Origin: Alphaproteobacteria bacterium
GTDB lineage: Bacteria > Pseudomonadota > Alphaproteobacteria > SP197
Assembly (NCBI GenBank): GCA_964291265.2
Contig: OZ219747.1
Location: 1,024,001-1,088,000, forward strand
Length of the DNA stretch: 64,000 nt
Direction of reading: 5' to 3'
Shown here: positions 1-64,000 of the stretch, in pieces
Position numbering within the stretch: position 1 is the first letter of the stretch
How the letters are laid out: each line of letters starts with the position of its first letter
The notes under the pieces: generated by a model
The model's input: the letters and a program-made list of their open reading frames with translations, nothing else
Told to the model about the DNA's origin: nothing
The model's database searches: none
Made by a program: the position numbers and the translations under genes

Positions 1-445
1 GCGATGCCCGGCCTGACATCAGCCAGAAGTGGACGGTGAAGAAGAGCATCGATTGCGTGGCGAACATGATGAGGCCGAGTTCGAGACCGGCATCGCCGAA
101 GGCGAAGAGGTTGAGCGGCAGGCCGAGATTGCCGAGATTGCCGAACACCACCGGCGGCAGGAAGACACCCGCAGGCAGGGCCGTCAGCCTGATCAGAAGG
201 TGGCCCGATGCCAGGAACGCGCCGATCATGAGCAGGGCAGCGAGAACCATGATCCCGAGTTCCACGGCCGGCACCACGAGTGTCGAGAGGGTCGAAAACA
301 CGAGGCACGGAGTGCCGACGTTGAGAATGACCGGTGTCAACCGGTCGGGTTCGACCGGCTTCCCCCAGCGGGCCCAGGCCACTCCGACAAGGATCGTTGC
401 CAGGACCGGAACGAGGACCGGTACCAGCGCATCGACAAGAGCCAA
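1..445 (-). CDS. AEC (auxin efflux carrier) family transporter, 5' part; runs off the window start
   Basis: Not in the ORF track. Manual minus-strand translation from TTG at 445 gives MALVDALVPVLVPVLATILVGVAWARWGK...PCLVFSTL...VFGNLGNLGLPLNLFAFGDAGL: hydrophobic, with the AEC-type N-x-G-N-x-G-L-P motif. Confidence 0.8.
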   Translation of the reverse strand, partial: MALVDALVPVLVPVLATILVGVAWARWGKPVEPDRLTPVILNVGTPCLVFSTLSTLVVPAVELGIMVLAALLMIGAFLASGHLLIRLTALPAGVFLPPVVFGNLGNLGLPLNLFAFGDAGLELGLIMFATQSMLFFTVHFWLMSGRAS

Positions 446-458
446 GGGTTCGCTCCGG

Positions 459-1736
459 TCAGTCTTCGCCCGTCTCTGCGGAGGGGGGCGTCACACGCAG
501 CCGGACAATCTGGTTGCGCTGGCGCTCAAGCACCTCGAAGCGAAAGTTGTGGAACTCGAAGACCTGTCCGGCATCCGGGATCTGCTGGGCCTCCTGAATC
601 ACCAGGCCGGCGATGGTGATGGCGCCGTCTTCCGGGAGTTTCCAGTCGAACTCCCGGTTGAGGTCGCGGATGGTGGCGGCGCCGTTCAGTAGCAGGGTCC
701 CGTCCTCGTCAATCTTCGCATCGACCTCCCTGACATCGTGCTCGTCCTCGATGTCGCCGACGATCTCCTCGAGGATGTCCTCGAGTGTGACGACCCCCAT
801 GATGCCTCCGTACTGGTCAACGACGACCGCGAAGTGGAGGTGACGCTCGCGAAACACGGCCAGCTGTTCGCTCAGCGACGTGGTGTCCGGCGCGAACCAC
901 GGTTCGGTGGCAACCTCCGTGATGTCGAACACGCCCTTGTCGCGGTGGCGATAGAGCGCCCGCGCGAGATTCTTGGCGTGCAGGATGCCGACGATGTTGT
1001 CGGGATCGTCGCGCCACAGGGGGATGCGTGTGTGGGAACTCGCCAACGCCGCTTCGATGATGTTTTCCAGAGGCTCGTCGGCATTGATGGTCTCCATGGA
1101 ACGCCGGTGGGTCATGACTTCGCCGATGACGACATCCGAGAGATCGAGGACACCGTCGAGCATGGCATGCCGGTCCTTCACCAGCCCACCCTCGTGCCGG
1201 TAGAGATCGAGGATGCTCCGCAGTTCCTCGTCCGAGGGAATCGTCTCGTCACGGGAATCCCGGGCTCCGGCAAGGCGGAACATGATCTGGACCACTCCCT
1301 GGAGGGCCCAGGTGAGCGGCTGTGCCAGCCACACGACGCCTCTCATGAAGGGAGCGACGGCGAGGGCGACGAACTCGGCATTCCTGATGGCGTAGGTCTT
1401 GGGCATGATCTCGGCAAAGATCACCACGACGACGGTCATGGCGGCGATGGCGTAGGCCACTCCGGCCTCGCCCACCAGGGCGGTGAAGACGTAGGTGGCC
1501 ATCGATGCCACGGCGATGTTGAACAGATTGTTCCCGATCAGAATGGCGCTGATCAGGTGTTCGCGGTCCTCCATCAGTGCGGTCGCCCGCGTCGCCCTGC
1601 GATCCCCGGCAAGCCCGAGGCCGTGAATCCTGGACCGATTGGCTGCGGTCAGCGCCGTTTCGGAGCCCGAAAAGACGGCCGAAAAGACAAGAAGAACCAC
1701 AATCAGGACGAAGTAGACTTCCAGGAGATCAGTCAT
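459..1736 (-). CDS. HlyC/CorC (CNNM) family transporter: DUF21 + CBS pair + CorC domain
   Basis: FSGSETAL, ILIGNNL, IFAEIMPK, HTRIPLW, VVDQYGG..G.VTLEDILEEIVGDIEDEHD motifs. Confidence 0.93.
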   Translation of the reverse strand: MTDLLEVYFVLIVVLLVFSAVFSGSETALTAANRSRIHGLGLAGDRRATRATALMEDREHLISAILIGNNLFNIAVASMATYVFTALVGEAGVAYAIAAMTVVVVIFAEIMPKTYAIRNAEFVALAVAPFMRGVVWLAQPLTWALQGVVQIMFRLAGARDSRDETIPSDEELRSILDLYRHEGGLVKDRHAMLDGVLDLSDVVIGEVMTHRRSMETINADEPLENIIEAALASSHTRIPLWRDDPDNIVGILHAKNLARALYRHRDKGVFDITEVATEPWFAPDTTSLSEQLAVFRERHLHFAVVVDQYGGIMGVVTLEDILEEIVGDIEDEHDVREVDAKIDEDGTLLLNGAATIRDLNREFDWKLPEDGAITIAGLVIQEAQQIPDAGQVFEFHNFRFEVLERQRNQIVRLRVTPPSAETGED

Positions 1737-1826
1737 CGTGTGCCATCCGCAAGGTGTGCTTCGGGTGAGTCCGGTTGTGTCCTGCGGTGTGCCTGATCCG
1801 CAAGTCGGTGGGTTGCCCGCCGGTCG

Positions 1827-2309
1827 ATGACCGACAACGATGGATTGTCATCAACGCATGGGAGCATCGTCTTGTCCGTTCTCAGCAATCCCGACGAGTG
1901 GTGGATGTCCCCCGTCGACTATGCCAGGCGGCTCAGCGGGTTGACCGTCAACCTTCTTTCGCGTGATGTCGAGGCCGTCGTGCCGTTCCACACCCGTGTT
2001 CTGGGAGCGGTGGCGGAGTATGTCTGCGTGGATTTCGCGTCCTTCGTCTTTGGCGAGGTCACCTGGATGGTGCATGCCGATCACACCTATGACGGTCACC
2101 AGCTGCATGCCAGCCTTGGTGCCGGTCACCTGCGGGGAGTCGGCGTGGAACTGCGTCTCCGCGGCCGCGACCCGGATGCGGCCTGCCAGGCGGCCGGAGA
2201 ACTGGGCGCCACCGTCATCGAACCGGCGACCACCAAGTCCCACGGCACGCGCGAGGCCTTCATCCTGGATCCCGACGGCTATCTTTGGGTGCCGGATATC
2301 CTCGCCTGA
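1827..2309 (+). CDS. VOC/glyoxalase family protein (start may be a later ATG)
   Basis: DVEAVVPFHTRVLG, GVGVELRL and HGTREAFILDPDGYLW fit the VOC fold. Confidence 0.75.
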   Translation: MTDNDGLSSTHGSIVLSVLSNPDEWWMSPVDYARRLSGLTVNLLSRDVEAVVPFHTRVLGAVAEYVCVDFASFVFGEVTWMVHADHTYDGHQLHASLGAGHLRGVGVELRLRGRDPDAACQAAGELGATVIEPATTKSHGTREAFILDPDGYLWVPDILA

Positions 2310-2344
2310 GTGACTGGTCTCACGGGGTGCGGTGTGGTGCACGA

Positions 2345-3466
2345 TCAGGTCTTCCGGGCCAGTGTCGATGCCAGGAATTCCTCGACCCTGGCGGGGGCGA
2401 CATCGCGGGTCATGAAGGCCTCGCCGATGCCACTCACGAGCACGAATGCAACCCTGCCCCCGGCCACCTTCTTGTCCTGGGCCATGTGGTGGACCAGTTC
2501 CCCGACGTCAAGAACTCCGATCCCGAGGTCGGCAGGATGGACGGGCAGTCCGGTCCGCGCAAGGTGGCGGCGCACACGGACGGCATCTCCGTGCGGGCAC
2601 AATCCGAGGACGACGGAAAGATCGAACGCCATGGTCATGCCGATGGCAACCGCCTCTCCGTGGAGCAGGCGACCGTCGTAGCCGCAGGCTGTTTCGAGGG
2701 CATGGGCGAATGTGTGGCCGAGATTGAGGAGGGCTCTCTCCGAGCCCTCCCTTTCGTCCCGGGCGACGATTGCCGCCTTGGCGGCACAGCTTTCCTCGAC
2801 GGCGTGTTGCAGGTGGAAGGTGCTGCCGGACAGCACTGCCTCACCGTGGTTCTCCAGCCATTCGAAGAAGGACCGGTTGCCGAGAAGACCGTATTTCACC
2901 ACTTCGGCATAGCCGGCGCGGCGTTCCCGTGGCGGCAGTGTCGCCAGCACGCCCGTGTCGGCCAGAACCAGGCGAGGCTGGTGGAACGTGCCGACGAGAT
3001 TCTTGCCGTGACGCGTGTCGATGCCGGTCTTGCCGCCAACGGAGCTGTCCACCTGGGCGAGCAGGGTGGTGGGGAGCTGGACGAAAGCAACGCCTCGGCG
3101 CAGCAGACTCGCCGACAGCCCGGCCAGGTCGCCAACGACTCCGCCGCCAAGGGCCACCACGCCGTCGCCCCGCTCGATGCCTGCATCGAGGAGATCGTCA
3201 AGCAGGCGATCGAGATGACGAAATGACTTCGTCTGCTCGCCCGGCGGCAGGATGACACTGTGACAGCGCAGACCGGCCCGCACGAGAGACTCCTCCAGGG
3301 TTGCGAGATAGAGACCGGCGACGGTCTCGTCGGTGACCACTGCAACGCTGCCCGGATCGCAGGCGGTGGCGATGCGCTGCCCCGCTTCCTCGAGAAGGCC
3401 GGGGCCGATGACGATGTCGTAAGCCCGCTCGCTGAGCGGAACACGCAGCACGGCAGGGTCCGTCAT
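2345..3466 (-). CDS. aroB: 3-dehydroquinate synthase
   Basis: ALGGGVVGDLAG, PTTLLAQVDSSVGGKTG, KNLVGTFHQP, LNLGHTFAHALE, LLHGEAVAIG. Confidence 0.97.
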   Translation of the reverse strand: MTDPAVLRVPLSERAYDIVIGPGLLEEAGQRIATACDPGSVAVVTDETVAGLYLATLEESLVRAGLRCHSVILPPGEQTKSFRHLDRLLDDLLDAGIERGDGVVALGGGVVGDLAGLSASLLRRGVAFVQLPTTLLAQVDSSVGGKTGIDTRHGKNLVGTFHQPRLVLADTGVLATLPPRERRAGYAEVVKYGLLGNRSFFEWLENHGEAVLSGSTFHLQHAVEESCAAKAAIVARDEREGSERALLNLGHTFAHALETACGYDGRLLHGEAVAIGMTMAFDLSVVLGLCPHGDAVRVRRHLARTGLPVHPADLGIGVLDVGELVHHMAQDKKVAGGRVAFVLVSGIGEAFMTRDVAPARVEEFLASTLARKT

Positions 3467-3990
3467 CGTGCCTGGTGCCTCTTCATGGCCTGGATGATGT
3501 TCCCCGCCACTTCATCCTCGTCATCCATGTCGCTGTCGACGACCATCGTGGCGAGAGCATAGACCGGAGAGCGCTCCTCGATCAGCCTTGCGAGGATGAC
3601 CAGGGGATCTCCGCGGGAGAGCAGGGGGCGCGTGTGACCGGTGCCGACACGCCGCAGGAGGGTACCGGGACCGGCACGCAGCCACACCGTGCAGGCTTCC
3701 TTCAGGATATGACCACGCGTCGCCTCGTTCACGAGAGCGCCGCCACCGGCGGCGATGATTCCCGGACCGGCACGCAGCAGACGCCTGATGACGCGGTGCT
3801 CGGCGCTGCGGAACTCCTTCTCGCCGAACCGCTCGAAGACATCTGTCACCGAAGCTCCTGCCGCCTTCTCGATCTCCTCGTCCGAATCCCTGAAGGGAAG
3901 ACCGAGCCGTGCTGCAAGGCGCCTGCCCACAGTCGTCTTTCCTGCACCCATCATCCCGACAAGGACGATCGGCCGGTCTGCCTTCACCAC
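3463..3990 (-). CDS. aroK: Shikimate kinase
   Basis: P-loop LVGMMGAGKTTVG, DSDEEIE, GEKEFR, AGGGA, RPLL; overlaps the aroB start. Confidence 0.95.
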   Translation of the reverse strand: MVKADRPIVLVGMMGAGKTTVGRRLAARLGLPFRDSDEEIEKAAGASVTDVFERFGEKEFRSAEHRVIRRLLRAGPGIIAAGGGALVNEATRGHILKEACTVWLRAGPGTLLRRVGTGHTRPLLSRGDPLVILARLIEERSPVYALATMVVDSDMDDEDEVAGNIIQAMKRHQAR

Positions 3991-4083
3991 GCCTTCTCCG
4001 GAGGCAACAATTGCCGCATCCCTGCCATGAACGTATAGATTGTACTTCGTGTTGTGTTCAACGTTCCACGACTGCGCCCAACC

Positions 4084-4224
4084 ATGCGATTGATCAAGCG
4101 CCTCCTCATCCTTGTGGTTCTTCTTGCCGTTGCAGGCGGAGCCGGCTACCTCGCCGTGTGGGACATCGAGTCTCCGATGCGCACGATTGTCGAGGATGTT
4201 CCCGATGACAGGTTCGACAACTAG
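4084..4224 (+). CDS. Small (46 aa) single-pass membrane protein
   Basis: Below the ORF-track cutoff. MRLIKRLLILVVLLAVAGGAGYLAVWDIESPMRTIVEDVPDDRFDN*; divergent from aroK and overlapping the next gene start. Confidence 0.65.
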   Translation: MRLIKRLLILVVLLAVAGGAGYLAVWDIESPMRTIVEDVPDDRFDN

Positions 4225-6034
4225 ACGTCTCTGCGGCGCCGGACTCGTCGTCGCCGTCGTGCTGGCCGCGACCGGCGCACGCAGTCAGGACACCGAACCC
4301 CTCGTCATCGTTCCCCTCGAGCCGGTTGGAGTCGACAGTGCGCCTCTCGAACCGGTCGAACCCGACGTCATCTCCACCGGGTCGGTTGAATCGATCGAGG
4401 AGGTGGAGGGCATCGTTGACCCAGCGGAGACGGTGTTGCAGCAGGCGGAAGAACCGGCGGCTGACGGCCTCGAGGTGGATGCCCTTCCGGCCCTTGTTGT
4501 CGGTCGTGTGGGAACCATCGGCGAGACAACAGGCGGATTTTCCCGAGACCTCTGGCAGAACAGTGATGGCGCTTTCATCGCCTCCCTCATGGGCATGCTT
4601 GGATCCGGAACCCAGAGAGTGCCGGATCTGGCGCGGCGCCTGCTGCTGACCACGGCCGATCCCCCGGCCGACGCGGTGGACGGCTGGCTGGGCATGAGGA
4701 TTGAAACACTGATTGCCCTTGGCCTCACCGACGATGCCGCCGACCTCATGCAGCGTGCGGGGCGCCGGGCACTGCAGGGAGCGGGAAACAAGGGTAGTGT
4801 CGACGTACTCCTTCTTGCCGGCGAGGTCGAGGAGGCATGCCGGGAGGTCCGCACGCAGCTTGACGAGGACGATGCCCCCTATCTGGCCACCGCGCTGGTG
4901 TTCTGTCAGCGTCTCGAGGGTGCCCATGCTGCCGCGGAACTGAGCCTCTCGGTGCTCCAGGATGCCGGTGTCGACATCGACCCCCGCTACCTGGTGCTGG
5001 ACAAGGCGCTTGCGACGTCCACACCGGTTGATCTCGTCACGCTTGGCAACGTCACTCCCCTGATGTTCGCCATGGTCCTCGCTGGCGCTGCGGAGGTCTC
5101 CACCGGATTCCTCGATCACGCATCGTTGCCGGTCCTGCGGGCGATTGCCGATCGCCCCGGACTTTCCGTTGCCCTGCGGCTCGCCGCTGCGGAACGGGCC
5201 ACGGCCCGTGGTGTCATGGCGCCGGCCGACCTTGCCTCCCGTTACCTCGGGGCCGGCCCTTTCACTGACGCGCAAGCGGATCCGGTCATCCGGGCACAGA
5301 TGTTCCAGGATCTGAAGGGTGCGGCGTCGGCCGAAGACAAGGCGAGACTCATCGCCTCATTCGTCCAGCTCGGGGCAAGGGCTCCGGAGCCTTGGGTTTT
5401 TCGGGCCGTGGCCATGGTGGCGGCCGCCGAGGTTGCCGCACTGGCGCCGGGCAACGAGCTTGGCTGGTTCTCGACCCAGGCGGCCCTCACGCTGCTGGCG
5501 GCGGGAGCGGCCGAGGATGCGGCCGGATGGTGGCCCCTCATCGAACAGCGGGCGCTCCTCGATCACGAGACGGCGGCGGAAGCGGCCGTCTTCTGGCCCT
5601 TGCTCCGGCTATGGATGGGCGATGACCTCTTCGACGACGGCACCGCGATGCACACCTGGTGGCGGACGGTTGTCGGGGTTGCACCCGACCGCGCCCGTCG
5701 ACTTGGAGAACTCTACCTTGTCCTCCTGGCGGCCCTCGATGACCGGATCGCCGAACCGATCCTGCACGACATCCTTCTCGCCACGTCCGACAGGCGTCTG
5801 GTGCCGCGTGAGAGCGTCGGCGACGCCGGGCTTGTTGTGGCACTCGCCGCGGCTTCCAGGGATGGTCGTCTCGGTGAGGCGCTGCTGCTCTGCACGGTCC
5901 TCCTGGCGTCGCAGGATCCTTCCCGTGCGGACATCCGGAGTGCCGCTGCCGTGATAGGAGCCCTGAATTCCCTGGGACTGGAACGTGAGGCGAGGCTGCT
6001 TGCTCTCGAGGTCGCGTTCGCGAACGCGGTCTGA
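4205..6034 (+). CDS. Exported alpha-helical hypothetical protein
   Basis: Signal-peptide-like MTGSTTRRLCGAGLVVAVVLAATGARSQ, acidic linker, long Ala/Leu-rich body; lies just upstream of xerD. Confidence 0.7.
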   Translation: MTGSTTRRLCGAGLVVAVVLAATGARSQDTEPLVIVPLEPVGVDSAPLEPVEPDVISTGSVESIEEVEGIVDPAETVLQQAEEPAADGLEVDALPALVVGRVGTIGETTGGFSRDLWQNSDGAFIASLMGMLGSGTQRVPDLARRLLLTTADPPADAVDGWLGMRIETLIALGLTDDAADLMQRAGRRALQGAGNKGSVDVLLLAGEVEEACREVRTQLDEDDAPYLATALVFCQRLEGAHAAAELSLSVLQDAGVDIDPRYLVLDKALATSTPVDLVTLGNVTPLMFAMVLAGAAEVSTGFLDHASLPVLRAIADRPGLSVALRLAAAERATARGVMAPADLASRYLGAGPFTDAQADPVIRAQMFQDLKGAASAEDKARLIASFVQLGARAPEPWVFRAVAMVAAAEVAALAPGNELGWFSTQAALTLLAAGAAEDAAGWWPLIEQRALLDHETAAEAAVFWPLLRLWMGDDLFDDGTAMHTWWRTVVGVAPDRARRLGELYLVLLAALDDRIAEPILHDILLATSDRRLVPRESVGDAGLVVALAAASRDGRLGEALLLCTVLLASQDPSRADIRSAAAVIGALNSLGLEREARLLALEVAFANAV

Positions 6035-6081
6035 CGGAACGGGACGGGAGTCTCCGCGATCATGGTTCGAACGGTGCGACG

Positions 6082-6972
6082 GTGACGAGGGACGCTCAGG
6101 GGCCGGTGGATGTCATCGGTCTCTTCCTCGAGATGATGGTGGTCGAACGCGGCGCATCCTCCAACACGGTCGAGGCCTATCGCCGGGACCTTGCGGACCT
6201 TGCGGATCACCTGGCGCCTGGTTCCCTTCAGGAGGCTTCATCGGACGACATCCGCCGCTGGCTCAGCGCACTGCGCCGCCGTGGCGCCAGCGCCGGAACC
6301 GCGGCCCGGCGCATGTCGGCAGCCCGCCAGTTCTACCGCTTCCTTGCCAGCGAAGAACTGCGCAGCGACGATCCGGCGGCAAGGCTGGAGTCGCCCCGGT
6401 CCGGCCCAGTCCTGCCCAAGGTGCTGTCCCAGGACCAGGTCAGCCGTTTGCTGGAGACCGCTCACGGCGGTGAGCGGCCGCAAGACCTGCGCCGGGCGGC
6501 CCTGGTGGAACTGCTCTATGCCACCGGTCTGCGTGTCTCCGAACTCGTGTCCCTGCCAGCCAGCGCGATTGAGCGCGATGCGCCCTTCATCATCGTGCGC
6601 GGCAAGGGGGGACGTGAACGTCTCGTGCCCATCGGCGAGCGGGCCCTGCGAACGGTCAGGGTCTGGCTTTCCGTGCGTCCAGGCCCGTCACCGTGGCTGT
6701 TCCCCTCCCGCGGCGCTTCCGGTCACCTGACGCGCCAGTCCGCGGGCAGGATCCTGAAGAAACTCGCCATGGACTCGTGCCTTGACCCGGCGGCGGTCAC
6801 TCCCCACGTGCTGCGTCATGCCTTCGCCAGCCATCTTCTGGACAACGGCGCGGACCTGCGTTCCGTTCAGACCATGCTGGGCCATGCGGACATATCAACC
6901 ACGCAGATCTACACCCATGTTCTCGAGGAACGCCTCAAGTCTGCCCTGGCCAGGCATCACCCTCTTGCTTGA
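6082..6972 (+). CDS. xerD: Site-specific tyrosine recombinase XerD
   Basis: SSNTVEAYRRDL, LYATGLRVSELV, GKGGRERLVP, TPHVLRHAFASHLL, LGHADISTTQIYTHV. Confidence 0.92.
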   Translation: MTRDAQGPVDVIGLFLEMMVVERGASSNTVEAYRRDLADLADHLAPGSLQEASSDDIRRWLSALRRRGASAGTAARRMSAARQFYRFLASEELRSDDPAARLESPRSGPVLPKVLSQDQVSRLLETAHGGERPQDLRRAALVELLYATGLRVSELVSLPASAIERDAPFIIVRGKGGRERLVPIGERALRTVRVWLSVRPGPSPWLFPSRGASGHLTRQSAGRILKKLAMDSCLDPAAVTPHVLRHAFASHLLDNGADLRSVQTMLGHADISTTQIYTHVLEERLKSALARHHPLA

Positions 6973-7034
6973 CATCCGCCAGTGGCTCAAGGCATTGACT
7001 CGTGCCACTCAAACACCCGGGGGAGAACCGCTCC

Positions 7035-8015
7035 ATGAGCTTCACCATCATCGATGCTGCTCCGGCGCGGCTCAACCGCAGCGAACTCGCCGTCCCGGGA
7101 AGCCGCACGGGTCTTTTCGCCAAGGCAGCGGCCGGCGATGCCGATGTCGTCTTTCTCGATCTCGAGGATGCTGTCGCGCCGGACGACAAGCCGCAGGCCA
7201 GGAAGAACGTCATCGAGGCCGTCAACGATCTCGACTGGGGCACCAAGACCCTTTCCGTGCGCATCAACGGGCTCGACACCCACTACATGTACCGTGATGT
7301 CGTCGACGTGATCGAACAGACGAATGGCCGGCTGGATCTCATCATGATCCCCAAGGTCGGAACGCCGGCCGATGTCTATGCAGTCGACATGCTCGTCACC
7401 CAGGTCGAGGACGCGATGGCGCGCACGAAACGGATCGGTTTTGAACTCATCATCGAGACGGCCCTCGGCATGTCCAATGTCGAGGCGATCGCCGGCGCCA
7501 GCGGACGCAACGAGAGCCTGCATTTTGGGGTGGCTGACTATGCCGCCTCGACACGTGCCCGCATGACGACCATTGGCGGCCCCAATCCCCTCTACGGCGT
7601 GCTGACGGACGCCGAGGGTGACGCTCCACGGACATTTCACTGGGGAGACATGTGGCACTTCGCCATTTCCCGCATGGTGGTGGCGGCCCGGGCACAGGGT
7701 CTGCGGCCCATCGACGGACCCTTCGGTGATTTCCGGGATGGCGACGGCTATCGCGCCCAGGCCAACCGGGCAGCTGCACTGGGATGCGAAGGCAAGTGGG
7801 CCATTCATCCGGGTCAGATTCCCCTCGCCAATGAGGTGAACAGCCCGTCCGAAAAGGAAGTCACCCAAGCGCAGCGCATTCTTGATGCCATGGACAAGGC
7901 GCAAAGGGAAGGCCAGGGCGCGGTCTCCCTGGACGGCAAGCTGATTGATATCGCGTCGATCAAGCAGGCCGAGGTGATGGTGCGCAAGGCCGAACAGATC
8001 AGATCGGTCGGATAG
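7035..8015 (+). CDS. mcl: L-malyl-CoA/beta-methylmalyl-CoA lyase (CitE/HpcH family)
   Basis: RSELAVPGS, FLDLEDAVAPDDK, RINGLDTHYMYRDVVD, FGVADYAASTRAR, GKWAIHP closely follow MclA-type enzymes. Confidence 0.85.
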   Translation: MSFTIIDAAPARLNRSELAVPGSRTGLFAKAAAGDADVVFLDLEDAVAPDDKPQARKNVIEAVNDLDWGTKTLSVRINGLDTHYMYRDVVDVIEQTNGRLDLIMIPKVGTPADVYAVDMLVTQVEDAMARTKRIGFELIIETALGMSNVEAIAGASGRNESLHFGVADYAASTRARMTTIGGPNPLYGVLTDAEGDAPRTFHWGDMWHFAISRMVVAARAQGLRPIDGPFGDFRDGDGYRAQANRAAALGCEGKWAIHPGQIPLANEVNSPSEKEVTQAQRILDAMDKAQREGQGAVSLDGKLIDIASIKQAEVMVRKAEQIRSVG

Positions 8016-8034
8016 GGACTGCGTCCCGGCTGCC

Positions 8035-8991
8035 ATGCGCCTGGCACTCGAATTCGAGCGGCCGATCGTTGAACTCGAAAGCAAGATCGAGGAGCTTCGC
8101 CGGCTGTCGGTCGACGATGGGGTCAACATTGTCGACGAGGTCAATCGTCTGGAGACGAAGCTCGACCGTCTCCTCGTGCAGACCTACGGCAAACTCAGTC
8201 CGTGGCAGAAGACCCAGGTCGCCAGGCACCCGGCCCGTCCCCACACGTCGGTCTTCATCTCGTCTCTTATCGAGGACTTCCTCCCGTTTGCCGGAGACCG
8301 TCTCTATGGCGAGGATCCCGCCATGCTGGCGGGGATCGGCGCCTTCAACGGGCGTCCGGTGGTGGTCATGGGCCACGAGAAAGGCAACGACACGGACAGT
8401 CGGGTCCGGCACAACTTCGGCATGGCGCGGCCCGAAGGCTACCGCAAGGCGGCTCGGCTGATGCGCCTGGCGGATCGTTTTGGCCTGGCGGTGATCACCT
8501 TTGTCGACACGGCCGGAGCCTATCCGGGAATCGGTGCCGAGGAGAGGGGGCAGGCGGAGGCCATCGCCCGTTCCATCGAGACCTGCCTGACCATCCGCGT
8601 ACCACTGGTGTCCGTGGTGATCGGCGAGGGAGGCTCGGGAGGCGCCGTCGCCATCGCCGTGGCGGACCGCGTGCTGATGCTTGAGCACGCTGTCTACTCC
8701 GTGATCTCTCCGGAAGGATGCGCCTCCATCCTGTGGCGCAGCAGCGATGAGGCTGAGACGGCGGCCAATGCCCTGAAACTGACCGCCAGCGACCTGGAGG
8801 GCCTGCAGATCATCGACCGCGTGGTGAAGGAGCCGCTGGGCGGCGCCCACCGTGATCCCGACGCCGCCATACGCACGACCGCCGAGGCCATTTCCGCCGC
8901 CCTGGAGGAACTCGATCCTCACGATGGCGATGCCCTCGTTGCCGGGCGCCGAGACAAGTTCGTGAAGATGGGCCGTCATCTGTCCCCTTGA
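8035..8991 (+). CDS. accA: Acetyl-CoA carboxylase carboxyltransferase alpha subunit
   Basis: LEFERPI, ARHPARP, NFGMARPEGYRKA, DTAGAYPG, GEGGSGGA, YSVISPEGCASILW. Confidence 0.97.
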   Translation: MRLALEFERPIVELESKIEELRRLSVDDGVNIVDEVNRLETKLDRLLVQTYGKLSPWQKTQVARHPARPHTSVFISSLIEDFLPFAGDRLYGEDPAMLAGIGAFNGRPVVVMGHEKGNDTDSRVRHNFGMARPEGYRKAARLMRLADRFGLAVITFVDTAGAYPGIGAEERGQAEAIARSIETCLTIRVPLVSVVIGEGGSGGAVAIAVADRVLMLEHAVYSVISPEGCASILWRSSDEAETAANALKLTASDLEGLQIIDRVVKEPLGGAHRDPDAAIRTTAEAISAALEELDPHDGDALVAGRRDKFVKMGRHLSP

Positions 8992-9074
8992 CGCTCCGTG
9001 CATCGGACACGCCAGCCGTCTCAAGGGGACTTGCGCCCGGCGAGGTCCTCGGCTACCTAGTCGCGTGATCCGGC

Positions 9075-9151
9075 GCACCCCTAGCTCAACTGGATAGAGC
9101 ACCTGACTACGGATCAGGAGGTTGGGGGTTCGAATCCTCCGGGGTGCGCCA
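9075..9151 (+). tRNA. tRNA-Arg (ACG)
   Basis: GCACCCC acceptor pairs with GGGGTGC; D-arm AGCTCAACTGGATAGAGC; anticodon arm CCTGA-CTACGGA-TCAGG; T-loop GGTTCGAATCC; encoded CCA. Confidence 0.97.
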
Positions 9152-9289
9152 GTCTTCCGGCCCCATAAGGTTCAGGTCTCATGCGTACATGATACCGGGA
9201 CCGGTGGCGGGGAGCAATCCCCGACGAATCCACGCCTGGCCAGGCGGCGCCCAACGCAAACGGGAGCGCCGCACGAATCCGGAAATCTC

Positions 9290-9431
9290 AAAGGGAAACA
9301 GCCCCCGCATTGGTGTGCGGAGGCTGTTTGGATGGTTGACCAAGGAACCTGGGTCAACCGTTGGGCAAGGAACCCATTGTGGTGACAAGTCCAACGAATG
9401 GAAGGGATTGTCACGCTCGGTGCTTGGCGGC
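9290..9431 (-). ncRNA. Candidate counter-transcribed RNA upstream of repC
   Basis: Lies between a near-consensus minus-strand promoter and a terminator-like hairpin. Contains stems GTGACAA/TTGTCAC, TGGG/CCCA and GGTTGACC/GGTCAACC with TTCCTT-type loops. Confidence 0.5.
9296..9329 (-). terminator. Hairpin, probable intrinsic terminator of the antisense RNA
   Basis: AAACAGCC-C-CCGCA...TGCGG-A-GGCTGTTT stem; the minus strand ends ...GCTGTTTCCCTTT. Confidence 0.5.
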
Positions 9432-9437
9432 ACCGGC

Positions 9438-9467
9438 GTTATAGCCCGCAGCGTTCCTTGTCGTCAA
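9438..9467 (-). promoter_or_regulatory. Sigma70-like promoter, antisense to the repC leader
   Basis: Minus strand TTGACG (9467-9462), 18-nt spacer, TATAAC (9443-9438); unusual in such GC-rich DNA. Confidence 0.6.
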
Positions 9468-9519
9468 CCCCCTTCTTCGAACTTTCCTGTGCGGCGTCCC
9501 TCAACTGGGGATTCGCAGG

Positions 9520-11634
9520 ATGACTACGCAAGGAACCGGACCTGACAACGCCATTCGCGGCGTGCGGCGGGCCACTCCCAACACGGTGGCGGCGGCGTGC
9601 GCCGGCGCCGGGTTCGACGGCCTCCCTGACGGCTCGACGAGATCCGATCTTCTGAGGGTCCTCCACCGCGGCGGGATGGCGTGCGGGCTCCTGAGGCACG
9701 AGATCGCCCGACTCGCCTACCTGGTGGGCCACACCCTGGAGATCGACTGGCAGGAAGGCGGGCGGCCCCTGGTCTGGGTGCCCGTCGGCCGCCAGGCCGA
9801 GGAACTGGGCCTGTCGCGGCGGCGCATCGCCCAGGTCGAGCGGGATCTCGCCGAAAAGGGCTGGATCTCGCACCGGGATGCCGTGGACCGCGGCCGGCGC
9901 GGATGCCGGGATCCTGTCACCGGCCACGTGAAGCAGGCCTTCGGCGTCGACCTGGCGCCGCTGGGCGTGCGTTTCACCGAACTTGCCGCCGCGGCGGACG
10001 CTGCCGCGGCGTTGCGTGAGCGGCGCGAGACCTTGCGGAGCGAGCTGTTGGCGTTGCGGATGGAGATACGCTGCCTCCAGGCTGCCCTGGGGCGGAAGGG
10101 GGAGGGCGACGGAGAGCCTGTCGTGGCGCCGCGGCTCATGACTGCGGAGGAGATGGCCGGGGCGGTGGAGCGTCTTCGAGACCGTCGCGACCGGCTCCGG
10201 GCCGAAGTCGCGGGCCCGCCGGACGACGGTGGCGGCGGAGGCGATCAGGGTGGCGGGGTGGAACACCCGGGCGTTGATGAATCTGCGACGGCGGAGGGAG
10301 AAGGCGATTCCGGGGGTGGCGTGCCGCCGGAGTCGTGCCGGGGAGAAGCCGCACGGCATCGTAGGAATCGTGCGGCGGCAGGGGAGGAACCTGTGGCCGG
10401 TGGCGGGGCGTTGCGGGCTGCCCCCGGGGGAGAAGCGGCCGCCTCGCCTATACTAATACAGATTCAAGACTCGGTAAACTTCGTTGGTAATCGGCCCGAG
10501 TCGTCCACAGGCGCGGCGGCGGCCCGGGCATCGGCGGTCCCGGTCGATGTCACGGCGGACACCGCCAGGGCCGATGATGGGCCGGGATGGGGTGCAGGGC
10601 CGGGACCGCGCCACGACCGCGATGCGGAGCGCCTCCTGGCTCTCGAGGCGGGCGATCCGGCATGGCGCGACCTGATGGACTCGGGCGCCCTTCGCCGGCT
10701 GCGGCTCGGGATTCGCCCCGATACCTGGGTGAGGGCCGTCGAGGCCATGGGGGCGAGGGCTGCTGCCGTCACGGTGGCCGTCATCGACATGCGCCGCCGC
10801 GAAGGCGTCTTCGCGGGCTCCCCGGACTACGTCCTGACGGTGTGCGGCGCCCGGGCCGTGCAGGATCACGGCGGTGGCGATGCGGACTGGCGCGCGGTGG
10901 CGCGGACGGCCATCGTCTGCATCGAGGATCTCTGGGAGTGCGCCGCCGGGGCCGGCGAGGAAGCGCCGGGACGGGATGATGCCGCGGGGCCGCGCCGCGA
11001 TGGCCGTGTGGAACGCCGGCGGCCTGGCCGGGGCGCTGGCGGCGGATCACCGCCCCTGGCGGCCCGCGGCGGCGGCAGGCGATGCCGTGACGCGGTGGGG
11101 GACTCCGCCGTCCGCGCCACCGGGCGCGTCATCCCTGACGCCGGGTCGGGCGAGGGGCCGGCAACGGGTGCCGGGTCGGGACCGATCCACGACTGCGGCG
11201 TCGAGCACCTGCAGCCTGGACGGGTGGCCAGCGTCGGGTCGCAGCGCCTCCAGGAACTCGCTGGCGGCGATCCGGGATGGCGCGACCTGGTCCAGGCGGC
11301 GACCGTTCGCCGCGGCGACCTCGGGATTCACCACGACACCTGGCGGACGGCCGTGCGGGTCATGGGCGCCAGGGCCGCTGCCGTCACGGTGGCCGTCATC
11401 GACGGACGGCGCCTGGACAGGGGAACCTTCGTGTGGTGCCCGGACCGCTTCCTGGCGGCGTGCGGCGCCCGGGCCGGGCGGGGCGAGCTCCACCTCCACC
11501 GGTCGGTGTGGGGCCTCGAGACGGCGCAGCGGTTCCGCGAGGCGTGGAACGTCTGGGACGAGGTCTCGGAGGCGGTCCAGGGCCGCCTGCTGCGCGGCGA
11601 GAGCCGGCAGCGGATCATGGCGGCGCCGGCATGA
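9520..11634 (+). CDS. repC: RepC-family plasmid replication initiator with a duplicated C-terminal domain
   Basis: N-terminal DWQEGGRPLVW..GRQAEELGLSRRRIAQVERDLAEKGWISHRD..AFGVDLAPL (RP-C type). Two copies of GDP.WRDL..A..RR..LGI..DTW..AV..MGARAAAVTVAVID. Confidence 0.8.
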   Translation: MTTQGTGPDNAIRGVRRATPNTVAAACAGAGFDGLPDGSTRSDLLRVLHRGGMACGLLRHEIARLAYLVGHTLEIDWQEGGRPLVWVPVGRQAEELGLSRRRIAQVERDLAEKGWISHRDAVDRGRRGCRDPVTGHVKQAFGVDLAPLGVRFTELAAAADAAAALRERRETLRSELLALRMEIRCLQAALGRKGEGDGEPVVAPRLMTAEEMAGAVERLRDRRDRLRAEVAGPPDDGGGGGDQGGGVEHPGVDESATAEGEGDSGGGVPPESCRGEAARHRRNRAAAGEEPVAGGGALRAAPGGEAAASPILIQIQDSVNFVGNRPESSTGAAAARASAVPVDVTADTARADDGPGWGAGPGPRHDRDAERLLALEAGDPAWRDLMDSGALRRLRLGIRPDTWVRAVEAMGARAAAVTVAVIDMRRREGVFAGSPDYVLTVCGARAVQDHGGGDADWRAVARTAIVCIEDLWECAAGAGEEAPGRDDAAGPRRDGRVERRRPGRGAGGGSPPLAARGGGRRCRDAVGDSAVRATGRVIPDAGSGEGPATGAGSGPIHDCGVEHLQPGRVASVGSQRLQELAGGDPGWRDLVQAATVRRGDLGIHHDTWRTAVRVMGARAAAVTVAVIDGRRLDRGTFVWCPDRFLAACGARAGRGELHLHRSVWGLETAQRFREAWNVWDEVSEAVQGRLLRGESRQRIMAAPA
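10279..10502. promoter_or_regulatory. Candidate replication origin inside repC
   Basis: Seven GANTC sites (10279, 10306, 10330, 10365, 10461, 10468, 10498) around an AT-rich patch (CCTATACTAATACAGATTCAAG). repC-type origins are known to lie in such an internal region. Confidence 0.55.
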
Positions 11635-11675
11635 CGGGCGGCGCGGCGGCGGTCTCCGTAGTGGGTCGCGAGCCC

Positions 11676-13274
11676 TCAGCCGTCCTGCCGGCGGAGTTCC
11701 TCGACGCCGAGCTCGTAGACGGCGGGCGGCGCCAGCGTCACCGTGACCTTGAGACGTCTGCGGCGGCTGCCCCGCCAAGCGACGGTGATGCGGTCGATGA
11801 CCTCCTGCAGCGGCCCGGGCGGCGGTGGATCGTCCGGGCGCAAGTCCTGGCCGGCGTGAACCCGGGCGGCGGAGGCGATGCGCGCATGGGCCGTCGCGGC
11901 GATCGCGTCCACCGGCGCCCCGGGCGCGAGGAGGGCGAGGGCGGCGCGGGTCGTGGCGATGCGGCTGGCCAGGGCCTCGATCTCGGCTTCCGGGATCGCG
12001 AGATCGCGGACTGCACGACTGGCGGCGCGGTGGTCCCGTGCCGTGTCCTGCAGCGCGGCGGCGGCTTCCGCCAGGGCGGCGACGGCCCGTTCGACGGCTG
12101 CGAGATCCTCGCTCAGGCGGCCGGCGCGGCGGTGGCGGTCCTCGGCCTCGGCCGAGGCGGCGGCGTGCACGGCCGCCGCGTTGCCGGGCGACGCCAGGCG
12201 GCGGGCCAGGGCCTCGATGACGGCGTCGCGGCGGAACATGCGGCGCTGCCTGCAGGTGCGCGTCGTCCGCCAGGTCTGGCAGACGAGGTAGCCCGAATGG
12301 GCCGTCGTCACCCGGGCGCCGCAGTCGCCGCACCAGAGCCTGCCCGAGGTGATGTAGCGGACGGCCTTGCTCACGGGCGCCGGGCTCCTCTGCGGCGGGC
12401 GGCCCGGGCGCTTCGTCTCGATGATCGCCTGGACCGCGTCCCACTGTTGCGCCGGGACGATCGCCAGTTCCGGGGCCTCGACGATCTGCCACTCGGATTC
12501 GGGTTGCGGGTGGCGCTCGGTGAGGCCCGTCACGGGGTTGCGCACGCTCTTGACACGGCCGAACACGATGCGGCCTCGGTAGATCGGGTTGCGCAGGATG
12601 CCGCGCCCGCGGGACGCCGTGCCGACGAGCGTGGAGGCGTGCCACCGGGACCCCGTGGCCGAGGGAATGCCGTCGGCGTTGAGGTCGCGCGCGACCAGGC
12701 GATACGGCCGGCCCGCCGCGACCTCGGCGAAGATTCGCCGAACGACGGCCGCCTCGGTCTCGTTGATCGTGCGCTGGCCGCCGCTCCCGGGGACCGCGGC
12801 GTAGCCGTACCGCCGGCTGCCCGGGATGCCGCCGCTGGCGACGGCGGCGCGCTGGCCGCGGCGGACCTTGTCGGAGAGGTCCTTGAGATAGAGCGCGTTC
12901 ATGGTCCCCTTGAGACCGATGTGGAGCTCATTGATGAGGCCTTCGGTGACGGACCACATCTGGACCCCATGGTAGCCGAGGCGCTTGTAGATCGTTGCCA
13001 CATCGGCCTGATCCCGGCTTATCCGCGACAGGTCCTCGATGAGCACGACCTCGAAGTCCCGGTACGCCGCCGCCTCGAGGAGCGCCATGATCGCCGGGCG
13101 TTCGAGCATGACGGCGCCGCTGATGCCCTCGTCGGCAAACTCCTCGACGACCGTGGCGTGGTGGCGGCGCGCGACCTCCCTGCATCGGTCGAGCTGGGCA
13201 GGGACAGAGCGGGCCTGCTCGTCCGTCGAGTGGCGCGCATAGAGGGCCACGCGCCTGTCGGCGATGTCGTGCAC
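11676..13274 (-). CDS. Large serine recombinase (resolvase + recombinase + Zn-ribbon + coiled coil); probable island integrase
   Basis: [11 protein letters not shown] (catalytic Ser), [37 protein letters not shown]; GTG start at 13274 after GGAG. Confidence 0.88.
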
Positions 13275-13440
13275 GCTGCCCGTCGCTCCCCTGCAGTGGG
13301 GCCGGCGGCCGGGCTGGTCTCTGTGCGCCGGCAAGCCCCTCCATTGCGATTCCGCCCAAAGCTAGCCCAGGGCCGGGGCGGATGCGAGAGCACGCGCCGC
13401 AGGGTTCCCGTTTCCGCGGGCAGCAGGCGCCACGGTGCAG

Positions 13441-13487
13441 TTGCGCAATTGCGCAATTGCGCAATTGCGCAAATGCGCAACTCCACA
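13441..13487. repeat. (TTGCGCAA)4-ATGCGCAA-CTCCACA array; centromere/operator upstream of parA
   Basis: Tandem 8-bp palindromes immediately before the parA RBS (AAGGAGAGG). Confidence 0.85.
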
Positions 13488-13501
13488 ACAAGGAGAGGAT
13501 C

Positions 13502-14152
13502 ATGATCATCTCGTACCTGAACCAGAAGGGCGGGGTCGGCAAGACCACGCTGGCCGTCCACACGGCGACGGCGCTCGCCCTCGACGGTCTCGACGTCATC
13601 CTCGTCGATGCCGACCCCCAGGGCTCGGCGCTCGACTGGCTGGCGGCGCGTCAGGCGCCGCCGCTCTTTGCCGTGGTCGGCATGCCCCGGGCGATGCTGC
13701 ACCGCCAGGTGCCGCGGATCGCCGCCGGCGTGGACGCGGTGGTCATCGACGGACCGCCGTCCCTGGCGGACATCGCGCGCTCGGCGATGCTGGCCTCCGA
13801 CCTGGTGGCGATACCCGTGCAGCCCTCGCCCTACGACGTCTGGGCGGCAGGTGGCCTCCTCGACCTCGTCGACGAGGCCCGGGTGGTCCGCGAGGACCTC
13901 GCTGTCCGCTTCGTCGTCAGCCGCCGGATCGCCAACACGGTGATCGGGCGCGACGTCACGGAGGCCTTGAGCGCATGGCCGGTGCCCGTCCTCGCGAGCC
14001 AGATCACCCAGCGCGTCGCCTTTGCCGAGAGCGCCGCCAGCGGTCTCTCGGTCCTCGAGAGCGCGCCGGCCAGCGCGGCGGCGGCGGAGGTGGTCTCGCT
14101 CGTCGGCGAGATCGCGGGGCTGACGCTCCAGGCCGGGAGGGCCGCGGCATGA
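13502..14152 (+). CDS. parA: ParA partition ATPase (short, type Ib)
   Basis: [10 protein letters not shown] deviant Walker [26 protein letters not shown]. Confidence 0.93.
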
Positions 14153-14376
14153 CGAGGAAGATCGTCACCATCGATCTGCGTCCGCGGGCGCGCCAGGAGT
14201 CCCCGGACGGCGAGGGCATGGAGACCTGGGTGCACGGGCGCCGGGCGGCGTGTGTGCGGTTCACCGTCGAACTCGATGCGGATCTCCACCGCCGGCTGCG
14301 CCTGGCCGCGGCGCGCCAGGGGCGGCGCATGGCCGACATCGTGCGCGAGCTGATCGACGGGGCCTGCCCGGAATGA
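14149..14376 (+). CDS. ParG-like ribbon-helix-helix partner
   Basis: 75 aa, ATGA overlap with parA; [33 protein letters not shown]. Confidence 0.8.
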
Positions 14377-14399
14377 CCGGCGGGCTCGGCATGACTGGC

Positions 14400-14438
14400 T
14401 TGCGCAATTGCGCAATTGCGCAAATGCGCAACTCCACA
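14400..14438. repeat. (TTGCGCAA)3-ATGCGCAA-CTCCACA array downstream of parG and upstream of nrdJ
   Basis: Same array as 13441-13487 with one unit fewer. Confidence 0.85.
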
Positions 14439-14494
14439 TGGTCGCACGTTCGGGCGTGCGCCCTTTCACCCATTCGCCATTCCGGGAGGTTTCC

Positions 14495-16840
14495 ATGAGT
14501 GATCAGATCGTCACCCTGGCGCCGGCGCCGATCTCGAAGCAGATCTGGCACATGAAGTACCGCTACGGCGGCAAGGAGGACGGGCGGGGCCGCGACGCCG
14601 ACATCCCGGCGACCTGGCGGCGCGTGGCGCGGTCTCTCGCTGCGGTCGAGGACGATGCCCTGCGCCCGGAGATCGAGGCCCGGTTCCGCGAGGCCCTGGA
14701 GGGCTTCCGCTTCCTCCCCGCCGGGCGCATCGTCGCCGGGGCCGGGACCGAGCGGAACGTCACGCTCTTCAACTGTTTCGTCATGGGGACGATCCCCGAC
14801 GACATGTCCGGGATCTTCGAGAACCTGAAGGAGGCGGCGCTCACCATGCAGGCGGGCGGCGGGATCGGCTACGACTTCTCGACCCTGCGGCCCAAGGGCG
14901 CGCCCGTGAAGGGCGTCGGCGCCGACGCCTCGGGGCCGCTCCCCTTCATGGACTGCTGGGACTCCATGTGCCGCACCATCATGAGCGCCGGGTCCAGGCG
15001 CGGCGCGATGATGGCGACCATGCGCTGCGATCATCCCGACATCGAGGCCTTCATCGACGCCAAGCAGGAGGCCGGGCGGCTGCGCATGTTCAACCTCTCG
15101 GTGCTCGTCAGCGACGCCTTCATGGCCGCGGTCGAGGCGGACGATGCCTGGGACCTCGTCTTCGACGGGGTGGTGCACGGCACGCGGCGCGCCCGCGAAC
15201 TGTGGGACCGCATCATGCGCTCGACCCATGCCTGCGCCGAGCCGGGCGTCATCTTCATCGACCGCATCAACCGGCGGAACAACCTCCACTACTGCGAGAC
15301 CATCTCCGCCACCAACCCGTGCGGCGAACAGCCCCTGCCGCCTTACGGCGCCTGCCTCCTGGGATCCATCAACCTGACCCGCTTCATCGTCGATCCCTTT
15401 GCCGAGAGTGCGCGGTTCGACGAGGCGGGGTTCGACCGCACCGTCGAGGCGGCGGTGCGGATGATGGACAACGTCGTCGACGTGTCGCGGTTTCCGCTCG
15501 AGGAGCAGCGCCGGGAGGCTCTGGCCAAGAGGCGCATCGGCCTCGGCGTCACCGGCCTGGCCGACGCTCTCATCATGATGCGGGCGACCTACGGCGACGA
15601 ACGCTCGCTCGCGCTCGCCGGCGCCTGGCTGGCCCGCCTGCGGCGCCAGGCCTACCTGGCGTCGATCCGTCTCGCCCGGGAGAAGGGTCCGTTCCCGCTC
15701 TGGGATGCCGAGGCCTGGTGTTCCGGGGAGAGCGTCGCCGAACTCGACGACGACGTGCGCGAGGCGGCACGGACGGACGGCATCCGCAACGCGCTGCTGA
15801 CGTCGATCGCCCCGACCGGAACCATCTCGCTCTTCGCCAACAACATCTCGTCGGGCCTCGAGCCGGTCTTCGCCTTCTCCTACACCCGCCACGTGCTGAT
15901 GCCCGACGGCGCCAGGCGGAGCGAGGAGGTGACCGACTACGCCGTGCGCCTGTGGCGCCACCTGCGCGGGGAGGAGGCGCCCCTGCCGGACTGGTTCGTC
16001 GGCGCCGAGGACCTGCGCCCGGCCGATCACGTGGCCATGCAGGCCGTGGTCCAGAGGTACATCGACAGCTCGATCTCCAAGACCATCAACGTGCCCGAGG
16101 ACATTCCCTTCTCTGCCTTCAGGGACGTCTACCTCGAGGCCTGGCGGCTGGGATGCAAGGGCTGCACCACCTACCGGCCCAACGACGTCACCGGGGCGGT
16201 GCTCGAGACCGGGGCGAAGGAGGCGGCGGCGCCGGAGCTGCCGCTGGGCGAGGCGCCCGCGACAACGCCGTCCGATCCGCTGGAGACCGGCGGCGTCATC
16301 CACCTCACAAGGCCCCTCGACCGGCCCGAGGCGCTGCCCGGGGCGACCTACAAGCTGAGGTGGCCGGAGAGCGATCACGCGATCTACGTCACGGTCAACG
16401 ACGTGGTCCGGGACGGGCGCAGGGCGCCCTTCGAGGTCTTCGTCAACTCGAAGAACATGGACCACTACGCCTGGACGCTGGGCCTCACGCGGATGATCTC
16501 GGCCGTCTTCCGCCGCGGCGGCGACGTGAGTTTCGTGGTCGAGGAGCTGAAGGCCGTGTTCGATCCGCGGGGCGGCGCCTGGATGAACGGGCGCTACGTG
16601 CCCTCGCTGCTGGCGGCGCTGGGCAGCGTCCTCGAGGAGCACATGCGCATGATCGGCTTCATTCCGGCCGACGAGGCGGCGCTCGCCCTGGCCGGTGGCG
16701 GCGAGGGCGGGAGAGCGGCGGCGATCCTGCCCGGGCCGGCGATGAGGCCGCGGGCCTGCCCGCGGTGCGGCCTGGCGGCGCTCATTCCCCAGGAGGGCTG
16801 CGAGATGTGCACCTCGTGCGGCTACTCGAAGTGCGCGTGA
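14495..16840 (+). CDS. nrdJ: Adenosylcobalamin-dependent (class II) ribonucleoside-diphosphate reductase
   Basis: FLPAGRI, TLFNCFV, GGGIGYDFS, RRGAMM, EPGVIFID, ATNPCGEQP, IAPTGTIS, DSSISKTINV, KGCTTYR; C-terminal TSCPD-like domain and CPRC..GCEMCTSCGYSKC. Confidence 0.93.
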   Translation: MSDQIVTLAPAPISKQIWHMKYRYGGKEDGRGRDADIPATWRRVARSLAAVEDDALRPEIEARFREALEGFRFLPAGRIVAGAGTERNVTLFNCFVMGTIPDDMSGIFENLKEAALTMQAGGGIGYDFSTLRPKGAPVKGVGADASGPLPFMDCWDSMCRTIMSAGSRRGAMMATMRCDHPDIEAFIDAKQEAGRLRMFNLSVLVSDAFMAAVEADDAWDLVFDGVVHGTRRARELWDRIMRSTHACAEPGVIFIDRINRRNNLHYCETISATNPCGEQPLPPYGACLLGSINLTRFIVDPFAESARFDEAGFDRTVEAAVRMMDNVVDVSRFPLEEQRREALAKRRIGLGVTGLADALIMMRATYGDERSLALAGAWLARLRRQAYLASIRLAREKGPFPLWDAEAWCSGESVAELDDDVREAARTDGIRNALLTSIAPTGTISLFANNISSGLEPVFAFSYTRHVLMPDGARRSEEVTDYAVRLWRHLRGEEAPLPDWFVGAEDLRPADHVAMQAVVQRYIDSSISKTINVPEDIPFSAFRDVYLEAWRLGCKGCTTYRPNDVTGAVLETGAKEAAAPELPLGEAPATTPSDPLETGGVIHLTRPLDRPEALPGATYKLRWPESDHAIYVTVNDVVRDGRRAPFEVFVNSKNMDHYAWTLGLTRMISAVFRRGGDVSFVVEELKAVFDPRGGAWMNGRYVPSLLAALGSVLEEHMRMIGFIPADEAALALAGGGEGGRAAAILPGPAMRPRACPRCGLAALIPQEGCEMCTSCGYSKCA

Positions 16841-16847
16841 GGCGGCG

Positions 16848-17504
16848 ATGACGGCACGGAACGGAAAGGACGGCACCCTGTCAGCGGAAGGGGAAGATCG
16901 GCTGCGGCGGGAACTTCGGCATGACATCGAACATGGCCAGTCCGGCGAGGGCTGCGACGGCGATGCCGATGTTGCGCAGACCGTGGGCTGCCAGGACACT
17001 CCACTCCCCAATGCTCATTATCTTGCAGGCTCCGCGTTCCTGACCCTGGTGGCGATGCTCTGGTTCGTGCTCGCAGCGGTGGCGATGTCCGCACGATCAT
17101 CGTTGTCGGCAACCTATCTTGCCTGGGGCGCGGCGGGCTACGTGGCGCCCTTCGCTTTCGGTTTCCTCATGGGCCGTCGGGATGCGGGGCGGTGCGGGCC
17201 GGGATGTATGCCCTGGGTGTTCATGGAAAGCCGGATGGCTGTCCTTCTGGTCGTCAGCGGGTTCATGGTCCATGGCGCCATGGCGGGCGGCGCGGCGGTG
17301 CGGGAGGTGTGGGAACCGCCGTTGCTGTGGGCGCCGGCGATCCTCTGGCCGGTGATCGTCGTGGGCGGAGCGCTCGAGGGGATCGTGCTCGGCGGGATTG
17401 CCGGCGCCCTCCCCCGGCGCGCCCTCTGGCACGCTCTTCGCTGCGTCGTTTCCCGTGGGCGGCGGGCGGCTGCCGTGAGGACGCAGCGGAGAACCGGGCC
17501 ATGA
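16848..17504 (+). CDS. Hypothetical multi-pass membrane protein (paralogue 1)
   Basis: About four hydrophobic segments; shares SAFL.L..M.W, ESRM.VLL, WEPPLLWAPA and LP.R..WHALR with the next gene. Confidence 0.65.
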   Translation: MTARNGKDGTLSAEGEDRLRRELRHDIEHGQSGEGCDGDADVAQTVGCQDTPLPNAHYLAGSAFLTLVAMLWFVLAAVAMSARSSLSATYLAWGAAGYVAPFAFGFLMGRRDAGRCGPGCMPWVFMESRMAVLLVVSGFMVHGAMAGGAAVREVWEPPLLWAPAILWPVIVVGGALEGIVLGGIAGALPRRALWHALRCVVSRGRRAAAVRTQRRTGP

Positions 17505-18040
17505 TCCGCCGCGTCCGCGGTCAGGCTCCGGACGCCGGCGAGGGCGGTCAGGTCCCCGATACTCACGAGCTCGAATGCTCCGCGTTCCTGTCGCTGTTCA
17601 CCATGGCCTGGCTCGTGCTCTTCACGGCCGCGATGTCCGATCAGCTTCCCGCCGCTGTATACCTTGCCGGCGGCGGGGTGGGCTACGTGCTTCTCTTCGC
17701 TCTCGGGTTCCTGCTGTGCCGTGACGATCCGGCGGCGGAGAGGGAGCGGCCCGTGCACGTCGCGGGCATCGAAAGTCGGATGACGGTCCTGCTGATCGTG
17801 TTCGCGTTCCTGTTCCACGCCCTCTTCGGCGGCGGGGACCCGCGGGCGGGTTGGGAGCCGCCGCTGTTGTGGGCGCCGGCGCTGCTTCTTGTCGCGTTCG
17901 TCGTCGGCGCAGCGATCGACGGGGCCTTGCTGGGCGTGATTGCCCAGGGCCTCCCCCAGCGGACGCCCTGGCACGCGCTCCGATTCATCGTGTCGGAGCG
18001 GCGGCGGGCGGCGAGGAAGCAGCGGGAGGCCGGCCCGTGA
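17501..18040 (+). CDS. Hypothetical multi-pass membrane protein (paralogue 2)
   Basis: ATGA overlap with the previous gene; same motifs. Confidence 0.65.
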   Translation: MIRRVRGQAPDAGEGGQVPDTHELECSAFLSLFTMAWLVLFTAAMSDQLPAAVYLAGGGVGYVLLFALGFLLCRDDPAAERERPVHVAGIESRMTVLLIVFAFLFHALFGGGDPRAGWEPPLLWAPALLLVAFVVGAAIDGALLGVIAQGLPQRTPWHALRFIVSERRRAARKQREAGP

Positions 18041-18546
18041 GGCGCCTTGCCGGCCTGGCCATCGCCGCGGTCCTGGCGGCCGTCCCGCCGGCGTCCGGTG
18101 ACGACGCCTTGCCGGCGGCGCGCGAGTTCAGCGTCACCGAGGCGCCGTCGGGCCAGGTGGTCCGGGGCTTCGCTCTCGAGGCCGGCGGCGAGGCCCACGC
18201 CCACTACCGGATCGGCATGGCGGTGGTGTGCCAGCCGTCGACGGGCGAGATCGCGGCGCACCTCTTCTTCGGTCCCTTCCCCGCCGCGCGGGCCGTGCAG
18301 ACGATGGTGTGGAGCGCCGACGGCGGCGTCAGCCGCTTCGGCGCCGCGGCCATCAGCGACCACGGCGCGCTCTCGGGCTTCCACTCGCCGATCCTGACCG
18401 ACCGCGCCGAGGTCGCCGCCTTCGTGGCGGCGGCCTTCGCGCCGGGCGCCGTGATCGGCAACGGGCACGTCGCCTTCCGGAACCTGGTTCCGGCAACCGA
18501 GAACGAGGAGGCGGCATCCGCTCTCCTCGATTGCGCCGGCCCCTGA
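18037..18546 (+). CDS. Hypothetical exported protein
   Basis: GTGA overlap; signal peptide MRRLAGLAIAAVLAAVPPASG; two Cys. Confidence 0.6.
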   Translation: MRRLAGLAIAAVLAAVPPASGDDALPAAREFSVTEAPSGQVVRGFALEAGGEAHAHYRIGMAVVCQPSTGEIAAHLFFGPFPAARAVQTMVWSADGGVSRFGAAAISDHGALSGFHSPILTDRAEVAAFVAAAFAPGAVIGNGHVAFRNLVPATENEEAASALLDCAGP

Positions 18547-18580
18547 CGCCGGCGTCCGAACCACCACAGGAGCAACACCC

Positions 18581-19633
18581 ATGACGAAACGCACCCTCTA
18601 CCTCGCCCACCCGCTCGGGTTCTCAACCCTGACGGCGGGCGGACCTCTCGCCAGCCTCGTCACGGCCCTCGAGGGCCTCGGGGCTGTGGTCCGCGAGCCG
18701 TTCGCCGATGCGAAAGACGTGGCCGCGCCAGTGCCCGGATGGGCCTGGACGGCGGCCCGGGACAACGTCGCGGCCGTGATGGGCGCGGACGGTGTCTTCG
18801 CCGTCGTCAACGGGGCGCCTCCCGACGAGGGCGTCATGATCGAGGTCGGAATGGCGATCGCCTGGCAGAAACCGCTCTTCCTGTTCCGCGACGATGTCCG
18901 CCGGTGTTCGGACAGCGGGGACTACCCGCTCAACCTGATGGCCTTCGCCGGGTATGACAGGACGGGCTGGCGGGACTACTGGTACGAGAGCCTCGAGGAC
19001 CTGGCCGATCCGTCGAGGGGCCTCGCGCGCTGGATTGCCGGGGAGGATGTCCCCGGCAGCGTTGGCGCGCCGCGTGGGGTGGACTGGCGGGCGCGGTCCA
19101 GCATTCGCTCGATGCCGGCCTGGCCGTGCCCGCGGGAGGGCGGCGATGACGATCCCGACCTGCCCGCGTGCATGCTGGTGGCCCTGCACGCGGCGGCGGT
19201 CGGTGTTCGCTCTCCGGCCGACGTGTGGAGCAACCCGACATCCGACGAGATCAACCACGTCACGGTCTGTCTGGAGCGAGATCACCTCTTCGGATGCCGG
19301 TTCGCCGACCCGGGGCGGCGGCACTACCGCCTCGGGTCGCACGACATCACGGTCTGCCCGGGGGAGGCGGAATACGCGTGGGCGGCGCTGGACCGGCGAC
19401 ATGAGATCGAGGGGTCGTTCACCGCGGTCGGCGACTACGAGGCGGCATGGTCGGCCATTGCCGACCTGCCGATCGGCGGCGTGATCCGTCGACGGATCGA
19501 CGGCGGGGACTGGATGCACACGCAGGGCACGGGGTGGTGGCGCGCGGTGAGCATGGCGGTCAATCAACACCGCCACTGGTGGTTGATGCGGGGCGAGGTG
19601 GCGGCGTTGCGGGCTGCAAAGAACAGGCCATGA
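18581..19633 (+). CDS. Nucleoside 2'-deoxyribosyltransferase/N-glycosidase-family domain fused to an unknown C-terminal domain
   Basis: TLYLAHPLGFS, ADGVFAVVNGAPPDEGVMIEVGMAIAWQKP, PLNLM; RBS AGGAG; about 190 further residues unassigned. Confidence 0.8.
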   Translation: MTKRTLYLAHPLGFSTLTAGGPLASLVTALEGLGAVVREPFADAKDVAAPVPGWAWTAARDNVAAVMGADGVFAVVNGAPPDEGVMIEVGMAIAWQKPLFLFRDDVRRCSDSGDYPLNLMAFAGYDRTGWRDYWYESLEDLADPSRGLARWIAGEDVPGSVGAPRGVDWRARSSIRSMPAWPCPREGGDDDPDLPACMLVALHAAAVGVRSPADVWSNPTSDEINHVTVCLERDHLFGCRFADPGRRHYRLGSHDITVCPGEAEYAWAALDRRHEIEGSFTAVGDYEAAWSAIADLPIGGVIRRRIDGGDWMHTQGTGWWRAVSMAVNQHRHWWLMRGEVAALRAAKNRP

Positions 19634-19809
19634 CGAAGCGAACGCTCTGCCTCGCCAACCCGTTCGGGTTTTCCGCACTGGCGGCCTCTGGCCCGCTCAT
19701 CGGTCTCGTCGAGGACCTGGCCGATCGGTCCTGGGGCCTCGCGCGCTGGATTGCCGGGGAGGAAGTTGCCCTGGCGTCACGGCCCGGGACGGTGGCCCCT
19801 GATGTGTGA
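19630..19809 (+). pseudogene. Internally deleted duplicate of the deoxyribosyltransferase domain
   Basis: MTKRTLCLANPFGFSALAASGPLIGLV joins directly to EDLADRSWGLARWIAGE, i.e. both ends of the upstream domain without its catalytic core. Confidence 0.75.
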
Positions 19810-19905
19810 TCGCGCCGAACCCTCAGACGGCGCCTTGTGGCGGTGGTGGGCGCGGAACGCGGACGGCATCGGCGCCGCGGCGTCGGCTGCGTGAGGGCCG
19901 ACTGA

Positions 19906-20931
19906 ATGAAACGCGCGGGCAGGCGATGGCGGAAGCGGATGCGGTGGCGACGCCGACGGTCGGGGCGGTTGCTGTTCCTGTTGATGGCGGCGGCGGTGGC
20001 GGCGGCGCTCACCACGTCCGGCGCCTGGGATGATGTGAGGCGTGTGATGCGAGAGCGCTTCGACGGAACCCAGAGCGCCCTCCCGCCGGTAGTGGAGAGC
20101 GGGAACGGCCTCGTCGTGGGGCAGGCCGGCGGGGCCGGGACCGATACCTCCTCCCCCGCGGCCGACACTCCTCCCCTGGTCGGTCCGGCGCCGCCGGATG
20201 CGGCGGCCCGCGATCAGCCTGTCTTGTCCGCGGTCGTGCGTTCCCTGAAGGCCGGGTTGGGTCCGGCGTCGCCCTATGCCTGGTCGACGATGCTGGGAAC
20301 GGCCGGGAGCATGCGCGCCGCCGTGACCGACGGCGCCCGCGTGTGGTGGGTCCGCGAGGGCGATCACCTGCCGGGAGACTGGCAGGTGATCCGCATCGCC
20401 GTCCGGCCGCCCGGCGTCACCCTGCGCCATGGCATCACCGGCGAGGTGGCCCTGCCTCACGGCGGAGGGAGTGGTCAGAGGAGCGGTGGGGTCGTGCCGG
20501 CAAACGCGGCAGCAACGCTCTCCGGGTCCGCCCGGGTCGTCGACGGCGACACGCTCGATGTGGGTGGGACGCGGGTGCGCCTCCATGGCATCGACGCGCC
20601 GGAGAGCGGACAGCGGTGCCGTAGTGCGGGCCAGGCCTGGGCGTGTGGCCGCGAGGCCTCCCGCGCCCTCGCCGCGTTCATCGGATCGCGAGCCGTCGCG
20701 TGCCATGAGCGCGACCGGGATCGCTACGGCAGGGTGGTGGCGGTGTGCCGCCTCGATGGCCGGAACATGAACGCCTGGATGGTGGCGCAGGGCTGGGCGC
20801 TGGCCTACCGCCGCTACTCGCTGGACTACGTCCAGGCGGAGGCGGCGGCACGGGCCGCAAGGCGCGGCGTGTGGCGCGGCGAGGTGGTCGCGCCCTGGGA
20901 CTGGCGGCGCGGCACGCGGCTGGAACCATGA
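19906..20931 (+). CDS. Membrane-anchored thermonuclease (SNase) with an inserted PilP-like domain
   Basis: N-terminal TM segment; central block homologous to 62028-62849; C-terminal RVVDGDTL, RVRLHGIDAPE, DRYGRVVA, MVAQGWA, ARRGVW, PWDWR. Confidence 0.85.
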   Translation: MKRAGRRWRKRMRWRRRRSGRLLFLLMAAAVAAALTTSGAWDDVRRVMRERFDGTQSALPPVVESGNGLVVGQAGGAGTDTSSPAADTPPLVGPAPPDAAARDQPVLSAVVRSLKAGLGPASPYAWSTMLGTAGSMRAAVTDGARVWWVREGDHLPGDWQVIRIAVRPPGVTLRHGITGEVALPHGGGSGQRSGGVVPANAAATLSGSARVVDGDTLDVGGTRVRLHGIDAPESGQRCRSAGQAWACGREASRALAAFIGSRAVACHERDRDRYGRVVAVCRLDGRNMNAWMVAQGWALAYRRYSLDYVQAEAAARAARRGVWRGEVVAPWDWRRGTRLEP

Positions 20932-21102
20932 CGGCCGGTGCGGGCGTCATGGTGCGAATCCGAAACGGGGACAGTGGGCGGTGGTGGGCCGTGCGCGCCT
21001 TGGCATCACCGTCGTCGGCGATGGTGTTCCGGTGCCCTCGCGCGGGCGGTGCAGGTGCTGTAGTCTGGCGCCGACCGGGTTGGTCAGGGCGGAGACTGCG
21101 AC

Positions 21103-21420
21103 ATGGCGGACGAGGACGGAAGGTCGGACGAGAGGGCGGCCGCTTCCGAGAGCGGTTGGTCGGAGACCATGACCGTGGCGGAGGAGGATGCCTGGCTTGC
21201 CAGCATCGGGTTCCTCATCAGCAGCGGCGTGGAGGATGGCGAGGAGGGCCTCAGGTGGTTCCTCTGCGACGTGGAGGATGGCGTGCCGATCGGCGCCGGC
21301 TTTCCGTCGCGCGACGACGCCGTGGCGGCGGCGCGGATCACCGACGAGTGGCACGAGGCCGAGGTCCGTCTCCAGGAGGAGATCCGCGCCGAATTCGGCA
21401 TCGGCCCGGACGACGGCTGA
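21103..21420 (+). CDS. Small, very acidic hypothetical protein
   Basis: 105 aa, 28 Asp/Glu versus 7 Arg and no Lys (hand count); GGAG RBS. Confidence 0.6.
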   Translation: MADEDGRSDERAAASESGWSETMTVAEEDAWLASIGFLISSGVEDGEEGLRWFLCDVEDGVPIGAGFPSRDDAVAAARITDEWHEAEVRLQEEIRAEFGIGPDDG

Positions 21421-21422
21421 GG

Positions 21423-21755
21423 TCAGACGAGCGTCCCTTGTTCGGCGCCGGCGTCGGCTGGCGCCGGCGGGTCCTGGTCCCTTCCCTTCGCGGACTTTGT
21501 CGGCGGCGCCTTCTTCGGCGGCGCCTCGTTCCCGGCGATGATCCGGGAGATGGCGGCGAGCGACACGATGATGCCGTGTTCCTTGAGGGCGTCGCGGATC
21601 TGCTCGTGGGTTACACCTCGCCGGGCGGCGGAGACGATCTGCGGGGTCACCCGTTCGATGGCCTCGTCGGTGGTGATTGTCGGCGCCTCGAGGGCCGCCA
21701 GCCTGGCCTCGATGGCCGGGAAATCCATGTGTGCTTCGACGAAGGTGCGCACCAT
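21423..21755 (-). CDS. Small oriT-adjacent DNA-binding protein (StbA/MobC/TraK-like)
   Basis: Divergent from the relaxase; EAIERVTPQIVSAARRGVTHEQIRDALKEHGIIVSLAAISRII is helix-turn-helix-like. Confidence 0.55.
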   Translation of the reverse strand: MVRTFVEAHMDFPAIEARLAALEAPTITTDEAIERVTPQIVSAARRGVTHEQIRDALKEHGIIVSLAAISRIIAGNEAPPKKAPPTKSAKGRDQDPPAPADAGAEQGTLV

Positions 21756-22020
21756 GGCGTCGTGTCTCCCCTGTCTGCCACGCGTCTTCCTGCCGGACGC
21801 AGCGGATCAAGTCAACGCCTGACCCCGCCGGCTCCCGCCCCAGGCCATCGCCGAGTGCCGCGGAGGCCGCCCAGCCGGCAAACGACCGTCTCCCGCCACG
21901 GCGATCCCCAGGCGTCATGCCGGTCCGGCAGCCACCCAACCGCTCGCGCCGGCGGCGCATCTTCTGATCTGACTTGACCTTCTCGATTCCTGCCGTCATC
22001 CTCAAACCGGAACCAAACAG

Positions 22021-22050
22021 GGCTCCACACCACTTCACTAAAAGTGAGAA
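22021..22050 (-). promoter_or_regulatory. Candidate oriT nic site
   Basis: Minus strand TCACT-TTT-AGTGA hairpin followed by AGTGGTGT^GG, like the F-type (MOB-F) hairpin-GTGGGGTGT^GG layout; AT-rich intergenic region upstream of the relaxase. Confidence 0.5.
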
Positions 22051-22189
22051 AATTTACACAACGACGCGCGATGACGGCACAGATCCTGACAACAAGCACC
22101 CGACCAAGCCCTAGGGGAAGCGAGAACGTGCGCACGATCAACGGCTTGCGCCACGCCTCGCACAAGCGAGCCTGAAGCGGGAACGGCTC

Positions 22190-25100
22190 GTGGTCGCCAC
22201 CGTCAACGGCATGGCCGCCGCCACCTATTACCTGTCGGCCCAGAAGACGTGGAGGCGGGACGAATCGCGGGATGCAGGTGCATCGACGCTGACGCTGCCC
22301 GGTCTCGAGGACGGCGGCCAGGGCCGCGCCACGGGTGGCGGCAACGGGAGCGGATCCGGCGGACCGCAGTACCATCGAGGAGGCGCGGAGAGTGATGGCG
22401 GGCGGAGGAACCCGCAGGGGATGTCCGGTCTCGAGGGTGGCGGCCGGGGCCGTGCCACGGGCGGCAGCGGTGGGAGCGGATCCGGCGGACCGCAGTACTA
22501 CCAGGGCGGCGAGGAGCCTGATGGCGTGTGGTGGAACCCGCATGGAATGCTCGGTCTCGAGGACCGCGGCCTGGTCGGCGCCAGGGAATTCCGGCGGCTC
22601 TACGCCGGATACGATCCCTCGACCGGCGAGCGCCTCACCCGCAACACCGGATCCGAGGAGCGCTCGCCCGGCCTCGACATGACCTTCAGCGCCGACAAGA
22701 CCGTCTCCGCCCTGTGGGCGATCGCCGACGAGGAGACCCGGGCCGAGATCGAGGCGGCGCACAACGAGGCGGCGCGCAAGGCGCTGGACATGATCGTCGC
22801 CGAGCACTGCGCTTGGACGCGGATCCGGCCGAATGGCCGGGAGGTCATCTTCCGGAGGGCGAAGCTCTGCGGCGCGATGTTCCAGCACGGAACATCGCGT
22901 GACGGTGATCCACAGCTTCACACGCACTGCCTGATCTTCAACGTCACCCAGGCCGACGACGGGGTCTTCCGGTCGCACTACCGGCCTCCCGTCTTCCGCT
23001 GGCAGAAGGCGGCGGGCGCGGTCTACCGCAACGCCCTGGCGGGCGGGCTTCAGGACCGACTCAAGGTGACGATCGAGCGCTACGGCCGTGACGAGGCCTT
23101 CACCCGCATTGCCGGGGTTCCCGCGGAGCTGGTGGCGGAATGGTCGAAGCGGCGGCGGACCATCGCCGACATGGCGGAGTCCCTGGGCTTCGAAACCGCG
23201 GCCAACGCCGCGGCGGCTTCTGGCATCAACAGGGCGACGAGGAAGGCGAAGGTCGACGAGCTGGGCGGCGAACTGCGTCACGCCGCCTGGGCCATCGAGG
23301 CGGCGGCGCACATCGAGAACCGGCAGGAATTCGTCGAGGGTCTCGTCGGCCATGACATGTCGCTCACGGGCGACGACGTCGCCGCGGCCGTCGATCGCGT
23401 GGTGAAGATCCCCGACGACATCACGCGGCACGAAGCGGTGTTCCACCTGCAGGACGTCATCGAGCGGGCGATGAACGCGACCGCGGGAGTCTTCTCGCCG
23501 GGCGTGACGATGGCCACGGTCGACCAGGTGATGAGCGACAGCGATGTCGTCGAGCTGGGCATGCCGCCGGCCTCCCTCGAGGCGGGCGCCGGCATGACCC
23601 ACGCCCGTCTCTTCTCGACCGCCGATCTCATCCGCAAGGAGCGGGAGCTCGGCGCCATGGCCGGCGCCCTGGCGGAGGATCGGAGCCTCGCCATCGAGGC
23701 GGGCGTGATCGAGACGAGGCTCGGCGAACTGCGCCGCGACGGCTATCCGATCTCCGACGAGCAGGCGAAGGCGATCCGTTACGGCGCCGGCGCCGGGAGC
23801 GGCAAGCTGGCGATCATCGAGGGTGCTGCGGGCTCGGGAAAGACGACCACGCTGAGGCCGATCACCGATCTCCTGCAGGAGAAGGGATGCACGGTGATCG
23901 CCACCGCGGTGGCCTGGCGGACCGCGGTGGCGCTGGGCACCGACTGCGGCGTCGCTCCGTTTTCCGTCGATCGCCTGCTGCGCCGTGCGGCACGGGGCGA
24001 GGTCCATCTCGACGACAGGACCGTCATCGTGGTGGATGAAGCCGGGATGCTCTCGGTGCCCCAGGCCTGGCAGCTCCTGCGGCTCGCCAGGGAACACGGA
24101 TGCAAGGTGATCGCCGCCGGCGACACCCACCAGCACCAGCCGATCGGCGCCGGGCCCGGGCTGCGTTTGATGCGCGAAGCGGCGCGTGGCGTGCGGGTCG
24201 ACGAGATCCGCCGCCAGAAGGCGGATGTCGAGGACATCCTTGTCCAGGTCCACGGCCAGGACCCGCAGGACGTGCGCTACGCGCTCGGCATGATGAGCGC
24301 CGAAGAGAAACGGCGGGTCCTCGACGATTACGAGGCGATGCCGATCAGGCCCAAGGTCAAGCCATGGCAGATCGCGGTCTCGGAGGCCTTCCGAGACGGA
24401 AAGGCGGCCGATGCGATCGGTCTTCTCGCCGAGCGGGACCGGTTCGTTCTCGGTCGCGACCTCCAGGCGACGCTGGAGGAACTCGTCAACGACTGGGAGT
24501 GCTGGCGCCTCGAGAACCCGGACGGTGTCGCGACCGTCATCGCCCGCACCCACGACGAGGTGCAGGTGCTCTCCCACCTCATGCGCGAGAAGGTGCTGGC
24601 GAAGGTGGCGGGGTCGGACCGGCGGGTGGTGGTGCGGGCGTGCGGCGCCCGGGCGCAGGGCCGCGAGAAGGATCTCGAGATCGCGTGTGGCGACCTGCTG
24701 CGGATCGGCGCCCTGGTGTGGGAGAAGCGCCTCTTCAACGGCACCGTGGTCGCGGTGAAGGACATCACGGTCCACGACCAGGGGACGGAGGGCGAGAGGG
24801 TCGAGATCCACGCAAGGAGCGAGTACGGCGACGACGTTGCGTTCTTCGTCGACGAGCTGGTCGACTACCACGGCAAGGTGCGGCTCGATCACGGCTACGC
24901 CATGACCATCGCGTCCTCTCAGGGCCGCACCGTCGATGCGGCCTTCGTGCTGGCCGACGACCGGGCGCCGAAGCCGACCATCTACCCGGCGGTGACGCGC
25001 CACAGGGATCACCTGCGGCTCTACGTCAACCGTGCGCCGCTCGCCGAAGCGGTGCGGGAGAAGCGCTCGGAGGACCTGGTCGGCACGCAAGTGAGCGACG

Positions 25101-28075
25101 AGGAGATCGTCGAGCATCTCGCCTCGCGCTGGTCGCGCGCGGGCGCGAAGGAGGCGGCGACGGACTACATCGCGGAAGCGCGGGATCATCACGCCGGCGG
25201 CAAGGGCGGCGCCGCCTGGGTGGCCGCCAACGACAACGAGGGCGGCGGGTTGCGCTCGCTCGCGCGGGCCATCCGGCGGACAACGGACCGCTGGCGCTAC
25301 GGCGCCCGGGTGTCGGCTGTGGCCGGGGAGATACGGGAACTCGAGGACGAGTACCACGACCTGGTCGAGCGGCATGCGGCCGCCGGCGGGGCCGAGGCCG
25401 TACCGCTCGGGGAGTTCGAGGCGATCGCTCGCGCACAGGGCGATGTGGTGCGGCGCATGGCGGCGTTCACCGGACCGCAGGGCCGCTGGCGGACCCTGTG
25501 GCGCGACGCCGGGGACATGGATGTCGCGGAGGCGGAGGCCTTCCGGAACCGGCACCGGGATGTCCGGGACTGGATCACCGGGGCGCGGCGGCGCCAGGCG
25601 AGCCTGGCCGCGGTCGAGGCCCGCGGCGGGCAGGGACAACTGCAACAGGCCGTGGCGGTGCGGGAGACTCGCGCCGGCGGCGAGGGTGAAGAGAGGGGAG
25701 GTGCACAGATGGCCATGTCGCAACGGGTGGCGCGCGAACTGCTGGTGGACAGCTGCCGGGCGCAGATGCAGGACCGCTATCTGTGGGGCGTCGAGGGCCA
25801 GGAGATCCTCGACGACCTGCGGGCGAGATCGTCGGAAGCGCTGGAGCGATGGCCGGGTGACGACGCGGAGGGGCGGGAGGTTGTCGTCACCTACCTCGAC
25901 AGCTACAGCCAGGCGATGACCGCATGGGCGGCGGCGAGAGAGGTGGTCGGCGCGGCCGGGATGCTCGCTGGCGGCAGGGTCGACACGGCGCAGTGGCTGA
26001 TCGGCCTTCTCGACGACATCGACGCCGGTGCGGACGATGTCTGGCATGACACGGCTCTGCGCATCGTGGGCAGCGCCCTCGTCCGGCAGGGGCGTCTGGT
26101 CTCGCCTGTGGCATGGCTGGCCGAGACCAGGGCGGAGGCGGAACGGACGGTGGCGGGCATCCGCCGGGCGGAAGCCGGACCCTCCGTCTCCCGGGGGCGG
26201 GACGACGCCGGGCGGAGCGAAGCCGTGGCGGCGCAGTCAGGCGGTGGCGAGGACAGGAAGATCCTCGATGCGCCGCCGCCTCCACGGCCGGTGGCGGCGC
26301 CTGCCGACGAGGCTCCGGTCCGGCAGCGGCCGTCGCCGCAACCGGCGGCGAGGCCGCGGCGGGAGCGGCTCCCGGACGTCAAGGAACTGGCGGCGCTGCT
26401 GGCCGAGCGGGCCGAGGAATTCTGCAGGGTCTATCTCCCCGCCGGCCGGCGGCGCGGCGAGTACTGGAAGATCGGCGGCGTGGACGGTCACGCCGGCGAA
26501 TCCATGTGGGTTCTCCTGACCGGCCCGAGGGCCGGCGCGTGGCAGGACACGGCGACCGGTCAACACGGCGACCTGGTGCACCTGATCAAGGAGGTCATGC
26601 GGCTTCCCGATATCGCCGCGGCCCTTCCGGAGGCGAGCGCCTTCCTCGGCGGCGCCGGCGTCGTCGCCATGGCGCCGCGGACGGAGCGGCTGGATGCCGG
26701 GGCGGCAGGGAAGGAGGCCGACCGTCATGCCAAGGCGCGCCGGGCCAAGGCGCAGAGGACCTGGGAGAGGTGCCGGCCGCTGCGCCGGGGCGAACGGTCG
26801 CCCGGCGCCCTCTATCTCGTGCGCCGGGAGATCTCCGTCGAGGCGGCCTCCGCCCTGCGGTGGTCGCCGGAGCTGATGACGCAGGACGATACCGGCAGCG
26901 CCGTGATGGCGCCGGCCCTCGTGGCGCGGATCGAGACCGCCGCCGGCGAGTTCCGCGGCGTGCAGCGGATCTTCCTGACCGGTTCCGGCGAGAAGGCGGC
27001 GCTGGGCAAGGGCGGCGCCAAGAAGGCGCAGGGCGACCTCGCCGACGGCGGGGTGTGGTTCGGCAACCGCGAGGCGTCGCGGGTGGTCATGACGGAGGGC
27101 GTCGAGGACGCGCTGGCCGCCATCACGGCGCTGCCGGCGGATGCCCTGGAGCGCGTGGCGGTGGTGGCGAGCACGGGCGCAAACCGACTGCACCGCGTGG
27201 CGCTGCCGCCCTCCACGCGCGAGGTGGTGGTCCTGCAGGATCCGGGGCAGACCGGCGAGGAGACGTTCCGCAGGCTGAAGGCGCAACGCGAGAGCGAGGG
27301 ACTGCAGGTGCGGGCGATCCGGCAGGCCGTGGACGTGAACGATGCGCTCGTCGCCGACCGGGACGCTCTGGCGCGGCTCCTGGCGCCGCTGGCCGAGCCC
27401 GGTTCCGCCGCCGCTCTCAAGGCGCCGCCGGCGGCGGACGACCCGGAGGCTCTCGTGGGGCGCGCCGCCCGCTGGCGCGCTGCGGCCGCGAGCGGCGGGT
27501 GGGCCGCGGCCGACATCCATGCCATGGGCCCCGATCTCGACCAGGCGCGAGATGCCCTCGCCCGGGCGGGTGGACTGACCGACGGCGCGAGGGACACGCT
27601 GGAGGCCTTTGCCGGGGAGGCGGGCCGGGCCCTGGGCGCCATGCGGATGGCGGCGGGACTCGTGGCCGGGGTCGAGGATCTCATGCGGCAGCGCGGCGAC
27701 ATCCTGACGCGGGTCACCGGGGAGCGGCATCCCCGGTCCGCCGAGCGGCGGTTCTTCGCCGAGGTGCGCAATCATCCGCACATGGACGGCTGGACCGAAC
27801 GGGCCGGGAAGGCGCTGCGCGTGATGGCGGACCTGCAGGCCAGCGAGAGGACCGCATGGGGCGCGGCGGTCCTGGATCTGCTGGGCCGGCGCGTGCCGGA
27901 TGCCTCGATGACGACGGCGGACGCGAATGCGCGGTACTATCTGATCAGCCAGGCACGGCGGATCACCGATACCCTGAAGCGCGACGACCGCATGCGGCGC
28001 GCCGGGACCGGCGAAGCGGTCGCCGAGGAGATGAAGGCGGGCCATCGGCGGGCCGTCTCCCGGGGCCTGGCATGA
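22190..28075 (+). CDS. MOB-F (TrwC-like) relaxase-helicase with a C-terminal primase-like/Toprim region
   Basis: YY motifs, GLDMTFSADKTVS, FQHGTSRDGDPQLHTH (HUH), EWSKRR; GAAGSGKTT, VVDEAGM, GDTHQHQPI, HGYAMTIASSQGRTVD; then YLPAGRRRGEYW..GAWQDTATGQHGDL and VMTEGVEDALA. Confidence 0.92.
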   Translation: MVATVNGMAAATYYLSAQKTWRRDESRDAGASTLTLPGLEDGGQGRATGGGNGSGSGGPQYHRGGAESDGGRRNPQGMSGLEGGGRGRATGGSGGSGSGGPQYYQGGEEPDGVWWNPHGMLGLEDRGLVGAREFRRLYAGYDPSTGERLTRNTGSEERSPGLDMTFSADKTVSALWAIADEETRAEIEAAHNEAARKALDMIVAEHCAWTRIRPNGREVIFRRAKLCGAMFQHGTSRDGDPQLHTHCLIFNVTQADDGVFRSHYRPPVFRWQKAAGAVYRNALAGGLQDRLKVTIERYGRDEAFTRIAGVPAELVAEWSKRRRTIADMAESLGFETAANAAAASGINRATRKAKVDELGGELRHAAWAIEAAAHIENRQEFVEGLVGHDMSLTGDDVAAAVDRVVKIPDDITRHEAVFHLQDVIERAMNATAGVFSPGVTMATVDQVMSDSDVVELGMPPASLEAGAGMTHARLFSTADLIRKERELGAMAGALAEDRSLAIEAGVIETRLGELRRDGYPISDEQAKAIRYGAGAGSGKLAIIEGAAGSGKTTTLRPITDLLQEKGCTVIATAVAWRTAVALGTDCGVAPFSVDRLLRRAARGEVHLDDRTVIVVDEAGMLSVPQAWQLLRLAREHGCKVIAAGDTHQHQPIGAGPGLRLMREAARGVRVDEIRRQKADVEDILVQVHGQDPQDVRYALGMMSAEEKRRVLDDYEAMPIRPKVKPWQIAVSEAFRDGKAADAIGLLAERDRFVLGRDLQATLEELVNDWECWRLENPDGVATVIARTHDEVQVLSHLMREKVLAKVAGSDRRVVVRACGARAQGREKDLEIACGDLLRIGALVWEKRLFNGTVVAVKDITVHDQGTEGERVEIHARSEYGDDVAFFVDELVDYHGKVRLDHGYAMTIASSQGRTVDAAFVLADDRAPKPTIYPAVTRHRDHLRLYVNRAPLAEAVREKRSEDLVGTQVSDEEIVEHLASRWSRAGAKEAATDYIAEARDHHAGGKGGAAWVAANDNEGGGLRSLARAIRRTTDRWRYGARVSAVAGEIRELEDEYHDLVERHAAAGGAEAVPLGEFEAIARAQGDVVRRMAAFTGPQGRWRTLWRDAGDMDVAEAEAFRNRHRDVRDWITGARRRQASLAAVEARGGQGQLQQAVAVRETRAGGEGEERGGAQMAMSQRVARELLVDSCRAQMQDRYLWGVEGQEILDDLRARSSEALERWPGDDAEGREVVVTYLDSYSQAMTAWAAAREVVGAAGMLAGGRVDTAQWLIGLLDDIDAGADDVWHDTALRIVGSALVRQGRLVSPVAWLAETRAEAERTVAGIRRAEAGPSVSRGRDDAGRSEAVAAQSGGGEDRKILDAPPPPRPVAAPADEAPVRQRPSPQPAARPRRERLPDVKELAALLAERAEEFCRVYLPAGRRRGEYWKIGGVDGHAGESMWVLLTGPRAGAWQDTATGQHGDLVHLIKEVMRLPDIAAALPEASAFLGGAGVVAMAPRTERLDAGAAGKEADRHAKARRAKAQRTWERCRPLRRGERSPGALYLVRREISVEAASALRWSPELMTQDDTGSAVMAPALVARIETAAGEFRGVQRIFLTGSGEKAALGKGGAKKAQGDLADGGVWFGNREASRVVMTEGVEDALAAITALPADALERVAVVASTGANRLHRVALPPSTREVVVLQDPGQTGEETFRRLKAQRESEGLQVRAIRQAVDVNDALVADRDALARLLAPLAEPGSAAALKAPPAADDPEALVGRAARWRAAAASGGWAAADIHAMGPDLDQARDALARAGGLTDGARDTLEAFAGEAGRALGAMRMAAGLVAGVEDLMRQRGDILTRVTGERHPRSAERRFFAEVRNHPHMDGWTERAGKALRVMADLQASERTAWGAAVLDLLGRRVPDASMTTADANARYYLISQARRITDTLKRDDRMRRAGTGEAVAEEMKAGHRRAVSRGLA
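22299..22570 (+). repeat. 126-bp (42-codon) in-frame tandem duplication in the relaxase N-terminus
   Basis: GGTCTCGAGG recurs at 22301, 22427 and 22553; GSGSGGPQYH versus GSGSGGPQYY. Confidence 0.85.
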
Positions 28076-28100
28076 CGATGCTGTGGGGAGGAGGAGCGAG

Positions 28101-28394
28101 ATGAACGGCTACTACGAGATGAAGAGGGTCGGCCAGGTCAGGGTCGGCACGAAGGTCGAACGGTGGATGGGCGGCGGGCCCCGGGACTGGGGCGAGGTGA
28201 CGAAGCTGCTGCCGGCGGGTGAGGTGGTGGTCTTCTGGGAAGGATCCGCCGACACCCTGATTCACGATGTCGGGGACATCTTCGACATCTGCGTCCGGGA
28301 CTGGTCGGACGAGGTCCGCGCGCTGATCGCCGCGCGGGCGGGTGAAGCGGGCGGCGGCGGGAATGGCATGACGGAACCGGAAGGGGAGACGTGA
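28101..28394 (+). CDS. Hypothetical protein, one SH3/Tudor-like repeat
   Basis: VRVGTKVE..DWGEVTKLLP..V..DWS.EV motif; strong RBS GGAGGAGG. Confidence 0.7.
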   Translation: MNGYYEMKRVGQVRVGTKVERWMGGGPRDWGEVTKLLPAGEVVVFWEGSADTLIHDVGDIFDICVRDWSDEVRALIAARAGEAGGGGNGMTEPEGET

Positions 28395-28395
28395 G

Positions 28396-28929
28396 ATGGA
28401 GACGGACCGCGGCGGCAGCGGCGTGCGGATCAGGGTCGGAACGAAGGTCGAGTTGAGAAACGGCGGGCGGGCATGGGGCTGGGGCGAGGTGACGAAGCTG
28501 CTGCCGGCTGGCGAGGTCGGGATCCGGCGCCTCGACGAGGACGAGGCGTATGTGGCGGCCGTCGAGGAGGCTGGCGACGAGGTCTACGTCGACAGCTGGT
28601 CGAGCGAGGTCCGGCGCCTCATGGAGGAACGGTGGAGGCGCCTTGCGGAACCGGCGGAGGTCGATCACTACGATCTCGAGGGCTTCGGGCCGATCAGGGT
28701 CGGCACGAAGCTCGAGGTTCGGGACGGAACCGGGGATGACGGGGAACTGGACTGGGGCGAGGTGACGAAGCTGCTGGCAGACCGGCGGGTGGAGCTCCAC
28801 TGGTACGTCGACCAGGACAGGTTCATCGGCGAGATCGATGACTGCTCCGATCTCTTCGTCGACGACTGGTCGGGCGAGGTCTACGACATCCTCCGCAGAC
28901 AGGCGCGGGCTGGCCATGGCCAGGTCTGA
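28396..28929 (+). CDS. Hypothetical protein, two SH3/Tudor-like repeats
   Basis: IRVGTKVE..WGEVTKLLP..VDSWSSEV and IRVGTKLE..DWGEVTKLLA..VDDWSGEV. Confidence 0.7.
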   Translation: METDRGGSGVRIRVGTKVELRNGGRAWGWGEVTKLLPAGEVGIRRLDEDEAYVAAVEEAGDEVYVDSWSSEVRRLMEERWRRLAEPAEVDHYDLEGFGPIRVGTKLEVRDGTGDDGELDWGEVTKLLADRRVELHWYVDQDRFIGEIDDCSDLFVDDWSGEVYDILRRQARAGHGQV

Positions 28930-30268
28930 CATCCACGCCGAGATCACGGCCGGCATCGTGGAGCAGCTGCGCCAGGGCGTGCGGCCCTGGGTGATGCCCT
29001 GGAGCGATGGCGACAAGCTCGCGCCGGCTGGCGTCGACCTGCCGTTGCGGGACAACGGCAATCCCTACAACGGAGTGAATGTCCTCGCTCTGTGGGCGGC
29101 GGCGGCGGCGCGGGGCTACAAGGCGCCGACCTGGATGACCTTCAACCAGGCGAGGCGGCACGGTGGCCAGGTGAGGAAGGGCGAGACCGGTGAGACGGTT
29201 GTCTATGCGAAGACCTACCCCAAGCGCAAGCGGGACCCCGTGACCGATGAGGAGACGGTGGAGACGGTCGGGTTCCTGAAGCGCTACCGGGTGTTCAACG
29301 TCGAGCAGATCGAGGGTCTCGGCGAGCGCTGGTACCGCTCCCATGCCGAGATCCGACCGCTGAACCCGGACCGGCGAAACGTCGCCCTCGACTCCTTCTT
29401 CGCATCCCTGGGCATCGAAATCCGTCACCACGGGAACAATGCCTTCTATGTCCTCGCCGAGGACCACATCCAGATGCCGCCGTTCGAACTCTTCGACGAC
29501 GCGGCGGCCTACTACGCGACGCTGGCCCATGAATCGATCCACTGGACGCGCCATGCGAGCCGCCTCGACCGCAGGTTCAGGGGCGGCGCCGGCGTGGCCT
29601 ATGCGAAGGAGGAGCTGGTCGCGGAGATCGGCTCCGCCTTCCTCTCGGTCGAGCTCGGTATCGCGCCCACTCTGCGGCAGGACCATGCCGACTACATCGG
29701 CGCCTGGCTCAGGGTTCTCGAGGACGACAGCAAGGCGATCTTCCGCGCCGCCAGTCATGCGAGCAAGGCGGCGGCGTGGATCATGTCGCATGGCGAGGTC
29801 GAGGCCCTGCGCCTCGGCGTGTCCCGTGAGGCGGCGCAAGCTGCGGGCGAGGCCCAGGGCGCGATGCCGGCATGGCCGGATCACGGCGTGCCGGCGGGCG
29901 CCGTGCAAGGCAGTCTCTTTCGCGCCCGCCCCGGGGACATCGCGCGCCTGGCGGCGGCGCGGGAGGCTCGGCGGTTCGTCGTCGACGCGCTTGCGTTCCG
30001 CGATCAGGCGGCGCCGGGTGACGTGGGCGGCGCCTGGCGCGGCGAGGCGGCGCGGCTCCTCGCCGTCGCCGATTCCATCGACCTCGCGGTTCCCGGCGTC
30101 GCCGCCGCCATCGAGGCCGAGGCGGCCGTGGCGGGCGCCGCGCCAGGCGATGCCGTCGGCGCCTGGCGCTTCATCGCGGATTTCCGCGAGGCGACCGAAC
30201 GGCGCCTGCGGATGATCGATCTGACGGAAGGCCGTCAGCAGACCATGGGCGGCGGAGTCCGCCTCTAG
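28916..30268 (+). CDS. ardC: ArdC-family antirestriction protein (ssDNA-binding domain + zincin-like metallopeptidase) with a C-terminal extension
   Basis: ITAGIVEQL..GVRPWVMPW, YNGVNVLALW, WMTFNQA..GGQVRKGE, VFNVEQIEGL, AFY..EDHIQMPP, LAHESIHWT, YAKEELVAEIGSAFL, HADYIGAWL. Confidence 0.92.
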   Translation: MARSDIHAEITAGIVEQLRQGVRPWVMPWSDGDKLAPAGVDLPLRDNGNPYNGVNVLALWAAAAARGYKAPTWMTFNQARRHGGQVRKGETGETVVYAKTYPKRKRDPVTDEETVETVGFLKRYRVFNVEQIEGLGERWYRSHAEIRPLNPDRRNVALDSFFASLGIEIRHHGNNAFYVLAEDHIQMPPFELFDDAAAYYATLAHESIHWTRHASRLDRRFRGGAGVAYAKEELVAEIGSAFLSVELGIAPTLRQDHADYIGAWLRVLEDDSKAIFRAASHASKAAAWIMSHGEVEALRLGVSREAAQAAGEAQGAMPAWPDHGVPAGAVQGSLFRARPGDIARLAAAREARRFVVDALAFRDQAAPGDVGGAWRGEAARLLAVADSIDLAVPGVAAAIEAEAAVAGAAPGDAVGAWRFIADFREATERRLRMIDLTEGRQQTMGGGVRL

Positions 30269-31936
30269 ACGACAGGAGAAGAACCATGGAGAGCATGCGT
30301 GAGTTCAGCGACAGGATCGCGGACACACTGGAATCGGGAGACGCTTGGTGGCGGAGGATCGAGCCGGAGCCGGGACTGCCTATGCGGTTCGACGGGCAGG
30401 CCTTTGACGGGGCCAGCGTCCTCTCGCTGTGGATGACGGGGAACGAGAAGGGGTTCGAGAGGCCCACCTGGCTCGGCTGGGAGCGGATCGACGAGATGGG
30501 TGGACGCCTGAAGGCGGGCGCGACGCCTGGGACGGCATGGCTGCGCGTCCGCAGTCCGCGGCGCCTGTTCGGACTGGTCGGCGGCCGAGAAGACGTCGAG
30601 GTGTGGCAGCCGAGCGAAGTCTGGTGCGTCGACGAGATCGACGGTCTTCCGGACCACCTTTACCGCAGGGCGGAGGAATTCCGCACGCCCGCGCCGGACC
30701 CCGGCGAAGTGCGGCGGGACGACTGGCCCCGGGAAGTCCTCGACGAGGTCCTGTTCGAGTGGGGCGGTCTGCCTGAAGAGCGCTGGGAGGACGCGGTGGG
30801 CAACGCGGCGCGCGTGCTCGTCGGGCGCGGCGATGACGGCGAAGCGCCGGGGTGGATGAGCGGTCTACACAACCTTCGATGGGCGGAGACGGGACTGATG
30901 GCGGAGTTCGGCGCGGCGTTCATTCTGGCGGAGTTCGGCATCACCACCCGCCAACTGGAGCCGTGGGGCTGGCCTGGCTGGGCTGGGGATGTGGTGGTGG
31001 GGATCAGGGGTGACGAGCGAGTGGTGTTCCGGGCGACGGCGGCGGCCGCAGGCGCGGTCGAGTGGTTGCGGTGCCATGCCCCTGGATACAGAGCGTTCGG
31101 GGCCCTGCCCGCGGTGCAAGCGACCTGGGACGGCAGGATGCCGGGGCCGGTGCAGACGGCGGACGAGGTCTTGCGGATGGTCCCCGATCAGATGGCGGCG
31201 TTCCACGCCGTCAGTGACGCTCGGGCGGTGACCTGCGAAGCCCTGGCGGCCCGGCAACAGTCGGTGGTGGCCGGCGGCGACAGTGGTGCGTGGCGGGCCC
31301 ACGCCGACGACCTCGTCCGGAAGGTCGCGCTCCTTGATCTGGACGCTCCCGGGGTGCGCGCGGCCGTCGAGGCCGAGGTGGCGCTGGCTGCCGGGAAGCC
31401 GGACGAGGTCGTCAGCGCCGAGACGTTCGTCGCGGACTTCCGCGAGGCGACCGAACGGCGCCTGCGGATGTTCGATCTGACGGAAGGCCGTCAGCAGACC
31501 ATGGGCGGCGGAGTCCGCCTCTAGACGACAGGAGAAGAACCATGGAGAGCATGCGTGAGTTCAGCGACAGGATCGTGGACGCACTGGAATCGGGAGACAT
31601 TCCGTGGCATGCGGCCGCGGCGGGGATGGGATTGTCGAGGCGGTTCGACGGGCAGGCCTTTGACGGGGCCAGCGTCATCGCGCTGTGGATGACGGGAACC
31701 GAGAAGGGGTTCGAGAGGCCCACCTGGCTCGGCCGGGAGCGGATCGACGAGATGGGCGGACGCCTGAAGGCGGGCGCGACGCCGGGGACGGCATTCCTGC
31801 GCGTCCGCCGTCCGTGCCGCCTGCCCGGACCGGAAGGCGGCTTCGCCACCACCGAGGCATGGCGGCCTCGCGATGTCTGGTGCGTCGACGAGGTCGACGG
31901 TCTTCCGGACCACCTTTACCGGCGGGCGGAGGAGTT
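30171..31936 (+). repeat. Direct repeats with 1256-bp period (about 30171-30680 versus 31427-31936) spanning ardC gene junctions
   Basis: Near-identical ...GAGTCCGCCTCTAGACGACAGGAGAAGAACCATGGAGAGCATGCGTGAG... at both junctions. Confidence 0.88.
30286..31524 (+). CDS. Divergent ArdC paralogue 2, HExxH lost
   Basis: GQAFDGASVLSLW..GFERPTWLG..GGRLKAG..VWCVDEIDGL aligns with the ArdC N-domain; MAEFGAAFIL retained; same C-terminal tail as ardC. Confidence 0.75.
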   Translation: MESMREFSDRIADTLESGDAWWRRIEPEPGLPMRFDGQAFDGASVLSLWMTGNEKGFERPTWLGWERIDEMGGRLKAGATPGTAWLRVRSPRRLFGLVGGREDVEVWQPSEVWCVDEIDGLPDHLYRRAEEFRTPAPDPGEVRRDDWPREVLDEVLFEWGGLPEERWEDAVGNAARVLVGRGDDGEAPGWMSGLHNLRWAETGLMAEFGAAFILAEFGITTRQLEPWGWPGWAGDVVVGIRGDERVVFRATAAAAGAVEWLRCHAPGYRAFGALPAVQATWDGRMPGPVQTADEVLRMVPDQMAAFHAVSDARAVTCEALAARQQSVVAGGDSGAWRAHADDLVRKVALLDLDAPGVRAAVEAEVALAAGKPDEVVSAETFVADFREATERRLRMFDLTEGRQQTMGGGVRL

Positions 31937-32789
31937 TCTCGTGCCGCCGGCCACGGAGGAGGAACTGTGGGATCACGTCGAGCTGGAGGAAGGCTATGGC
32001 TATGAGCGCCTGTACGCCGTGATCAACGAGATCACGGGCGAGGAACGCCGCGGGGCCGCAACGGACATGACGGTGAGGGAGGCGGCGCGGGCCTTCGTTC
32101 GCTGGACCGCCTCACCGGCGCGCATGAACCGCGATGGGGCCGGAGTCGAGGAGAGTCTGGTCGTGGATATCGGCTCCGCGTTCCTGTTGGCGGAGTTCGG
32201 GGTCGTCGATTATCCGGAGGGCAGTGGGTCCTGGCGCACCGAGGAGTGGTGGGGGGCGATGGCGCAAGCGGCGGGTCGAATTCGGGAGGACGATGAGGTC
32301 GTCTTCCGGGCCGGCCAGCATGCGAGCGACGCTGTCGAATGGGTGTGGCACAAATCGCACGGGTACGGGACCTTTTCGGTCCTGGCCTCACGGGGCGCGT
32401 TTGATCCCGAGTACTGGGAGTGGATGGAAGGGGCGGCGGGAGGGCGGTGGTCGCGGCCCGCGCCCTCCCTCCCCGCCGCTGCTCGGCGGATCACGGCGGA
32501 CGCGCTGGATTTCCTGGCTCGGCCGGTGGCTGTTGATGACAACGGTGCGTGGCGGGGCCTGGCCAACCATCTCGTTCGGGAAGTCGCGGGTCTCGATCTG
32601 GATGTCCCCGGGGTGCGCGAGGCCGTCGGGGCCGAGGGGGCGCTGTGGGCCGAGGATGGCGTGGTCTTCAGCGCCGAGACGTTCGTCGCGGATTTCGTCG
32701 AGGGCACGCGTCGGCGGCTGGCGATGGGCGATCTGACGACGCAGCACACGCGGGCGATGAGCCTCGGCGAGTCGGCGCAACGCATCTGA
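31542..32789 (+). CDS. Divergent ArdC paralogue 3, HExxH lost
   Basis: N-terminus near-identical to paralogue 2; AARAFVRWT replaces LAHESIHWT; EESLVVDIGSAFL retained. Confidence 0.75.
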   Translation: MESMREFSDRIVDALESGDIPWHAAAAGMGLSRRFDGQAFDGASVIALWMTGTEKGFERPTWLGRERIDEMGGRLKAGATPGTAFLRVRRPCRLPGPEGGFATTEAWRPRDVWCVDEVDGLPDHLYRRAEEFLVPPATEEELWDHVELEEGYGYERLYAVINEITGEERRGAATDMTVREAARAFVRWTASPARMNRDGAGVEESLVVDIGSAFLLAEFGVVDYPEGSGSWRTEEWWGAMAQAAGRIREDDEVVFRAGQHASDAVEWVWHKSHGYGTFSVLASRGAFDPEYWEWMEGAAGGRWSRPAPSLPAAARRITADALDFLARPVAVDDNGAWRGLANHLVREVAGLDLDVPGVREAVGAEGALWAEDGVVFSAETFVADFVEGTRRRLAMGDLTTQHTRAMSLGESAQRI

Positions 32790-32791
32790 CG

Positions 32792-33427
32792 ATGGCGAAA
32801 CGCAAGGCGCGGGCGAAGCGCCGCGCCGCGGAACAGCGGGCGGCCCGCGAGCGCCGCCGCGATCTCGATCGCGATGCCGCGGCGCGGCGCGCCGTCACCG
32901 CCGCCGCCACGGCGGCGAGGCGGGGAGCGGACGCGAGGCGGATGGGGCAACACGACGGTGCGGTCCTGCCGCTTGTCCGGGAGCTGCGGGAGGCCCGGGC
33001 CACCTGGCAGGAGATCGCCGACTGGCTCGACGACGCAGCCGTCAGCCCGCCCGGCGGGCGGGGCGGCGGCTGGTCGGCGACGGCGGTGTGGCGGATGGCG
33101 CGGCGCCACGGCCTTGCCGGACGGCGGCCGTCCGGGAGGGATGAGGACACGGAACCGCCGGTCGAACTCGAAGGCGGCCGGGTGAAGATGCCGGACGGCA
33201 GGGTCGTGCGGCCGATCGGGCCGCGGCAGGGCGTCGTGCAGCACGACGAGCTGGTGCTGTCCACGCTGCGGACGATGCGCCGCCGCGGAGCGAGCTGGCG
33301 GGAGATTGCGGAACACCTCGAGGCCGAGGGCGTGCTGTCTCCGGGGCGGCGCGATGCGCACATCCGCGCCCGGGGCTGGACCGCCGGCGCGGCCTGGCGC
33401 ATCGGCAGGCGTCACGGCATCGCGTGA
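32792..33427 (+). CDS. Basic protein with two recombinase-type helix-turn-helix repeats
   Basis: ATWQEIADWLDDAAVSPPG..GWSATAVWRMARRHG and ASWREIAEHLEAEGVLSPG..GWTAGAAWRIGRRHG. Confidence 0.65.
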   Translation: MAKRKARAKRRAAEQRAARERRRDLDRDAAARRAVTAAATAARRGADARRMGQHDGAVLPLVRELREARATWQEIADWLDDAAVSPPGGRGGGWSATAVWRMARRHGLAGRRPSGRDEDTEPPVELEGGRVKMPDGRVVRPIGPRQGVVQHDELVLSTLRTMRRRGASWREIAEHLEAEGVLSPGRRDAHIRARGWTAGAAWRIGRRHGIA

Positions 33428-33533
33428 TGCCGCCCATATCGCCAACGCCTGTAGGCGTGCTCGAATTGGTGACACGTGCATCCGGCAGGGTATGTTCCTC
33501 CGGCCATCCGTATGCCTATCGAGCTCCTGGGAG
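33426..33533 (+). pseudogene. Remnant of the 3' end of a PIN-domain toxin gene
   Basis: DAAHIANACRRARIGDTC, then after a frameshift AGYVPPAIRMPIELLG; resembles the HIANA...GY.PP.ICTP.ELL terminus of a PIN subfamily. Confidence 0.5.
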
Positions 33534-33539
33534 GCCACC

Positions 33540-33752
33540 ATGACGAAACGTCCGCCTGACCCGATCATCGCCGAATTGTGGGCCGTGCGAGATGCCTACA
33601 CGGCACGCTTCGATCACGACGTGTCAGCGATGTTCCGCGACCTTCGGGCGCGGCAGGAGGCGTCCGGCCGAGAGCACATCAGCTTGCCGCCCCGCCCGCC
33701 GCGTCAGACCGCCGGCGACGGGAACGAGCGGGTGTTGCCTCGCGAGGACTGA
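33540..33752 (+). CDS. Small protein of the type usually encoded after PIN toxins (DPI..E..R...A.RF..D)
   Basis: MTKRPPDPIIAELWAVRDAYTARFDHDVSAMFRDLRARQEASGR; GGAGG RBS. Confidence 0.65.
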   Translation: MTKRPPDPIIAELWAVRDAYTARFDHDVSAMFRDLRARQEASGREHISLPPRPPRQTAGDGNERVLPRED

Positions 33753-33774
33753 ACGCTCGTCGCGGTGCGGGTCG

Positions 33775-34341
33775 CTATGTCGGCCGCAGCGCACCGGGTG
33801 CGCCGCCGTCTCCGGTGTTGTCGCGATGACCAGCTTCCAGGGTCAGATCCATCCGCGGGAGCAGGCGCCGCATGCCGGCGATGCGGGCCGCCGACGCGAT
33901 GGCAATGATTGCGACGGGCAGCACCATCACAGGAGAGCGCAACAGCATGTGCACCAGCCGCACGGCGATTGACTGGCGAAGGATGGATCTCAGGTCCTGT
34001 CTGATGTCGGCATCGGCCACATCTTCGATCGCCTGGATCAATTCGGAGTGCTCATCGCTCGGTGCGTCCAGGGCCATCACGCCCGCCAGCATCTCGCTGA
34101 ATCGGTCCTGGTGCGCGAATCGCAGGCATGTGTCGAAGTAGAGGCGGAGGCGGACATAGGCAGGATCAGTGAACTCCACTCTGCCGTCGGCTCCAAGGAG
34201 AAACAGACGGTCGCGCATGTCGAACAGCTGCTGGCGCAGGGCGGATATGCAAAGGCTCTGCCAGGGTCGGGCGAAGAACCAAAGCAACACGGCGGCACAC
34301 AGGAGCACTTCGACCGCCTGTGCAACAGTCTGCGCCGTCAT
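33775..34341 (-). CDS. Hypothetical membrane protein
   Basis: Two hydrophobic segments; ATGA-coupled to 34338-34739; RBS GGAAGG. Confidence 0.6.
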   Translation of the reverse strand: MTAQTVAQAVEVLLCAAVLLWFFARPWQSLCISALRQQLFDMRDRLFLLGADGRVEFTDPAYVRLRLYFDTCLRFAHQDRFSEMLAGVMALDAPSDEHSELIQAIEDVADADIRQDLRSILRQSIAVRLVHMLLRSPVMVLPVAIIAIASAARIAGMRRLLPRMDLTLEAGHRDNTGDGGAPGALRPT

Positions 34342-34739
34342 CCTTCCCTCCCTTCATCCGATGGGTTCGTGTCACCGGTCGACATCAGGCCGCTGCTCGT
34401 GACGCCGGGATCGAGTCGACGTTCCAGCATCTTCTTCTGCTCCGACATGTTCCTGACGGTCCTCTTGCGAACTTCCCGTTCACCGACGCCCCATATCAGG
34501 GCGCACACTGCCACAAACCACGGTGCGATTCGGTCCAGTGACGCGATGACACTGACAATTCCGGTCACCTCCGTCGACTTGCCTGCAAGTGAATCGATGG
34601 AAAGGTAAATGAAAAACGCGATGGCGGCCAGTGCGCCCCACTTGGCGATCAAGCGGACCGTGGAGAACAGCTCCCGCAAGAACACGAACCTGGTGAACGC
34701 CCGATCGCGTATCCCGTTGTTCTGGCGATCACCGTCCAA
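34338..34739 (-). CDS. Hypothetical two-TM membrane protein
   Basis: WGALAAIAFFIYLSI and IAPWFVAVCALIWGV segments. Confidence 0.6.
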   Translation of the reverse strand: MDGDRQNNGIRDRAFTRFVFLRELFSTVRLIAKWGALAAIAFFIYLSIDSLAGKSTEVTGIVSVIASLDRIAPWFVAVCALIWGVGEREVRKRTVRNMSEQKKMLERRLDPGVTSSGLMSTGDTNPSDEGREG

Positions 34740-34978
34740 TGGAGGTGTGTCCCGAACTCGTTCGCAGGGAAGATGATGGCTGCGGTTTCACCTTGTTCGT
34801 GCTCCCGGCATATGCGCGAACCGAAACTGCGGTCCGCTCTGACCGCATCATGGTGCCGTCACCGCAGGGGCGCAACCCGTTCCTCATCCCCGGCAAGGGC
34901 GCCCGGGCCGTCCGCCGGGGAAGTACGAGTAGAGCGTTGCACGTGAACCTCCGACGCGGCGCGCTACCGTGGTGGGGG

Positions 34979-37900
34979 TCAGGGCGCGTTGATCCGCTCG
35001 CGGATCCGCTCCAGGCAGGGTTCGAGATCGCGGCTCAACTCCCGCGGGCTGAAGCGCAACACGGTCCAGCCCGCGCCCTCGACGTCACGGTCACGCTCTG
35101 CAAGTTCGTCCTTGCCGGGGCCGAAGGCCGCGCCGTCGTATTCGATGTCGAGCCGAACGCCGCCGTGTTCGACCGCGAGGCCGAGCCGGTGCGGGCCGAC
35201 CTCGACATCCTTCCTCACCGCGATCCCCTCATCGCGCAGGCGGTCGTGAAGCGCAAGCTCCAGGGGGCCGTGGAATCCCGATTTCTCGAGACGACGGGCG
35301 TAGCGCGCCAGCTCGCTGAGTGCGTTGTCGTGGGCGCGGCATGCCTTGATGTCTCCGACGATGACGAGGCGCTTTCTGGCGCGTGTGAGAGCGACATTGA
35401 CGAGGTTGCGATTGGCGGCGAAGCGCACCTCGGGTTCGCGGAGGTGACGGTCGATGACGGGCGAGAAATACATGACGTCCCTCTCGTCACCCTGGAACCG
35501 ATGGGCCGTGGCGGCCACCAGCTTCTTGGACCCGGTGAAGACGGGATCGGGTCCGAAGCGCTCTCTGAGGAGTTCTCTGATGAGTTCGGCCTGGGCCGCG
35601 AACGGCGTGACGACACCGACACTGCAGTCGTTGTCTCGGTAGGTCTGAAGGTCGCGCTTGATGGCCTCGATGACCTCCTCCGCTTCCTCCCGGTTCAAGC
35701 GGCTTCGCCCGTTGACTCCTCCCCTCTCGCTCCTGCCGTCGGTGTGAATCCATTCGAAGGGCTGCAGGGTCTTCGGCGGCGTGGCGGGGCTGCACAGTTC
35801 GAGATTGCCGGCGTAGAACTGCCTGCTTGAAAAGCCGATGATCGCGGCGTGCGAGCGGAAGTGCAGATCGAGGAGGATCGGGCCAGCCGGAACGCGGGAC
35901 CGGGCCAGTGCGAAGCAACTGGTGTGGATGTGGCTGAATTCATCGGCCTGGTCATCCGTCAGGCCGGACTTCTGCGCCAGGAGTCGCTCGCGGACGTCGC
36001 CGAGCGAGGCGATGTGGAGCAGCTGGTTGTCGTCCCCGACGATGAGGGCGCGCTTGCCGCGAACCAGAACCGGCAGCGCCGAGGCCACATCGCACTGGGA
36101 CGCTTCGTCGATGATGACAAGGTCGAAGAGCCCGCGTTCGAGGGGCAGGTTCGTCCGCACGGAGAGGTTGGTGACCGCCCACACGGGCAGGGCCGGCAGG
36201 GCCCCGGGCACGGCCCGCAGCGCGTTCCGGCGGGCGTCCTGGTGCGCCTTCGATTCGCGTGCATGGGACACCATGGTCTTGAGGGAGGCGACGAGCGCGA
36301 GCGCTTTCTGGCGCGCGGCGGGATTTCCGCGGCGGACTGCGTTCCATCGCGCCTCCAGAATCCCCAGGCCGGCCTCCTGGCGCGCGCGGTTGTGTTCGTG
36401 CAACCGGTCGTCGAACTGGTGCTTGTGCGGCAGGGTGCGAAGGCGGGCGTCGATCTCGTGGATGCGGAGGCGGTGGCGGGCGGCTGCCTCGAGGGCGTCG
36501 ACACGCTGCTCGAACGTGCGGAAGATGTTCCGGGGCGTCCGGGTGCGTCGCGGCTTGCCCTCGACAGGCGCCAGGCATGCCTTGATGTCATCGGCGGCGC
36601 CGAGAAGGTCGGCGAGGCGGGCCAGCGCCTGGTGGGCGCGCGCCAGGCGTCCTTGATGACGACGGCGCCTGGCGAACCACCCGAGGCGCGCGGAGAAGGC
36701 GTCGAGAGCCCGGCAGGCCTCTGCCCGGGCGGCGGCGAGCCGTGGCAGGTCCACGTCCGTGCGGGCGCCCGGCGGCAGGGCGGCAAGAATCGCCTCGCGT
36801 GCGGCCTCGCGGTCGGCGCGGTCGGCCTTGAGCTTGGTCCATTCATGCAGTTCCGCGCGGAGCGGACGAAGGGATTCCTCGACCCTGGCCCATGTCTCCT
36901 CGCCGTCGGCGGCGGCAACCTTCGGAGAGACCTGTTCGAGTGTGCGCTCGATGTCGGCGGCGACTTTGGCGCGCTCCGAGGCGAGGCGGGCGCGGACGGC
37001 GACGCACTGGGGCGAGGCGAGGCGCAGCCGGTCGACCACGACATCGACGGCGCGGTGGTTTTTGGACGCGATCAGCACGGTGTTGCGGCGCGCCACGGCA
37101 GCGGCCACGACATTCACCAGGACCTGGGACTTGCCGGTTCCCGGCGGGCCCGTCACCACCGTGAAGGCGTTCTCCATCGCCGAGTGGATCACCTTGTCCT
37201 GGTTGAGGGACGAGTCGGCGATGGTGGGATGGTGCGTCAGCGGCGGCAGAACGTCAGGAGACGCCTGGCCGAGAAGGACCGCGGCCGGACCTTCGGCGAG
37301 CATGTTGGGGTCCCCGGCGATCTTCTTGAGGTCTGCGATCAGGTTGTGCGTGGTGTGCCGGCCCGCGGACACCTTCATGACGACGCCGCTGTTGTGGATA
37401 TCCCCGGCTTGGTCTTCCTCGGTTTTGGGCAGGGGCAACAGCGCCGAGGTGTCGAGTTGCCTCAGGTCATCGATGCCCTCGTCCTCGAGGACGGCGAGAA
37501 GGGCGTCCGCTTGCACTTCCGGGGTGGCGGCCTCATCGACCTCGGCGCTGGCACGGACCGCCGCCATCACCTGACGGAGGGAATCCTCTCCAAGACCGAT
37601 GAGGGCGAGGGCGAACGGATTGAGTTCGACGCGCGTGTTCGATATCCCAAGCGTCCAGGCTCCGTCCGCTGCCTCGGCCTGGATCTCGGCGATCAGGAGG
37701 GGCGAGAACGAGAGACCTTTCTGGTCGACCTCGTGGTCGATGCCGACGGCGATGGGCCAGCCGACCGCCAGGGTGACTCCAGACTCCACCGCGCGCTGGA
37801 TCCACTGGTGTTCTTCCGACGTCTCGCGAATGACGGGGGTTTCGTGGAACGGGCTCGGCCTGTCGCGGAGGTCGATGTGTTTCTTGTCGTTGCGCTGGAG

Positions 37901-38065
37901 GCGGGACTCGAGGGCGGCTTCCGCCGTGACGCAGGCATGATAGAACGAGGCGATGGACGAGGGCGAAGCGGCGCCTGCGCCAGGGGCCCGGTCAACCCCG
38001 GTCTCGCGTCTTCCGCCGCCGGGCGCGTCGGGCCCGGACGAAGGGCGGGACGGATGTCTCGCCAC
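34979..38065 (-). CDS. SF1 (DNA2/NAM7-like) helicase with a C-terminal Vsr/DUF559-like nuclease domain
   Basis: VTGPPGTGKSQ, ASKNHRAVD, FDLVIIDEASQC, VGDDNQL, HFRSH, GVVTPFAAQ, TAHRFQGDERD, NVALTRAR; C-terminal IEYDG..RDR...GWTVLRF. Confidence 0.88.
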   Translation of the reverse strand: MARHPSRPSSGPDAPGGGRRETGVDRAPGAGAASPSSIASFYHACVTAEAALESRLQRNDKKHIDLRDRPSPFHETPVIRETSEEHQWIQRAVESGVTLAVGWPIAVGIDHEVDQKGLSFSPLLIAEIQAEAADGAWTLGISNTRVELNPFALALIGLGEDSLRQVMAAVRASAEVDEAATPEVQADALLAVLEDEGIDDLRQLDTSALLPLPKTEEDQAGDIHNSGVVMKVSAGRHTTHNLIADLKKIAGDPNMLAEGPAAVLLGQASPDVLPPLTHHPTIADSSLNQDKVIHSAMENAFTVVTGPPGTGKSQVLVNVVAAAVARRNTVLIASKNHRAVDVVVDRLRLASPQCVAVRARLASERAKVAADIERTLEQVSPKVAAADGEETWARVEESLRPLRAELHEWTKLKADRADREAAREAILAALPPGARTDVDLPRLAAARAEACRALDAFSARLGWFARRRRHQGRLARAHQALARLADLLGAADDIKACLAPVEGKPRRTRTPRNIFRTFEQRVDALEAAARHRLRIHEIDARLRTLPHKHQFDDRLHEHNRARQEAGLGILEARWNAVRRGNPAARQKALALVASLKTMVSHARESKAHQDARRNALRAVPGALPALPVWAVTNLSVRTNLPLERGLFDLVIIDEASQCDVASALPVLVRGKRALIVGDDNQLLHIASLGDVRERLLAQKSGLTDDQADEFSHIHTSCFALARSRVPAGPILLDLHFRSHAAIIGFSSRQFYAGNLELCSPATPPKTLQPFEWIHTDGRSERGGVNGRSRLNREEAEEVIEAIKRDLQTYRDNDCSVGVVTPFAAQAELIRELLRERFGPDPVFTGSKKLVAATAHRFQGDERDVMYFSPVIDRHLREPEVRFAANRNLVNVALTRARKRLVIVGDIKACRAHDNALSELARYARRLEKSGFHGPLELALHDRLRDEGIAVRKDVEVGPHRLGLAVEHGGVRLDIEYDGAAFGPGKDELAERDRDVEGAGWTVLRFSPRELSRDLEPCLERIRERINAP

Positions 38066-38074
38066 CCGAATGGC

Positions 38075-38347
38075 TCAGGCGGGTGGCGGCGCCAGGGCGC
38101 GCACGACCGCTTCCGGGTCGCTGTCGATCACCGTCAGCAGCACCCGCGTCGCCCGGCCGGGAACCCGGCGGCCCTGTTCCCAGTCCTGAACCGCCCGCGC
38201 ATCGAGCCCGAAGCGTTCGGCGAACCGGCGGCGGCTCAGGTTCATGCGCCGGCGCAGGGCGAGGATCCGGCCGGCCGCGGGATCGTCCACGATCCGACGC
38301 GCCAACGCCGCCTCGTTCCGCCGTCCGATTGTCAGGGTGTCAGCCAT
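38075..38347 (-). CDS. XRE helix-turn-helix regulator (HigA/MqsA antitoxin-like)
   Basis: LRRRMNLSRRRFAERFGLDARAVQDWEQGRRVP..ATRVLLTVIDSDPEAV; ATG at 38347 after GGAG. Confidence 0.8.
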   Translation of the reverse strand: MADTLTIGRRNEAALARRIVDDPAAGRILALRRRMNLSRRRFAERFGLDARAVQDWEQGRRVPGRATRVLLTVIDSDPEAVVRALAPPPA

Positions 38348-38410
38348 CGCGTGTCTCCCAGGGCAGGAACCCGAACACGGGCGAGCCTCGTCCGTGTTCA
38401 AGGAAGCGTG

Positions 38411-38439
38411 AGTATGCGGCTTTGCCGCATGACGCGCAA
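38411..38439 (-). promoter_or_regulatory. Promoter with an overlapping palindromic operator
   Basis: Minus strand TTGCGC-17 nt-CATACT, with perfect inverted repeat ATGCGGC-TTT-GCCGCAT at 38414-38430. Confidence 0.6.
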
Positions 38440-38665
38440 CACCGGTGCGACGGCGGGCGAAGCCTGAGCCTTCGTGGACGGGAGGGGTCCTGCAGGTGAG
38501 CGTCGGTCGGCTGCCCTTCGCGGCCGGCGCCGACGGCCACGAAGGCAGGAGGCCGGGGCGGATGCCGCAAGGCTCGGGACACGCATCGCGGCGTGCCGTC
38601 TCCGGTCCGAAGGTCAAGGATGATCGGCCTGCCGATCACAAGGGGCATCCCCGGAGCGAAGACTC

Positions 38666-39400
38666 TCAGTGAAGGCGCCGTGTGGGGCGTCCGGTGCGGA
38701 AGTCGGGCAGCGTCGGCGCCGCCCGTTCGATGATGTCGATGAGGCGGGTCGGTTCGCCGGTCCTGGCGGCGTGGAGATCGCGCAGGGTGGCAATGGCGCC
38801 TCTCTCGAACGAGAGGATGGCCTGGTAGACCTCCGGGCGGACGTTCCCGGGGTCCTTGAGGAAGACCCGGGCGCAGCGCAGGTCCCAGAGCACCTCGATG
38901 ATCGACGTCTCGAAGCGGATGCACCAGTCCTCCACGCGGACGAGATCGTGGAGATCGTCGGTCCTGAGGTTGAGGAAGGCGTCAAGGATGCGCAGGTTGC
39001 GGTCATAGTCGGCGACGTAGCGCATGAATGTCTCGTGGAACTCCGGCGGCGTCCGGGTGGGCTGCGGGCGTCCGTCGAAGACGTCGTCGGCGGGGAGATC
39101 GGCGGCGCTGGCGAAGGGGTCGTCCTGGAGCGTGTCGTCGGTGTCGTCGGGTGTCATGGTCTCCCTCCAGGCCCGCAGCATCTCGACGAACCGGTCGGGC
39201 GCCTCGTCGGGTGCGAGTGTGCCGTCGGCGAGCAGCTCGTAGAGCAGGGACGCAGGCCCCGGAACCGTCCGCTCGCCGGCCTCCCAGCGGCGCACGGTTC
39301 GCTCGCCGTTCCCGGGGAGTCGGAACAGCGCCGCGAGCTGCGCGGCGGTGAGGCCTGCCGCCAGGCGGATGGTGCGGGCCTTGCTGGCGGCGGTCGTCAT
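38666..39400 (-). CDS. XRE-HTH domain fused to an unknown helical domain
   Basis: IRLAAGLTAAQLAALF..ERTVRRWEAGERTVPGP; acidic linker; RBS GGAGAGG. Confidence 0.6.
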   Translation of the reverse strand: MTTAASKARTIRLAAGLTAAQLAALFRLPGNGERTVRRWEAGERTVPGPASLLYELLADGTLAPDEAPDRFVEMLRAWRETMTPDDTDDTLQDDPFASAADLPADDVFDGRPQPTRTPPEFHETFMRYVADYDRNLRILDAFLNLRTDDLHDLVRVEDWCIRFETSIIEVLWDLRCARVFLKDPGNVRPEVYQAILSFERGAIATLRDLHAARTGEPTRLIDIIERAAPTLPDFRTGRPTRRLH

Positions 39401-39700
39401 GAGCCGGTCCTCTCCCCGGTGAAACGCCGGCCAGACGCCAGGCGGGCGTGTGATCCCGGATGCAGCGCCTCCGGGTGCCCGACCCTATCATCGAATGGGA
39501 CGCAGAGGCCATGCGGCCTGGCGCCAGGGCAGGACGCTCTTGCCGGGCGCGGCGCGGCGTTCCTCTTCAAGCGGTGGAGAGGGGTGCGCGAGGGCCTCGT
39601 CGACAGTAGAATGCGCCGCCATGTCCGAGGGCCTGACCACTGACCGGAAGAACCCGCTGCCGGCGCGGTCGTGTGCGCGGCGGCGCGGGGAGACGAGGCG

Positions 39701-39931
39701 ATGCGCCGCAGGACCGTGCCGGTGAGCGCGCTGGCGAGGTTCGCCGCCGATCCGCACGCGTTCTCGCGCCGCCGGACCCCGGCCATGGAGAAGGCGGCGG
39801 AGCACGGCATCCGCTGGCACGAGCAGCTGGGCCGCGGCCGGCCCGGGCCGGCGCCCGGATGGCGGGTGGCGGTTGCCGTCGCGCTCGTCCTCGTCGGCGC
39901 CGCGGCGGCGGCGCTGCTGCTGGCGCTCTGA
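39701..39931 (+). CDS. Small membrane protein resembling the N-terminal segment of Cas4-like nucleases
   Basis: VPVSALARFAADP..TPAMEKAAEHGIRWHEQLG followed by a C-terminal TM helix. Confidence 0.55.
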   Translation: MRRRTVPVSALARFAADPHAFSRRRTPAMEKAAEHGIRWHEQLGRGRPGPAPGWRVAVAVALVLVGAAAAALLLAL

Positions 39932-39932
39932 C

Positions 39933-40409
39933 ATGATGGTGGGCCTGGAGGTCTGGCGCCCCGCCGTCGGTCTGGCGCTGATGGCGCTGCTCGCCGGCCT
40001 CGTCGCCTGGGTCGTCGCCCGCCGCAGGAGTTCGCGGGACATCGTCCGGCGCTGGGGACTGGATCCCGCCTCCTGCCGGGTGCTCACCAGCGATCTCGCA
40101 CGACACAGGTCCGCACCGTCCCTGGTGGCGGACGGCCTCGCCGGCTCGCCGGATGTCCTGATGCGCGAGAAGGCGGGCGGGGCCATCATCGTCGGCGAGG
40201 CCAAGAGCCGCCACTACCGTGGCCGGGTGGCGCCTCATGAGCGCTACCAGGTGACGCTCTACCTCGGCATGGCGAAGCGACTCTACCGGCGTCCCGTGCG
40301 CGCCATCCTGCTCTACGGCAATCACCGCCGGGTCGAGATCGCGTTCGACGAGGACCTCTACCAGCACCTCCTGCGGCAACTCCCGGCCTGCCGCCGCGCC
40401 ATGAGGTGA
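39933..40409 (+). CDS. Membrane-anchored PD-(D/E)XK (Cas4/RecB-like) nuclease
   Basis: N-terminal TM; GLAGSPDVL (PD), IIVGEAKSR (ExK), ERYQVTLY (QxxxY). Confidence 0.75.
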   Translation: MMVGLEVWRPAVGLALMALLAGLVAWVVARRRSSRDIVRRWGLDPASCRVLTSDLARHRSAPSLVADGLAGSPDVLMREKAGGAIIVGEAKSRHYRGRVAPHERYQVTLYLGMAKRLYRRPVRAILLYGNHRRVEIAFDEDLYQHLLRQLPACRRAMR

Positions 40410-40780
40410 TCTGCTCACCGCCGCTCGACAGATATCGGGAAGAATCCTGGAGGCTCGTCAGTCCGGCCAGGTCGACTTGATCAGTGAGTCGCGGCGCATG
40501 TCCGCGAAACGTCTCTCGAGCGGGTCTCCATGACGCTTTGCGTGCACCGAATGGGCGGGTGGCGCGACCTGGCGGTGTTTCAGGCTGCCACACGCAAGGG
40601 ACTGTGGGCCATTCGACCGACAGCAGCGCCGCGAAACAAGGGTCGGCGGTTCGGTTCAACTCACGCGGCGCGGGGCTGAGAGCTGCGTCACTTCCGCGCC
40701 AGGGAGCACTCCCACGTGACCTCTTCCATGTCCACACCGTGCCATTCGATGGTATGGTCCAGCACCTGGAGGATTTGAGC

Positions 40781-42937
40781 ATGCCGGTCGATTACTCGAT
40801 GAGGATTTCTCGACTCACCGTCGACAAGCTGGGCGTCAAGCTCTACGACAAGGTCTCCGCCGTCATCGCCGAACTCATCGCCAATGCTTACGATGCCGAT
40901 GCCACCCAGGTGACGGTCCGGGCGCCGATGGGACAGTCTCTGGCGACCCGGGCCGGAGGTAAGGTGAAGGACAAGGGTTTCGACATCGAAGTCATCGATG
41001 ACGGCTTGGGCATGACGCCTCGGCAGGTGCAGAATTTCTTTCTCGTCGTCGGGGCCGAGCGGCGCAGCGACAGCAGTCGAGGCGACCGTTCACCCCGCTT
41101 CCGGCGCAAGGTCATGGGCCGCAAGGGAGTCGGAAAGCTGGCGCCCTTCGGTATCTGCAAGACCATCGAGGTGATCAGTGCCGGCGGCGATGGGGTCAAC
41201 GGCCACAGGCGCCAGTCCGGATCAACCGGCTACCTCACGTCCCACATCATCCTCGACTACGATGGCATCACGGCCCTCGGCGCCGAGCCCGACGAACGCT
41301 ACAGGCCGGCCGTGGGAGACCGCGACCAGAAACACTCGACGGAATCGGGAACTCGAATCATCCTGAGGAACTTCAATTACCGAAGGGTTCCCGAGCTTGA
41401 TGTCCTCAGCCGCCAGCTGGCCCAGCGCTTCGGCATCCAGTCGGCGGATTGGCGGATCGAGCTTCAGGACAACACGCAATCCACTCCGTCACCGGTGACG
41501 GTCGGCGCCTTCGAGATTCAGACAATGCAGAACACGAGGCTCTCGTTCAGACAGGACAGAACGGTGATCGGACCCGACGGCAACTCCGATACAGGACTCG
41601 CCGCCGGCTTCTGCCACGAAGGCGCCTTCTTTCCCGTCACCGGGTGGATGGCGTACTCGAAGAAACCCTACAGGGACGAACTCATGGCCGGCGTCAGAAT
41701 CTACTGTCGCGGAAAGATTGCTGCCCAGACGTCAATCTTCAACCGCCGAGCCGGCTTTACCGGAGAACACAGCATCCGCTCCTATCTCGTCGGCGAACTC
41801 CATGCCGACTGGCTCGACGAGGACGACGACCTGATCCAGACCGATCGGCGGGACATTCTCTGGTCGGACGAACTGGCCGCCTCCTTCCAGACCTGGGGCC
41901 AGCGCATCGTCAAGCGGATCGGAACCCTGTCGCGGGACCCCATGCGGACGACGACACTGGATCTGTTCCTTGAAGGGGGCGATGTCGACGCCCGCATCGA
42001 GAGCGCTTATCCGGCCGCAGATCAGCAGGAAATCCGCAACAGCGCCAGGGACATCGCCCGGTCATTCGGGCGCACGATCAGCCGCGGGGAAGTCGAGGAC
42101 CCTGGCGTCGTGAACGATCTGGTCGACCTGACGATCACCGTGGCGCCCCATGTCACGCTCAATTCCAAGATGAAGGAAGCAGTCGCCACCGCCGATACGA
42201 CGCTCTCTGTCCTGACATCACTCCTGCGCACGGCGCGATTGGCGGAATTGTCTTCGTTCGGCAGAATTGCGGAGGATCGCATCAAGGTCATCGACCGCCT
42301 CGAAGCCCTCAAGCACACCGCCGACACCGACGAGAACGACCTTCAGCGGTTGATCGCCGACGCCCCCTGGCTGATCAATCCCGAATGGGCCCCGGTGACC
42401 GAAAACCAGACTTTCGCCAGCTTGCGCCGAGAGTTCGAGAAGTACTACGAGAACAAGACCGGACAATCCATTTCATTGTCCGATTTCCGGGAGACGGGCA
42501 AACGACCGGACTTCGTCCTGTCCAACCAGGAAGGCACGGTGCAGATCATCGAGATCAAGAAACCCGGTCATCGATTGTCGAACCCCGAAATGGACAGGAT
42601 CGTGACGTATCACGACAACATGGAAGCCTTCCTCCGGGAACCCGGGCATGTCGACTTCTGCAAGCACCTTGCCGACTTCCACATCACGGTCGTGTGCGAC
42701 CATCTCGCGTTGACGGGCGCCCAGCGCGCCGCCTTCAATGGTTATCGCAACGAGAAGAGGATGACCCACTTGAACTGGTCAGCGTTTCTTCTGAAATCGG
42801 AACGAATGCACCAGGACTTTCTCGCCGAGGCTGGAACTCGCGGGAACGAACAGGATCGACCTGCTGGCCGGTTGCCCACCGTGCCAGGGTTTCACCAGCC
42901 TGACGGCAAAACACAGGGACAGGGAAGATCCCCGTAA
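40781..42937 (+). CDS. GHKL/MORC-type ATPase with a C-terminal PD-(D/E)XK endonuclease; last ~35 aa probably non-native
   Basis: LYDKVSAVIAELIANAYDADA, IDDGLGMT, MGRKGVGKLA, GTRIIL; KRPDFVL..IIEIKKP. Confidence 0.85.
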   Translation: MPVDYSMRISRLTVDKLGVKLYDKVSAVIAELIANAYDADATQVTVRAPMGQSLATRAGGKVKDKGFDIEVIDDGLGMTPRQVQNFFLVVGAERRSDSSRGDRSPRFRRKVMGRKGVGKLAPFGICKTIEVISAGGDGVNGHRRQSGSTGYLTSHIILDYDGITALGAEPDERYRPAVGDRDQKHSTESGTRIILRNFNYRRVPELDVLSRQLAQRFGIQSADWRIELQDNTQSTPSPVTVGAFEIQTMQNTRLSFRQDRTVIGPDGNSDTGLAAGFCHEGAFFPVTGWMAYSKKPYRDELMAGVRIYCRGKIAAQTSIFNRRAGFTGEHSIRSYLVGELHADWLDEDDDLIQTDRRDILWSDELAASFQTWGQRIVKRIGTLSRDPMRTTTLDLFLEGGDVDARIESAYPAADQQEIRNSARDIARSFGRTISRGEVEDPGVVNDLVDLTITVAPHVTLNSKMKEAVATADTTLSVLTSLLRTARLAELSSFGRIAEDRIKVIDRLEALKHTADTDENDLQRLIADAPWLINPEWAPVTENQTFASLRREFEKYYENKTGQSISLSDFRETGKRPDFVLSNQEGTVQIIEIKKPGHRLSNPEMDRIVTYHDNMEAFLREPGHVDFCKHLADFHITVVCDHLALTGAQRAAFNGYRNEKRMTHLNWSAFLLKSERMHQDFLAEAGTRGNEQDRPAGRLPTVPGFHQPDGKTQGQGRSP

Positions 42938-43715
42938 CGCGCTCGTTCTGGAGATGGCCCGCCTGGCCGAGGAAATTCGACCGCGGGCGATCATGATGGA
43001 GAATGTTCCCGGCCTGGCGCGCCGGGGCGGACTGCTGTGCGGTCGGGTGCGAGCGCGGCTCCAGGCACTCGACTATCGACTGACGGAGGGAGTCCTGCAG
43101 GTTGCCGACTATGGCGTGCCACAGTATCGGCGGCGTTTCGTCCTTCTCGCCGGCCGTGGTTTCGAGATTGCCTTTCCCGATGCGACTCATTCCGCCTCGC
43201 CAACCAGAAATCTTGCGCCGTGGCGCACGGTGCGTGATGCGATCAGGAACATGCCAGCCCCCCTTACCCTGGCAGAGGCCAGGGCAAGGGGACAGGTCGA
43301 GCGGTCCGACTGGCATGTCGTGCGCAAGCTTTCACGCGAGAACATCGAGCGCATCAAGGCGGCGAAGGCCGGCGAGACATGGACGCGCATTCCGGAGCAT
43401 CTCCGCCCCGCCTGTCACCGCGGCGGCTATGTCGGATTCACCAATGTGTACGGGAGGATGGTCTGGGACCGTCCGTCGCCCACGATCACCGGCGGATGCA
43501 CCACTCTGAGCAAGGGCCGCTTCGGCCACCCGCATGCCGATCGGACGATCTCCGTGCGGGAGGCCGCACTTCTCCAGACCTTTCCCCGGGACTACCGCCT
43601 TGACACACCCTTCATGGAGCACGTGTGCAACATGATAGGCAACGCATTGCCGTGCGATTTTGCGGAAGCTCTTTCGCGACGATGTCTCGAGGAACTTGAT
43701 GGCCGCAGTCGGTGA
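42831..43715 (+). pseudogene. dcm: C5 DNA cytosine methyltransferase lacking its N-terminus (motif I)
   Basis: In frame upstream of ATG 42954 is RIDLLAGCPPCQGF (motif IV); downstream are MENVPGL, GVPQYRRR, SVREAALLQTFP, IGNA. A stop at 42792 precedes it with no FxGxGG and no start codon. Confidence 0.8.
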
Positions 43716-43821
43716 GGCGCTTGACGAAGCGGTGGGTATCGAACGTGTCGTCATCCGACAGGCGTCCATGCCGTGCCACGTGACTTGGGCGCCCTCCTTC
43801 TTCATCGTCTGTCGTCCCGGT

Positions 43822-44580
43822 TCACCTGGACAGCTTGTCCATGATCGGCCGCGGCACGATCCGCCACGGGAAGCCGTTCCACTCCTCGCCCTCGAGCAAC
43901 CGGCCGCCGGACTTGGGGCGCGGACCGCCCCACTGCTTGAAGAAGAACGCCGTGTCGTCCCGCAGGCACTGATCGCGGATCTCGACAACCCACTCCTCGG
44001 ACATCGCTCTCGCCCCGGGGCCGCTCTCCCCGCCGACGATGGCCCACGCGACCCCCTCGAGACTGACAGCGCCGACGCCGCCGATCAGGGGTTCGAAGGA
44101 GACGAAACGCGCCGGCGAGGCAATCTGCTTCAGATGGTCGATCCGCGAGGCGTGGGCGCGGTCCTCGACCGATACGCCAAGCCAGATGTGCGACGGCAAG
44201 CCGGCATCGCCATAGCGCCTTGCGACATACCTTCGCATCAGTGAGCTGCGTTTCGTCAGCACCTGGTAGACGTGCCAGTCCGCCTCTTCCATCACGTCGA
44301 AGACCGAGTCGATGAAGGATGGCTCGATCTCCTTCTGAAACAGGTCACTCATGGAATTGACGAAGATCATCCTCGGCTTCTTCCATCGGCCGGGCTGCGT
44401 CAGGCGGGACGGCCACAGACGCAGGTCGAACCCCTGTTCATAGGCATGTCCGGCGACGCCCCGGAAACGCTCGGCGAAGCGCTCCGCGTAACAGTGGTCG
44501 CAACCCGGGCCGACCTTCCTGCACCCGGTCAACGGGTTCCACGTGGCGTCCGTCCACTCGATCCGGCTCTGGTCCGCCAT
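43822..44580 (-). CDS. DUF5131 (phage Gp37/Gp68 family) three-Cys-motif protein
   Basis: SRIEWTDATWNPLTGC.KV.PGCDHCYAE, IFVNSMSDLF, YQVLTKR, RFVSFEPL, IVGGESGPGAR, FFFKQWGG. Confidence 0.9.
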   Translation of the reverse strand: MADQSRIEWTDATWNPLTGCRKVGPGCDHCYAERFAERFRGVAGHAYEQGFDLRLWPSRLTQPGRWKKPRMIFVNSMSDLFQKEIEPSFIDSVFDVMEEADWHVYQVLTKRSSLMRRYVARRYGDAGLPSHIWLGVSVEDRAHASRIDHLKQIASPARFVSFEPLIGGVGAVSLEGVAWAIVGGESGPGARAMSEEWVVEIRDQCLRDDTAFFFKQWGGPRPKSGGRLLEGEEWNGFPWRIVPRPIMDKLSR

Positions 44581-44723
44581 GGGCTTCTTCCTCGGTTCGG
44601 CATGGTCATGATAACGGACTCGCGAGTGGGGAACAAGGCAGGAACATGTGATCTGCGCCACTCCAGGGGTTCAGCTTGCGGCACGAATCCTGTGTCGACG
44701 GCCGATGACGGCGCCGGCGCGGG

Positions 44724-47700
44724 TCATGGTTCGCTGTCGGTCACGTGACCGGGGAGAATGCGCCGCGCCGCCTCGTTGATCCGGCCCATGACACCCGCCC
44801 TGCAGAGCTCCTTGCGGATTCGCGTCGACCTGGCGACCTGCCCCTTGCGCAGTTCGGCCGCCCCGGCCCTCGCGATCCAGTTCTTCGCCACCGCCTCGGC
44901 CTCGCAACACAACGCCGCGAGAGCCCTGTGGGACGTCCGCCGCGGGTTGAACGCGGGGACCGGCACCTTGCGCCAGGGATGCAGGTGAAAGTCGCGGCCG
45001 CTCTCGCGCGCCGCGCCGAAGGCGCGCTTCAGTCCCGAGGCGTTGAGGAGCGCCACCAGCCAGGCCGCCTCGTCTTCCGAATCCGCCTTCCACCAGTAGA
45101 GACTGTCACCAACGAGCGGGCCGCAGCCATCGACCCGGGAGGCCCGCATGATGTCACCGGACTTCGGGTAGAGCACGAATTGCCCGCCCGGCTGCGCCAG
45201 TCCGGGCAATTGCGCCGAGAGCCCGGATGAATAGTCGAACCTCTCGAGAAGGGTCTTCGGCGTCGACGTGCCCACCGTGACGTTCTCGCGATAGAGGGCA
45301 TCGAGCCTGTTCCAGAAGCCACACCGCTCCCCGGGGTTGTCGACCAGGCGGAGTCCGTCAGGTTCGACCGGGATGATGGCCCGTCCGCCGGGGCCCATGA
45401 AGAACGGGAGAAGATCGCCGGACTGACGAACCGAACGGACCCAGCCCACGGGCACGTCGCCCCGCTCGGGCTCGACCGCCGCCCACTGAAACTGCCTGGA
45501 CCGGGCCGTCACGACCCGCACCATGCCGGTGCTCGCCCCCTCCTTCTCGCTGTCCAGGAACGACAGGACCCTGGGCAGGATCGTCGCCCCCTGACGGAAC
45601 AGGCCATCGTACCGGGATGCCTTGTCCCGGAACACCTTCGGCGGCGCCCTGAACCGCAGCCTGCCCAGGACATGACCGGCCTGCATGTCCGGTTTCAGCG
45701 TGAAGCGCCCGGCCGCCGGATTGCGATCGACGACGATGATGTCGTCCGTCAAGTCCGTGAGACGCCGGCACCGGCGGATGTCGAACAGGACACAGCAGCG
45801 CCGCGCATCACCGCCGCCGAAGGGCTTCAGGGCCTCCAGGTCGAGAGCCTGACCCTGCGCCCTTTCCTTCCACCAGGTGCGGAACTTGTGCCAGTTGCCG
45901 CCTTTCAGGGCGGCCTTCCTGACAATCCAGGCGGCGGGGTCCCGCTGCGGATCGTCGAGGTAGAGCATGCGGCTGCGCTTGACGAAGAGCTGGGCGATGT
46001 CGAGATGGGGACCCTGCTTTCCGCCGATCCACAGGTCGATCTCCCGGCCCTTCGCGAACTCCTCCATCGTCGTCCTGCGGTCCGGCACCTGGATCTCGCT
46101 CATCTTGACCCATGGCGGGTTGGCGACGATCCGGTTGACCTTCCTCTCGGCGAGCCGCACCGGCCCGGTGATGTTGGTCATGTACCAGCCCCACACGCCG
46201 TTGCCCTCGTCGGTGATGACGCGCGACAGGTCCCGGTGAAACTCCTCGAGCGCGGCGCGGTCATCGCCAGTGACGGTCGCCAGGATGTCCGCCGCCAGCG
46301 GCCGACATGGCGCACCGCCGTGGCGCCTCCCGGCATGGCCGACCGCCGATTCCGTCAACCGCCGCATGTTGCTCGTGAAGTGCCGCGTCCTGGCGAAGGA
46401 CCGGGGCAGCCGCAAGCTGCCGCCACCCGGCGTCGAGAACAGGAAATGGTCGGGCGAATGCGTGAACAGCGATGGCGCCTCGTCCCTCTGGGCAAGCAAG
46501 GCGTCGCCCTGGAAGACACAGACGGCGGCGGCGCCGTCAGGCGGCTCGGCCGGCAGGGCCCGCAGGATCGTGGCGCGGCTGATCTCGGCGGCAATGGGAT
46601 GAATGTCGATGCCGTTCAGGAGACGCGCGACCGCACCCGCCTTGCGCGCGGGCGGCAGCGCCGCATCCTGGAAGGCGGGCGAGCGAAGCAGGCGCCGCGC
46701 CGCATGGTAGAGGAAGGTGCCCGACCCGCATGCCGGATCGAGGACACCGATCCCGTCCAGGGCGTCGGCCTCCACCTCGGCCAGGAGCGCAGCGGCAGCC
46801 GAGCGTTCGCACCAGGCGTCATCCAGGACCTCGTCGACCAGCATCTGCGCCAGCCAGTCGGGCGTGTAGTATTCTCCGAAGATCTTTCGGTCCTTCTCAC
46901 CGACAAAGGTCTCGTAGACGGGTTTCAGCACGTCACCCCGCCTGCGCCGCCACTCGTACTCGTGGATCGAGCCAAGCAGGCCGGCGGCCCACGTTCGGCC
47001 GGTGGCGCTGCCCAGAATCCAGGACACGAACCCGTCACGCAGGAGGGCGGCGGCCTCGGGATCCCTGTCCGGGCGGGACAGCGTGTGGACGACGCCGCGC
47101 GCCAGCGCCACCAGAAACGAGTGGCGCAGGAACAATTCGTGCTGGCCGTAGGGGTCCGCCGGCGCCATCGACGAGGTGCGGAGCATGTCCAGCCACAGGT
47201 CCATCTGGGTCCCGGCCACCCGGGCAGGGCGACCCGCAAGGCCGGCCCGGACATCCCGAAGGGCCGCAAGGTGGCCGGCGAAGAGAGCGCTCGGGTTGGC
47301 CGGAATCCAGGGCTTGCCGACAGGCCCGCGACCCGTGAGCGGGCGCAGCCTCGCCAGAAGTTCGGCGGCGGCGTGAGGCCGCAGGCCCCTGAAGATCGTC
47401 TCGCCGAGGCTTCCCTCCTCGTGCGCGTAGCGCCACGCATGCCACACCCGGCCGTCGGTGACGAGGCCAACCCACGCACGGGAGCGTTCCGCCTCGCCCT
47501 GGAAGGCGACCTGGCCCAGTTCCGCCGCAATCTCGCTCCTCAGATAGCGCTCGAGCTGCTGGCGCGGAGATTCACCGGTGGCGGCGTCCGCGGCGTCGGG
47601 ATCGTCGGCCCGGCCGACGCGCTTGGTCTCGATGAGGACGCGGCGGCGGGGGAGATAGAGATCCGCCGGCCCATGGTCCGTGGCATACGTGATGATGTTC

Positions 47701-47825
47701 TCGATGCCGAGGGCATCGAACAGCCGGGCGATGTTCTGCCGGATGTTGTCTTCCGGCGCCGCCACGGATGTCCGCAGGAGCCGGTCGGCGGCCTCCACGA
47801 CATGATCGCCGAGGACGTCCGTCAC
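44724..47825 (-). CDS. Type IIG-like fused restriction-modification enzyme (REase + N6-adenine MTase + TRD)
   Basis: PADLY..LIETKR, GEYYTPDWLA, VLDPACGSGTFL, IVANPPW; GTG start overlaps the resolvase stop. Confidence 0.85.
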   Translation of the reverse strand: MTDVLGDHVVEAADRLLRTSVAAPEDNIRQNIARLFDALGIENIITYATDHGPADLYLPRRRVLIETKRVGRADDPDAADAATGESPRQQLERYLRSEIAAELGQVAFQGEAERSRAWVGLVTDGRVWHAWRYAHEEGSLGETIFRGLRPHAAAELLARLRPLTGRGPVGKPWIPANPSALFAGHLAALRDVRAGLAGRPARVAGTQMDLWLDMLRTSSMAPADPYGQHELFLRHSFLVALARGVVHTLSRPDRDPEAAALLRDGFVSWILGSATGRTWAAGLLGSIHEYEWRRRRGDVLKPVYETFVGEKDRKIFGEYYTPDWLAQMLVDEVLDDAWCERSAAAALLAEVEADALDGIGVLDPACGSGTFLYHAARRLLRSPAFQDAALPPARKAGAVARLLNGIDIHPIAAEISRATILRALPAEPPDGAAAVCVFQGDALLAQRDEAPSLFTHSPDHFLFSTPGGGSLRLPRSFARTRHFTSNMRRLTESAVGHAGRRHGGAPCRPLAADILATVTGDDRAALEEFHRDLSRVITDEGNGVWGWYMTNITGPVRLAERKVNRIVANPPWVKMSEIQVPDRRTTMEEFAKGREIDLWIGGKQGPHLDIAQLFVKRSRMLYLDDPQRDPAAWIVRKAALKGGNWHKFRTWWKERAQGQALDLEALKPFGGGDARRCCVLFDIRRCRRLTDLTDDIIVVDRNPAAGRFTLKPDMQAGHVLGRLRFRAPPKVFRDKASRYDGLFRQGATILPRVLSFLDSEKEGASTGMVRVVTARSRQFQWAAVEPERGDVPVGWVRSVRQSGDLLPFFMGPGGRAIIPVEPDGLRLVDNPGERCGFWNRLDALYRENVTVGTSTPKTLLERFDYSSGLSAQLPGLAQPGGQFVLYPKSGDIMRASRVDGCGPLVGDSLYWWKADSEDEAAWLVALLNASGLKRAFGAARESGRDFHLHPWRKVPVPAFNPRRTSHRALAALCCEAEAVAKNWIARAGAAELRKGQVARSTRIRKELCRAGVMGRINEAARRILPGHVTDSEP

Positions 47826-48406
47826 GCGCGTTGCTCCTCGTCGCCGCCCGCCGCCCGGCCACGCGGCAGGCGGCGATAGAGCGTCGAGACGGAGACGCCG
47901 AAGCGGCGGGCGACCTGGGCGGCGGTGATGTCCGGATCGCGCAGCATCGCGCTCGCCTCCTGGAGGTCGCGATCGGTGAGGGCGCGAGGCCTCCCGCCGA
48001 CGCGGCCTTGCGCCCTCGCCGCCGCCAGGCCGGCCAGGGTCCTCTCGCGGATGAGTCCGCGCTCGAATTCGGCAAGGGCGGCGAAGACATGGAAGATCAG
48101 TCGTCCAGGCGCCGTCGTCGTGTCCAGGGCCTCGTTGAGGGACTGCAGGCCGCACCCTCGACCGTCCAGGGTCTCGACGGTCTCGATGAGCTGGCGCAGC
48201 GACCGCGCCAGGCGGTCGAGGCGCCACACGACGAGGGTATCGCCGTCCCGCATCCAGTCCAGGGCCGCCGCCAGCTGCGGGCGCCCGCGGTCGGCCCCGC
48301 TTGCCGACTCCTCGAAGATCCGGCCGCATCCGGCCTCGTCGAGGGCGCCGACCTGCAGCGCCGTGTCCTGCGCCACGGTGGAAACGCGGGCATATCCGAT
48401 CAGCAT
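47822..48406 (-). CDS. Resolvase/invertase (small serine recombinase)
   Basis: MLIGYARVST..Q, GDTLVVWRLDRLARS, AEFERGLIRERT..GL, GGRP, C-terminal HTH GVSVSTLYR. Confidence 0.93.
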   Translation of the reverse strand: MLIGYARVSTVAQDTALQVGALDEAGCGRIFEESASGADRGRPQLAAALDWMRDGDTLVVWRLDRLARSLRQLIETVETLDGRGCGLQSLNEALDTTTAPGRLIFHVFAALAEFERGLIRERTLAGLAAARAQGRVGGRPRALTDRDLQEASAMLRDPDITAAQVARRFGVSVSTLYRRLPRGRAAGGDEEQRA

Positions 48407-48541
48407 GATCCCTCGCACAAACGACGGTTATTGCAACAGTCGCTCAACGCCCCGGTATCGTGGTCCCGAAAGGGCCGCGGAGTGTTGCAGAACTCATCGC
48501 AAAACCTCGAGTCGCACTATGGCCGATCGGAACGTTTTCGG
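48407..48541. promoter_or_regulatory. Probable res site/promoter region of the resolvase
   Basis: Relatively AT-rich non-coding tract directly upstream of the resolvase; subsites not resolved. Confidence 0.35.
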
Positions 48542-48553
48542 GAAGGATGGATC

Positions 48554-48931
48554 TCAAGTCCTGTCGGTGTCGATATCGGCCACACCTTCGATCGCCTGGA
48601 TCAATTCGAAGTGCTCGCTCGGCACGGGGCGGTAGCCGCGGCGGACCTTGGTCTTGACGATCGTCTCGAGGGCGCGGATCGCCGAGGCCCGGTCCGCAAA
48701 GTGCGTCAGGCGCACGGTGCCCGCCTGGCCGATCCTGCCCCACTCGCGGAACAGGATGCAGCCGCCGAAGAGATCGCGCATGAGGGCCACGGAGTAGAAT
48801 CTCCAGACGTTGTCCGGTGGGTGGATGCGCTCCAGCCTGCAGGGCGCCGGGAGTGGCGGCGGCGGTGCGTTCATGAGGCTCACGTCGGGGCCGGATCCCC
48901 CGTCGCCCGGATGATCCGCGAGACGGCTCAT
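48554..48931 (-). CDS. WGR domain protein with a foreign C-terminal tail
   Basis: LERIHPPDNVWRFYSV...DLFG...REWGRIGQAG..KVRRGY; tail SEHFELIQAIEGVAD matches the 33775-34341 protein. Confidence 0.8.
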   Translation of the reverse strand: MSRLADHPGDGGSGPDVSLMNAPPPPLPAPCRLERIHPPDNVWRFYSVALMRDLFGGCILFREWGRIGQAGTVRLTHFADRASAIRALETIVKTKVRRGYRPVPSEHFELIQAIEGVADIDTDRT

Positions 48932-50151
48932 GGCTCGTCGGCGGGCGCGGTGCCTCCCGCATCGACGGTGACGGCGCACCTGTTGCCGCGGTCGGCCGCG
49001 GCGTTGATGCACCGCGCGATCTCCTCGCCGGCGAGCTCCCACACGCGGTCCTTCCAGCCCAGGGTGTCGTTCGTCGGGTCGAGGAGCGTGTAGCGCTGCT
49101 GCACGACGACGCCCAGGGCGCCGGCGCAGAGGGTGACGACGAGGATCGAGACCCAGGCAAACCGGATGAAGGCGCGGCGCGGCCGGGCGGCAGCCTCGAG
49201 GAGCTCGTCGACGGCATGGCGCACCTCGTCCGCGTCGACGGGCGGCTCGGGCGGCGCCAGGGCCGGCGGTTCGCTGCCGCCCGGCGGCGGCGTGCGAGCG
49301 CCCTCATCCAGGATCTGCGGGGGTCTTGCGGGTCGGATGATCCCGACGATGCGGTCGAGGCGGGTCATGACTTCCTGGAACGCCTGCCATGCGGGAGGCA
49401 TCCCGGCATCGTCGCCCGCCGCGCCGCCCGCCAGGGCGATGGCGGCGGTGATGGTCTCGTTCTGCGCCTCCTGCGCCGTGCGGATGGCGCCGAGAGCCTC
49501 GAGGATCTCCGTCTGCCGGGGCGCGGGGTCCGGGAGGCGGGCGAGGCGCTTGTCGATCTTCGCGAGGAGGCGGAGGATCTTCTTCTCGCGCTTCGTTGGC
49601 GCCGGCGGCGAGGGTGGGAGAGAGGCGGCCGGTGTCCCGTGGTCGGCGGCCGGCGCGGGACCGGCGGCCGAGGCCGCCTCCGCGCCGGGGCCCTGGGCGG
49701 CAGGGCCGGCGTCATCGCCGCCGGCCGGCGCGGCAGCGGCTCCGTTCTCCCCGGCAGCCGGCGCGGCCTCGCCCCCGTCCTGCGGAGCGGCGGCGGGGTG
49801 CGCCTCGTCCTCGGCCTCCGGTTCGCCGGCGGCCTGCGCCCCGGCGCCCTGCCGGCCCGGCGGGGCCCCGGTGCTCCCTTCGTCTGTGGCGGGGTGGTCC
49901 TGCGGGTCGGACGGGGATGTCATGGTCTCCTCCTGCGCGGCGGCGTCGGCGGCGGGATGGCCGGGGACCAGATGGTCGATCCGGCGGGCGAGGGCCTCGA
50001 TCAGCTCCCGCGTCTCGCGGGCGCCGGTGGCCGCGGCGGCGAGGCGGGTGGCGTTGGCCTTCGACAGTTCCAGCATCTGGCCGATGCCGCGCTCGATGAT
50101 GTCCTCGATGGTGCGGGCGTCGGCGGGCGCCTCGTCCGGTTCGCTGCTCAT
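48928..50151 (-). CDS. Pro/Ala-rich protein with a C-terminal TM segment (conjugation-region accessory)
   Basis: GGAGG RBS; ATGA-coupled to the virD4 fragment and the WGR gene; TM FAWVSILVVTLCAGALGVVV and a C-terminal Cys pair. Confidence 0.55.
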   Translation of the reverse strand: MSSEPDEAPADARTIEDIIERGIGQMLELSKANATRLAAAATGARETRELIEALARRIDHLVPGHPAADAAAQEETMTSPSDPQDHPATDEGSTGAPPGRQGAGAQAAGEPEAEDEAHPAAAPQDGGEAAPAAGENGAAAAPAGGDDAGPAAQGPGAEAASAAGPAPAADHGTPAASLPPSPPAPTKREKKILRLLAKIDKRLARLPDPAPRQTEILEALGAIRTAQEAQNETITAAIALAGGAAGDDAGMPPAWQAFQEVMTRLDRIVGIIRPARPPQILDEGARTPPPGGSEPPALAPPEPPVDADEVRHAVDELLEAAARPRRAFIRFAWVSILVVTLCAGALGVVVQQRYTLLDPTNDTLGWKDRVWELAGEEIARCINAAADRGNRCAVTVDAGGTAPADEP

Positions 50152-50599
50152 GGCTTCCTCCGGGGAGTCTGCTCGTCCGCCGGGGCGGCGAGGCCGCCCG
50201 AGGCCTTGCGGATGACGAACGGGTTGGGGCGGCCGAGGCGGCGCACATCGGGCCGTTCCCAGTGGCGGGCGTGGAAGAGGTGGAGGGCGTTGCGCGGTAC
50301 CGTCTTGCCGGCGGCGATGACGTACTGCTCGTCCGGGCGCATGGTCATCAAATCGTCGGGCGGCACCAGGAACTCCCGCACCAGCTGCGTCGATTCCCCG
50401 GTCTGGACCTGGGCCGAGGACATCAGCGCCTGCTGTTCGGAGACCGTGCCGGACCGGCTCTCCGATTCGGCGACGAACGTGGTGTGTCCGATGGCCTTGG
50501 CGAAGTCCTCCGCGCCGCGCGCGTCGGTGCGCGGGAAGCCGAGGATCTGGATGACCTCGGCGAGGTCGATCAGCGTGCGCGTGGGATCCTTCCCCCAGG
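50148..50599 (-). pseudogene. 3' fragment of a VirD4/TraG coupling protein, cut at the IS21 end
   Basis: WGKDPTRTLIDLAEVIQILGF...AEDFAKAIGHTT....S.S.....REFLVPPDDLMTMRPDEQYV fits the TraG/VirD4 C-terminal region; no 5' part. Confidence 0.7.
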
Positions 50600-50739
50600 T
50601 GTCGGCGGCGATTTAGAACGGCGGGATATTGGCGGAGAACCGCTCTTTTGGGCGCTGATCGTGTGAGTGGGTGACCACGACAGGAGAACGTGCGGCATTG
50701 GACGAAGGTCCGCCCGGTCTTTGTTTTCTGCCTATTGTT

Positions 50740-51696
50740 GGATCCCATTGGTCTTGCATTGACGTTGACGATGTCGTTCCGGTCGGCGTTTTCTGGCGTT
50801 CGGCGTTTGTGGAACGTGATGTGGGAGGGGAGCTTCAGGCTTTTGCGCGTGGTTTCGTTCTGGCGTTCTCCGGCCTCGTCGTGGTTCGTCGGGCGGGACG
50901 ATCTCGAGGCTGGAGAGCTGACGGTTTCTGTTGCGCTGGGCGAAGAGGCTGCGTGCGTTGCGGTTGCGGCGGCGCAGGGTGCGGCAGGCGTCGAGTGTTT
51001 TCGGGCGGATGCTGCGACCTGTGAGCCAGTCCGGCGGCGGATCGGGCGTTGCTGCGGCTCAGCGGCTGCGGCAGTCTCGTGATGTGGTGTCGTTTGGACG
51101 GCCCGGGGGTTTCCCGGGGAGGCTGAGAGGCGCGTCGGGGTGAGACGTTCTCATTCCTGGATGGTAACGCGTGACCGCGTTCAAGGGTCTTGCGAGATTA
51201 CGTGTCCCTTCCGTAGCCGCGTGGCGGTTCGATGTCCTCGAGAGCCTCGATGTCGGCATCGGCGACGCTCTGCAGGCGTTCTCCGTAAGGCGTGTCACGG
51301 AGGGTTTCGGGGATGCTGTCGAGGCGGTCACGCCATTCGTCCTGCAGGGTGCGGCAGGCGTCGAGTGTTTTCGGGCGGATGCTGCGACCTGTAAGCCAGT
51401 CCGGCCAGCGGCTGCGGCAGTCTCGTGATGCGGTGTCGTTTGGACGGCCCGGGAGTTTCCCGGGGAGGCTGAGCGGCGCGTCGGGGTGAGACGTTCTCAT
51501 TCCTGGATGGTAACGCGTGACCGCGTTCAAGGGTCTTGCGGGATCACGTATCCCTTCCGTAGCCGCGTGGCGGTTCGATGTCCTCGAGGGCCTCGATGTC
51601 GGCATCGGCGACGCTCTGCAGGCGTTCTCCGTAAGGCGTGTCACGGAGGCTTTCGGGGATGCTGTCGAGGTGGTCACGCCATTCGTCCTGCAGGGC
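50740..51696. repeat. Decayed partial duplications of the Toprim gene end and the small downstream ORF
   Basis: 50760-51060 is a deleted, diverged copy of the 51890-52450 region; 51060-51350 and 51406-51696 are direct repeats with 346-bp period. Confidence 0.8.
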
Positions 51697-51834
51697 GCGC
51701 AGTTCGGCCACGGCGTCGTTCCAGCGTTGCGGTCGCGAGCGCCGGTCACGGTGCTTTGGGGTGTGGACGGGAGGGATGCCGGCCTTGCGCCGTTCCCGGT
51801 ATCGCCGCTGCTTTTCGGCGGGCGTGAGGGGCAT
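51544..51834 (-). CDS. Small hypothetical protein
   Basis: MPLTPAEKQRRYRERRK...SRPQRWNDAVAELRALQ...IEPPRGYGRD; AAGGAG RBS. Confidence 0.7.
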   Translation of the reverse strand: MPLTPAEKQRRYRERRKAGIPPVHTPKHRDRRSRPQRWNDAVAELRALQDEWRDHLDSIPESLRDTPYGERLQSVADADIEALEDIEPPRGYGRDT

Positions 51835-51860
51835 GAGTGGTCTCCTTGTGACGGACGTGG

Positions 51861-52754
51861 TCATGATCTCGCTTGTGGTTCTTTGGTCCTGGCGTTGACG
51901 ACGTCGTTCCAGTCGGCGTTTTCCGGCGGTCTGCGTCTGTGGAACGAGACGTGGGAGGGGAGCTTCATCTTTTTGCGCAGGGTTTCGGCCTGTCGCTCTC
52001 CGGCCTCGTCGTGGTCCTGGGCGAGGACGATGGTCCTGACGTTGGGCAGGCTGCTTGCGGCGAGGCTGATCTGTTCGTGCTGTCTTCGCGAGGGTGCCCC
52101 GGCGGTGGAGAGGAAGGCGTGGCTGGGGGGACATTGGTCGATCTGGGCCAGGCTGAGGGCGTCGACGGCGCTTTCGGTGATGACGAGGGCCTCGAGGTCC
52201 GCGGCGGTTCCGGCGCGGACGGCGAACAGGCTTCGGGTTCCACCGGTGGCGAAGCGTTTCGGTCCGTCGGGGGGACCGATCTCGAAGCCGGTGAGCTTTC
52301 GCTTCCTGTTGCGATGGGCGAAGAGGACGCGTCCGTTGTGGTCGCGGCGGACCAGGGGGCGGCAGGTGTCGAGGGTCTCCGGGAGGATGCCGCGCCCGGT
52401 GAGCCAGTCCGGGGCCGCATCGGGCGTTGCCGCGGCCCAGAGGCTGCGGAAGTCGCGTGGCGCGGTGTCGGGTGCTGTGAAGCGGGTGCAGATGTCGGCG
52501 AAGGCCAGTCCGCGGTTGAGCATGAAGTCGATGACGGTTCCGTTGTCTTCATCGTTCTGGGTGTTGAAGTAGACCCAGTGTCCGTTGTTGAGGCACTTCG
52601 TGACGAGCTTCGGCAGGCCGGGTGCGCACAGGACGGGGTTGGCGCGTGTCGAGGCCTGTTCGTCGCGGACGTATCCCCAGTCGGCGGCGATGCGTTCGAA
52701 CGGCATGCGCTTGACGGCGTCGAAGTCGACGCGGCGGGGTTTATCGGGTTTCAC
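51861..52754 (-). CDS. Primase-like protein (DUF3991-like + Toprim)
   Basis: GHWVYFN..DNGTVIDF, WLTGRGI, LTGFEI, VITESAVDALS, STAG, VLAQDHDEAGE (DxD), DWNDVV; GTG start overlaps the istB end. Confidence 0.8.
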   Translation of the reverse strand: MKPDKPRRVDFDAVKRMPFERIAADWGYVRDEQASTRANPVLCAPGLPKLVTKCLNNGHWVYFNTQNDEDNGTVIDFMLNRGLAFADICTRFTAPDTAPRDFRSLWAAATPDAAPDWLTGRGILPETLDTCRPLVRRDHNGRVLFAHRNRKRKLTGFEIGPPDGPKRFATGGTRSLFAVRAGTAADLEALVITESAVDALSLAQIDQCPPSHAFLSTAGAPSRRQHEQISLAASSLPNVRTIVLAQDHDEAGERQAETLRKKMKLPSHVSFHRRRPPENADWNDVVNARTKEPQARS

Positions 52755-53442
52755 GCCTGAGCCGCCAGGAGTCGCTGTCGATGGAGATGAGGGTTGCGTC
52801 GTGCATGAGCCGGTCGACGGTGCCGGCGATGCCGGAGGCGCTGGGGAAGACGCGGTCCCACTGGGCGAAGGCGAGGCTTGTCGTGACCATGGTCGAGCGG
52901 CGCTGATAGCGCCGCGAGACGATGGCGTAGAGGATGTCGGCATGGTGGCTTTCGAGGGTCACGTAGCCGATTTCGTCGAGGATGAGCAGGCGGGGCCTGG
53001 CGAGGATCGCGAGGCGGCGGCGCAGCTCGCTGCGCGAGACGGTCTCGGCGAGTGCCTCGAGCAGTTCCGGCGCCTTCTCGAAGCGGACGGTGTGGCCGTG
53101 CAGCAGGGCCTGGTGCGCCACGTTGGCGGCGATCATGGTCTTTCCGGTGCCCTGCCCGCCGACGAGCACGGCGTTGTCCGCACGGTCGACGAAGCCGAGG
53201 CCGAGGAGCGCTTCGACATGAGCCCGGCTGATGTCGCGCGGCCATGTCCAGTCGAAGTCCGCCAGGGGCTTGAAGGCGGGCAGCCGCGCCGCGGCGCGGC
53301 GGCGCTCGTGGCTGCGGGCCCTGCGGGCCTGTTCCTCGCCGCTGACCACCTCCTCGATCCATGCGGTCCCGGCGACCTCGTCCCAGCGTTCGACGAGCCC
53401 GTGGAGGCCGAGCGCCCGGGCACGCTCCCTGAGCTCGCTCAT
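52741..53442 (-). CDS. istB: IS21 helper ATPase IstB
   Basis: KPLADFDW, LVGGQGTGKT, LLILDEIGY, RRY..RSTMVTTS..F..W, DRLMH, SWRL. Confidence 0.92.
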   Translation of the reverse strand: MSELRERARALGLHGLVERWDEVAGTAWIEEVVSGEEQARRARSHERRRAAARLPAFKPLADFDWTWPRDISRAHVEALLGLGFVDRADNAVLVGGQGTGKTMIAANVAHQALLHGHTVRFEKAPELLEALAETVSRSELRRRLAILARPRLLILDEIGYVTLESHHADILYAIVSRRYQRRSTMVTTSLAFAQWDRVFPSASGIAGTVDRLMHDATLISIDSDSWRLRRETR

Positions 53443-54932
53443 GTCTTGTTCCTGGCGCTGGCTTCGGGCCTGTCGTAGGCGTCGAGAGCGGTCCCCCGCG
53501 GCGTCGTGCCACGGCCGCCGCGGCCGTCGTCGGCGATGCTGAGGGGCGGCAGGCCCTGCTCCCGGCGGCGCTCCTCGATGATGACGCGCACGGTTTCGGG
53601 GTGGCACGAGCCGCGCTCCAGCGCCGTGGCGACAGCCCGGTCGAGAGCGTCGGCGCCGTGCGCGTTGAGAAGCGTCTCCAGCATCCGGGCGCAGGAGGCC
53701 ACGTTGCGCCCGTTGGTCCCGGCGCGCGCCAGCATCTCCTCGGCCCGCGGCACGGTGCGCAGGACCCGGTCGCGGACGCTCATGGAGCGGGCCCGCCGCT
53801 TGCCCGCGGCGATCGCCCTGGCATGCTCCGGATCGGTGACGGCCTGCTTCCTGTTGTAGGAGCGTCGGTGGCGCGCGACCTCGTCGGCGCCGTCGAGGAT
53901 GCGAACCTCGTCGCGGTCGGCGACCAGCGTCAGCAGGGCCTTGGAGAAGCTACCCGGAACGCTGTAGTCGTTGGTGTCGAAGCGGGCGTGGCAGGTCTTG
54001 TCGATGCGCACCGGGCGGACCTCGTGATGCGGGAAGGGATCGGCGGGAAGGACGATCAGGTGCTCCCTCTCCCGGGCGAAGGCGTCCCGCACCAGGAGAC
54101 TGTCGTCGTCCGGCCAGGGCCGCTCCGCGGCGGCGCCGAAGCACCACTCCCGAACTGCGGCGTTGAGCTCGCCGAGCGGGACCGTGATGTCGCGCCCGGC
54201 GAAGAACCCGGTGCGCGCGAAGCGCACACGGCGTTCCACGCGGCCCTTCTCCTGCGGGCTCCTGGGCCAGGCGGCGCTCGGTTCGAAGGCATAGTGGGCC
54301 GCGAGGCCGAGCAGCATCGGATGATAGGTGACCGCCTTGCCGCGGCGCGTCACCACGGCACTCTTCAGGTTGTCGTACAGAAGCCTCCGCGGCACACCCC
54401 CGAATGCCGCGAAAGCCTCGACATGGCCTTGCAGGAAGCTGGCCATCCGCGCGTCGTGGAACAGGCTCAGGACAGTCTGGCGCGAGTAGCTGAGGGTGAC
54501 GAGAAGCCCCATGAGCCTGCGCTCCGCCCGGCCGATGCGGACCTTCCCGAACTCGGCCCAGTCAACCTGCGCCTGCTCGCCCGGAAGGAAGCTCAGCCGC
54601 AGCGACGGCTCGGGCCTCTTCACCGGCCTCAGCCCAAGGCGGCGCAGGTCGTGACGGAAGTGATCCTCGCCGCCGCGGTAGCCCAGAGCCACGACCTGTC
54701 GCCAGAGCGTGCTGGCCGGAAGGTCCGGCGACGCCTCAAGACGCTCCCCGAGGAAGGCAACGAAGGGGTCGATGAGCTTGGCCCGCGGCCGCCGCTCCTG
54801 CCCCGACGCCTTGAGCGCCCGCGTCACCGTGCCGTGGTGCACGCCGAGATGCCGGGCAATCGTCCCCACAGCCCAGCCCTCGGCCCGCGACAGCCGCACG
54901 ATCGTCGCCCGCGTGTCCTCGTCGATCGCCAT
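53439..54932 (-). CDS. istA: IS21 DDE transposase IstA
   Basis: N-terminal HTH, PGEQAQVDW, LSYSR, FGGVPRRLLYDNLKSAV, PQEKGRVER, NDYSVP. Confidence 0.93.
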   Translation of the reverse strand: MAIDEDTRATIVRLSRAEGWAVGTIARHLGVHHGTVTRALKASGQERRPRAKLIDPFVAFLGERLEASPDLPASTLWRQVVALGYRGGEDHFRHDLRRLGLRPVKRPEPSLRLSFLPGEQAQVDWAEFGKVRIGRAERRLMGLLVTLSYSRQTVLSLFHDARMASFLQGHVEAFAAFGGVPRRLLYDNLKSAVVTRRGKAVTYHPMLLGLAAHYAFEPSAAWPRSPQEKGRVERRVRFARTGFFAGRDITVPLGELNAAVREWCFGAAAERPWPDDDSLLVRDAFAREREHLIVLPADPFPHHEVRPVRIDKTCHARFDTNDYSVPGSFSKALLTLVADRDEVRILDGADEVARHRRSYNRKQAVTDPEHARAIAAGKRRARSMSVRDRVLRTVPRAEEMLARAGTNGRNVASCARMLETLLNAHGADALDRAVATALERGSCHPETVRVIIEERRREQGLPPLSIADDGRGGRGTTPRGTALDAYDRPEASARNKT

Positions 54933-54964
54933 GAACTCCCTCCCTTTGGTTCCTCAACGCCGCA

Positions 54965-55495
54965 TCACAGGTCCCTCAGCACCACATGCGTCACGACCCG
55001 TCCGCATCTGGCGCACCGAAGCGGCGATTCGCGTCGCTCTTGCGCCTTCACAACCGCAGGTAGGGAGGTCGGCAGCAGTCGGGAAGGGTGGTCCGTAACG
55101 ATTTCTTCAGAACCGGCGTCTCCAGACACCGCCGGAACGTCGCCAAGCAGCACCACAGCAGACGTCTGCGTGTCCATGATCTCGGCAACCATCGCCGCCC
55201 TGGCCTTCAACGCACGCGCCTCCTCCGCCTTGCGGAGCCGGTAACGCCGCTGGCGGTGACGGCCCGTCTCACGGCCCTTCAGCGTGCTCTGGTAGCGACG
55301 ACGCGACGCGCGGCGCCGCTCGATCCGGGACCGCTCCCTGCACTCCTTGGAGCAATACACATGCCCCCGGTCACACGACCGGCAGAGAACAACCTGCCGC
55401 TGACACCGCCTGCAGTTGAACAGTCGTCCTGTCGTGCACACCGTCCGTCTCGAGAGCGGGGGTGGACCCGGACGCAAAATGGCTCGACAATACAC
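54965..55495 (-). CDS. Cys-rich basic (Zn-finger-like) protein upstream of istA; start may be GTG 55441
   Basis: CRRC..LCRSCDRGHVYCSKEC, Arg-rich helix, C-terminal CARC. Confidence 0.65.
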   Translation of the reverse strand: MYCRAILRPGPPPLSRRTVCTTGRLFNCRRCQRQVVLCRSCDRGHVYCSKECRERSRIERRRASRRRYQSTLKGRETGRHRQRRYRLRKAEEARALKARAAMVAEIMDTQTSAVVLLGDVPAVSGDAGSEEIVTDHPSRLLPTSLPAVVKAQERRESPLRCARCGRVVTHVVLRDL

Positions 55496-55759
55496 GGGAG
55501 TTCGGTCCCCCGTGACCGGCTCGTCCGGGTGCTGCGCCGGGGGGCGTCACAACTCCGCCCGGCATCGCATCGCTCTTTCTCTTGATGCCGATCTAGCATC
55601 CACCCGGGGCGGCGGCAAAGACGCCGCCCCGGGACCGGACAACGCGACCCGCCCACAGGGAAGACAAACAATCCCGCGAGTGCCTCGGAACCGGAACCCT
55701 CCCGGCAACCGTCACCAAGACCGAAGCAGAGGTCGACGGAACCCGAACCGGACCAAAAC

Positions 55760-55852
55760 GACAATAGGAAAAGACGGCGGCGCTCGGGGAGACAACCAGC
55801 CGAACACTCAAACCACGACAACAGGACGTGACAATAGGACCTGACAACAGGG
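55760..55852. repeat. Subterminal GACAAYAGGR repeats
   Basis: Copies at 55760, 55817, 55830 and 55843 (last three with 13-bp period). Confidence 0.6.
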
Positions 55853-55919
55853 AAGAAACACGACCCTGACAAAGCGCGGCAAATCGCCGAAATCCCGCCG
55901 TTCTATGCAGCCATCAACA

Positions 55920-56158
55920 ACGCCCTGCCAGATCTGCGAGACGGCGACCGTCAGCGTGGTGAGCAGGGCCTGGGCGTCGTTGCGCCGCTGGGTCTCGGTG
56001 GCCGAGTTGTAGAGCTGCACGGCGCCGATCAGGGTGGCGGCGAAGAGCGCCAGGCCCATCAGCACCTGGAAGAGCGAGATGCCGCGGCGGCGCCGGGCGA
56101 TGAGACGGCGGGCGAAGGCGCGCCGGGTGGTGGCGGGGAGCGGCAGGGTGGCTGTCAT
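55920..56158 (-). pseudogene. Second prepilin copy truncated by the IS21 end
   Basis: Near-identical to the 56207-56794 gene up to QIWQGV; identity stops exactly at 55920. Confidence 0.85.
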
Positions 56159-56206
56159 GGGATGGTCTCCTTGGTTCATGGGGTCGGGAAGCGGGGCGCG
56201 GGTGCG

Positions 56207-56794
56207 TCACTCGAAGGTGAAGGTGACGTCGTTGGCGCCGACGCCGTTGTTGCAGGCGGCGCGGATCCCGCCCGGGGTCATCGGCTGGGCGATGGTCGTG
56301 GAGCCGACCGCCACGCCGGCCAGCGCGCTGCTGCCGGCCGCCTGGCCGGCGTAGGGGTCGATCAGCATGGCGCAGTTCTCGTCGTCGAGGTTCTCGAAGA
56401 TGATGACGTACTCGGTGGTGGCGCCGCGGACGCGCACGCGGGCGCCGAAGGGGTGGCGGATCCTCGGGTTGCGGGCGGATTCATCGAGGGCCGATGAGGG
56501 AATGGCGCCGCGGGCGGCGAGATCCAGGACCATGTTCGTCGTGCCGTAGGTGGCGACGCCCTGCCAGATCTGCGAGACGGCGACCGTCAGCGTGGTGAGC
56601 AGGGCCTGGGCGTCGTTGCGCCGCTGGGTCTCGGTGGCCGAGTTGTAGAGCTGCACGGCGCCGATCAGGGTGGCGGCGAAGAGCGCCAGGCCCATCAGCA
56701 CCTGGAAGAGCGAGATGCCGCGGCGCCGCCGGGCGATGAGACGGCGGGCGAAGGCGCGCCGGGTGGTGGCGGGGTGCGGCAGGGTGTCTGTCAT
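56207..56794 (-). CDS. Type IVb prepilin (PilS-like)
   Basis: Long basic leader ending RRRRG|ISLFQVLMGLALF, hydrophobic helix, HPFGARVRV, C-terminal Cys pair, terminal VTFTFE. Confidence 0.82.
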   Translation of the reverse strand: MTDTLPHPATTRRAFARRLIARRRRGISLFQVLMGLALFAATLIGAVQLYNSATETQRRNDAQALLTTLTVAVSQIWQGVATYGTTNMVLDLAARGAIPSSALDESARNPRIRHPFGARVRVRGATTEYVIIFENLDDENCAMLIDPYAGQAAGSSALAGVAVGSTTIAQPMTPGGIRAACNNGVGANDVTFTFE

Positions 56795-56824
56795 GGGATG
56801 GTCTCTCCTTCGGGCGGCGGCTGG

Positions 56825-57883
56825 TCAGATGGCGGTGGGCGCCTTGCTGGCGGCGTCCATGATGCTGAAGAGGGTCTGGATCATGGCGCCGATGATGACC
56901 GTGACGGCGAGCGTGAGGATCATGTTGAGGAGGGCGGCGCGGGCCTTCATCGTCGCCTCGGAACGCAGGACCCAGCGGTCGACGAAGCGGGCGAGCTTGA
57001 TCTCCCACCGGGGTATGTCGTCGAGGGCCGCCACCACCGGGATGAGCGCCGGGTCCGGAAAACCGTGACCCGAGAGCATCATCGCCCGGCCCATGCCGCG
57101 GCCGCTCGCCATGATCGTGCGGATGGTCTCGATGCGGTGACGGGTGTAAGGCGATGTCGCCTTCTCGAGGCGGGCGAAGGTGGCGTCGTTCAGATCGACG
57201 CCGGCGCGCAGGTACTCCAGGAGGACGAAGAGGAAGGCGGAGCCGACGATGGTGCGATAGATGCTGAACGGCGCGATCCGATCCAGGAAGGACCGTCCCG
57301 GCCCCTTCCACCGCAGCAGGACCTGGCGCAGGACGAGGGCGGCGAGGATGGCCGAGCCGATCAGCACGTGCGGGAAGGCGAAGAGCCACAGCGAGACGTC
57401 GCGGAAGACGGCGCCCAGGGGAGGCCAGCGGTCGTCGGGCAGGATCTCCTGGAACACCGGTATGAACCAGCCGCCGGCGCCCCACAGCATGAAGAGCACG
57501 GAGCCGATCAGCAGGGCGGGCAGCGCCAGGGCGGCCGTCACCGCCGCCGTCTGCCGCTGACGCAGATCGGCGACGCGCGCCGCCCCGGCGAAGAGGTGGG
57601 CGGCGTCGACCTCGCCGTAGGCCATGAAGATCATCGCCTCGGAGGCCGGGATCCAGCACGCCACCTCCGCGGCGAAGGCACCGCGCACCAGGGCGTCGCG
57701 CCAGTGGCGGATGATCCACGCCTCCTGGTTCCTGCCCTGGTCCCGCGCCGTCTGGATGGCGACCTCGAGGGCCGCCTCGATCGAGAAGTCGGCGTCGAGG
57801 AGATCGGCGAGAGTGGCGTAGAGGTCGATGCGCGCCCGCCGGCTGAGAAAGGCCCAGCAGAGGAGAGGCTTCCACCAGGTCAC
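56825..57883 (-). CDS. Type IV pilus inner-membrane platform protein (PilR/GspF-like)
   Basis: RIDLYATLADLL, FAAEVACWIPASEAMI, PFSIYR..GSAFL, GHGFPDP; three TM segments. Confidence 0.8.
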   Translation of the reverse strand: MTWWKPLLCWAFLSRRARIDLYATLADLLDADFSIEAALEVAIQTARDQGRNQEAWIIRHWRDALVRGAFAAEVACWIPASEAMIFMAYGEVDAAHLFAGAARVADLRQRQTAAVTAALALPALLIGSVLFMLWGAGGWFIPVFQEILPDDRWPPLGAVFRDVSLWLFAFPHVLIGSAILAALVLRQVLLRWKGPGRSFLDRIAPFSIYRTIVGSAFLFVLLEYLRAGVDLNDATFARLEKATSPYTRHRIETIRTIMASGRGMGRAMMLSGHGFPDPALIPVVAALDDIPRWEIKLARFVDRWVLRSEATMKARAALLNMILTLAVTVIIGAMIQTLFSIMDAASKAPTAI

Positions 57884-58446
57884 AGGCTCTTCCTCCCCGC
57901 ACCGGGCGCGGCGATGCGCCAGGAGCAGGCCTCGCCGGACGGGATCGCGTGGAGGAAGGCGGTGAAGGCCTGGACGGGCGAAAGCCCGAGGCGGCGCGTC
58001 GCCATGGCAAGCCAGGCACCGTCCGCCGCGCCGGCCAGGGCGGCGGCGAAGTCGAGCGCCATGAACGGGTGCGCCGCCGTCATCGCGGGCCACCATGCCG
58101 GGAGACCGATCATTCCCGCCGTGGCGACCACGGCGAGGACGAGGCGGGCGTCGCCGTGCGTGCCGATCGGCACGATGCCGCCGGAGGCGGTGCTGCGGGA
58201 CCGGTGGAAGGCGATGGCGGCCAGGGCGGCGTAGAGGACGGGGATCCGGTACCAGGGCAGGTCTGCCGGCGGGGCGGCGGCGATGGAGACGAGCGCCATG
58301 ATGGCGATCAGGCCGGTCACGAGGAGGGAACGGGCGCCGTGGGCGAGGATGACGGCACGCTCTTCGCGCAGCCTGTCCTTGCCGATGGCCGGGCATGAGG
58401 GCCGGCGGATCGGGCCGAGGAGGGCGAGGAGGAGGAACCAGATCAC
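57880..58446 (-). CDS. Membrane protein with one 'LAHGARSL/HGDAR/DGAW' unit
   Basis: ILAHGARSLLVTGL, PIGTHGDAR, LAGAADGAW; GTGA-coupled on both sides. Confidence 0.65.
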   Translation of the reverse strand: MIWFLLLALLGPIRRPSCPAIGKDRLREERAVILAHGARSLLVTGLIAIMALVSIAAAPPADLPWYRIPVLYAALAAIAFHRSRSTASGGIVPIGTHGDARLVLAVVATAGMIGLPAWWPAMTAAHPFMALDFAAALAGAADGAWLAMATRRLGLSPVQAFTAFLHAIPSGEACSWRIAAPGAGRKSL

Positions 58447-59255
58447 GGCGCGTCCCCGGGGGATGAGGGCGCCGCGATCCGCCAGGTGCTGGCGTCGCGC
58501 TTGAGGGCCGTTCGCAGGAAGGCCAGGAGCGTCTGCGGGAACGTGAGCTTCATGCGGCGCATGGCGGTGGCGGTCCAGGCGCCGTCGGAGAGACCGGCGA
58601 GGCCCGCGGCAAGGAGCAGCAGGAAGAACGGGCCCGGGAGGAGCAACGAGGTCTCGGGCGAGGCGGCGAGGAAACAGAACGCGGCGATGGCGGCGATGAT
58701 GAAGCGCGAATCGCCATGGGTCCCGGGTGGTACGATGCCGCCGCAGGCGACGAGGCGGGACCAGGCGAAGCCGAGGGTGGCGCCGCCGGCCCAGGCGATC
58801 GGCGCATGGCGCCAGGCGAGATCCGCGTCCGGCGCCGCGGCGATGGAGACGAACACCATGACGGCAATCAGCCCGGTGACGAAGAGTGAGCGGGCGCCGT
58901 GGGCGAGAACGAGAGACTGATCGCCGAGTATCCTGTCTTCATCGATCGGCTTGAGGAGAGCGGGTTCGACGGGGTTGCGATCGTCAACGGCAGCGTGACC
59001 GCTGCGGTGGCGCTTGCCAGCCTCGGTGTGGCGCTCGGCAGCGACAACCCCGCTGTCAGGGTGCTCGCTGCGATCCTGTTCGTCACCACCGTCGTTGATT
59101 TTCTGCTCTGGTGGTGCGGTCTGGGCAGCATCGTCGAGTCTTTCACCGGGTGATCCCCGCCCGCTGGCGGCGGGTGCGGTCACGGGCCGGCCACCGGCGA
59201 TGCGCGCCCGGCGGTTGAGAAAGGCCCAGCTGAGGATGGGCTTCCACCAGGTCAC
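58443..59255 (-). CDS. Chimeric membrane protein: duplicated pilR 5' end + one repeat unit
   Basis: Starts VTWWKPILSWAFLNRRARI (compare pilR VTWWKPLLCWAFLSRRARI); ends with VLAHGARSL, PGTHGDSR, LAGLSDGAW. True start uncertain. Confidence 0.5.
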   Translation of the reverse strand: MTWWKPILSWAFLNRRARIAGGRPVTAPAASGRGSPGERLDDAAQTAPPEQKINDGGDEQDRSEHPDSGVVAAERHTEAGKRHRSGHAAVDDRNPVEPALLKPIDEDRILGDQSLVLAHGARSLFVTGLIAVMVFVSIAAAPDADLAWRHAPIAWAGGATLGFAWSRLVACGGIVPPGTHGDSRFIIAAIAAFCFLAASPETSLLLPGPFFLLLLAAGLAGLSDGAWTATAMRRMKLTFPQTLLAFLRTALKRDASTWRIAAPSSPGDAP

Positions 59256-60427
59256 AGGCTCTTCCTCCCCGGGCCGCGGACGCCGGCGATCGCTCCTCGC
59301 AGGAGCGCGACGAGCGCCTGGCGGAAGCCAAGGTCGAGGTGGCGCATGGCCATCGCGAGCCAGGCGCCGTCGGCGATGCCGCACACGACGGAGGCGACCA
59401 GCAGCAGGACGAACGGCAGCGGCGCCAGGCCCAGGGTGAAGGCCTCGGTGGCCGCCGGAATCAGCCAGGCGGGAGGTCCGTCCTCGACCGGCGCGGCAGT
59501 CTCGGCCGCCGACGGCAGCCCGTCGATCAGCTCGTCGACCCGGCCGTCGGGGATCGCGATGAAGAGCGCCATGGCGAGAAGGGCAAACACCACCCGGGAG
59601 TCGCCGTGGGCGCCGATGGGAATGGCGATGTCGGGGCGGCGGCGGCGGGCGAGGAAGGCGACCGCGGCAAACGCCGGCCAGGCGCCGGCGACGAGGAGCC
59701 AGGGCTGATCGATCGGCGGCGCGGCGATGAAGGAGACGGCGCCCATGGTCAGGACCGCCAGGGTGAGGACGAGGGAGCGGGTCCCGTGGGCCATGATGAG
59801 AGACGGGTCCGGGTGGACCTGCTCCAGCGGCGAGGCGAGGGCGGCCGGCGGCGCTGGCGAAGCGGATGGCGCCGGCGCCACCACGATCCGCCAGGAGCAG
59901 GCGCCAGGGAAGCGGACCGCCCGGGCGAACGCGGCGAGGGTGCGGAAGAACGGCAACTGCAGGTGGCGCATGGCCGCGCCGACCCAGGCGCCGTCGGCCA
60001 GGCCGCACAGGGCGGCGGCGATGAAGAGGAGAACGAACGAGGCGCCGGTGAGGATCAGCATCTGGACCGGCACGTCGAGGAGCGCCGGCGGGATGACGAG
60101 ACCCGCCGTGGCGGCGAGGGCGAGGACGAAGCGGGCGTCGCCGTGGGCGCCGAGCGGCACGACGGCGCCGCCGGCCGCCGTGCGGGACCATGTCCAGGCG
60201 AGGCAGGCGAGGCAGCCGTAGATGCCGGCGAGGACGATGCCTGGCAGCGCGGCGGCGGGAGTGTGCCAGGGCGGGTACGCCAGCGGATCGGTTGCCATGG
60301 CGGCCACCGCCATGACAAGAACGAGGCCGGTGACAAGGAGAGATCGGGCGCCGTGGGCGAGGATGAGAGACTGATCGCTGTGTATTCGCTCTTCATCGAG
60401 GCTCTGAGGGATGTCGAGGCGGGTCAC
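59252..60427 (-). CDS. Membrane protein with two repeat units
   Basis: LILAHGARSL/PLGAHGDAR/CGLADGAW, then LIMAHGTRSL/PIGAHGDSR/CGIADGAW; GTGA overlap with the ATPase stop. Confidence 0.68.
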   Translation of the reverse strand: MTRLDIPQSLDEERIHSDQSLILAHGARSLLVTGLVLVMAVAAMATDPLAYPPWHTPAAALPGIVLAGIYGCLACLAWTWSRTAAGGAVVPLGAHGDARFVLALAATAGLVIPPALLDVPVQMLILTGASFVLLFIAAALCGLADGAWVGAAMRHLQLPFFRTLAAFARAVRFPGACSWRIVVAPAPSASPAPPAALASPLEQVHPDPSLIMAHGTRSLVLTLAVLTMGAVSFIAAPPIDQPWLLVAGAWPAFAAVAFLARRRRPDIAIPIGAHGDSRVVFALLAMALFIAIPDGRVDELIDGLPSAAETAAPVEDGPPAWLIPAATEAFTLGLAPLPFVLLLVASVVCGIADGAWLAMAMRHLDLGFRQALVALLRGAIAGVRGPGRKSL

Positions 60428-62031
60428 GGTCCGGCCTCCCGGATGAGGCGCAGGCCCGGCGAGTCGTGCATGGCGTCGGCTTCCGGGATCTCGTCGGTGC
60501 GCGCGCCCTTGGCCAGGGCGTCGAGGGGATCGACGAGGCCGCGGGCGACGCTCCTCCAGATGCGCCGGGCGATGGGGACGCCGCCCATCTCCCCCGTCCA
60601 GTGCCGCCAGGCCGCGATGGGGTCGCGGCGGGCGACGTGGACGAGCCAGTCGGCGTCCGGGCGGATCATCTCCGCCACCACCTGCTGGCGCGTGTAGCCC
60701 GTCCAGGCCTGGCGGGCGATGGCGTTGGCGTCCGCGCGGCGGCAGGCGGCGCAGCCGGCGCGGTTGCGCCAGCGAGGCCGCGTGCCGAGGCGCTCGAGGT
60801 GGCGGGCGAGCCAGTCCGGCAGGGACCCCGCCGGCGGCTCGTGGAGGGCGCAGCCCTGGCAGAGCATGGGGAGCAGGGTCTGCTTCATGAGGAGCGCCAC
60901 GTTGCCTGGCTTGGTCAGGGTCGACGGCTCGACCCCCATGTCGAGCAGACGGAAGAGGATCGCGTTGGCGCTGTCGACGTGGATCGTCGTCCACACCTGG
61001 TGGCCCGTGTCGACGAACTGCAGGACCTGGCTCGCGGCGTCGTGGTCGCGGATCTCGGAGACCATGCCGGAGGCCGGGTGGACCCGGCAGAAGTGCATCA
61101 GCGCCCTCCTGAAGTGCATGGACCGCTCGTCCCCGGACCCCGATGTCGGCACGGCGATCTGCACGGCCCCGTCAATGCGGTACTCCACGGGGTCCTCCAG
61201 GGTGACGAGGTTGAGCTCGCCGCCGTGCTCGGCCTGCTGCAGGGCGAGGTTGACGGCAAGCGTCGTCGACTTGCCGTCGCCCGTGGAGCCGCCGAGGAAG
61301 ATGCCGCCCGAGAGCGACATCCTGACCTCGGCGAAGACCGCCGCCTCGGCCGCCTCGAACCCCAGCTTCTCCAGGGTCATGCCCGCTTCGAGCTGGTCGC
61401 GGTAGAAGAGGCGGCAGAACATGTGGTCGCCGCCCGGATCGTGCGGCCCCCTCTGGCAGCGCAGGCCGGAGACCGAGGGCGGCAGAGGCACCTCGCCGCC
61501 GGAGCGGATCGAGAACCCCTGGAACTCGCCCCGCTGGTAGGATGTCTGGGCCGAACCCTCGTCCTTGGCGTGGAAGAGATAGCCCATCAGCTGGCGGCCC
61601 TCCTCCCCGGGAATGGGATGGCCGAGCGCCAGCTTGGCGTCGTTGACGATGGCCGAGAGGCGGCACTCCACCCCGTCGTGCTCGAAGATGACGTCCGATG
61701 CCCGGGCCTGGGCGGCGTCGCGGAAGACCGCCGCGATCCTCCTCTTCAGATCCTCGTTCCCGGCCGTCGCCGGCCGGGCGAAGCGCCAGGCCCGGTCGAC
61801 GTCCTCGAGGGTGCCGGTCGTCTCCTGCAGGCGCTTCGGCACGCGGCCCTTGGCCTTGAGCTGACTGATGGCGCGGCGCAGCTCGGGATCGCTCTCGTAG
61901 CCCCGGGCGATGAGGCAGCGGCCGTCCGCCCGGATGGCGGCGATGCGATGCAGGCGGGCGTGGCCGGCGAGGAAGGGCACCGGGTGGTCCCCCTTCCCCT
62001 GGGGCGGCCGCTTGCGGAAGAGGTCGATCAT
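60424..62031 (-). CDS. Type IV pilus assembly ATPase (PilQ/GspE-like)
   Basis: ASDVIF, GSTGDGKSTTL, VTLEDPVEY, MVSEIRD, DTGHQVWTTIH, CQGC..CAAC. Confidence 0.9.
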   Translation of the reverse strand: MIDLFRKRPPQGKGDHPVPFLAGHARLHRIAAIRADGRCLIARGYESDPELRRAISQLKAKGRVPKRLQETTGTLEDVDRAWRFARPATAGNEDLKRRIAAVFRDAAQARASDVIFEHDGVECRLSAIVNDAKLALGHPIPGEEGRQLMGYLFHAKDEGSAQTSYQRGEFQGFSIRSGGEVPLPPSVSGLRCQRGPHDPGGDHMFCRLFYRDQLEAGMTLEKLGFEAAEAAVFAEVRMSLSGGIFLGGSTGDGKSTTLAVNLALQQAEHGGELNLVTLEDPVEYRIDGAVQIAVPTSGSGDERSMHFRRALMHFCRVHPASGMVSEIRDHDAASQVLQFVDTGHQVWTTIHVDSANAILFRLLDMGVEPSTLTKPGNVALLMKQTLLPMLCQGCALHEPPAGSLPDWLARHLERLGTRPRWRNRAGCAACRRADANAIARQAWTGYTRQQVVAEMIRPDADWLVHVARRDPIAAWRHWTGEMGGVPIARRIWRSVARGLVDPLDALAKGARTDEIPEADAMHDSPGLRLIREAGP

Positions 62032-62849
62032 CCGCCGTCCCCGTTGCCGTGGGCGAGCGCCCAGTCGCCGGTCTCCGCGTGGCGCAGGCTCACTCCCGGC
62101 GGCTGCGCGGCGATGCGGATGACCTGCCAGCCGCCCGGCAGGTGATCGCCCTCGCGCACCCACCACACGCGGGCGCCGTCGGTCACCGCGGCGCGCATGT
62201 TCCCCGCCGTCCCCAGCATGGTCGACCAGGCGTAGGGCGGCGCCGGGTCCTCCTCCTCCTCGACCGCCTCCGGTTCGCTCTCCTGCAGGATGGTGGGCAG
62301 GGTCAGCTGCTCGAGGGCCTGGAGAGGAGGCGGCTCCGGGGCGATCACCGGGGATGTGTCGGCGGCCAGCGGCGCGGTGTCGGTCCCGGCCTCGCCGCGG
62401 GCCAGCACCGCCATCTGCAGCTCGGCCTCGAGGAGTGCGCCCACCAGCTGCTGGCGCTCCAGGCACAGGCGCAGCAGTTCGTCCTCCAGGGCCGCCGCCG
62501 CCAGGATGTCGTCCGGGGCCACGGCGGCGGCAAGGCGGGTTCTCAGGAAGTCGATGGCGCAGTCGGCCATCGGCGGGCCTTCCCCGGCGTCCGGGGCCGT
62601 CAGCATGGTGACGATGGCGGCGGTGGCCTCGTCGAGATCCGGCGCCGCCGGTTCCTGCGTCACCGGCTCTTCCTCAGGCTGAGCCGCGCCGATCACCGTC
62701 ACCTCCGCCTCCGCCGGTTCGTCCGGCGGCAACGGCAGGGGCAGCTGCTCCTCGGCGGCCAGCGGCGCGGCGAGGAGGGCGAGGACGAGGACCGCCGGCT
62801 TGATGACGCCCGCGGGCCGGGCGGCGGCATGGATGGCGGCGGCGGTCAC
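62028..62849 (-). CDS. Type IV pilus biogenesis protein, PilP-like
   Basis: Signal peptide, coiled segment, C-terminal beta domain ..G...RAAV......VREGD.LPGGWQVIRI....V; directly upstream of the ATPase as in pilP-pilQ-pilR-pilS operons. Confidence 0.65.
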   Translation of the reverse strand: MTAAAIHAAARPAGVIKPAVLVLALLAAPLAAEEQLPLPLPPDEPAEAEVTVIGAAQPEEEPVTQEPAAPDLDEATAAIVTMLTAPDAGEGPPMADCAIDFLRTRLAAAVAPDDILAAAALEDELLRLCLERQQLVGALLEAELQMAVLARGEAGTDTAPLAADTSPVIAPEPPPLQALEQLTLPTILQESEPEAVEEEEDPAPPYAWSTMLGTAGNMRAAVTDGARVWWVREGDHLPGGWQVIRIAAQPPGVSLRHAETGDWALAHGNGDGG

Positions 62850-62893
62850 CGGCTCATCCCGCGCCGGCCTCGTAGCCGGCGTGGGCCGCGAGG

Positions 62894-64000
62894 CAAAGGC
62901 ATTCGGATAAGTTTTTCCTGCGTTCGGATAAAAAAGTCCCCCGACTTCGGGTTTTGCCCGAAGCCGGGGGCCTGTCTGGCGGCTGGCGTTGGTGTCAGGC
63001 GGGTACCCGTTTCTGCCACTTGCTCCTTGGCTGCTTCGACTGCCGCACGTAGCTGCGCCCGGGCCTTTCGCGCTGGATGCAGCGCGAGAGCCCGGACATG
63101 ATCCGCCTGACGGACTGGACGACCATGGCGCTCTGTGCGAGGAACATGGCCTCGATCTCCTTGCCGACGAGGCGCAGGCTGTTGCGGAAGTTGGTGCGCA
63201 TGGCCGGCAGGTCGTCGCCGTCGTCGATGTCGTTGTCGCAGCGGTTCGCGAACTGGCGGGCGAGGGTGATGAGGACGAAGGCGGCGTAGAGTTCCTGGCG
63301 GACGCCGCGCCTGGACTTGGCGTGGAAGGCCTCGATCAGGAACTTGCCGGTCTTGTACATTTCCTCCACGCCCCAACGAGCATGATAGAGATCAGAGAGT
63401 GCGGGGACGGGATAGCGGCTGCCGTCGAGCAGGGAGGTCGCGATGTAGTACTCCGTGTCGGCATACCGGTACCTGACGAGGCGGACGCGCAGGGTCTTCG
63501 AGCGTAGCGCGGTCTCGTCCCTGGGGGCGTCGAGGGTGATGGTCCGGTCGTCCTCGCCGGAGGCGATGAAGGCGTCGAACACGGGGTTGGCGCCTTTCTG
63601 GATGCGGAACACGAAGTTGAGTTTGCGCTCCTGATGAGCGAGGGCCATGGCGAAGGAGTAGTAGCCCCGGTCGTAGACGATGACATCGCCTTCGGCAGCA
63701 TGGTCGAGGTGCACGAGGGCGGCTGCCCGCTCGTTCTCGTGGTCGAACAGGTCGAAGTCGATCGGGATGCGGTCATTGAGCCGGTAGAGTGTGCTGACCA
63801 TGCCCTGGGGGTAGTGGGCGCCGTCGCTCACACGATAGCCGTACTGTGCGAGTTCCCTGGGCAGGGTGATCTTCGAGCCGTCGACGGCGAGAGTCCTGTG
63901 ACCCTTCCACAGCGTGCACTCGGGACAGTGGGCGAGGATCTCCGCGTGCAGGCGCTTGAACGCGGCCTCGTCGAGCTTCTCCCGCGCCTCGCAGGCCGTC
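62894..64000 (-). mobile_element. IS4-family element, partial, interrupting the pilus operon
   Basis: Candidate terminus CAAAGGCATTCGGATAAG at 62894, 100 bp beyond the transposase stop. Confidence 0.65.
62995..64000 (-). CDS. IS4-family DDE transposase; 5' end outside the window
   Basis: EAREKL, WKGHRTLAVDGS, VYDRGYYS, FVFRI, LYHARWGVEEMYKTGK (Y-2-R-3-E-6-K). Confidence 0.88.
   Translation of the reverse strand, partial: TACEAREKLDEAAFKRLHAEILAHCPECTLWKGHRTLAVDGSKITLPRELAQYGYRVSDGAHYPQGMVSTLYRLNDRIPIDFDLFDHENERAAALVHLDHAAEGDVIVYDRGYYSFAMALAHQERKLNFVFRIQKGANPVFDAFIASGEDDRTITLDAPRDETALRSKTLRVRLVRYRYADTEYYIATSLLDGSRYPVPALSDLYHARWGVEEMYKTGKFLIEAFHAKSRRGVRQELYAAFVLITLARQFANRCDNDIDDGDDLPAMRTNFRNSLRLVGKEIEAMFLAQSAMVVQSVRRIMSGLSRCIQRERPGRSYVRQSKQPRSKWQKRVPA

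Follow-up and report, generated by a model that had tools for sequence, protein, structure and literature searches.

In the window, a 64,000-nt stretch of alphaproteobacterial DNA, three tandem ArdC genes (A1, A2 and A3) end in a C-terminal domain (CTD) of ~110 aa that is a portable module, swapped among active ArdC, protease-dead ArdC and non-ArdC proteins. The array is carried on an integrated conjugative element (Table 1), and the elements of relatives carry a type IVB (DotA/TraY) system. Judging from its sequence features and distribution, we put at roughly even odds (~0.5) that the CTD is a BID/XVIPCD-like putative portable export tag for the type IVB channel of the element.

Table 1. Features of the array and of the element that carries it (window positions)
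Feature	Position	Strand	Remarks
Large serine recombinase	11676-13274	-	near left end of the element
Small divergent gene	21423-21755	opposite orientation to relaxase	flanks candidate oriT
Candidate oriT	22026-22048	.	conserved motif and short inverted repeat, between divergent gene and relaxase
MOBF relaxase-helicase-primase	22190-28075	+	TrwC, AAA_30, DUF7146, Toprim_3
Relaxase linker unit (residues ~1245-1327)	25922-26170	+	colinear but weak alignment to CTD
Two genes with three SH3-like repeats	28101-28394 and 28396-28929	+	sequence pattern and weak Atlas lead; without Pfam match
A1, ArdC	28916-30268	+	ArdC-N, metalloprotease and CTD; 450 aa, open frame
HExxH of A1	29528-29542	+	within metalloprotease domain
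CTD of A1, putative export tag	29936-30265	+	four predicted helices plus tail
104-nt exact repeat, copy 1	30216-30319	+	tail, stop, RBS and next start; inside 86% repeat 30091-30680
A2, protease-dead ArdC with CTD	30286-31524	+	412 aa, open frame
CTD of A2	31183-31521	+	shared domain
104-nt exact repeat, copy 2	31472-31575	+	inside 86% repeat 31347-31936
A3, protease-dead ArdC with CTD	31542-32789	+	415 aa, open frame; array-terminal tail type
CTD of A3	32469-32786	+	shared domain
Recombinase-type DNA-binding gene (PF07508)	32792-33427	+	3' of array in 4/5 syntenic loci
Type IV coupling protein, 3' remnant	50154-50606	-	about 150 codons
Type IV pilus genes	56207-62849	-	PilS/bundlin, T2SSF, T2SSE, weak PilP

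Array organization and loss of the protease

A1-A3 form an operon-like run 3' of the MOBF relaxase-primase gene, with intergenic gaps of 25, 1, -14, 17, 17 and 2 nt from the relaxase to the HTH gene. The first-pass annotation had described three tandem genes of ~410-450 aa with intact frames and ribosome-binding sites (RBSs), and this description was confirmed: all three lie on the same strand and are open, A2 and A3 share an identical GGAG-type RBS, and the A1 start overlaps the upstream gene. An assembly artefact was rejected: sequencing run X1, which possibly stems from the source sample, matches the unique parts with zero differences and breaks at the repeats. Searches of metagenome contigs and genome contigs found no related loci, a kind of search for which the CTD alignment proved too variable; A1-A3 matched nothing in NCBIfam or PADLOC, and the SH3-like genes gave no significant match in Pfam or PHROGs.

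All three proteins match ArdcN (PF08401) above the Pfam cut-off (E values of 1.7e-34, 2.3e-8 and 1.5e-9 for A1, A2 and A3), in agreement with the earlier claim that each keeps the ssDNA-binding N-domain. Retention of HExxH in the first gene only likewise proved correct: the MPTase-PolyVal family (PF18818) is strong in A1 alone (2.9e-47; 0.1 in A3, none in A2), where the active site comprises HESIH at residues 205-209 and a third-ligand Glu within KEELVAE at 231-237; in A2 and A3 the two His and this Glu are gone. HExxH is missing from all 14 proteins of the dead clade, the profile of which aligns to the solved R388 ArdC across both domains (E 1e-23), the remnant protease-domain helices still aligning to 6SNA. 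ArdC-N signatures comprise the squiggle hhsxxQ and a conserved Trp (PMC6222260); the squiggle reads VFNVEQ in A1 and VWCVDE (Gln to Glu) in A2 and A3, which retain the PTW Trp. This old protease-dead clade appears to retain ArdC-N signatures, and the dead copies likely still bind incoming DNA. The E229A mutant of R388 ArdC fully retains antirestriction activity (PMC7213743), and by analogy protease loss need not disable ArdC; because of this same result the decoy role once offered as the cause of protease loss is unsupported. The full-length model of A2 (pLDDT 49) was too poor for use.

Form, distribution and swapping of the CTD

The CTDs of A1-A3 share 44-55% identity (tblastn E 1e-22 to 3e-5) and are predicted to fold into four helices (pLDDT 87), which bears out the shared helical domain first described from the sequence. 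The proposed comparison of a CTD profile with databases was run, and no Pfam, PDB or fold family was matched. At E<=1, 21 CTD members returned five weak, unrelated Pfam matches, none of them BID, and PDB sequences yielded none except one designed helical protein; Foldseek PDB, PLSDB plasmids and viral models were without a match. A VIA fold search gave generic bundles only (best Z 8.0, rmsd 3.9, 89 aligned), the BID fold not being among the 50 matches listed, and no Atlas match reached 0.9; one, at 0.81, is a small cluster bearing the name TraA, which we treat as a lead only.

The CTD occurs in 8 of 33 genomes of the family, all of one genus, and was not found in 400 other genomes of the class, where at most 11 candidates were scored per genome. 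It is terminal in 45/49 database matches (match end <=35 aa from the C-terminus), and its carriers are active ArdC, HExxH-less ArdC and proteins with an unrelated non-ArdC domain of ~80 aa that has nothing significant in Pfam or PHROGs; one of the latter, P0130, bears two CTDs, one of them internal. The resident chromosomal ArdC, syntenic in 7/7 loci checked, lacks the CTD. In a tree of the N-terminal parts the 14 dead proteins form a single clade (SH-aLRT 99, quick method), while a tree of the CTDs rejects that clade (p-AU 3e-41); thus, the CTD has been swapped. A clade of the eight non-ArdC carriers is also rejected (p-AU 2.6e-4), and CTDs cluster across N-terminal classes.

Tails, repeats and rearrangement

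The identical tail of two of the proteins is real, as first noted, but it fails as evidence for a signal because it is part of a 104-nt exact DNA repeat, itself embedded in a larger repeat of 592 nt and 86% identity. The tail identity therefore reflects recent recombination, and its use as a sign of selection was rejected since the repeat runs through the stop, RBS and next start. The Arg-rich C-terminal signal expected by the first-pass annotation was likewise rejected, since the last 20 aa carry a net charge of +1, +1 and 0 in A1, A2 and A3. Against what we take to be the spacing of such an Arg motif, the tail has two of the four Arg residues. Of 68 CTD carriers, 45 (66%) end in [RS][LMFIW], as do 21/38 representative carriers, whereas the frequency among 928 genome genes is 3.6%; the carrier counts are not independent because the carriers are related.

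A2 is a recombinant, with an A3-like N-half and a last ~28 codons that are 99% A1-like. Expansion and shuffling at homologous junctions, as had been predicted, are evident in the dead-copy numbers of five syntenic loci (0, 0, 1, 1 and 2) and in the rearranged array joints of a second sample (run X2). Wherever a locus has a dead copy, that copy lies immediately 3' of the active one (3/3).

Conjugation machinery and the relaxase linker

Behind the large serine recombinase lie parA, an RHH gene and ribonucleotide reductase. Restriction-modification-like genes are carried by the element downstream of the array. In this genome (completeness 100%, 2 contigs) no intact coupling protein, DotA/TraY or VirB4/TraU was found, the coupling protein being represented by a 154-aa remnant only; TIGR04346, PF03135 and PF10412 were without a match, as was tblastn with the DotA and the 988-aa ATPase of genome G013. 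From these searches the export machinery appears to have been lost here, so that, barring the arrival of a helper element, this copy of the array is probably stranded. DotA/TraY is present in 6/7 other CTD-positive genomes. The CTD genes of G013 adjoin coupling-protein, DotA/TraY and TraQ-like genes, and in three further genomes (G009, G005 and G019), to which type IVB family labels were assigned from the G013 genes, DotA, the coupling protein and the relaxase-ArdC locus lie within ~30 kb on one contig. Three DotA-positive genomes (G002, G008 and G012) gave no CTD match.

A CTD-like stretch in the relaxase linker, noticed in the first reading, is present from residue 1303 on, but its similarity is borderline. 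The relaxase carries one or two linker copies (two in G019), and a profile that included the second G019 copy placed eight CTD proteins above all background (65,316 sequences) and gave 61% in hhalign. Without this hand-picked copy, hhalign fell to 7% at a score of 20.7, below the 23.3 and 23.5 that shuffles attained. None of the CTD proteins then scored E<1, although they supplied 7 of the 24 highest-ranking non-self rows. The relaxase's C-terminal region was rejected as a CTD homologue (hhalign 0.2%).

Discussion

We propose that the ArdC paralogues of the array recombine among themselves on the integrated conjugative element that carries them, and that they would be co-expressed with the relaxase in the donor. 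Recognition by the coupling protein would involve the CTD as well as the short basic/hydrophobic end of the protein, tagged proteins would enter the recipient alongside the T-strand, and the transferred ArdC proteins would likely shield T-strand DNA through ssDNA binding. In the least supported step, the fast-changing middle of the dead copies, once freed, might bind recipient defence proteins.

Several observations argue for the export-tag reading. The CTD is terminal, portable and swapped, and it is found mostly in DotA/TraY genomes and is absent from the resident ArdC. The array lies 3' of the relaxase and away from the candidate oriT and is therefore likely in the lagging region, from which an anti-CRISPR expressed after entry performed poorly (PMC11541004). 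The enrichment of [RS][LMFIW] at carrier ends and the weak colinear relaxase-linker alignment point the same way, as do two precedents, VbhT with its relaxase-derived BID tag (PMC5675462) and SogL, exported by the IncI1 system (PMC8406263). Against export stand the behaviour of R388 ArdC, for which expression in the recipient helped and expression in the donor did not (PMC7213743), the machinery not found in this genome, the DotA-positive genomes without a CTD, the drop in linker similarity without the G019 copy, tails that are not Arg-rich, and the fact that gene conversion alone can explain CTD swapping between tandem neighbours. The stronger proposal that the CTD is a new relaxase-derived type IVB secretion signal, shuffled among co-injected proteins, with dead ArdC as a recombining cassette in which a conserved ssDNA-binding front and a conserved export tag enclose a hypervariable pseudo-protease middle diversifying against recipient defence proteins, we consider unlikely.

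The CTD might instead be a dimerisation or scaffold domain that joins active ArdC, dead ArdC as pseudo-enzyme partners and the small non-ArdC proteins, gene conversion keeping the CTDs of one element compatible. A generic helical bundle, clustering across N-terminal classes, the dead copy directly 3' of the active one and the two CTDs of P0130 all suit such a role, which we nonetheless rate as somewhat improbable because it leaves unexplained the terminal position, the shared end motif, the resident ArdC without a CTD and the weak resemblance to the relaxase linker. That the proteins are not exported at all, and either do their work after expression in the recipient or protect the excised or replicating element from within the host, while the CTD binds another partner, seems very unlikely to us. 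In R388, ArdC has to be present in the recipient but does not have to be exported (PMC7213743), anti-defence genes occur in lagging regions too (PMC11541004), and the element has restriction-modification-like genes of its own; this account sits poorly with the likely lagging position of the array, with the lack of a CTD in R388 ArdC (297 aa) and with a CTD that is found mostly where a genome has a type IVB system.

A further possibility, that A2 and A3 are recent duplicates drifting under weakened selection since the transfer machinery was lost, the third copy being an accident of unequal crossover, turns on selection. The proposed dN/dS check on paralogues 2 and 3 gave 0.80 for A2 versus A3 (NG86; bootstrap 0.62-1.05); the G013 dead branch and the A1 orthologues came out at 0.36 and 0.38, respectively. 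High GC3 inflates NG86 values, and dS is distorted by conversion. The high pairwise value, a pN/pS of 0.63 between A3 and its X2 variant (17 nonsynonymous and 9 synonymous changes), the long CTD branches of A2 and A3 (0.47 and 0.54) and the truncated coupling protein would fit drift. A2 and A3 nevertheless contain no stop codons where ~4.5 are expected at a neutral 0.2 changes/site (P(0) 0.005-0.01), the 673 letters replaced by 691 in the middle of the X2 array differ by 18, a multiple of 3, and the dead clade overall is old and conserved. We regard drift of this kind as quite unlikely; maintenance of the dead paralogues rather than their persistence as junk is supported by the clade of 14 and the G013 branch.

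The first-pass annotation had named the array as its best candidate for an undescribed system; it is not wholly undescribed, as both the co-transfer of ArdC-N proteins and inactive partner peptidases are on record already. ArdC of IncW R388/pSa (PDB 6I89, 6SNA; PMC7213743) has the same ArdC-N plus gluzincin metalloprotease architecture, and A1 resembles it in keeping HExxH and its squiggle. Unlike it, the array proteins have an extra extension of ~150 aa that includes the CTD, they occur as tandem paralogues with a protease-dead clade, and they lie behind the relaxase on an integrated element with type IVB relatives rather than in a leading region. Polyvalent proteins, RP4 TraC1 and IncI1 SogL (PMC5512222, PMC6222260, PMC8406263) are single multidomain chains, whereas here separate tandem genes share a terminal module that has no Pfam family, and relaxase and primase form one fused protein. 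The BID domains of VbhT, Beps and rhizobial relaxases (PMC5675462, PMC10025392) offer a parallel, in that a C-terminal domain with a short tail, possibly common to the relaxase, sits on putative cargo whose gene adjoins the relaxase gene; in contrast to BID, the CTD is without a sequence match and was not listed in fold searches, its tail is not positively charged, its relaxase copy is remote rather than near-identical, and the system concerned is of type IVB. The XVIPCD of Xanthomonas T4SS effectors (PMC10025392) is similarly a C-terminal domain, of ~120 aa, common to different cargo; the CTD has no sequence match to it, and the putative cargo here would be DNA-protective, not toxic.

The range of the CTD is narrow, one genus, and in the old protease-dead clade the R388 E229A result has its counterpart in nature. 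Little is known of how IncI/type IVB conjugation systems select their protein cargo; travel of ArdC with the DNA has been proposed for pSa, whereas R388 does not require it. With a discrete 110-aa CTD as a mark of candidate cargo, both questions become testable, and the non-ArdC ~80-aa family provides further candidate substrates.

Domain composition and context of the ArdC array

The first-pass annotation had described three tandem ArdC genes with only the first retaining its protease site, and their positions and open reading frames (A1, 450 aa; A2, 412 aa; A3, 415 aa) were borne out, as were the presence of ArdC-N in all three and the restriction of HExxH to A1. A full MPTase-PolyVal match was likewise confined to A1. 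Both histidines and the third ligand are lost in A2 and A3, and a profile of the dead (HExxH-less) proteins (n=8) aligned with the solved R388 ArdC across both domains at E 1e-23. The array belongs to the ArdC family, with A1 a member and A2 and A3 inactive-protease variants. The gene order is relaxase, two SH3-like genes, A1, A2, A3 and a PF07508 gene, with intergenic gaps of 25, 1, -14, 17, 17 and 2 nt. Contigs from X1, a sequencing run possibly of the source sample, reproduced the unique parts of the array with zero differences and broke at the repeats, and therefore an assembly artefact was ruled out; a 138-nt junction contig in this run had a depth of 111 versus 63–67.

The source genome, G000, carries a second, resident chromosomal ArdC that serves as a natural control and has a C-terminal SH3-like domain in place of the ~110-aa helical C-terminal domain (CTD) shared by A1, A2 and A3. 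The resident gene was syntenic in 7/7 loci checked, mostly adjoining a 1040-aa gene, and there is a weak relationship between its SH3-like domain and those repeated in the window (E 7e-4 at best, obtained with a homologue).

Locations of features discussed in the text
Feature	Location	Strand	Content
A1	window 28916-30268	+	
A2	window 30286-31524	+	
A3	window 31542-32789	+	
Metabolic and nuclease genes	window 14495-20931		ribonucleotide reductase, nucleoside deoxyribosyltransferase, staphylococcal-type nuclease; kept in relatives, likely leading side
Relaxase 5' region	window 22287-22586		126-nt tandem repeats; the encoded insert is Gly-rich and has recurring Tyr motifs
Defence-like cargo	window 34979-47825		helicase-nuclease, HATPase with C5 methylase, DUF5131, type IIG-like restriction-methylase
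Coupling-protein gene and flank	window 50154-50606 and 51198-54932		gene breaks off at ~50600, adjoining duplicated small gene, Toprim gene, IS21-like element
Resident ArdC	G000:C2:2980634-2981815 (outside window)		393 aa, among housekeeping genes
Copy of A1/A2 tail DNA	G000:C2:1808649-1808688		40 nt, 95%; intergenic, behind RTX-like gene
Paralogous flank	C2:759023-759314		
G019 relaxase	L024:12398-18055		
Non-ArdC ~80-aa N-domain fused to CTD	L022:2343-2909; L017 15325-15870 region		also P0130, P0135, P0136, P0139, P0146
~80-aa N-domain standing alone	L022:1995-2327		

Distribution and exchange of the C-terminal domain

A 21-sequence CTD profile matched 49 representatives among 1.84 billion proteins, with the end of the match no more than 35 aa from the C-terminus in 45 of the 49; P0172, a repeat protein among these matches, was rejected as a false hit. 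HExxH was present in 10 and absent in 7 of the 17 matches of at least 380 aa. Six matches carried an unrelated ~80-aa N-domain, twice in one of the six, for which searches of Pfam and PHROGs returned no match and which is a candidate for further cargo. The predicted fold of the CTD has four helices (pLDDT 87), and nothing specific matched it in Pfam, PDB sequences, Foldseek or VIA. The domain was found in 8/33 family genomes, one genus throughout, and was not found in other genomes of the class (0/400) or in PLSDB.

The CTD tree was built from 62 sequences and the N-part tree from the 54 N-parts that match them; fragments were excluded, as were the 8 non-ArdC rows in the N-part tree. The N-part tree required 4 changes for five classes, which is the minimum, and united the 14 HExxH-less proteins in one clade (SH-aLRT 99, quick method), while the CTD tree required 9 changes for six classes, with at least 6 for the active A1-type proteins. 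AU tests, both chosen after inspection of this CTD tree of 110 columns only, rejected a CTD clade of dead proteins (p 3e-41) and one of non-ArdC proteins (p 2.6e-4). The trees show swapping of the CTD between cargo types. That the dead proteins form one N-part clade and are rejected as a CTD clade argues that the protease was likely lost once, anciently, and that CTDs have since moved among the classes.

Selection and recombination within the array

The NG86 dN/dS of A2 versus A3, a check proposed in the first-pass annotation, was 0.80 (0.62–1.05), compared with 0.36 (0.26–0.47) on the dead branch of a related genome, G013, and 0.38 for A1 orthologues; pN/pS of A3 against a variant in X2, a run from another sample of the same study, was 0.63. 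Both A2 and A3 retain open frames for which the neutral expectation is ~4.5 stops (P(0) ≤0.01 at 0.2 per site), and ArdC-N signatures are kept in 14/14 dead proteins. The dead clade is maintained, and A2 and A3 are changing fast, through either relaxation or diversification.

The identical tail of A1 and A2, which is a product of recombination, lies within a 104-nt exact repeat comprising tail, stop, RBS and next start, itself nested in a 592-nt repeat of 86%. In sliding windows A2 and A3 were 71–96% alike in the N-domain and 41–60% in the middle, and A2 and A1 were 99% alike in the last window. Tail type tracks array position: the dead copy has six orthologues in the database, all with an A3-like end, and P0006, an active protein, has an A3-type end, as would be expected from a collapsed array. 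In one X2 contig, position 32685 in the A3 body is joined to position 30174 in the internal tail, and in another, 673 letters of the A2 middle are swapped for 691 others, followed by the terminal tail; these joints have sides of 47–56 letters at a minimum likeness of 90, at which related strains are indistinguishable. Dead copies number 2, 1, 1, 0 and 0 in the five syntenic loci (G000, G013, G005, G009 and G019, respectively). The repeats, the X2 joints and this variation support the accordion-like expansion and shuffling previously proposed. The short copy of tail DNA elsewhere in G000 breaks off with the stop codon, at the very point where the region starts to resemble the paralogous flank, and is possibly a rearrangement scar.

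Relaxase linker and tail composition

A CTD-like stretch had been noted in the relaxase linker, and a colinear alignment of ~80 columns was obtained between residues ~1245–1327 and the CTD. When a nine-relaxase alignment was divided into 49 windows, the top three overlapped this part of the linker. The signal is weak when first copies only are used (hhalign 7%, score 20.7; shuffle maxima 23.3 and 23.5): a first-copy profile search of 65,316 sequences, including 70 CTD proteins, placed 7 CTD proteins in the top 24 non-self rows and none at E<1. The G019 relaxase has a tandem-duplicated linker unit, the second copy of which (E 0.001), hand-chosen for its CTD-like look, raised the value to 61% with 8 CTD proteins ranked on top. 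Homology of linker and CTD is, from these alignments, probable but unproven. The G019 relaxase is without the C-terminal domain found in related relaxases, and in G005 the full relaxase gene adjoins another that is truncated.

The suggested Arg-rich tail signal did not hold, with a mean net charge of +0.9 over the last 20 aa (+1, +1 and 0 for A1, A2 and A3). The carriers end in [RS][LMFIW] in 45/68 cases versus 3.6% of 928 genome genes, and 21/38 representatives do so.

Transfer machinery

The window encodes a RepC-like protein, serine recombinase, ParA, ribonucleotide reductase, nuclease and MOBF relaxase-helicase-primase, together with restriction-modification-like and type IV pilus genes. 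Among the related genes of G013 are those for DotA/TraY (E 1e-70) and a coupling protein, besides a TraQ-like gene that falls below the cut-off and one for a weakly matching 988-aa VirB4-like ATPase; the system is of type IVB and IncI-like. Of 33 genomes, 9 have DotA/TraY, namely 6 of the 7 other CTD-positive genomes and 3 without a CTD match. In G000, a 100% complete genome in 2 contigs, the coupling protein is represented by a 154-aa remnant alone and searches for DotA, VirB4 and TrwB returned no match; this copy of the array is probably stranded. The P0004 relaxase domain region has matches at seven more G000 sites (E <1e-12), despite no intact coupling protein being found.

A motif common to four relaxase upstream regions (0/100 shuffles) is a candidate oriT, which may resemble F-type nic regions; with the motif in this role, the array would fall in the lagging region.

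Comparison with known systems

R388 ArdC is described as an ssDNA binder that keeps its activity in the E229A mutant and acts in the recipient, and the account in PMC7213743 neither requires nor excludes export. Conjugative elements are reported to carry ArdC-N with active or inactive peptidases (PMC5512222, PMC6222260). The literature searched, largely without subscription journals, yielded no description of an array or domain of this kind, and the supplementary domain files of PMC5512222 could list the domain under another name. The array most likely works like VbhT and its BID domain (PMC5675462), without being a BID member, or like the co-transfer of TraC1/Sog; signal types and XVIPCD are covered in PMC10025392, with further literature in PMC8406263, PMC12282955 and PMC11541004. 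We put an export role for the CTD at about even odds (roughly 0.5). What is new here is a portable CTD, an old clade of protease-dead ArdC proteins and an array that recombines.

Follow-up and report, generated by a model that had tools for sequence, protein, structure and literature searches.

An IS21-family transposon with a conserved primase-like gene that may prime its own transposition intermediate

Why would an insertion sequence carry a gene that looks like a primase? The question is raised by a locus in an alphaproteobacterial genome (GCA_964291265.2), and the window that we analysed is the whole 64,000-nucleotide stretch of contig OZ219747.1 in which it lies, with the element at positions 50600 to 55919. 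IS21 elements, with their two proteins IstA and IstB (PMC11208146 and part of PMC10122671), serve as a structural model for ATPase-driven transposition; an excerpt of PMC10122671 describes the family as two ORFs between repeats, and an excerpt of PMC10293859 reports no target selector for it. The element here departs from that prototype in having four conserved ORFs, the last of them primase-like, and this layout is a variant beyond the known two-gene IS21. Our literature search returned no description of an IS21 element with a Toprim gene, and ISfinder, TnCentral, subscription papers and supplements could hold one.

Is this really a single mobile unit? The answer is yes: it is an active, many-copy IS21-family element that moves whole, as a 5.3-kb piece. 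A search for further copies and target duplications, suggested in the first-pass annotation, turned up 30 full-length copies of the 5,320-bp unit in the source genome, 98–100% identical to one another, and 26 of these are flanked by duplications of 5 bp (21 copies), 6 bp (four) or 7 bp (one). Target-site duplications of IS21 elements range from 4 to 8 bp. The window copy, like three others, has no duplication, and it lies between a 5'-truncated virD4-like coupling-protein gene (50148..50599, minus strand; a 3' remnant with a weak PF02534 match, E 0.04, and a frame open up to the junction) and a 3'-truncated second copy of a type IVb pilin gene (55920..56158, minus strand; the 5' 80 codons, 97.5% identical to the intact Bundlin/PilS pilin at 56207-56794); no continuation of either flank was found elsewhere in the genome. 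TGT reads inward from both 55919 and 50600. The left terminal inverted repeat (55870..55919, minus strand, the 5' end in gene orientation) is the same in all 30 full copies, one having C for the first T, and the ends of relatives are similar, while the right one (50600..50650, minus strand, ending ACA) emerged from an inverted-repeat search and the comparison of copies. The longest inverted repeat within 49500-57000 pairs 50614-50648 with 55871-55905 (35 nt, 77% complementary), the two ends match at 22 of their first 30 nucleotides, and they resemble each other over about 50 nt; in IS21 elements each end typically contains two internal repeats (L1/L2 and R1/R2). All ORFs are on the minus strand, and their frames overlap by 4 nt (istA/istB), 14 nt (istB/Toprim) and 4 nt (Toprim/small ORF), which bears out the first-pass annotation in its picture of one TG...CA repeat pair enclosing a Zn-finger ORF, istA, istB, a Toprim gene and a small ORF on one strand, with overlapping or abutting frames. 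A promoter scan gave no sites, and there were two terminator-like sites against 3.9 expected.

The conserved unit consists of four genes: the Zn-finger ORF, istA, istB and the DUF3991/Toprim gene. The istA gene (53439-54932, minus strand, 497 aa) encodes an IS21 DDE transposase (NF033546, the NCBIfam IS21 transposase model, 223 bits against a cutoff of 160), whose D124, D187 and E233, which we take to be the DDE triad, are invariant across 30 homologues. The istB gene (52741-53442, minus strand, 233 aa) encodes the AAA+ helper ATPase (PF01695, E 2e-50, 172 bits against a cutoff of 24; NF038214, 192 bits, slightly below its cutoff of 200), and 17 homologues all retain its Walker A residues G95, G98, G100 and K101 and its Walker B D156. 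A DDE IstA, an AAA+ IstB, overlapping frames, inverted repeats ending in CA, a short target duplication and the lack of a strong target sequence are what the element shares with IS21 and IS5376, and because IstA, IstB and the ends fit, we place it in the IS21 family despite its extra ORFs. Compared with the prototype it has a four-gene core of 4.0–4.5 kb (5.3 kb with its tail), a Zn-finger ORF and a predicted RNA leader in front, and the primase-like gene behind. The putative Zn-finger ORF (54965-55441, minus strand, 158 aa from GTG, with the longest frame running to 55495) is rich in Cys and Arg, its motifs being CxxC, CxxC, CxxxC, an Arg-rich helix and a C-terminal CxxC; nothing in Pfam, NCBIfam or PHROG scored above cutoff, and its atlas clusters are unnamed. 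Its median dN/dS is 0.56. Just 5' of it is a conserved, predicted multi-stem RNA leader (55453..55576, minus strand), for which covariation among 13 elements gives 32 pairs with 96.4% of cells paired and eight pairs changed on both sides, a pairing score reached by none of 500 shuffles, with the structure derived from these same sequences; an Rfam covariance-model search of 50400-56100, leader included, returned nothing at E<=1.

Does the primase-like gene belong to the element, or does it simply ride along? The gene (51861-52754, minus strand, 297 aa from GTG; Toprim_2 E 3.6e-13, with a weak DUF3991 match at E 6e-4) overlaps the istB stop. Among 67 close loci, 26 of them from a single assembly, istB adjoins the gene at 62, which represent 18 of 21 assemblies; the five misses are 5'-truncated Toprim fragments. 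The full four-gene order is found at 54 of the 67 loci, in 13 of the 21 assemblies. Starting instead from IstB in 32 genomes of the order, all eight matches of at least 63% identity are followed by Toprim, one of them truncated. At 89 distant loci istB never neighbours the Toprim gene, and the recurring neighbours there are conjugation genes. A Toprim profile run against 400 genomes of the class gave only six weak matches, none with istA or istB at the locus, so the lineage that combines Toprim with IS21 is rare. Median NG86 dN/dS is 0.43 for Toprim, 0.42 for istA and 0.36 for istB, and for the closest informative pair 0.19, 0.26 and 0.20, respectively, values from pairs that are not independent and by a method that underestimates dS in GC-rich genes. 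By these estimates the Toprim gene is under purifying selection that matches that on istA. The first-pass annotation would have been undone by istAB homologues that stop after istB and a Toprim linkage unique to this locus; what we find is a stable linkage that recurs in 18 other assemblies, with the gene under purifying selection.

That the gene is a neutral hitchhiker, recently captured and not yet lost, is therefore highly improbable, and the dN/dS analysis largely refutes it. The idea draws on the broken Toprim copies among relatives, including a frameshifted one (L100) in an assembly with 25 copies, and on the neighbouring small ORF and tail, which do behave like hitchhikers; it is opposed by an open frame, by istA-like dN/dS over synonymous distances of 0.1–0.9, and by congruent trees, in which Toprim shares six of ten splits with istA and six of ten with istB, while istA and istB share four. 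In the source genome the Toprim ORF is intact in 29 of the 30 full copies, the lone stop being a singleton. The small ORF (51544-51864, minus strand, 106 aa) is, judging from its alleles and distribution, a dispensable passenger: R21* occurs in three of the 30 copies, each with its own target duplication, and the variants among copies are five non-synonymous to one synonymous. Apart from the source genome, a single assembly has it after Toprim (25 of the 67 loci, all from there, at 43–44% identity), and its homologues adjoin unrelated IS110-like and serine-recombinase genes in the source genome. The five-gene class of the first-pass annotation thus shrinks to four genes, given that distribution and a nonsense allele in three transposed copies. 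Beyond the small ORF runs a non-coding tail of scrambled relics (50660..51543, minus strand), namely a duplicate of the small-ORF 3' part (96%) and three Toprim fragments (81–84%), the relic pieces lying at 50760-51404 with 81–96% identity to the working genes; compact relatives end 145–190 bp past the Toprim match.

Where did the gene come from? A conjugative plasmid or an ICE is the likely donor, since the gene's nearest relatives outside the element are conjugative primases, 11 of the 15 long ones scanned carrying a Relaxase domain. The protein is 30–38% identical to plasmid and ICE proteins, solo or relaxase-fused, and shares with the DnaG-type primases of conjugative elements (Toprim_2/DUF3991, TraC of RP4 and SogL; PMC5512222, in part) and with T7 gp4 the fold and an E, DxD and DWND site. 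It differs from them in being part of an insertion sequence that has no transfer genes, and in having no conserved K160, zinc ligands or helicase partner, with D198N in many relatives. This ancestry lends something to the view that the gene is cargo under selection. It would then encode an active primase that takes no part in transposition and instead either benefits the host or helps DNA that carries the element, conjugative or otherwise single-stranded, to become established after entering another cell. TraC/SogL-type primases prime transferred single-stranded DNA (according to an excerpt of PMC5512222), and the source genome is rich in mobile DNA. We nevertheless consider cargo unlikely, as the position of the gene is fixed and overlapping across lineages down to 44–49% IstA identity. 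A benefit in trans would also tolerate decay, whereas nearly every copy in the cell has kept the gene, a weak point given how young the copies are.

Could the protein still be a primase? Its AF2 model (pLDDT 89) draws primases to the top Foldseek and VIA ranks, with T7 gp4 primase the best structural match (1nui, Z 15.8, rmsd 3.3, 178 aligned, residues 97-292; HMM E 3e-10) and a Foldseek match to Aquifex primase at E 4e-8, and the modelled fold is that of the T7/DnaG primase RNA-polymerase domain, an N-terminal beta subdomain plus Toprim. The N-terminal domain modelled alone without an alignment reaches pLDDT 46, and the only sign that it resembles the zinc domain of DnaG is a long alignment to 2au3 from Foldseek (rmsd 18). 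None of its three N-terminal Cys is conserved across residues 1-95 of 30 close homologues, and there is no DnaG-type zinc site; conjugative relatives are without these Cys too, so this is a family trait rather than decay inside the insertion sequence. The window protein keeps E194, D198, D247, D249, D281, N283 and D284, with all six acidic site residues intact, and the E and DxD (D247-x-D249) of the first-pass annotation are present. Conservation is 45/46 for E194, 42/44 for D247, 43/43 for D249, 41/43 for D281 and 41/42 for D284, against a mean of 0.59 for 30 other acidic positions. The conserved DWND is its version of the DaN- motif, and Toprim_2/3/4 proteins with that motif are treated as active mobile-element primases in the part of PMC5512222 concerned.

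The same E and DxD would also suit a Toprim turned nuclease, cutting the non-transferred strand in TnsA-like fashion or processing gaps and so altering the transposition pathway, and Toprim folds do include nucleases such as OLD (PMC8649781, in part), while the primase-specific basic and second-acidic residues erode. We regard this as very unlikely, because primases match best across the whole polymerase domain (Z 15.8 against 8.9–10.8 for the Toprims of RNase M5 and topoisomerases) and the DWND primase motif is conserved.

The erosion itself deserves attention. D198, which aligns to T7 D161, is replaced by N in 19 of 46 close homologues, multi-copy elements among them. At the position of T7 R124, 37 of 40 conjugative relatives have a lysine but only one of 47 IS21 Toprims does, the other 46 having G, A or S; the nearby R167 (45/46) may compensate. 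T7 K137 aligns to R174 (46/47), and T7 K122 and K128, called essential in an excerpt of PMC9198812, align to E and G in the family profile. D198N, the lost lysine and the missing zinc ligands make it a tentative possibility that the protein is a domesticated accessory, weakly catalytic or not at all, which binds single-stranded DNA, forks or the transpososome and steers IstA and IstB, its acidic site serving to bind metal or DNA ends. Selection as strong as that on istA would suit this, as would the slot after istB, which may be an accessory slot, given that the sister elements have a small, unrelated protein there; the five acidic site residues at 95–100% conservation speak against it. A complex prediction for IstB and Toprim scored 0.00 against a mark of 0.32 with controls that did not fold, and counts neither way.

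The insertion sites also speak against this accessory role. No target motif appears in the 26 duplicated sites, and neither orientation nor replichore is biased, with 15 of 29 copies running in the direction of the leading strand. Multi-copy DNA flanks 20 of the 30 copies against 151 of 600 random sites, an excess that is probably survival bias, since eight other IS families pooled have mobile-DNA flanks at 49 of 114 ends against 51 of 91 for the element (p 0.07). The survey, which covers surviving chromosomal insertions and would not reveal a preference for plasmids entering the cell, found no site, structure or replicon preference of the kind that marks a Tn7-like target selector. Nor does it support the suggestion that the extra proteins target conjugative DNA, as it shows neither a motif nor a replichore bias, nor mobile-DNA targets clearly in excess of those of other IS families.

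The sister elements lie on plasmids of Aromatoleum, Mesorhizobium, Paraburkholderia, Cupriavidus, Alicycliphilus and Methylotuvimicrobium. They are Zn-finger IS21s, annotated merely as IS21, that share the Cys-rich ORF 5' of istA, an IstA 41–47% identical, similar ends and target duplications, but are 3.36–3.44 kb long, with an acidic ORF of about 70 aa after istB and Toprim absent in 9/9 loci. The Zn-finger ORF lies 5' of istA at 54 of the 67 close loci and in all nine Toprim-less sisters; on this distribution it is older than Toprim and part of a broad Toprim-less subgroup of IS21. A tblastn of its core against plasmids gave no match, in a search that is insensitive, as direct reading of the loci shows the ORF there. 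Six of six plasmid copies of the Toprim-less sisters have target duplications, so the subgroup transposes without Toprim. The sisters' ORF was not detected in 12 Toprim-bearing loci, and its homology to the small ORF was rejected (probability 0.4%).

What, then, is the primase-like gene for? Our preferred reading, to which we give a probability of about 40%, is that this is an IS21 element with a long-resident primase-like gene, likely from a conjugative plasmid or ICE, that likely primes DNA synthesis on the single-stranded intermediate of the element's copy-out. In IS21 transposition the nicking and joining of the ends is done by IstA and the capture of target DNA by IstB; the proposed route is copy-out/paste-in, with replication converting a single-strand bridge to a circle (PMC11208146, PMC9333248). 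The ancestor would have carried the Zn-finger ORF, istA, istB and the ORF of about 70 aa, the last slot being swapped for the primase, which would be co-translated with IstB and serve chiefly the element that encodes it. The element would then rely less on host DnaG to form circles, or to make the second strand once it has been transferred by conjugation. The primase would be a gain in efficiency and not a requirement. For the Zn-finger ORF and the leader RNA, a role in regulating expression or assembly is likely, with the small ORF and tail as hitchhikers. IS911 circle formation reportedly needs host DnaG. Self-priming is supported by whole-unit movement, the conserved four-gene order, istA-like selection, the primase fold, the intact acidic site and the conjugative-primase kin. 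It is weakened by sisters that transpose without Toprim, by D198N, the lost lysine and the missing zinc ligands, and by the lack of an abutted-end junction in the genome assembly, where transient circles would not be assembled. IS30 circle formation, described as primed by a flanking 3'OH with host enzymes (PMC9333248), also counts against it. The three sequencing-run holders (one study, with no RNA holder listed) are all contigs; no end-to-end joint appears among those listed, which weighs on neither side. A primase-like gene kept as faithfully as the transposase suggests that the copy-out replication step, normally the host's, can be element-encoded. Natural controls are already available in the Toprim-less sisters, the D198N lineages and the stop-codon allele, and with its full acidic site and 30 full copies the window element is a good system for studying IS21 circles and why transposons keep primases.

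It may not be alone. The source genome and its relatives contain a second transposon type, with an rve transposase and an ExeA-like ATPase, that also ends in a DUF3991/Toprim gene and also has a Cys-rich ORF in front. We call it Tn6049-like after the published description of Tn6049 of Cupriavidus metallidurans (3.5 kb, with a secretion-ATPase-like gene; PMC2864759, in part), and like Tn6049 and Mu/Tn7-like DDE and AAA+ elements it pairs a transposase with an AAA+ helper. Its transposase and ATPase families differ from those of the IS21 element, and its Toprim forms a separate branch; a quick tree of 78 rows, midpoint-rooted and with short proteins and four ambiguous identifiers dropped, suggests independent captures, its group labels being assigned by similarity and not from seen context. 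We offer tentatively the wider idea that DDE and AAA+ transposons took up conjugative primases at least twice, in the IS21 and Tn6049-like lineages, and became self-priming rather than reliant on host DnaG. In one Tn6049-like element of the source genome the primase gene neighbours an AAA_25 (RepA-helicase-like) gene, and if the wider idea is true, the two would make a primase-helicase module.

What lies at window 50600-55919 on the minus strand is one active mobile unit, an IS21-type segment with TGT/ACA termini and imperfect inverted repeats, and re-examination of the sequence confirmed the first-pass annotation both in these coordinates and in the E and DxD residues that it gave. Inside it are five minus-strand ORFs, namely a Cys/Arg-rich ORF (the Zn-finger ORF), istA, istB, a DUF3991/Toprim_2 primase-like gene (here Toprim) and a 106-aa ORF, the last four overlapping by 4, 14 and 4 nt. 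A search for further copies and target duplications found 30 full copies in the host genome (4.83 Mb, two contigs) that are 98-100% identical, along with several interrupted copies; a target duplication of 5-7 bp accompanies 26 of the full copies, and in 21 of these it is 5 bp long. It is a member of the IS21 family by its transposase, ATPase, ends and duplication, which is familiar ground; what appears new is the layout of Zn-finger ORF, istA, istB and Toprim, which we did not find in print in a search that lay outside ISfinder, TnCentral and supplements.

It had been suggested that the extra proteins might target conjugative DNA, and of this we see no sign: no motif is shared across the 26 target sites, 15 of 29 chromosomal copies are co-oriented with the leading strand (replichores from GC skew), and multi-copy DNA flanks 51 of 91 element ends vs 49 of 114 ends of other IS families (p 0.07, the two ends of an insertion not being independent). 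Own-element sequence lies on a flank of five full copies. The load of mobile DNA in this genome is very high, with 151 of 600 random 200-bp main-contig windows having a match at another place in the genome, and with nesting that involves many IS families; at G000:C2:4237410-4258495 (host genome) two direct copies of the element, the first with a third nested inside it, bracket 5,088 bp of DNA rich in ISs. A 5-bp repeat matches at the outer ends of this arrangement only, which is possibly a composite transposon. The window copy lacks a target duplication. A virD4-like gene reduced to a 3' remnant abuts one of its ends, and a pilin copy cut down to its first 80 codons abuts the other; no continuation of either flank was found elsewhere in the host genome, and we infer that the DNA once between them has gone, through either an adjacent deletion or recombination of two copies. 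The remnant (50148-50599, minus strand) and the nearby type IVb pilus cluster (55920-62466, minus strand; two PilS/Bundlin pilins, T2SSF and T2SSE ATPase) have the look of a conjugative island that the element has damaged. Left of it, at 43822-49042 (minus strand), are a DUF5131 gene, a large N6-methyltransferase-like ORF, a serine resolvase and a WGR-domain ORF.

Does the Toprim linkage extend beyond this locus? It does. Species genomes were scanned with a Toprim alignment, and the best 80 of 254 matches gave 76 loci; among these best matches, 67 loci in 21 assemblies (a single assembly supplying 26 of them) have a Toprim 51-78% identical, with istB directly upstream at 62 of the 67 (18 assemblies) and the complete order Zn-finger, istA, istB, Toprim at 54 (13 assemblies). 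The five without adjacent istB are 5'-truncated Toprim fragments. IstA identity across the close loci falls from 81% to 44%, and their hosts are, by title, Paracoccaceae, other Alphaproteobacteria and one short Acidimicrobiales contig. When 32 genomes of the order were searched with IstB first, Toprim was present at 8/8 hits of at least 63% identity and absent at the sole 50% hit; the lineage is rare, since it was seen in none of 400 genomes drawn from the class. Relatives delimited by ends and duplications measure 4.0-4.7 kb, the most compact stopping 145-190 bp past the Toprim match. The proposed five-gene class thus stands as a conserved four-gene core, and its fifth ORF does not: the small ORF and the tail are passengers. 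Among the same best 80 of 254 matches, a single further assembly has the small ORF behind Toprim (43-44% identity), a stop at its codon 21 is common to three copies that each have their own target duplication, and the last 0.9 kb of the element consists of mixed-up pieces of the small ORF and Toprim that are 81-96% identical. Homologues of the small ORF elsewhere in the genome adjoin two genes, one of which we read from its translation as a transposase of IS110-like type and the other as a serine recombinase. The small-ORF family is unnamed (atlas clusters of 50-118 members), and homologues at 58-78% sit beside other mobile genes at L050:5206-5496, G000:C2:2592783-2593073 and 3295623-3295862.

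Toprim is under selection. Across 13 elements it has a median NG86 dN/dS of 0.43, against 0.42 for istA and 0.36 for istB (Zn-finger ORF 0.56, 11 elements), from pairs that are not independent and with dS underestimated, and 6 of the 10 splits in the Toprim tree recur in that of each core gene; that Toprim is carried neutrally is very hard to credit. The existence of the four-gene unit and the retention of its Toprim by selection are much more certain than any role for Toprim. The AF2 model (pLDDT 89) matches T7 gp4 primase (Z 15.8, rmsd 3.3, 178 residues), which together with DnaG outranks topoisomerases and nucleases, and a nuclease role seems quite improbable. E194, D198, D247 and D249 align with T7 E157, D161, D207 and D209; the window copy keeps them plus D281-W-N-D284, all six acidic residues being intact, and across 48 close homologues conservation reaches 95-100% at five of these positions (mean 59% at other acidic positions). 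Three features speak against full activity: 19 of 46 close homologues have N in place of D198, a lysine at the T7 R124 position occurs in 1 of 47 vs 37 of 40 conjugative relatives, and the N-terminal domain has no conserved cysteines; a non-catalytic DNA-binding accessory is a possible, if rather unlikely, alternative.

PMC11208146 and PMC9333248 describe a proposed copy-out/paste-in route for IS21, in which replication turns a single-strand bridge into a circle, and IstA and IstB would act as in IS21 (PMC10122671). On the best reading the captured primase could, for its own element, prime that bridge-to-circle synthesis or, alternatively, second-strand synthesis after transfer, in either case as an efficiency factor, and to this reading we give a probability of about 0.4. 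At E<=1e-60 the relatives of IstA number more than 4,500 (46-53% identity for most of the 120 listed), and we read nine such sister elements: six came from plasmids (of 31 records), two from viral contigs and one from a genome. In each of them istA is preceded by a Cys-rich ORF and istB is followed by a ~70-aa ORF, with no Toprim; the six plasmid copies (3.36-3.44 kb) have target duplications, and therefore the subgroup transposes without Toprim. The Zn-finger ORF predates Toprim in the lineage, and Toprim probably replaced the ~70-aa ORF in a pre-existing slot. In Toprim-less IS21 relatives (L224-L229) that ORF is acidic and conserved, has a WTPEQA-like start, overlaps istB and is annotated hypothetical; the Zn-finger ORF there is unannotated. 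Ahead of the Zn-finger ORF, at 55453-55576 (minus strand), lies a predicted leader RNA of ~125 nt conserved in 13 elements, with five predicted helices in which 8 of 32 pairs are changed on both sides (0/500 shuffles as high, with the structure derived from the alignment used to score it); it has no Rfam match. By eye, sister IS21s have hairpins at a similar position.

Where did Toprim come from? At 89 distant loci (28-40% identity; 60 with >1 kb upstream) istB is never adjacent, and the recurring neighbours are coupling protein (13 loci), TrbI (12), ParA (12), relaxase (7), CagX/TrbG (6), RepA_C (6) and integrases. Plasmid records with a Toprim match number 528, of which 343 are conjugative, and a profile search found relaxase-primase fusions in 11 of 15 long relatives scanned; Toprim_2/3/4 domains with the DaN- motif are described in PMC5512222 as active primases of conjugative elements. 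That Toprim is cargo selected for conjugative establishment we consider improbable. Another transposon type also ends in DUF3991/Toprim, after a Cys-rich ORF, rve transposase and ExeA-like ATPase. Its 5,160-bp form (L048:7063-12222, G000:C2:47062-52221, and copies), with an ExeA-like AAA_22 ATPase and an AAA_25 ATPase, has four intact and two interrupted copies in the host genome, with duplications, the interrupter being the IS21 element. A quick tree puts IS21 Toprims (support 99) and rve-type Toprims (support 100) on separate branches, which suggests, though it does not prove, that the two lineages captured Toprim separately. A 4,006-bp TG...CA form (L042:3647-7652) comes from a relative's assembly with 15 Toprim matches, and layouts resembling it occur in other relatives (L038, L047, L105).
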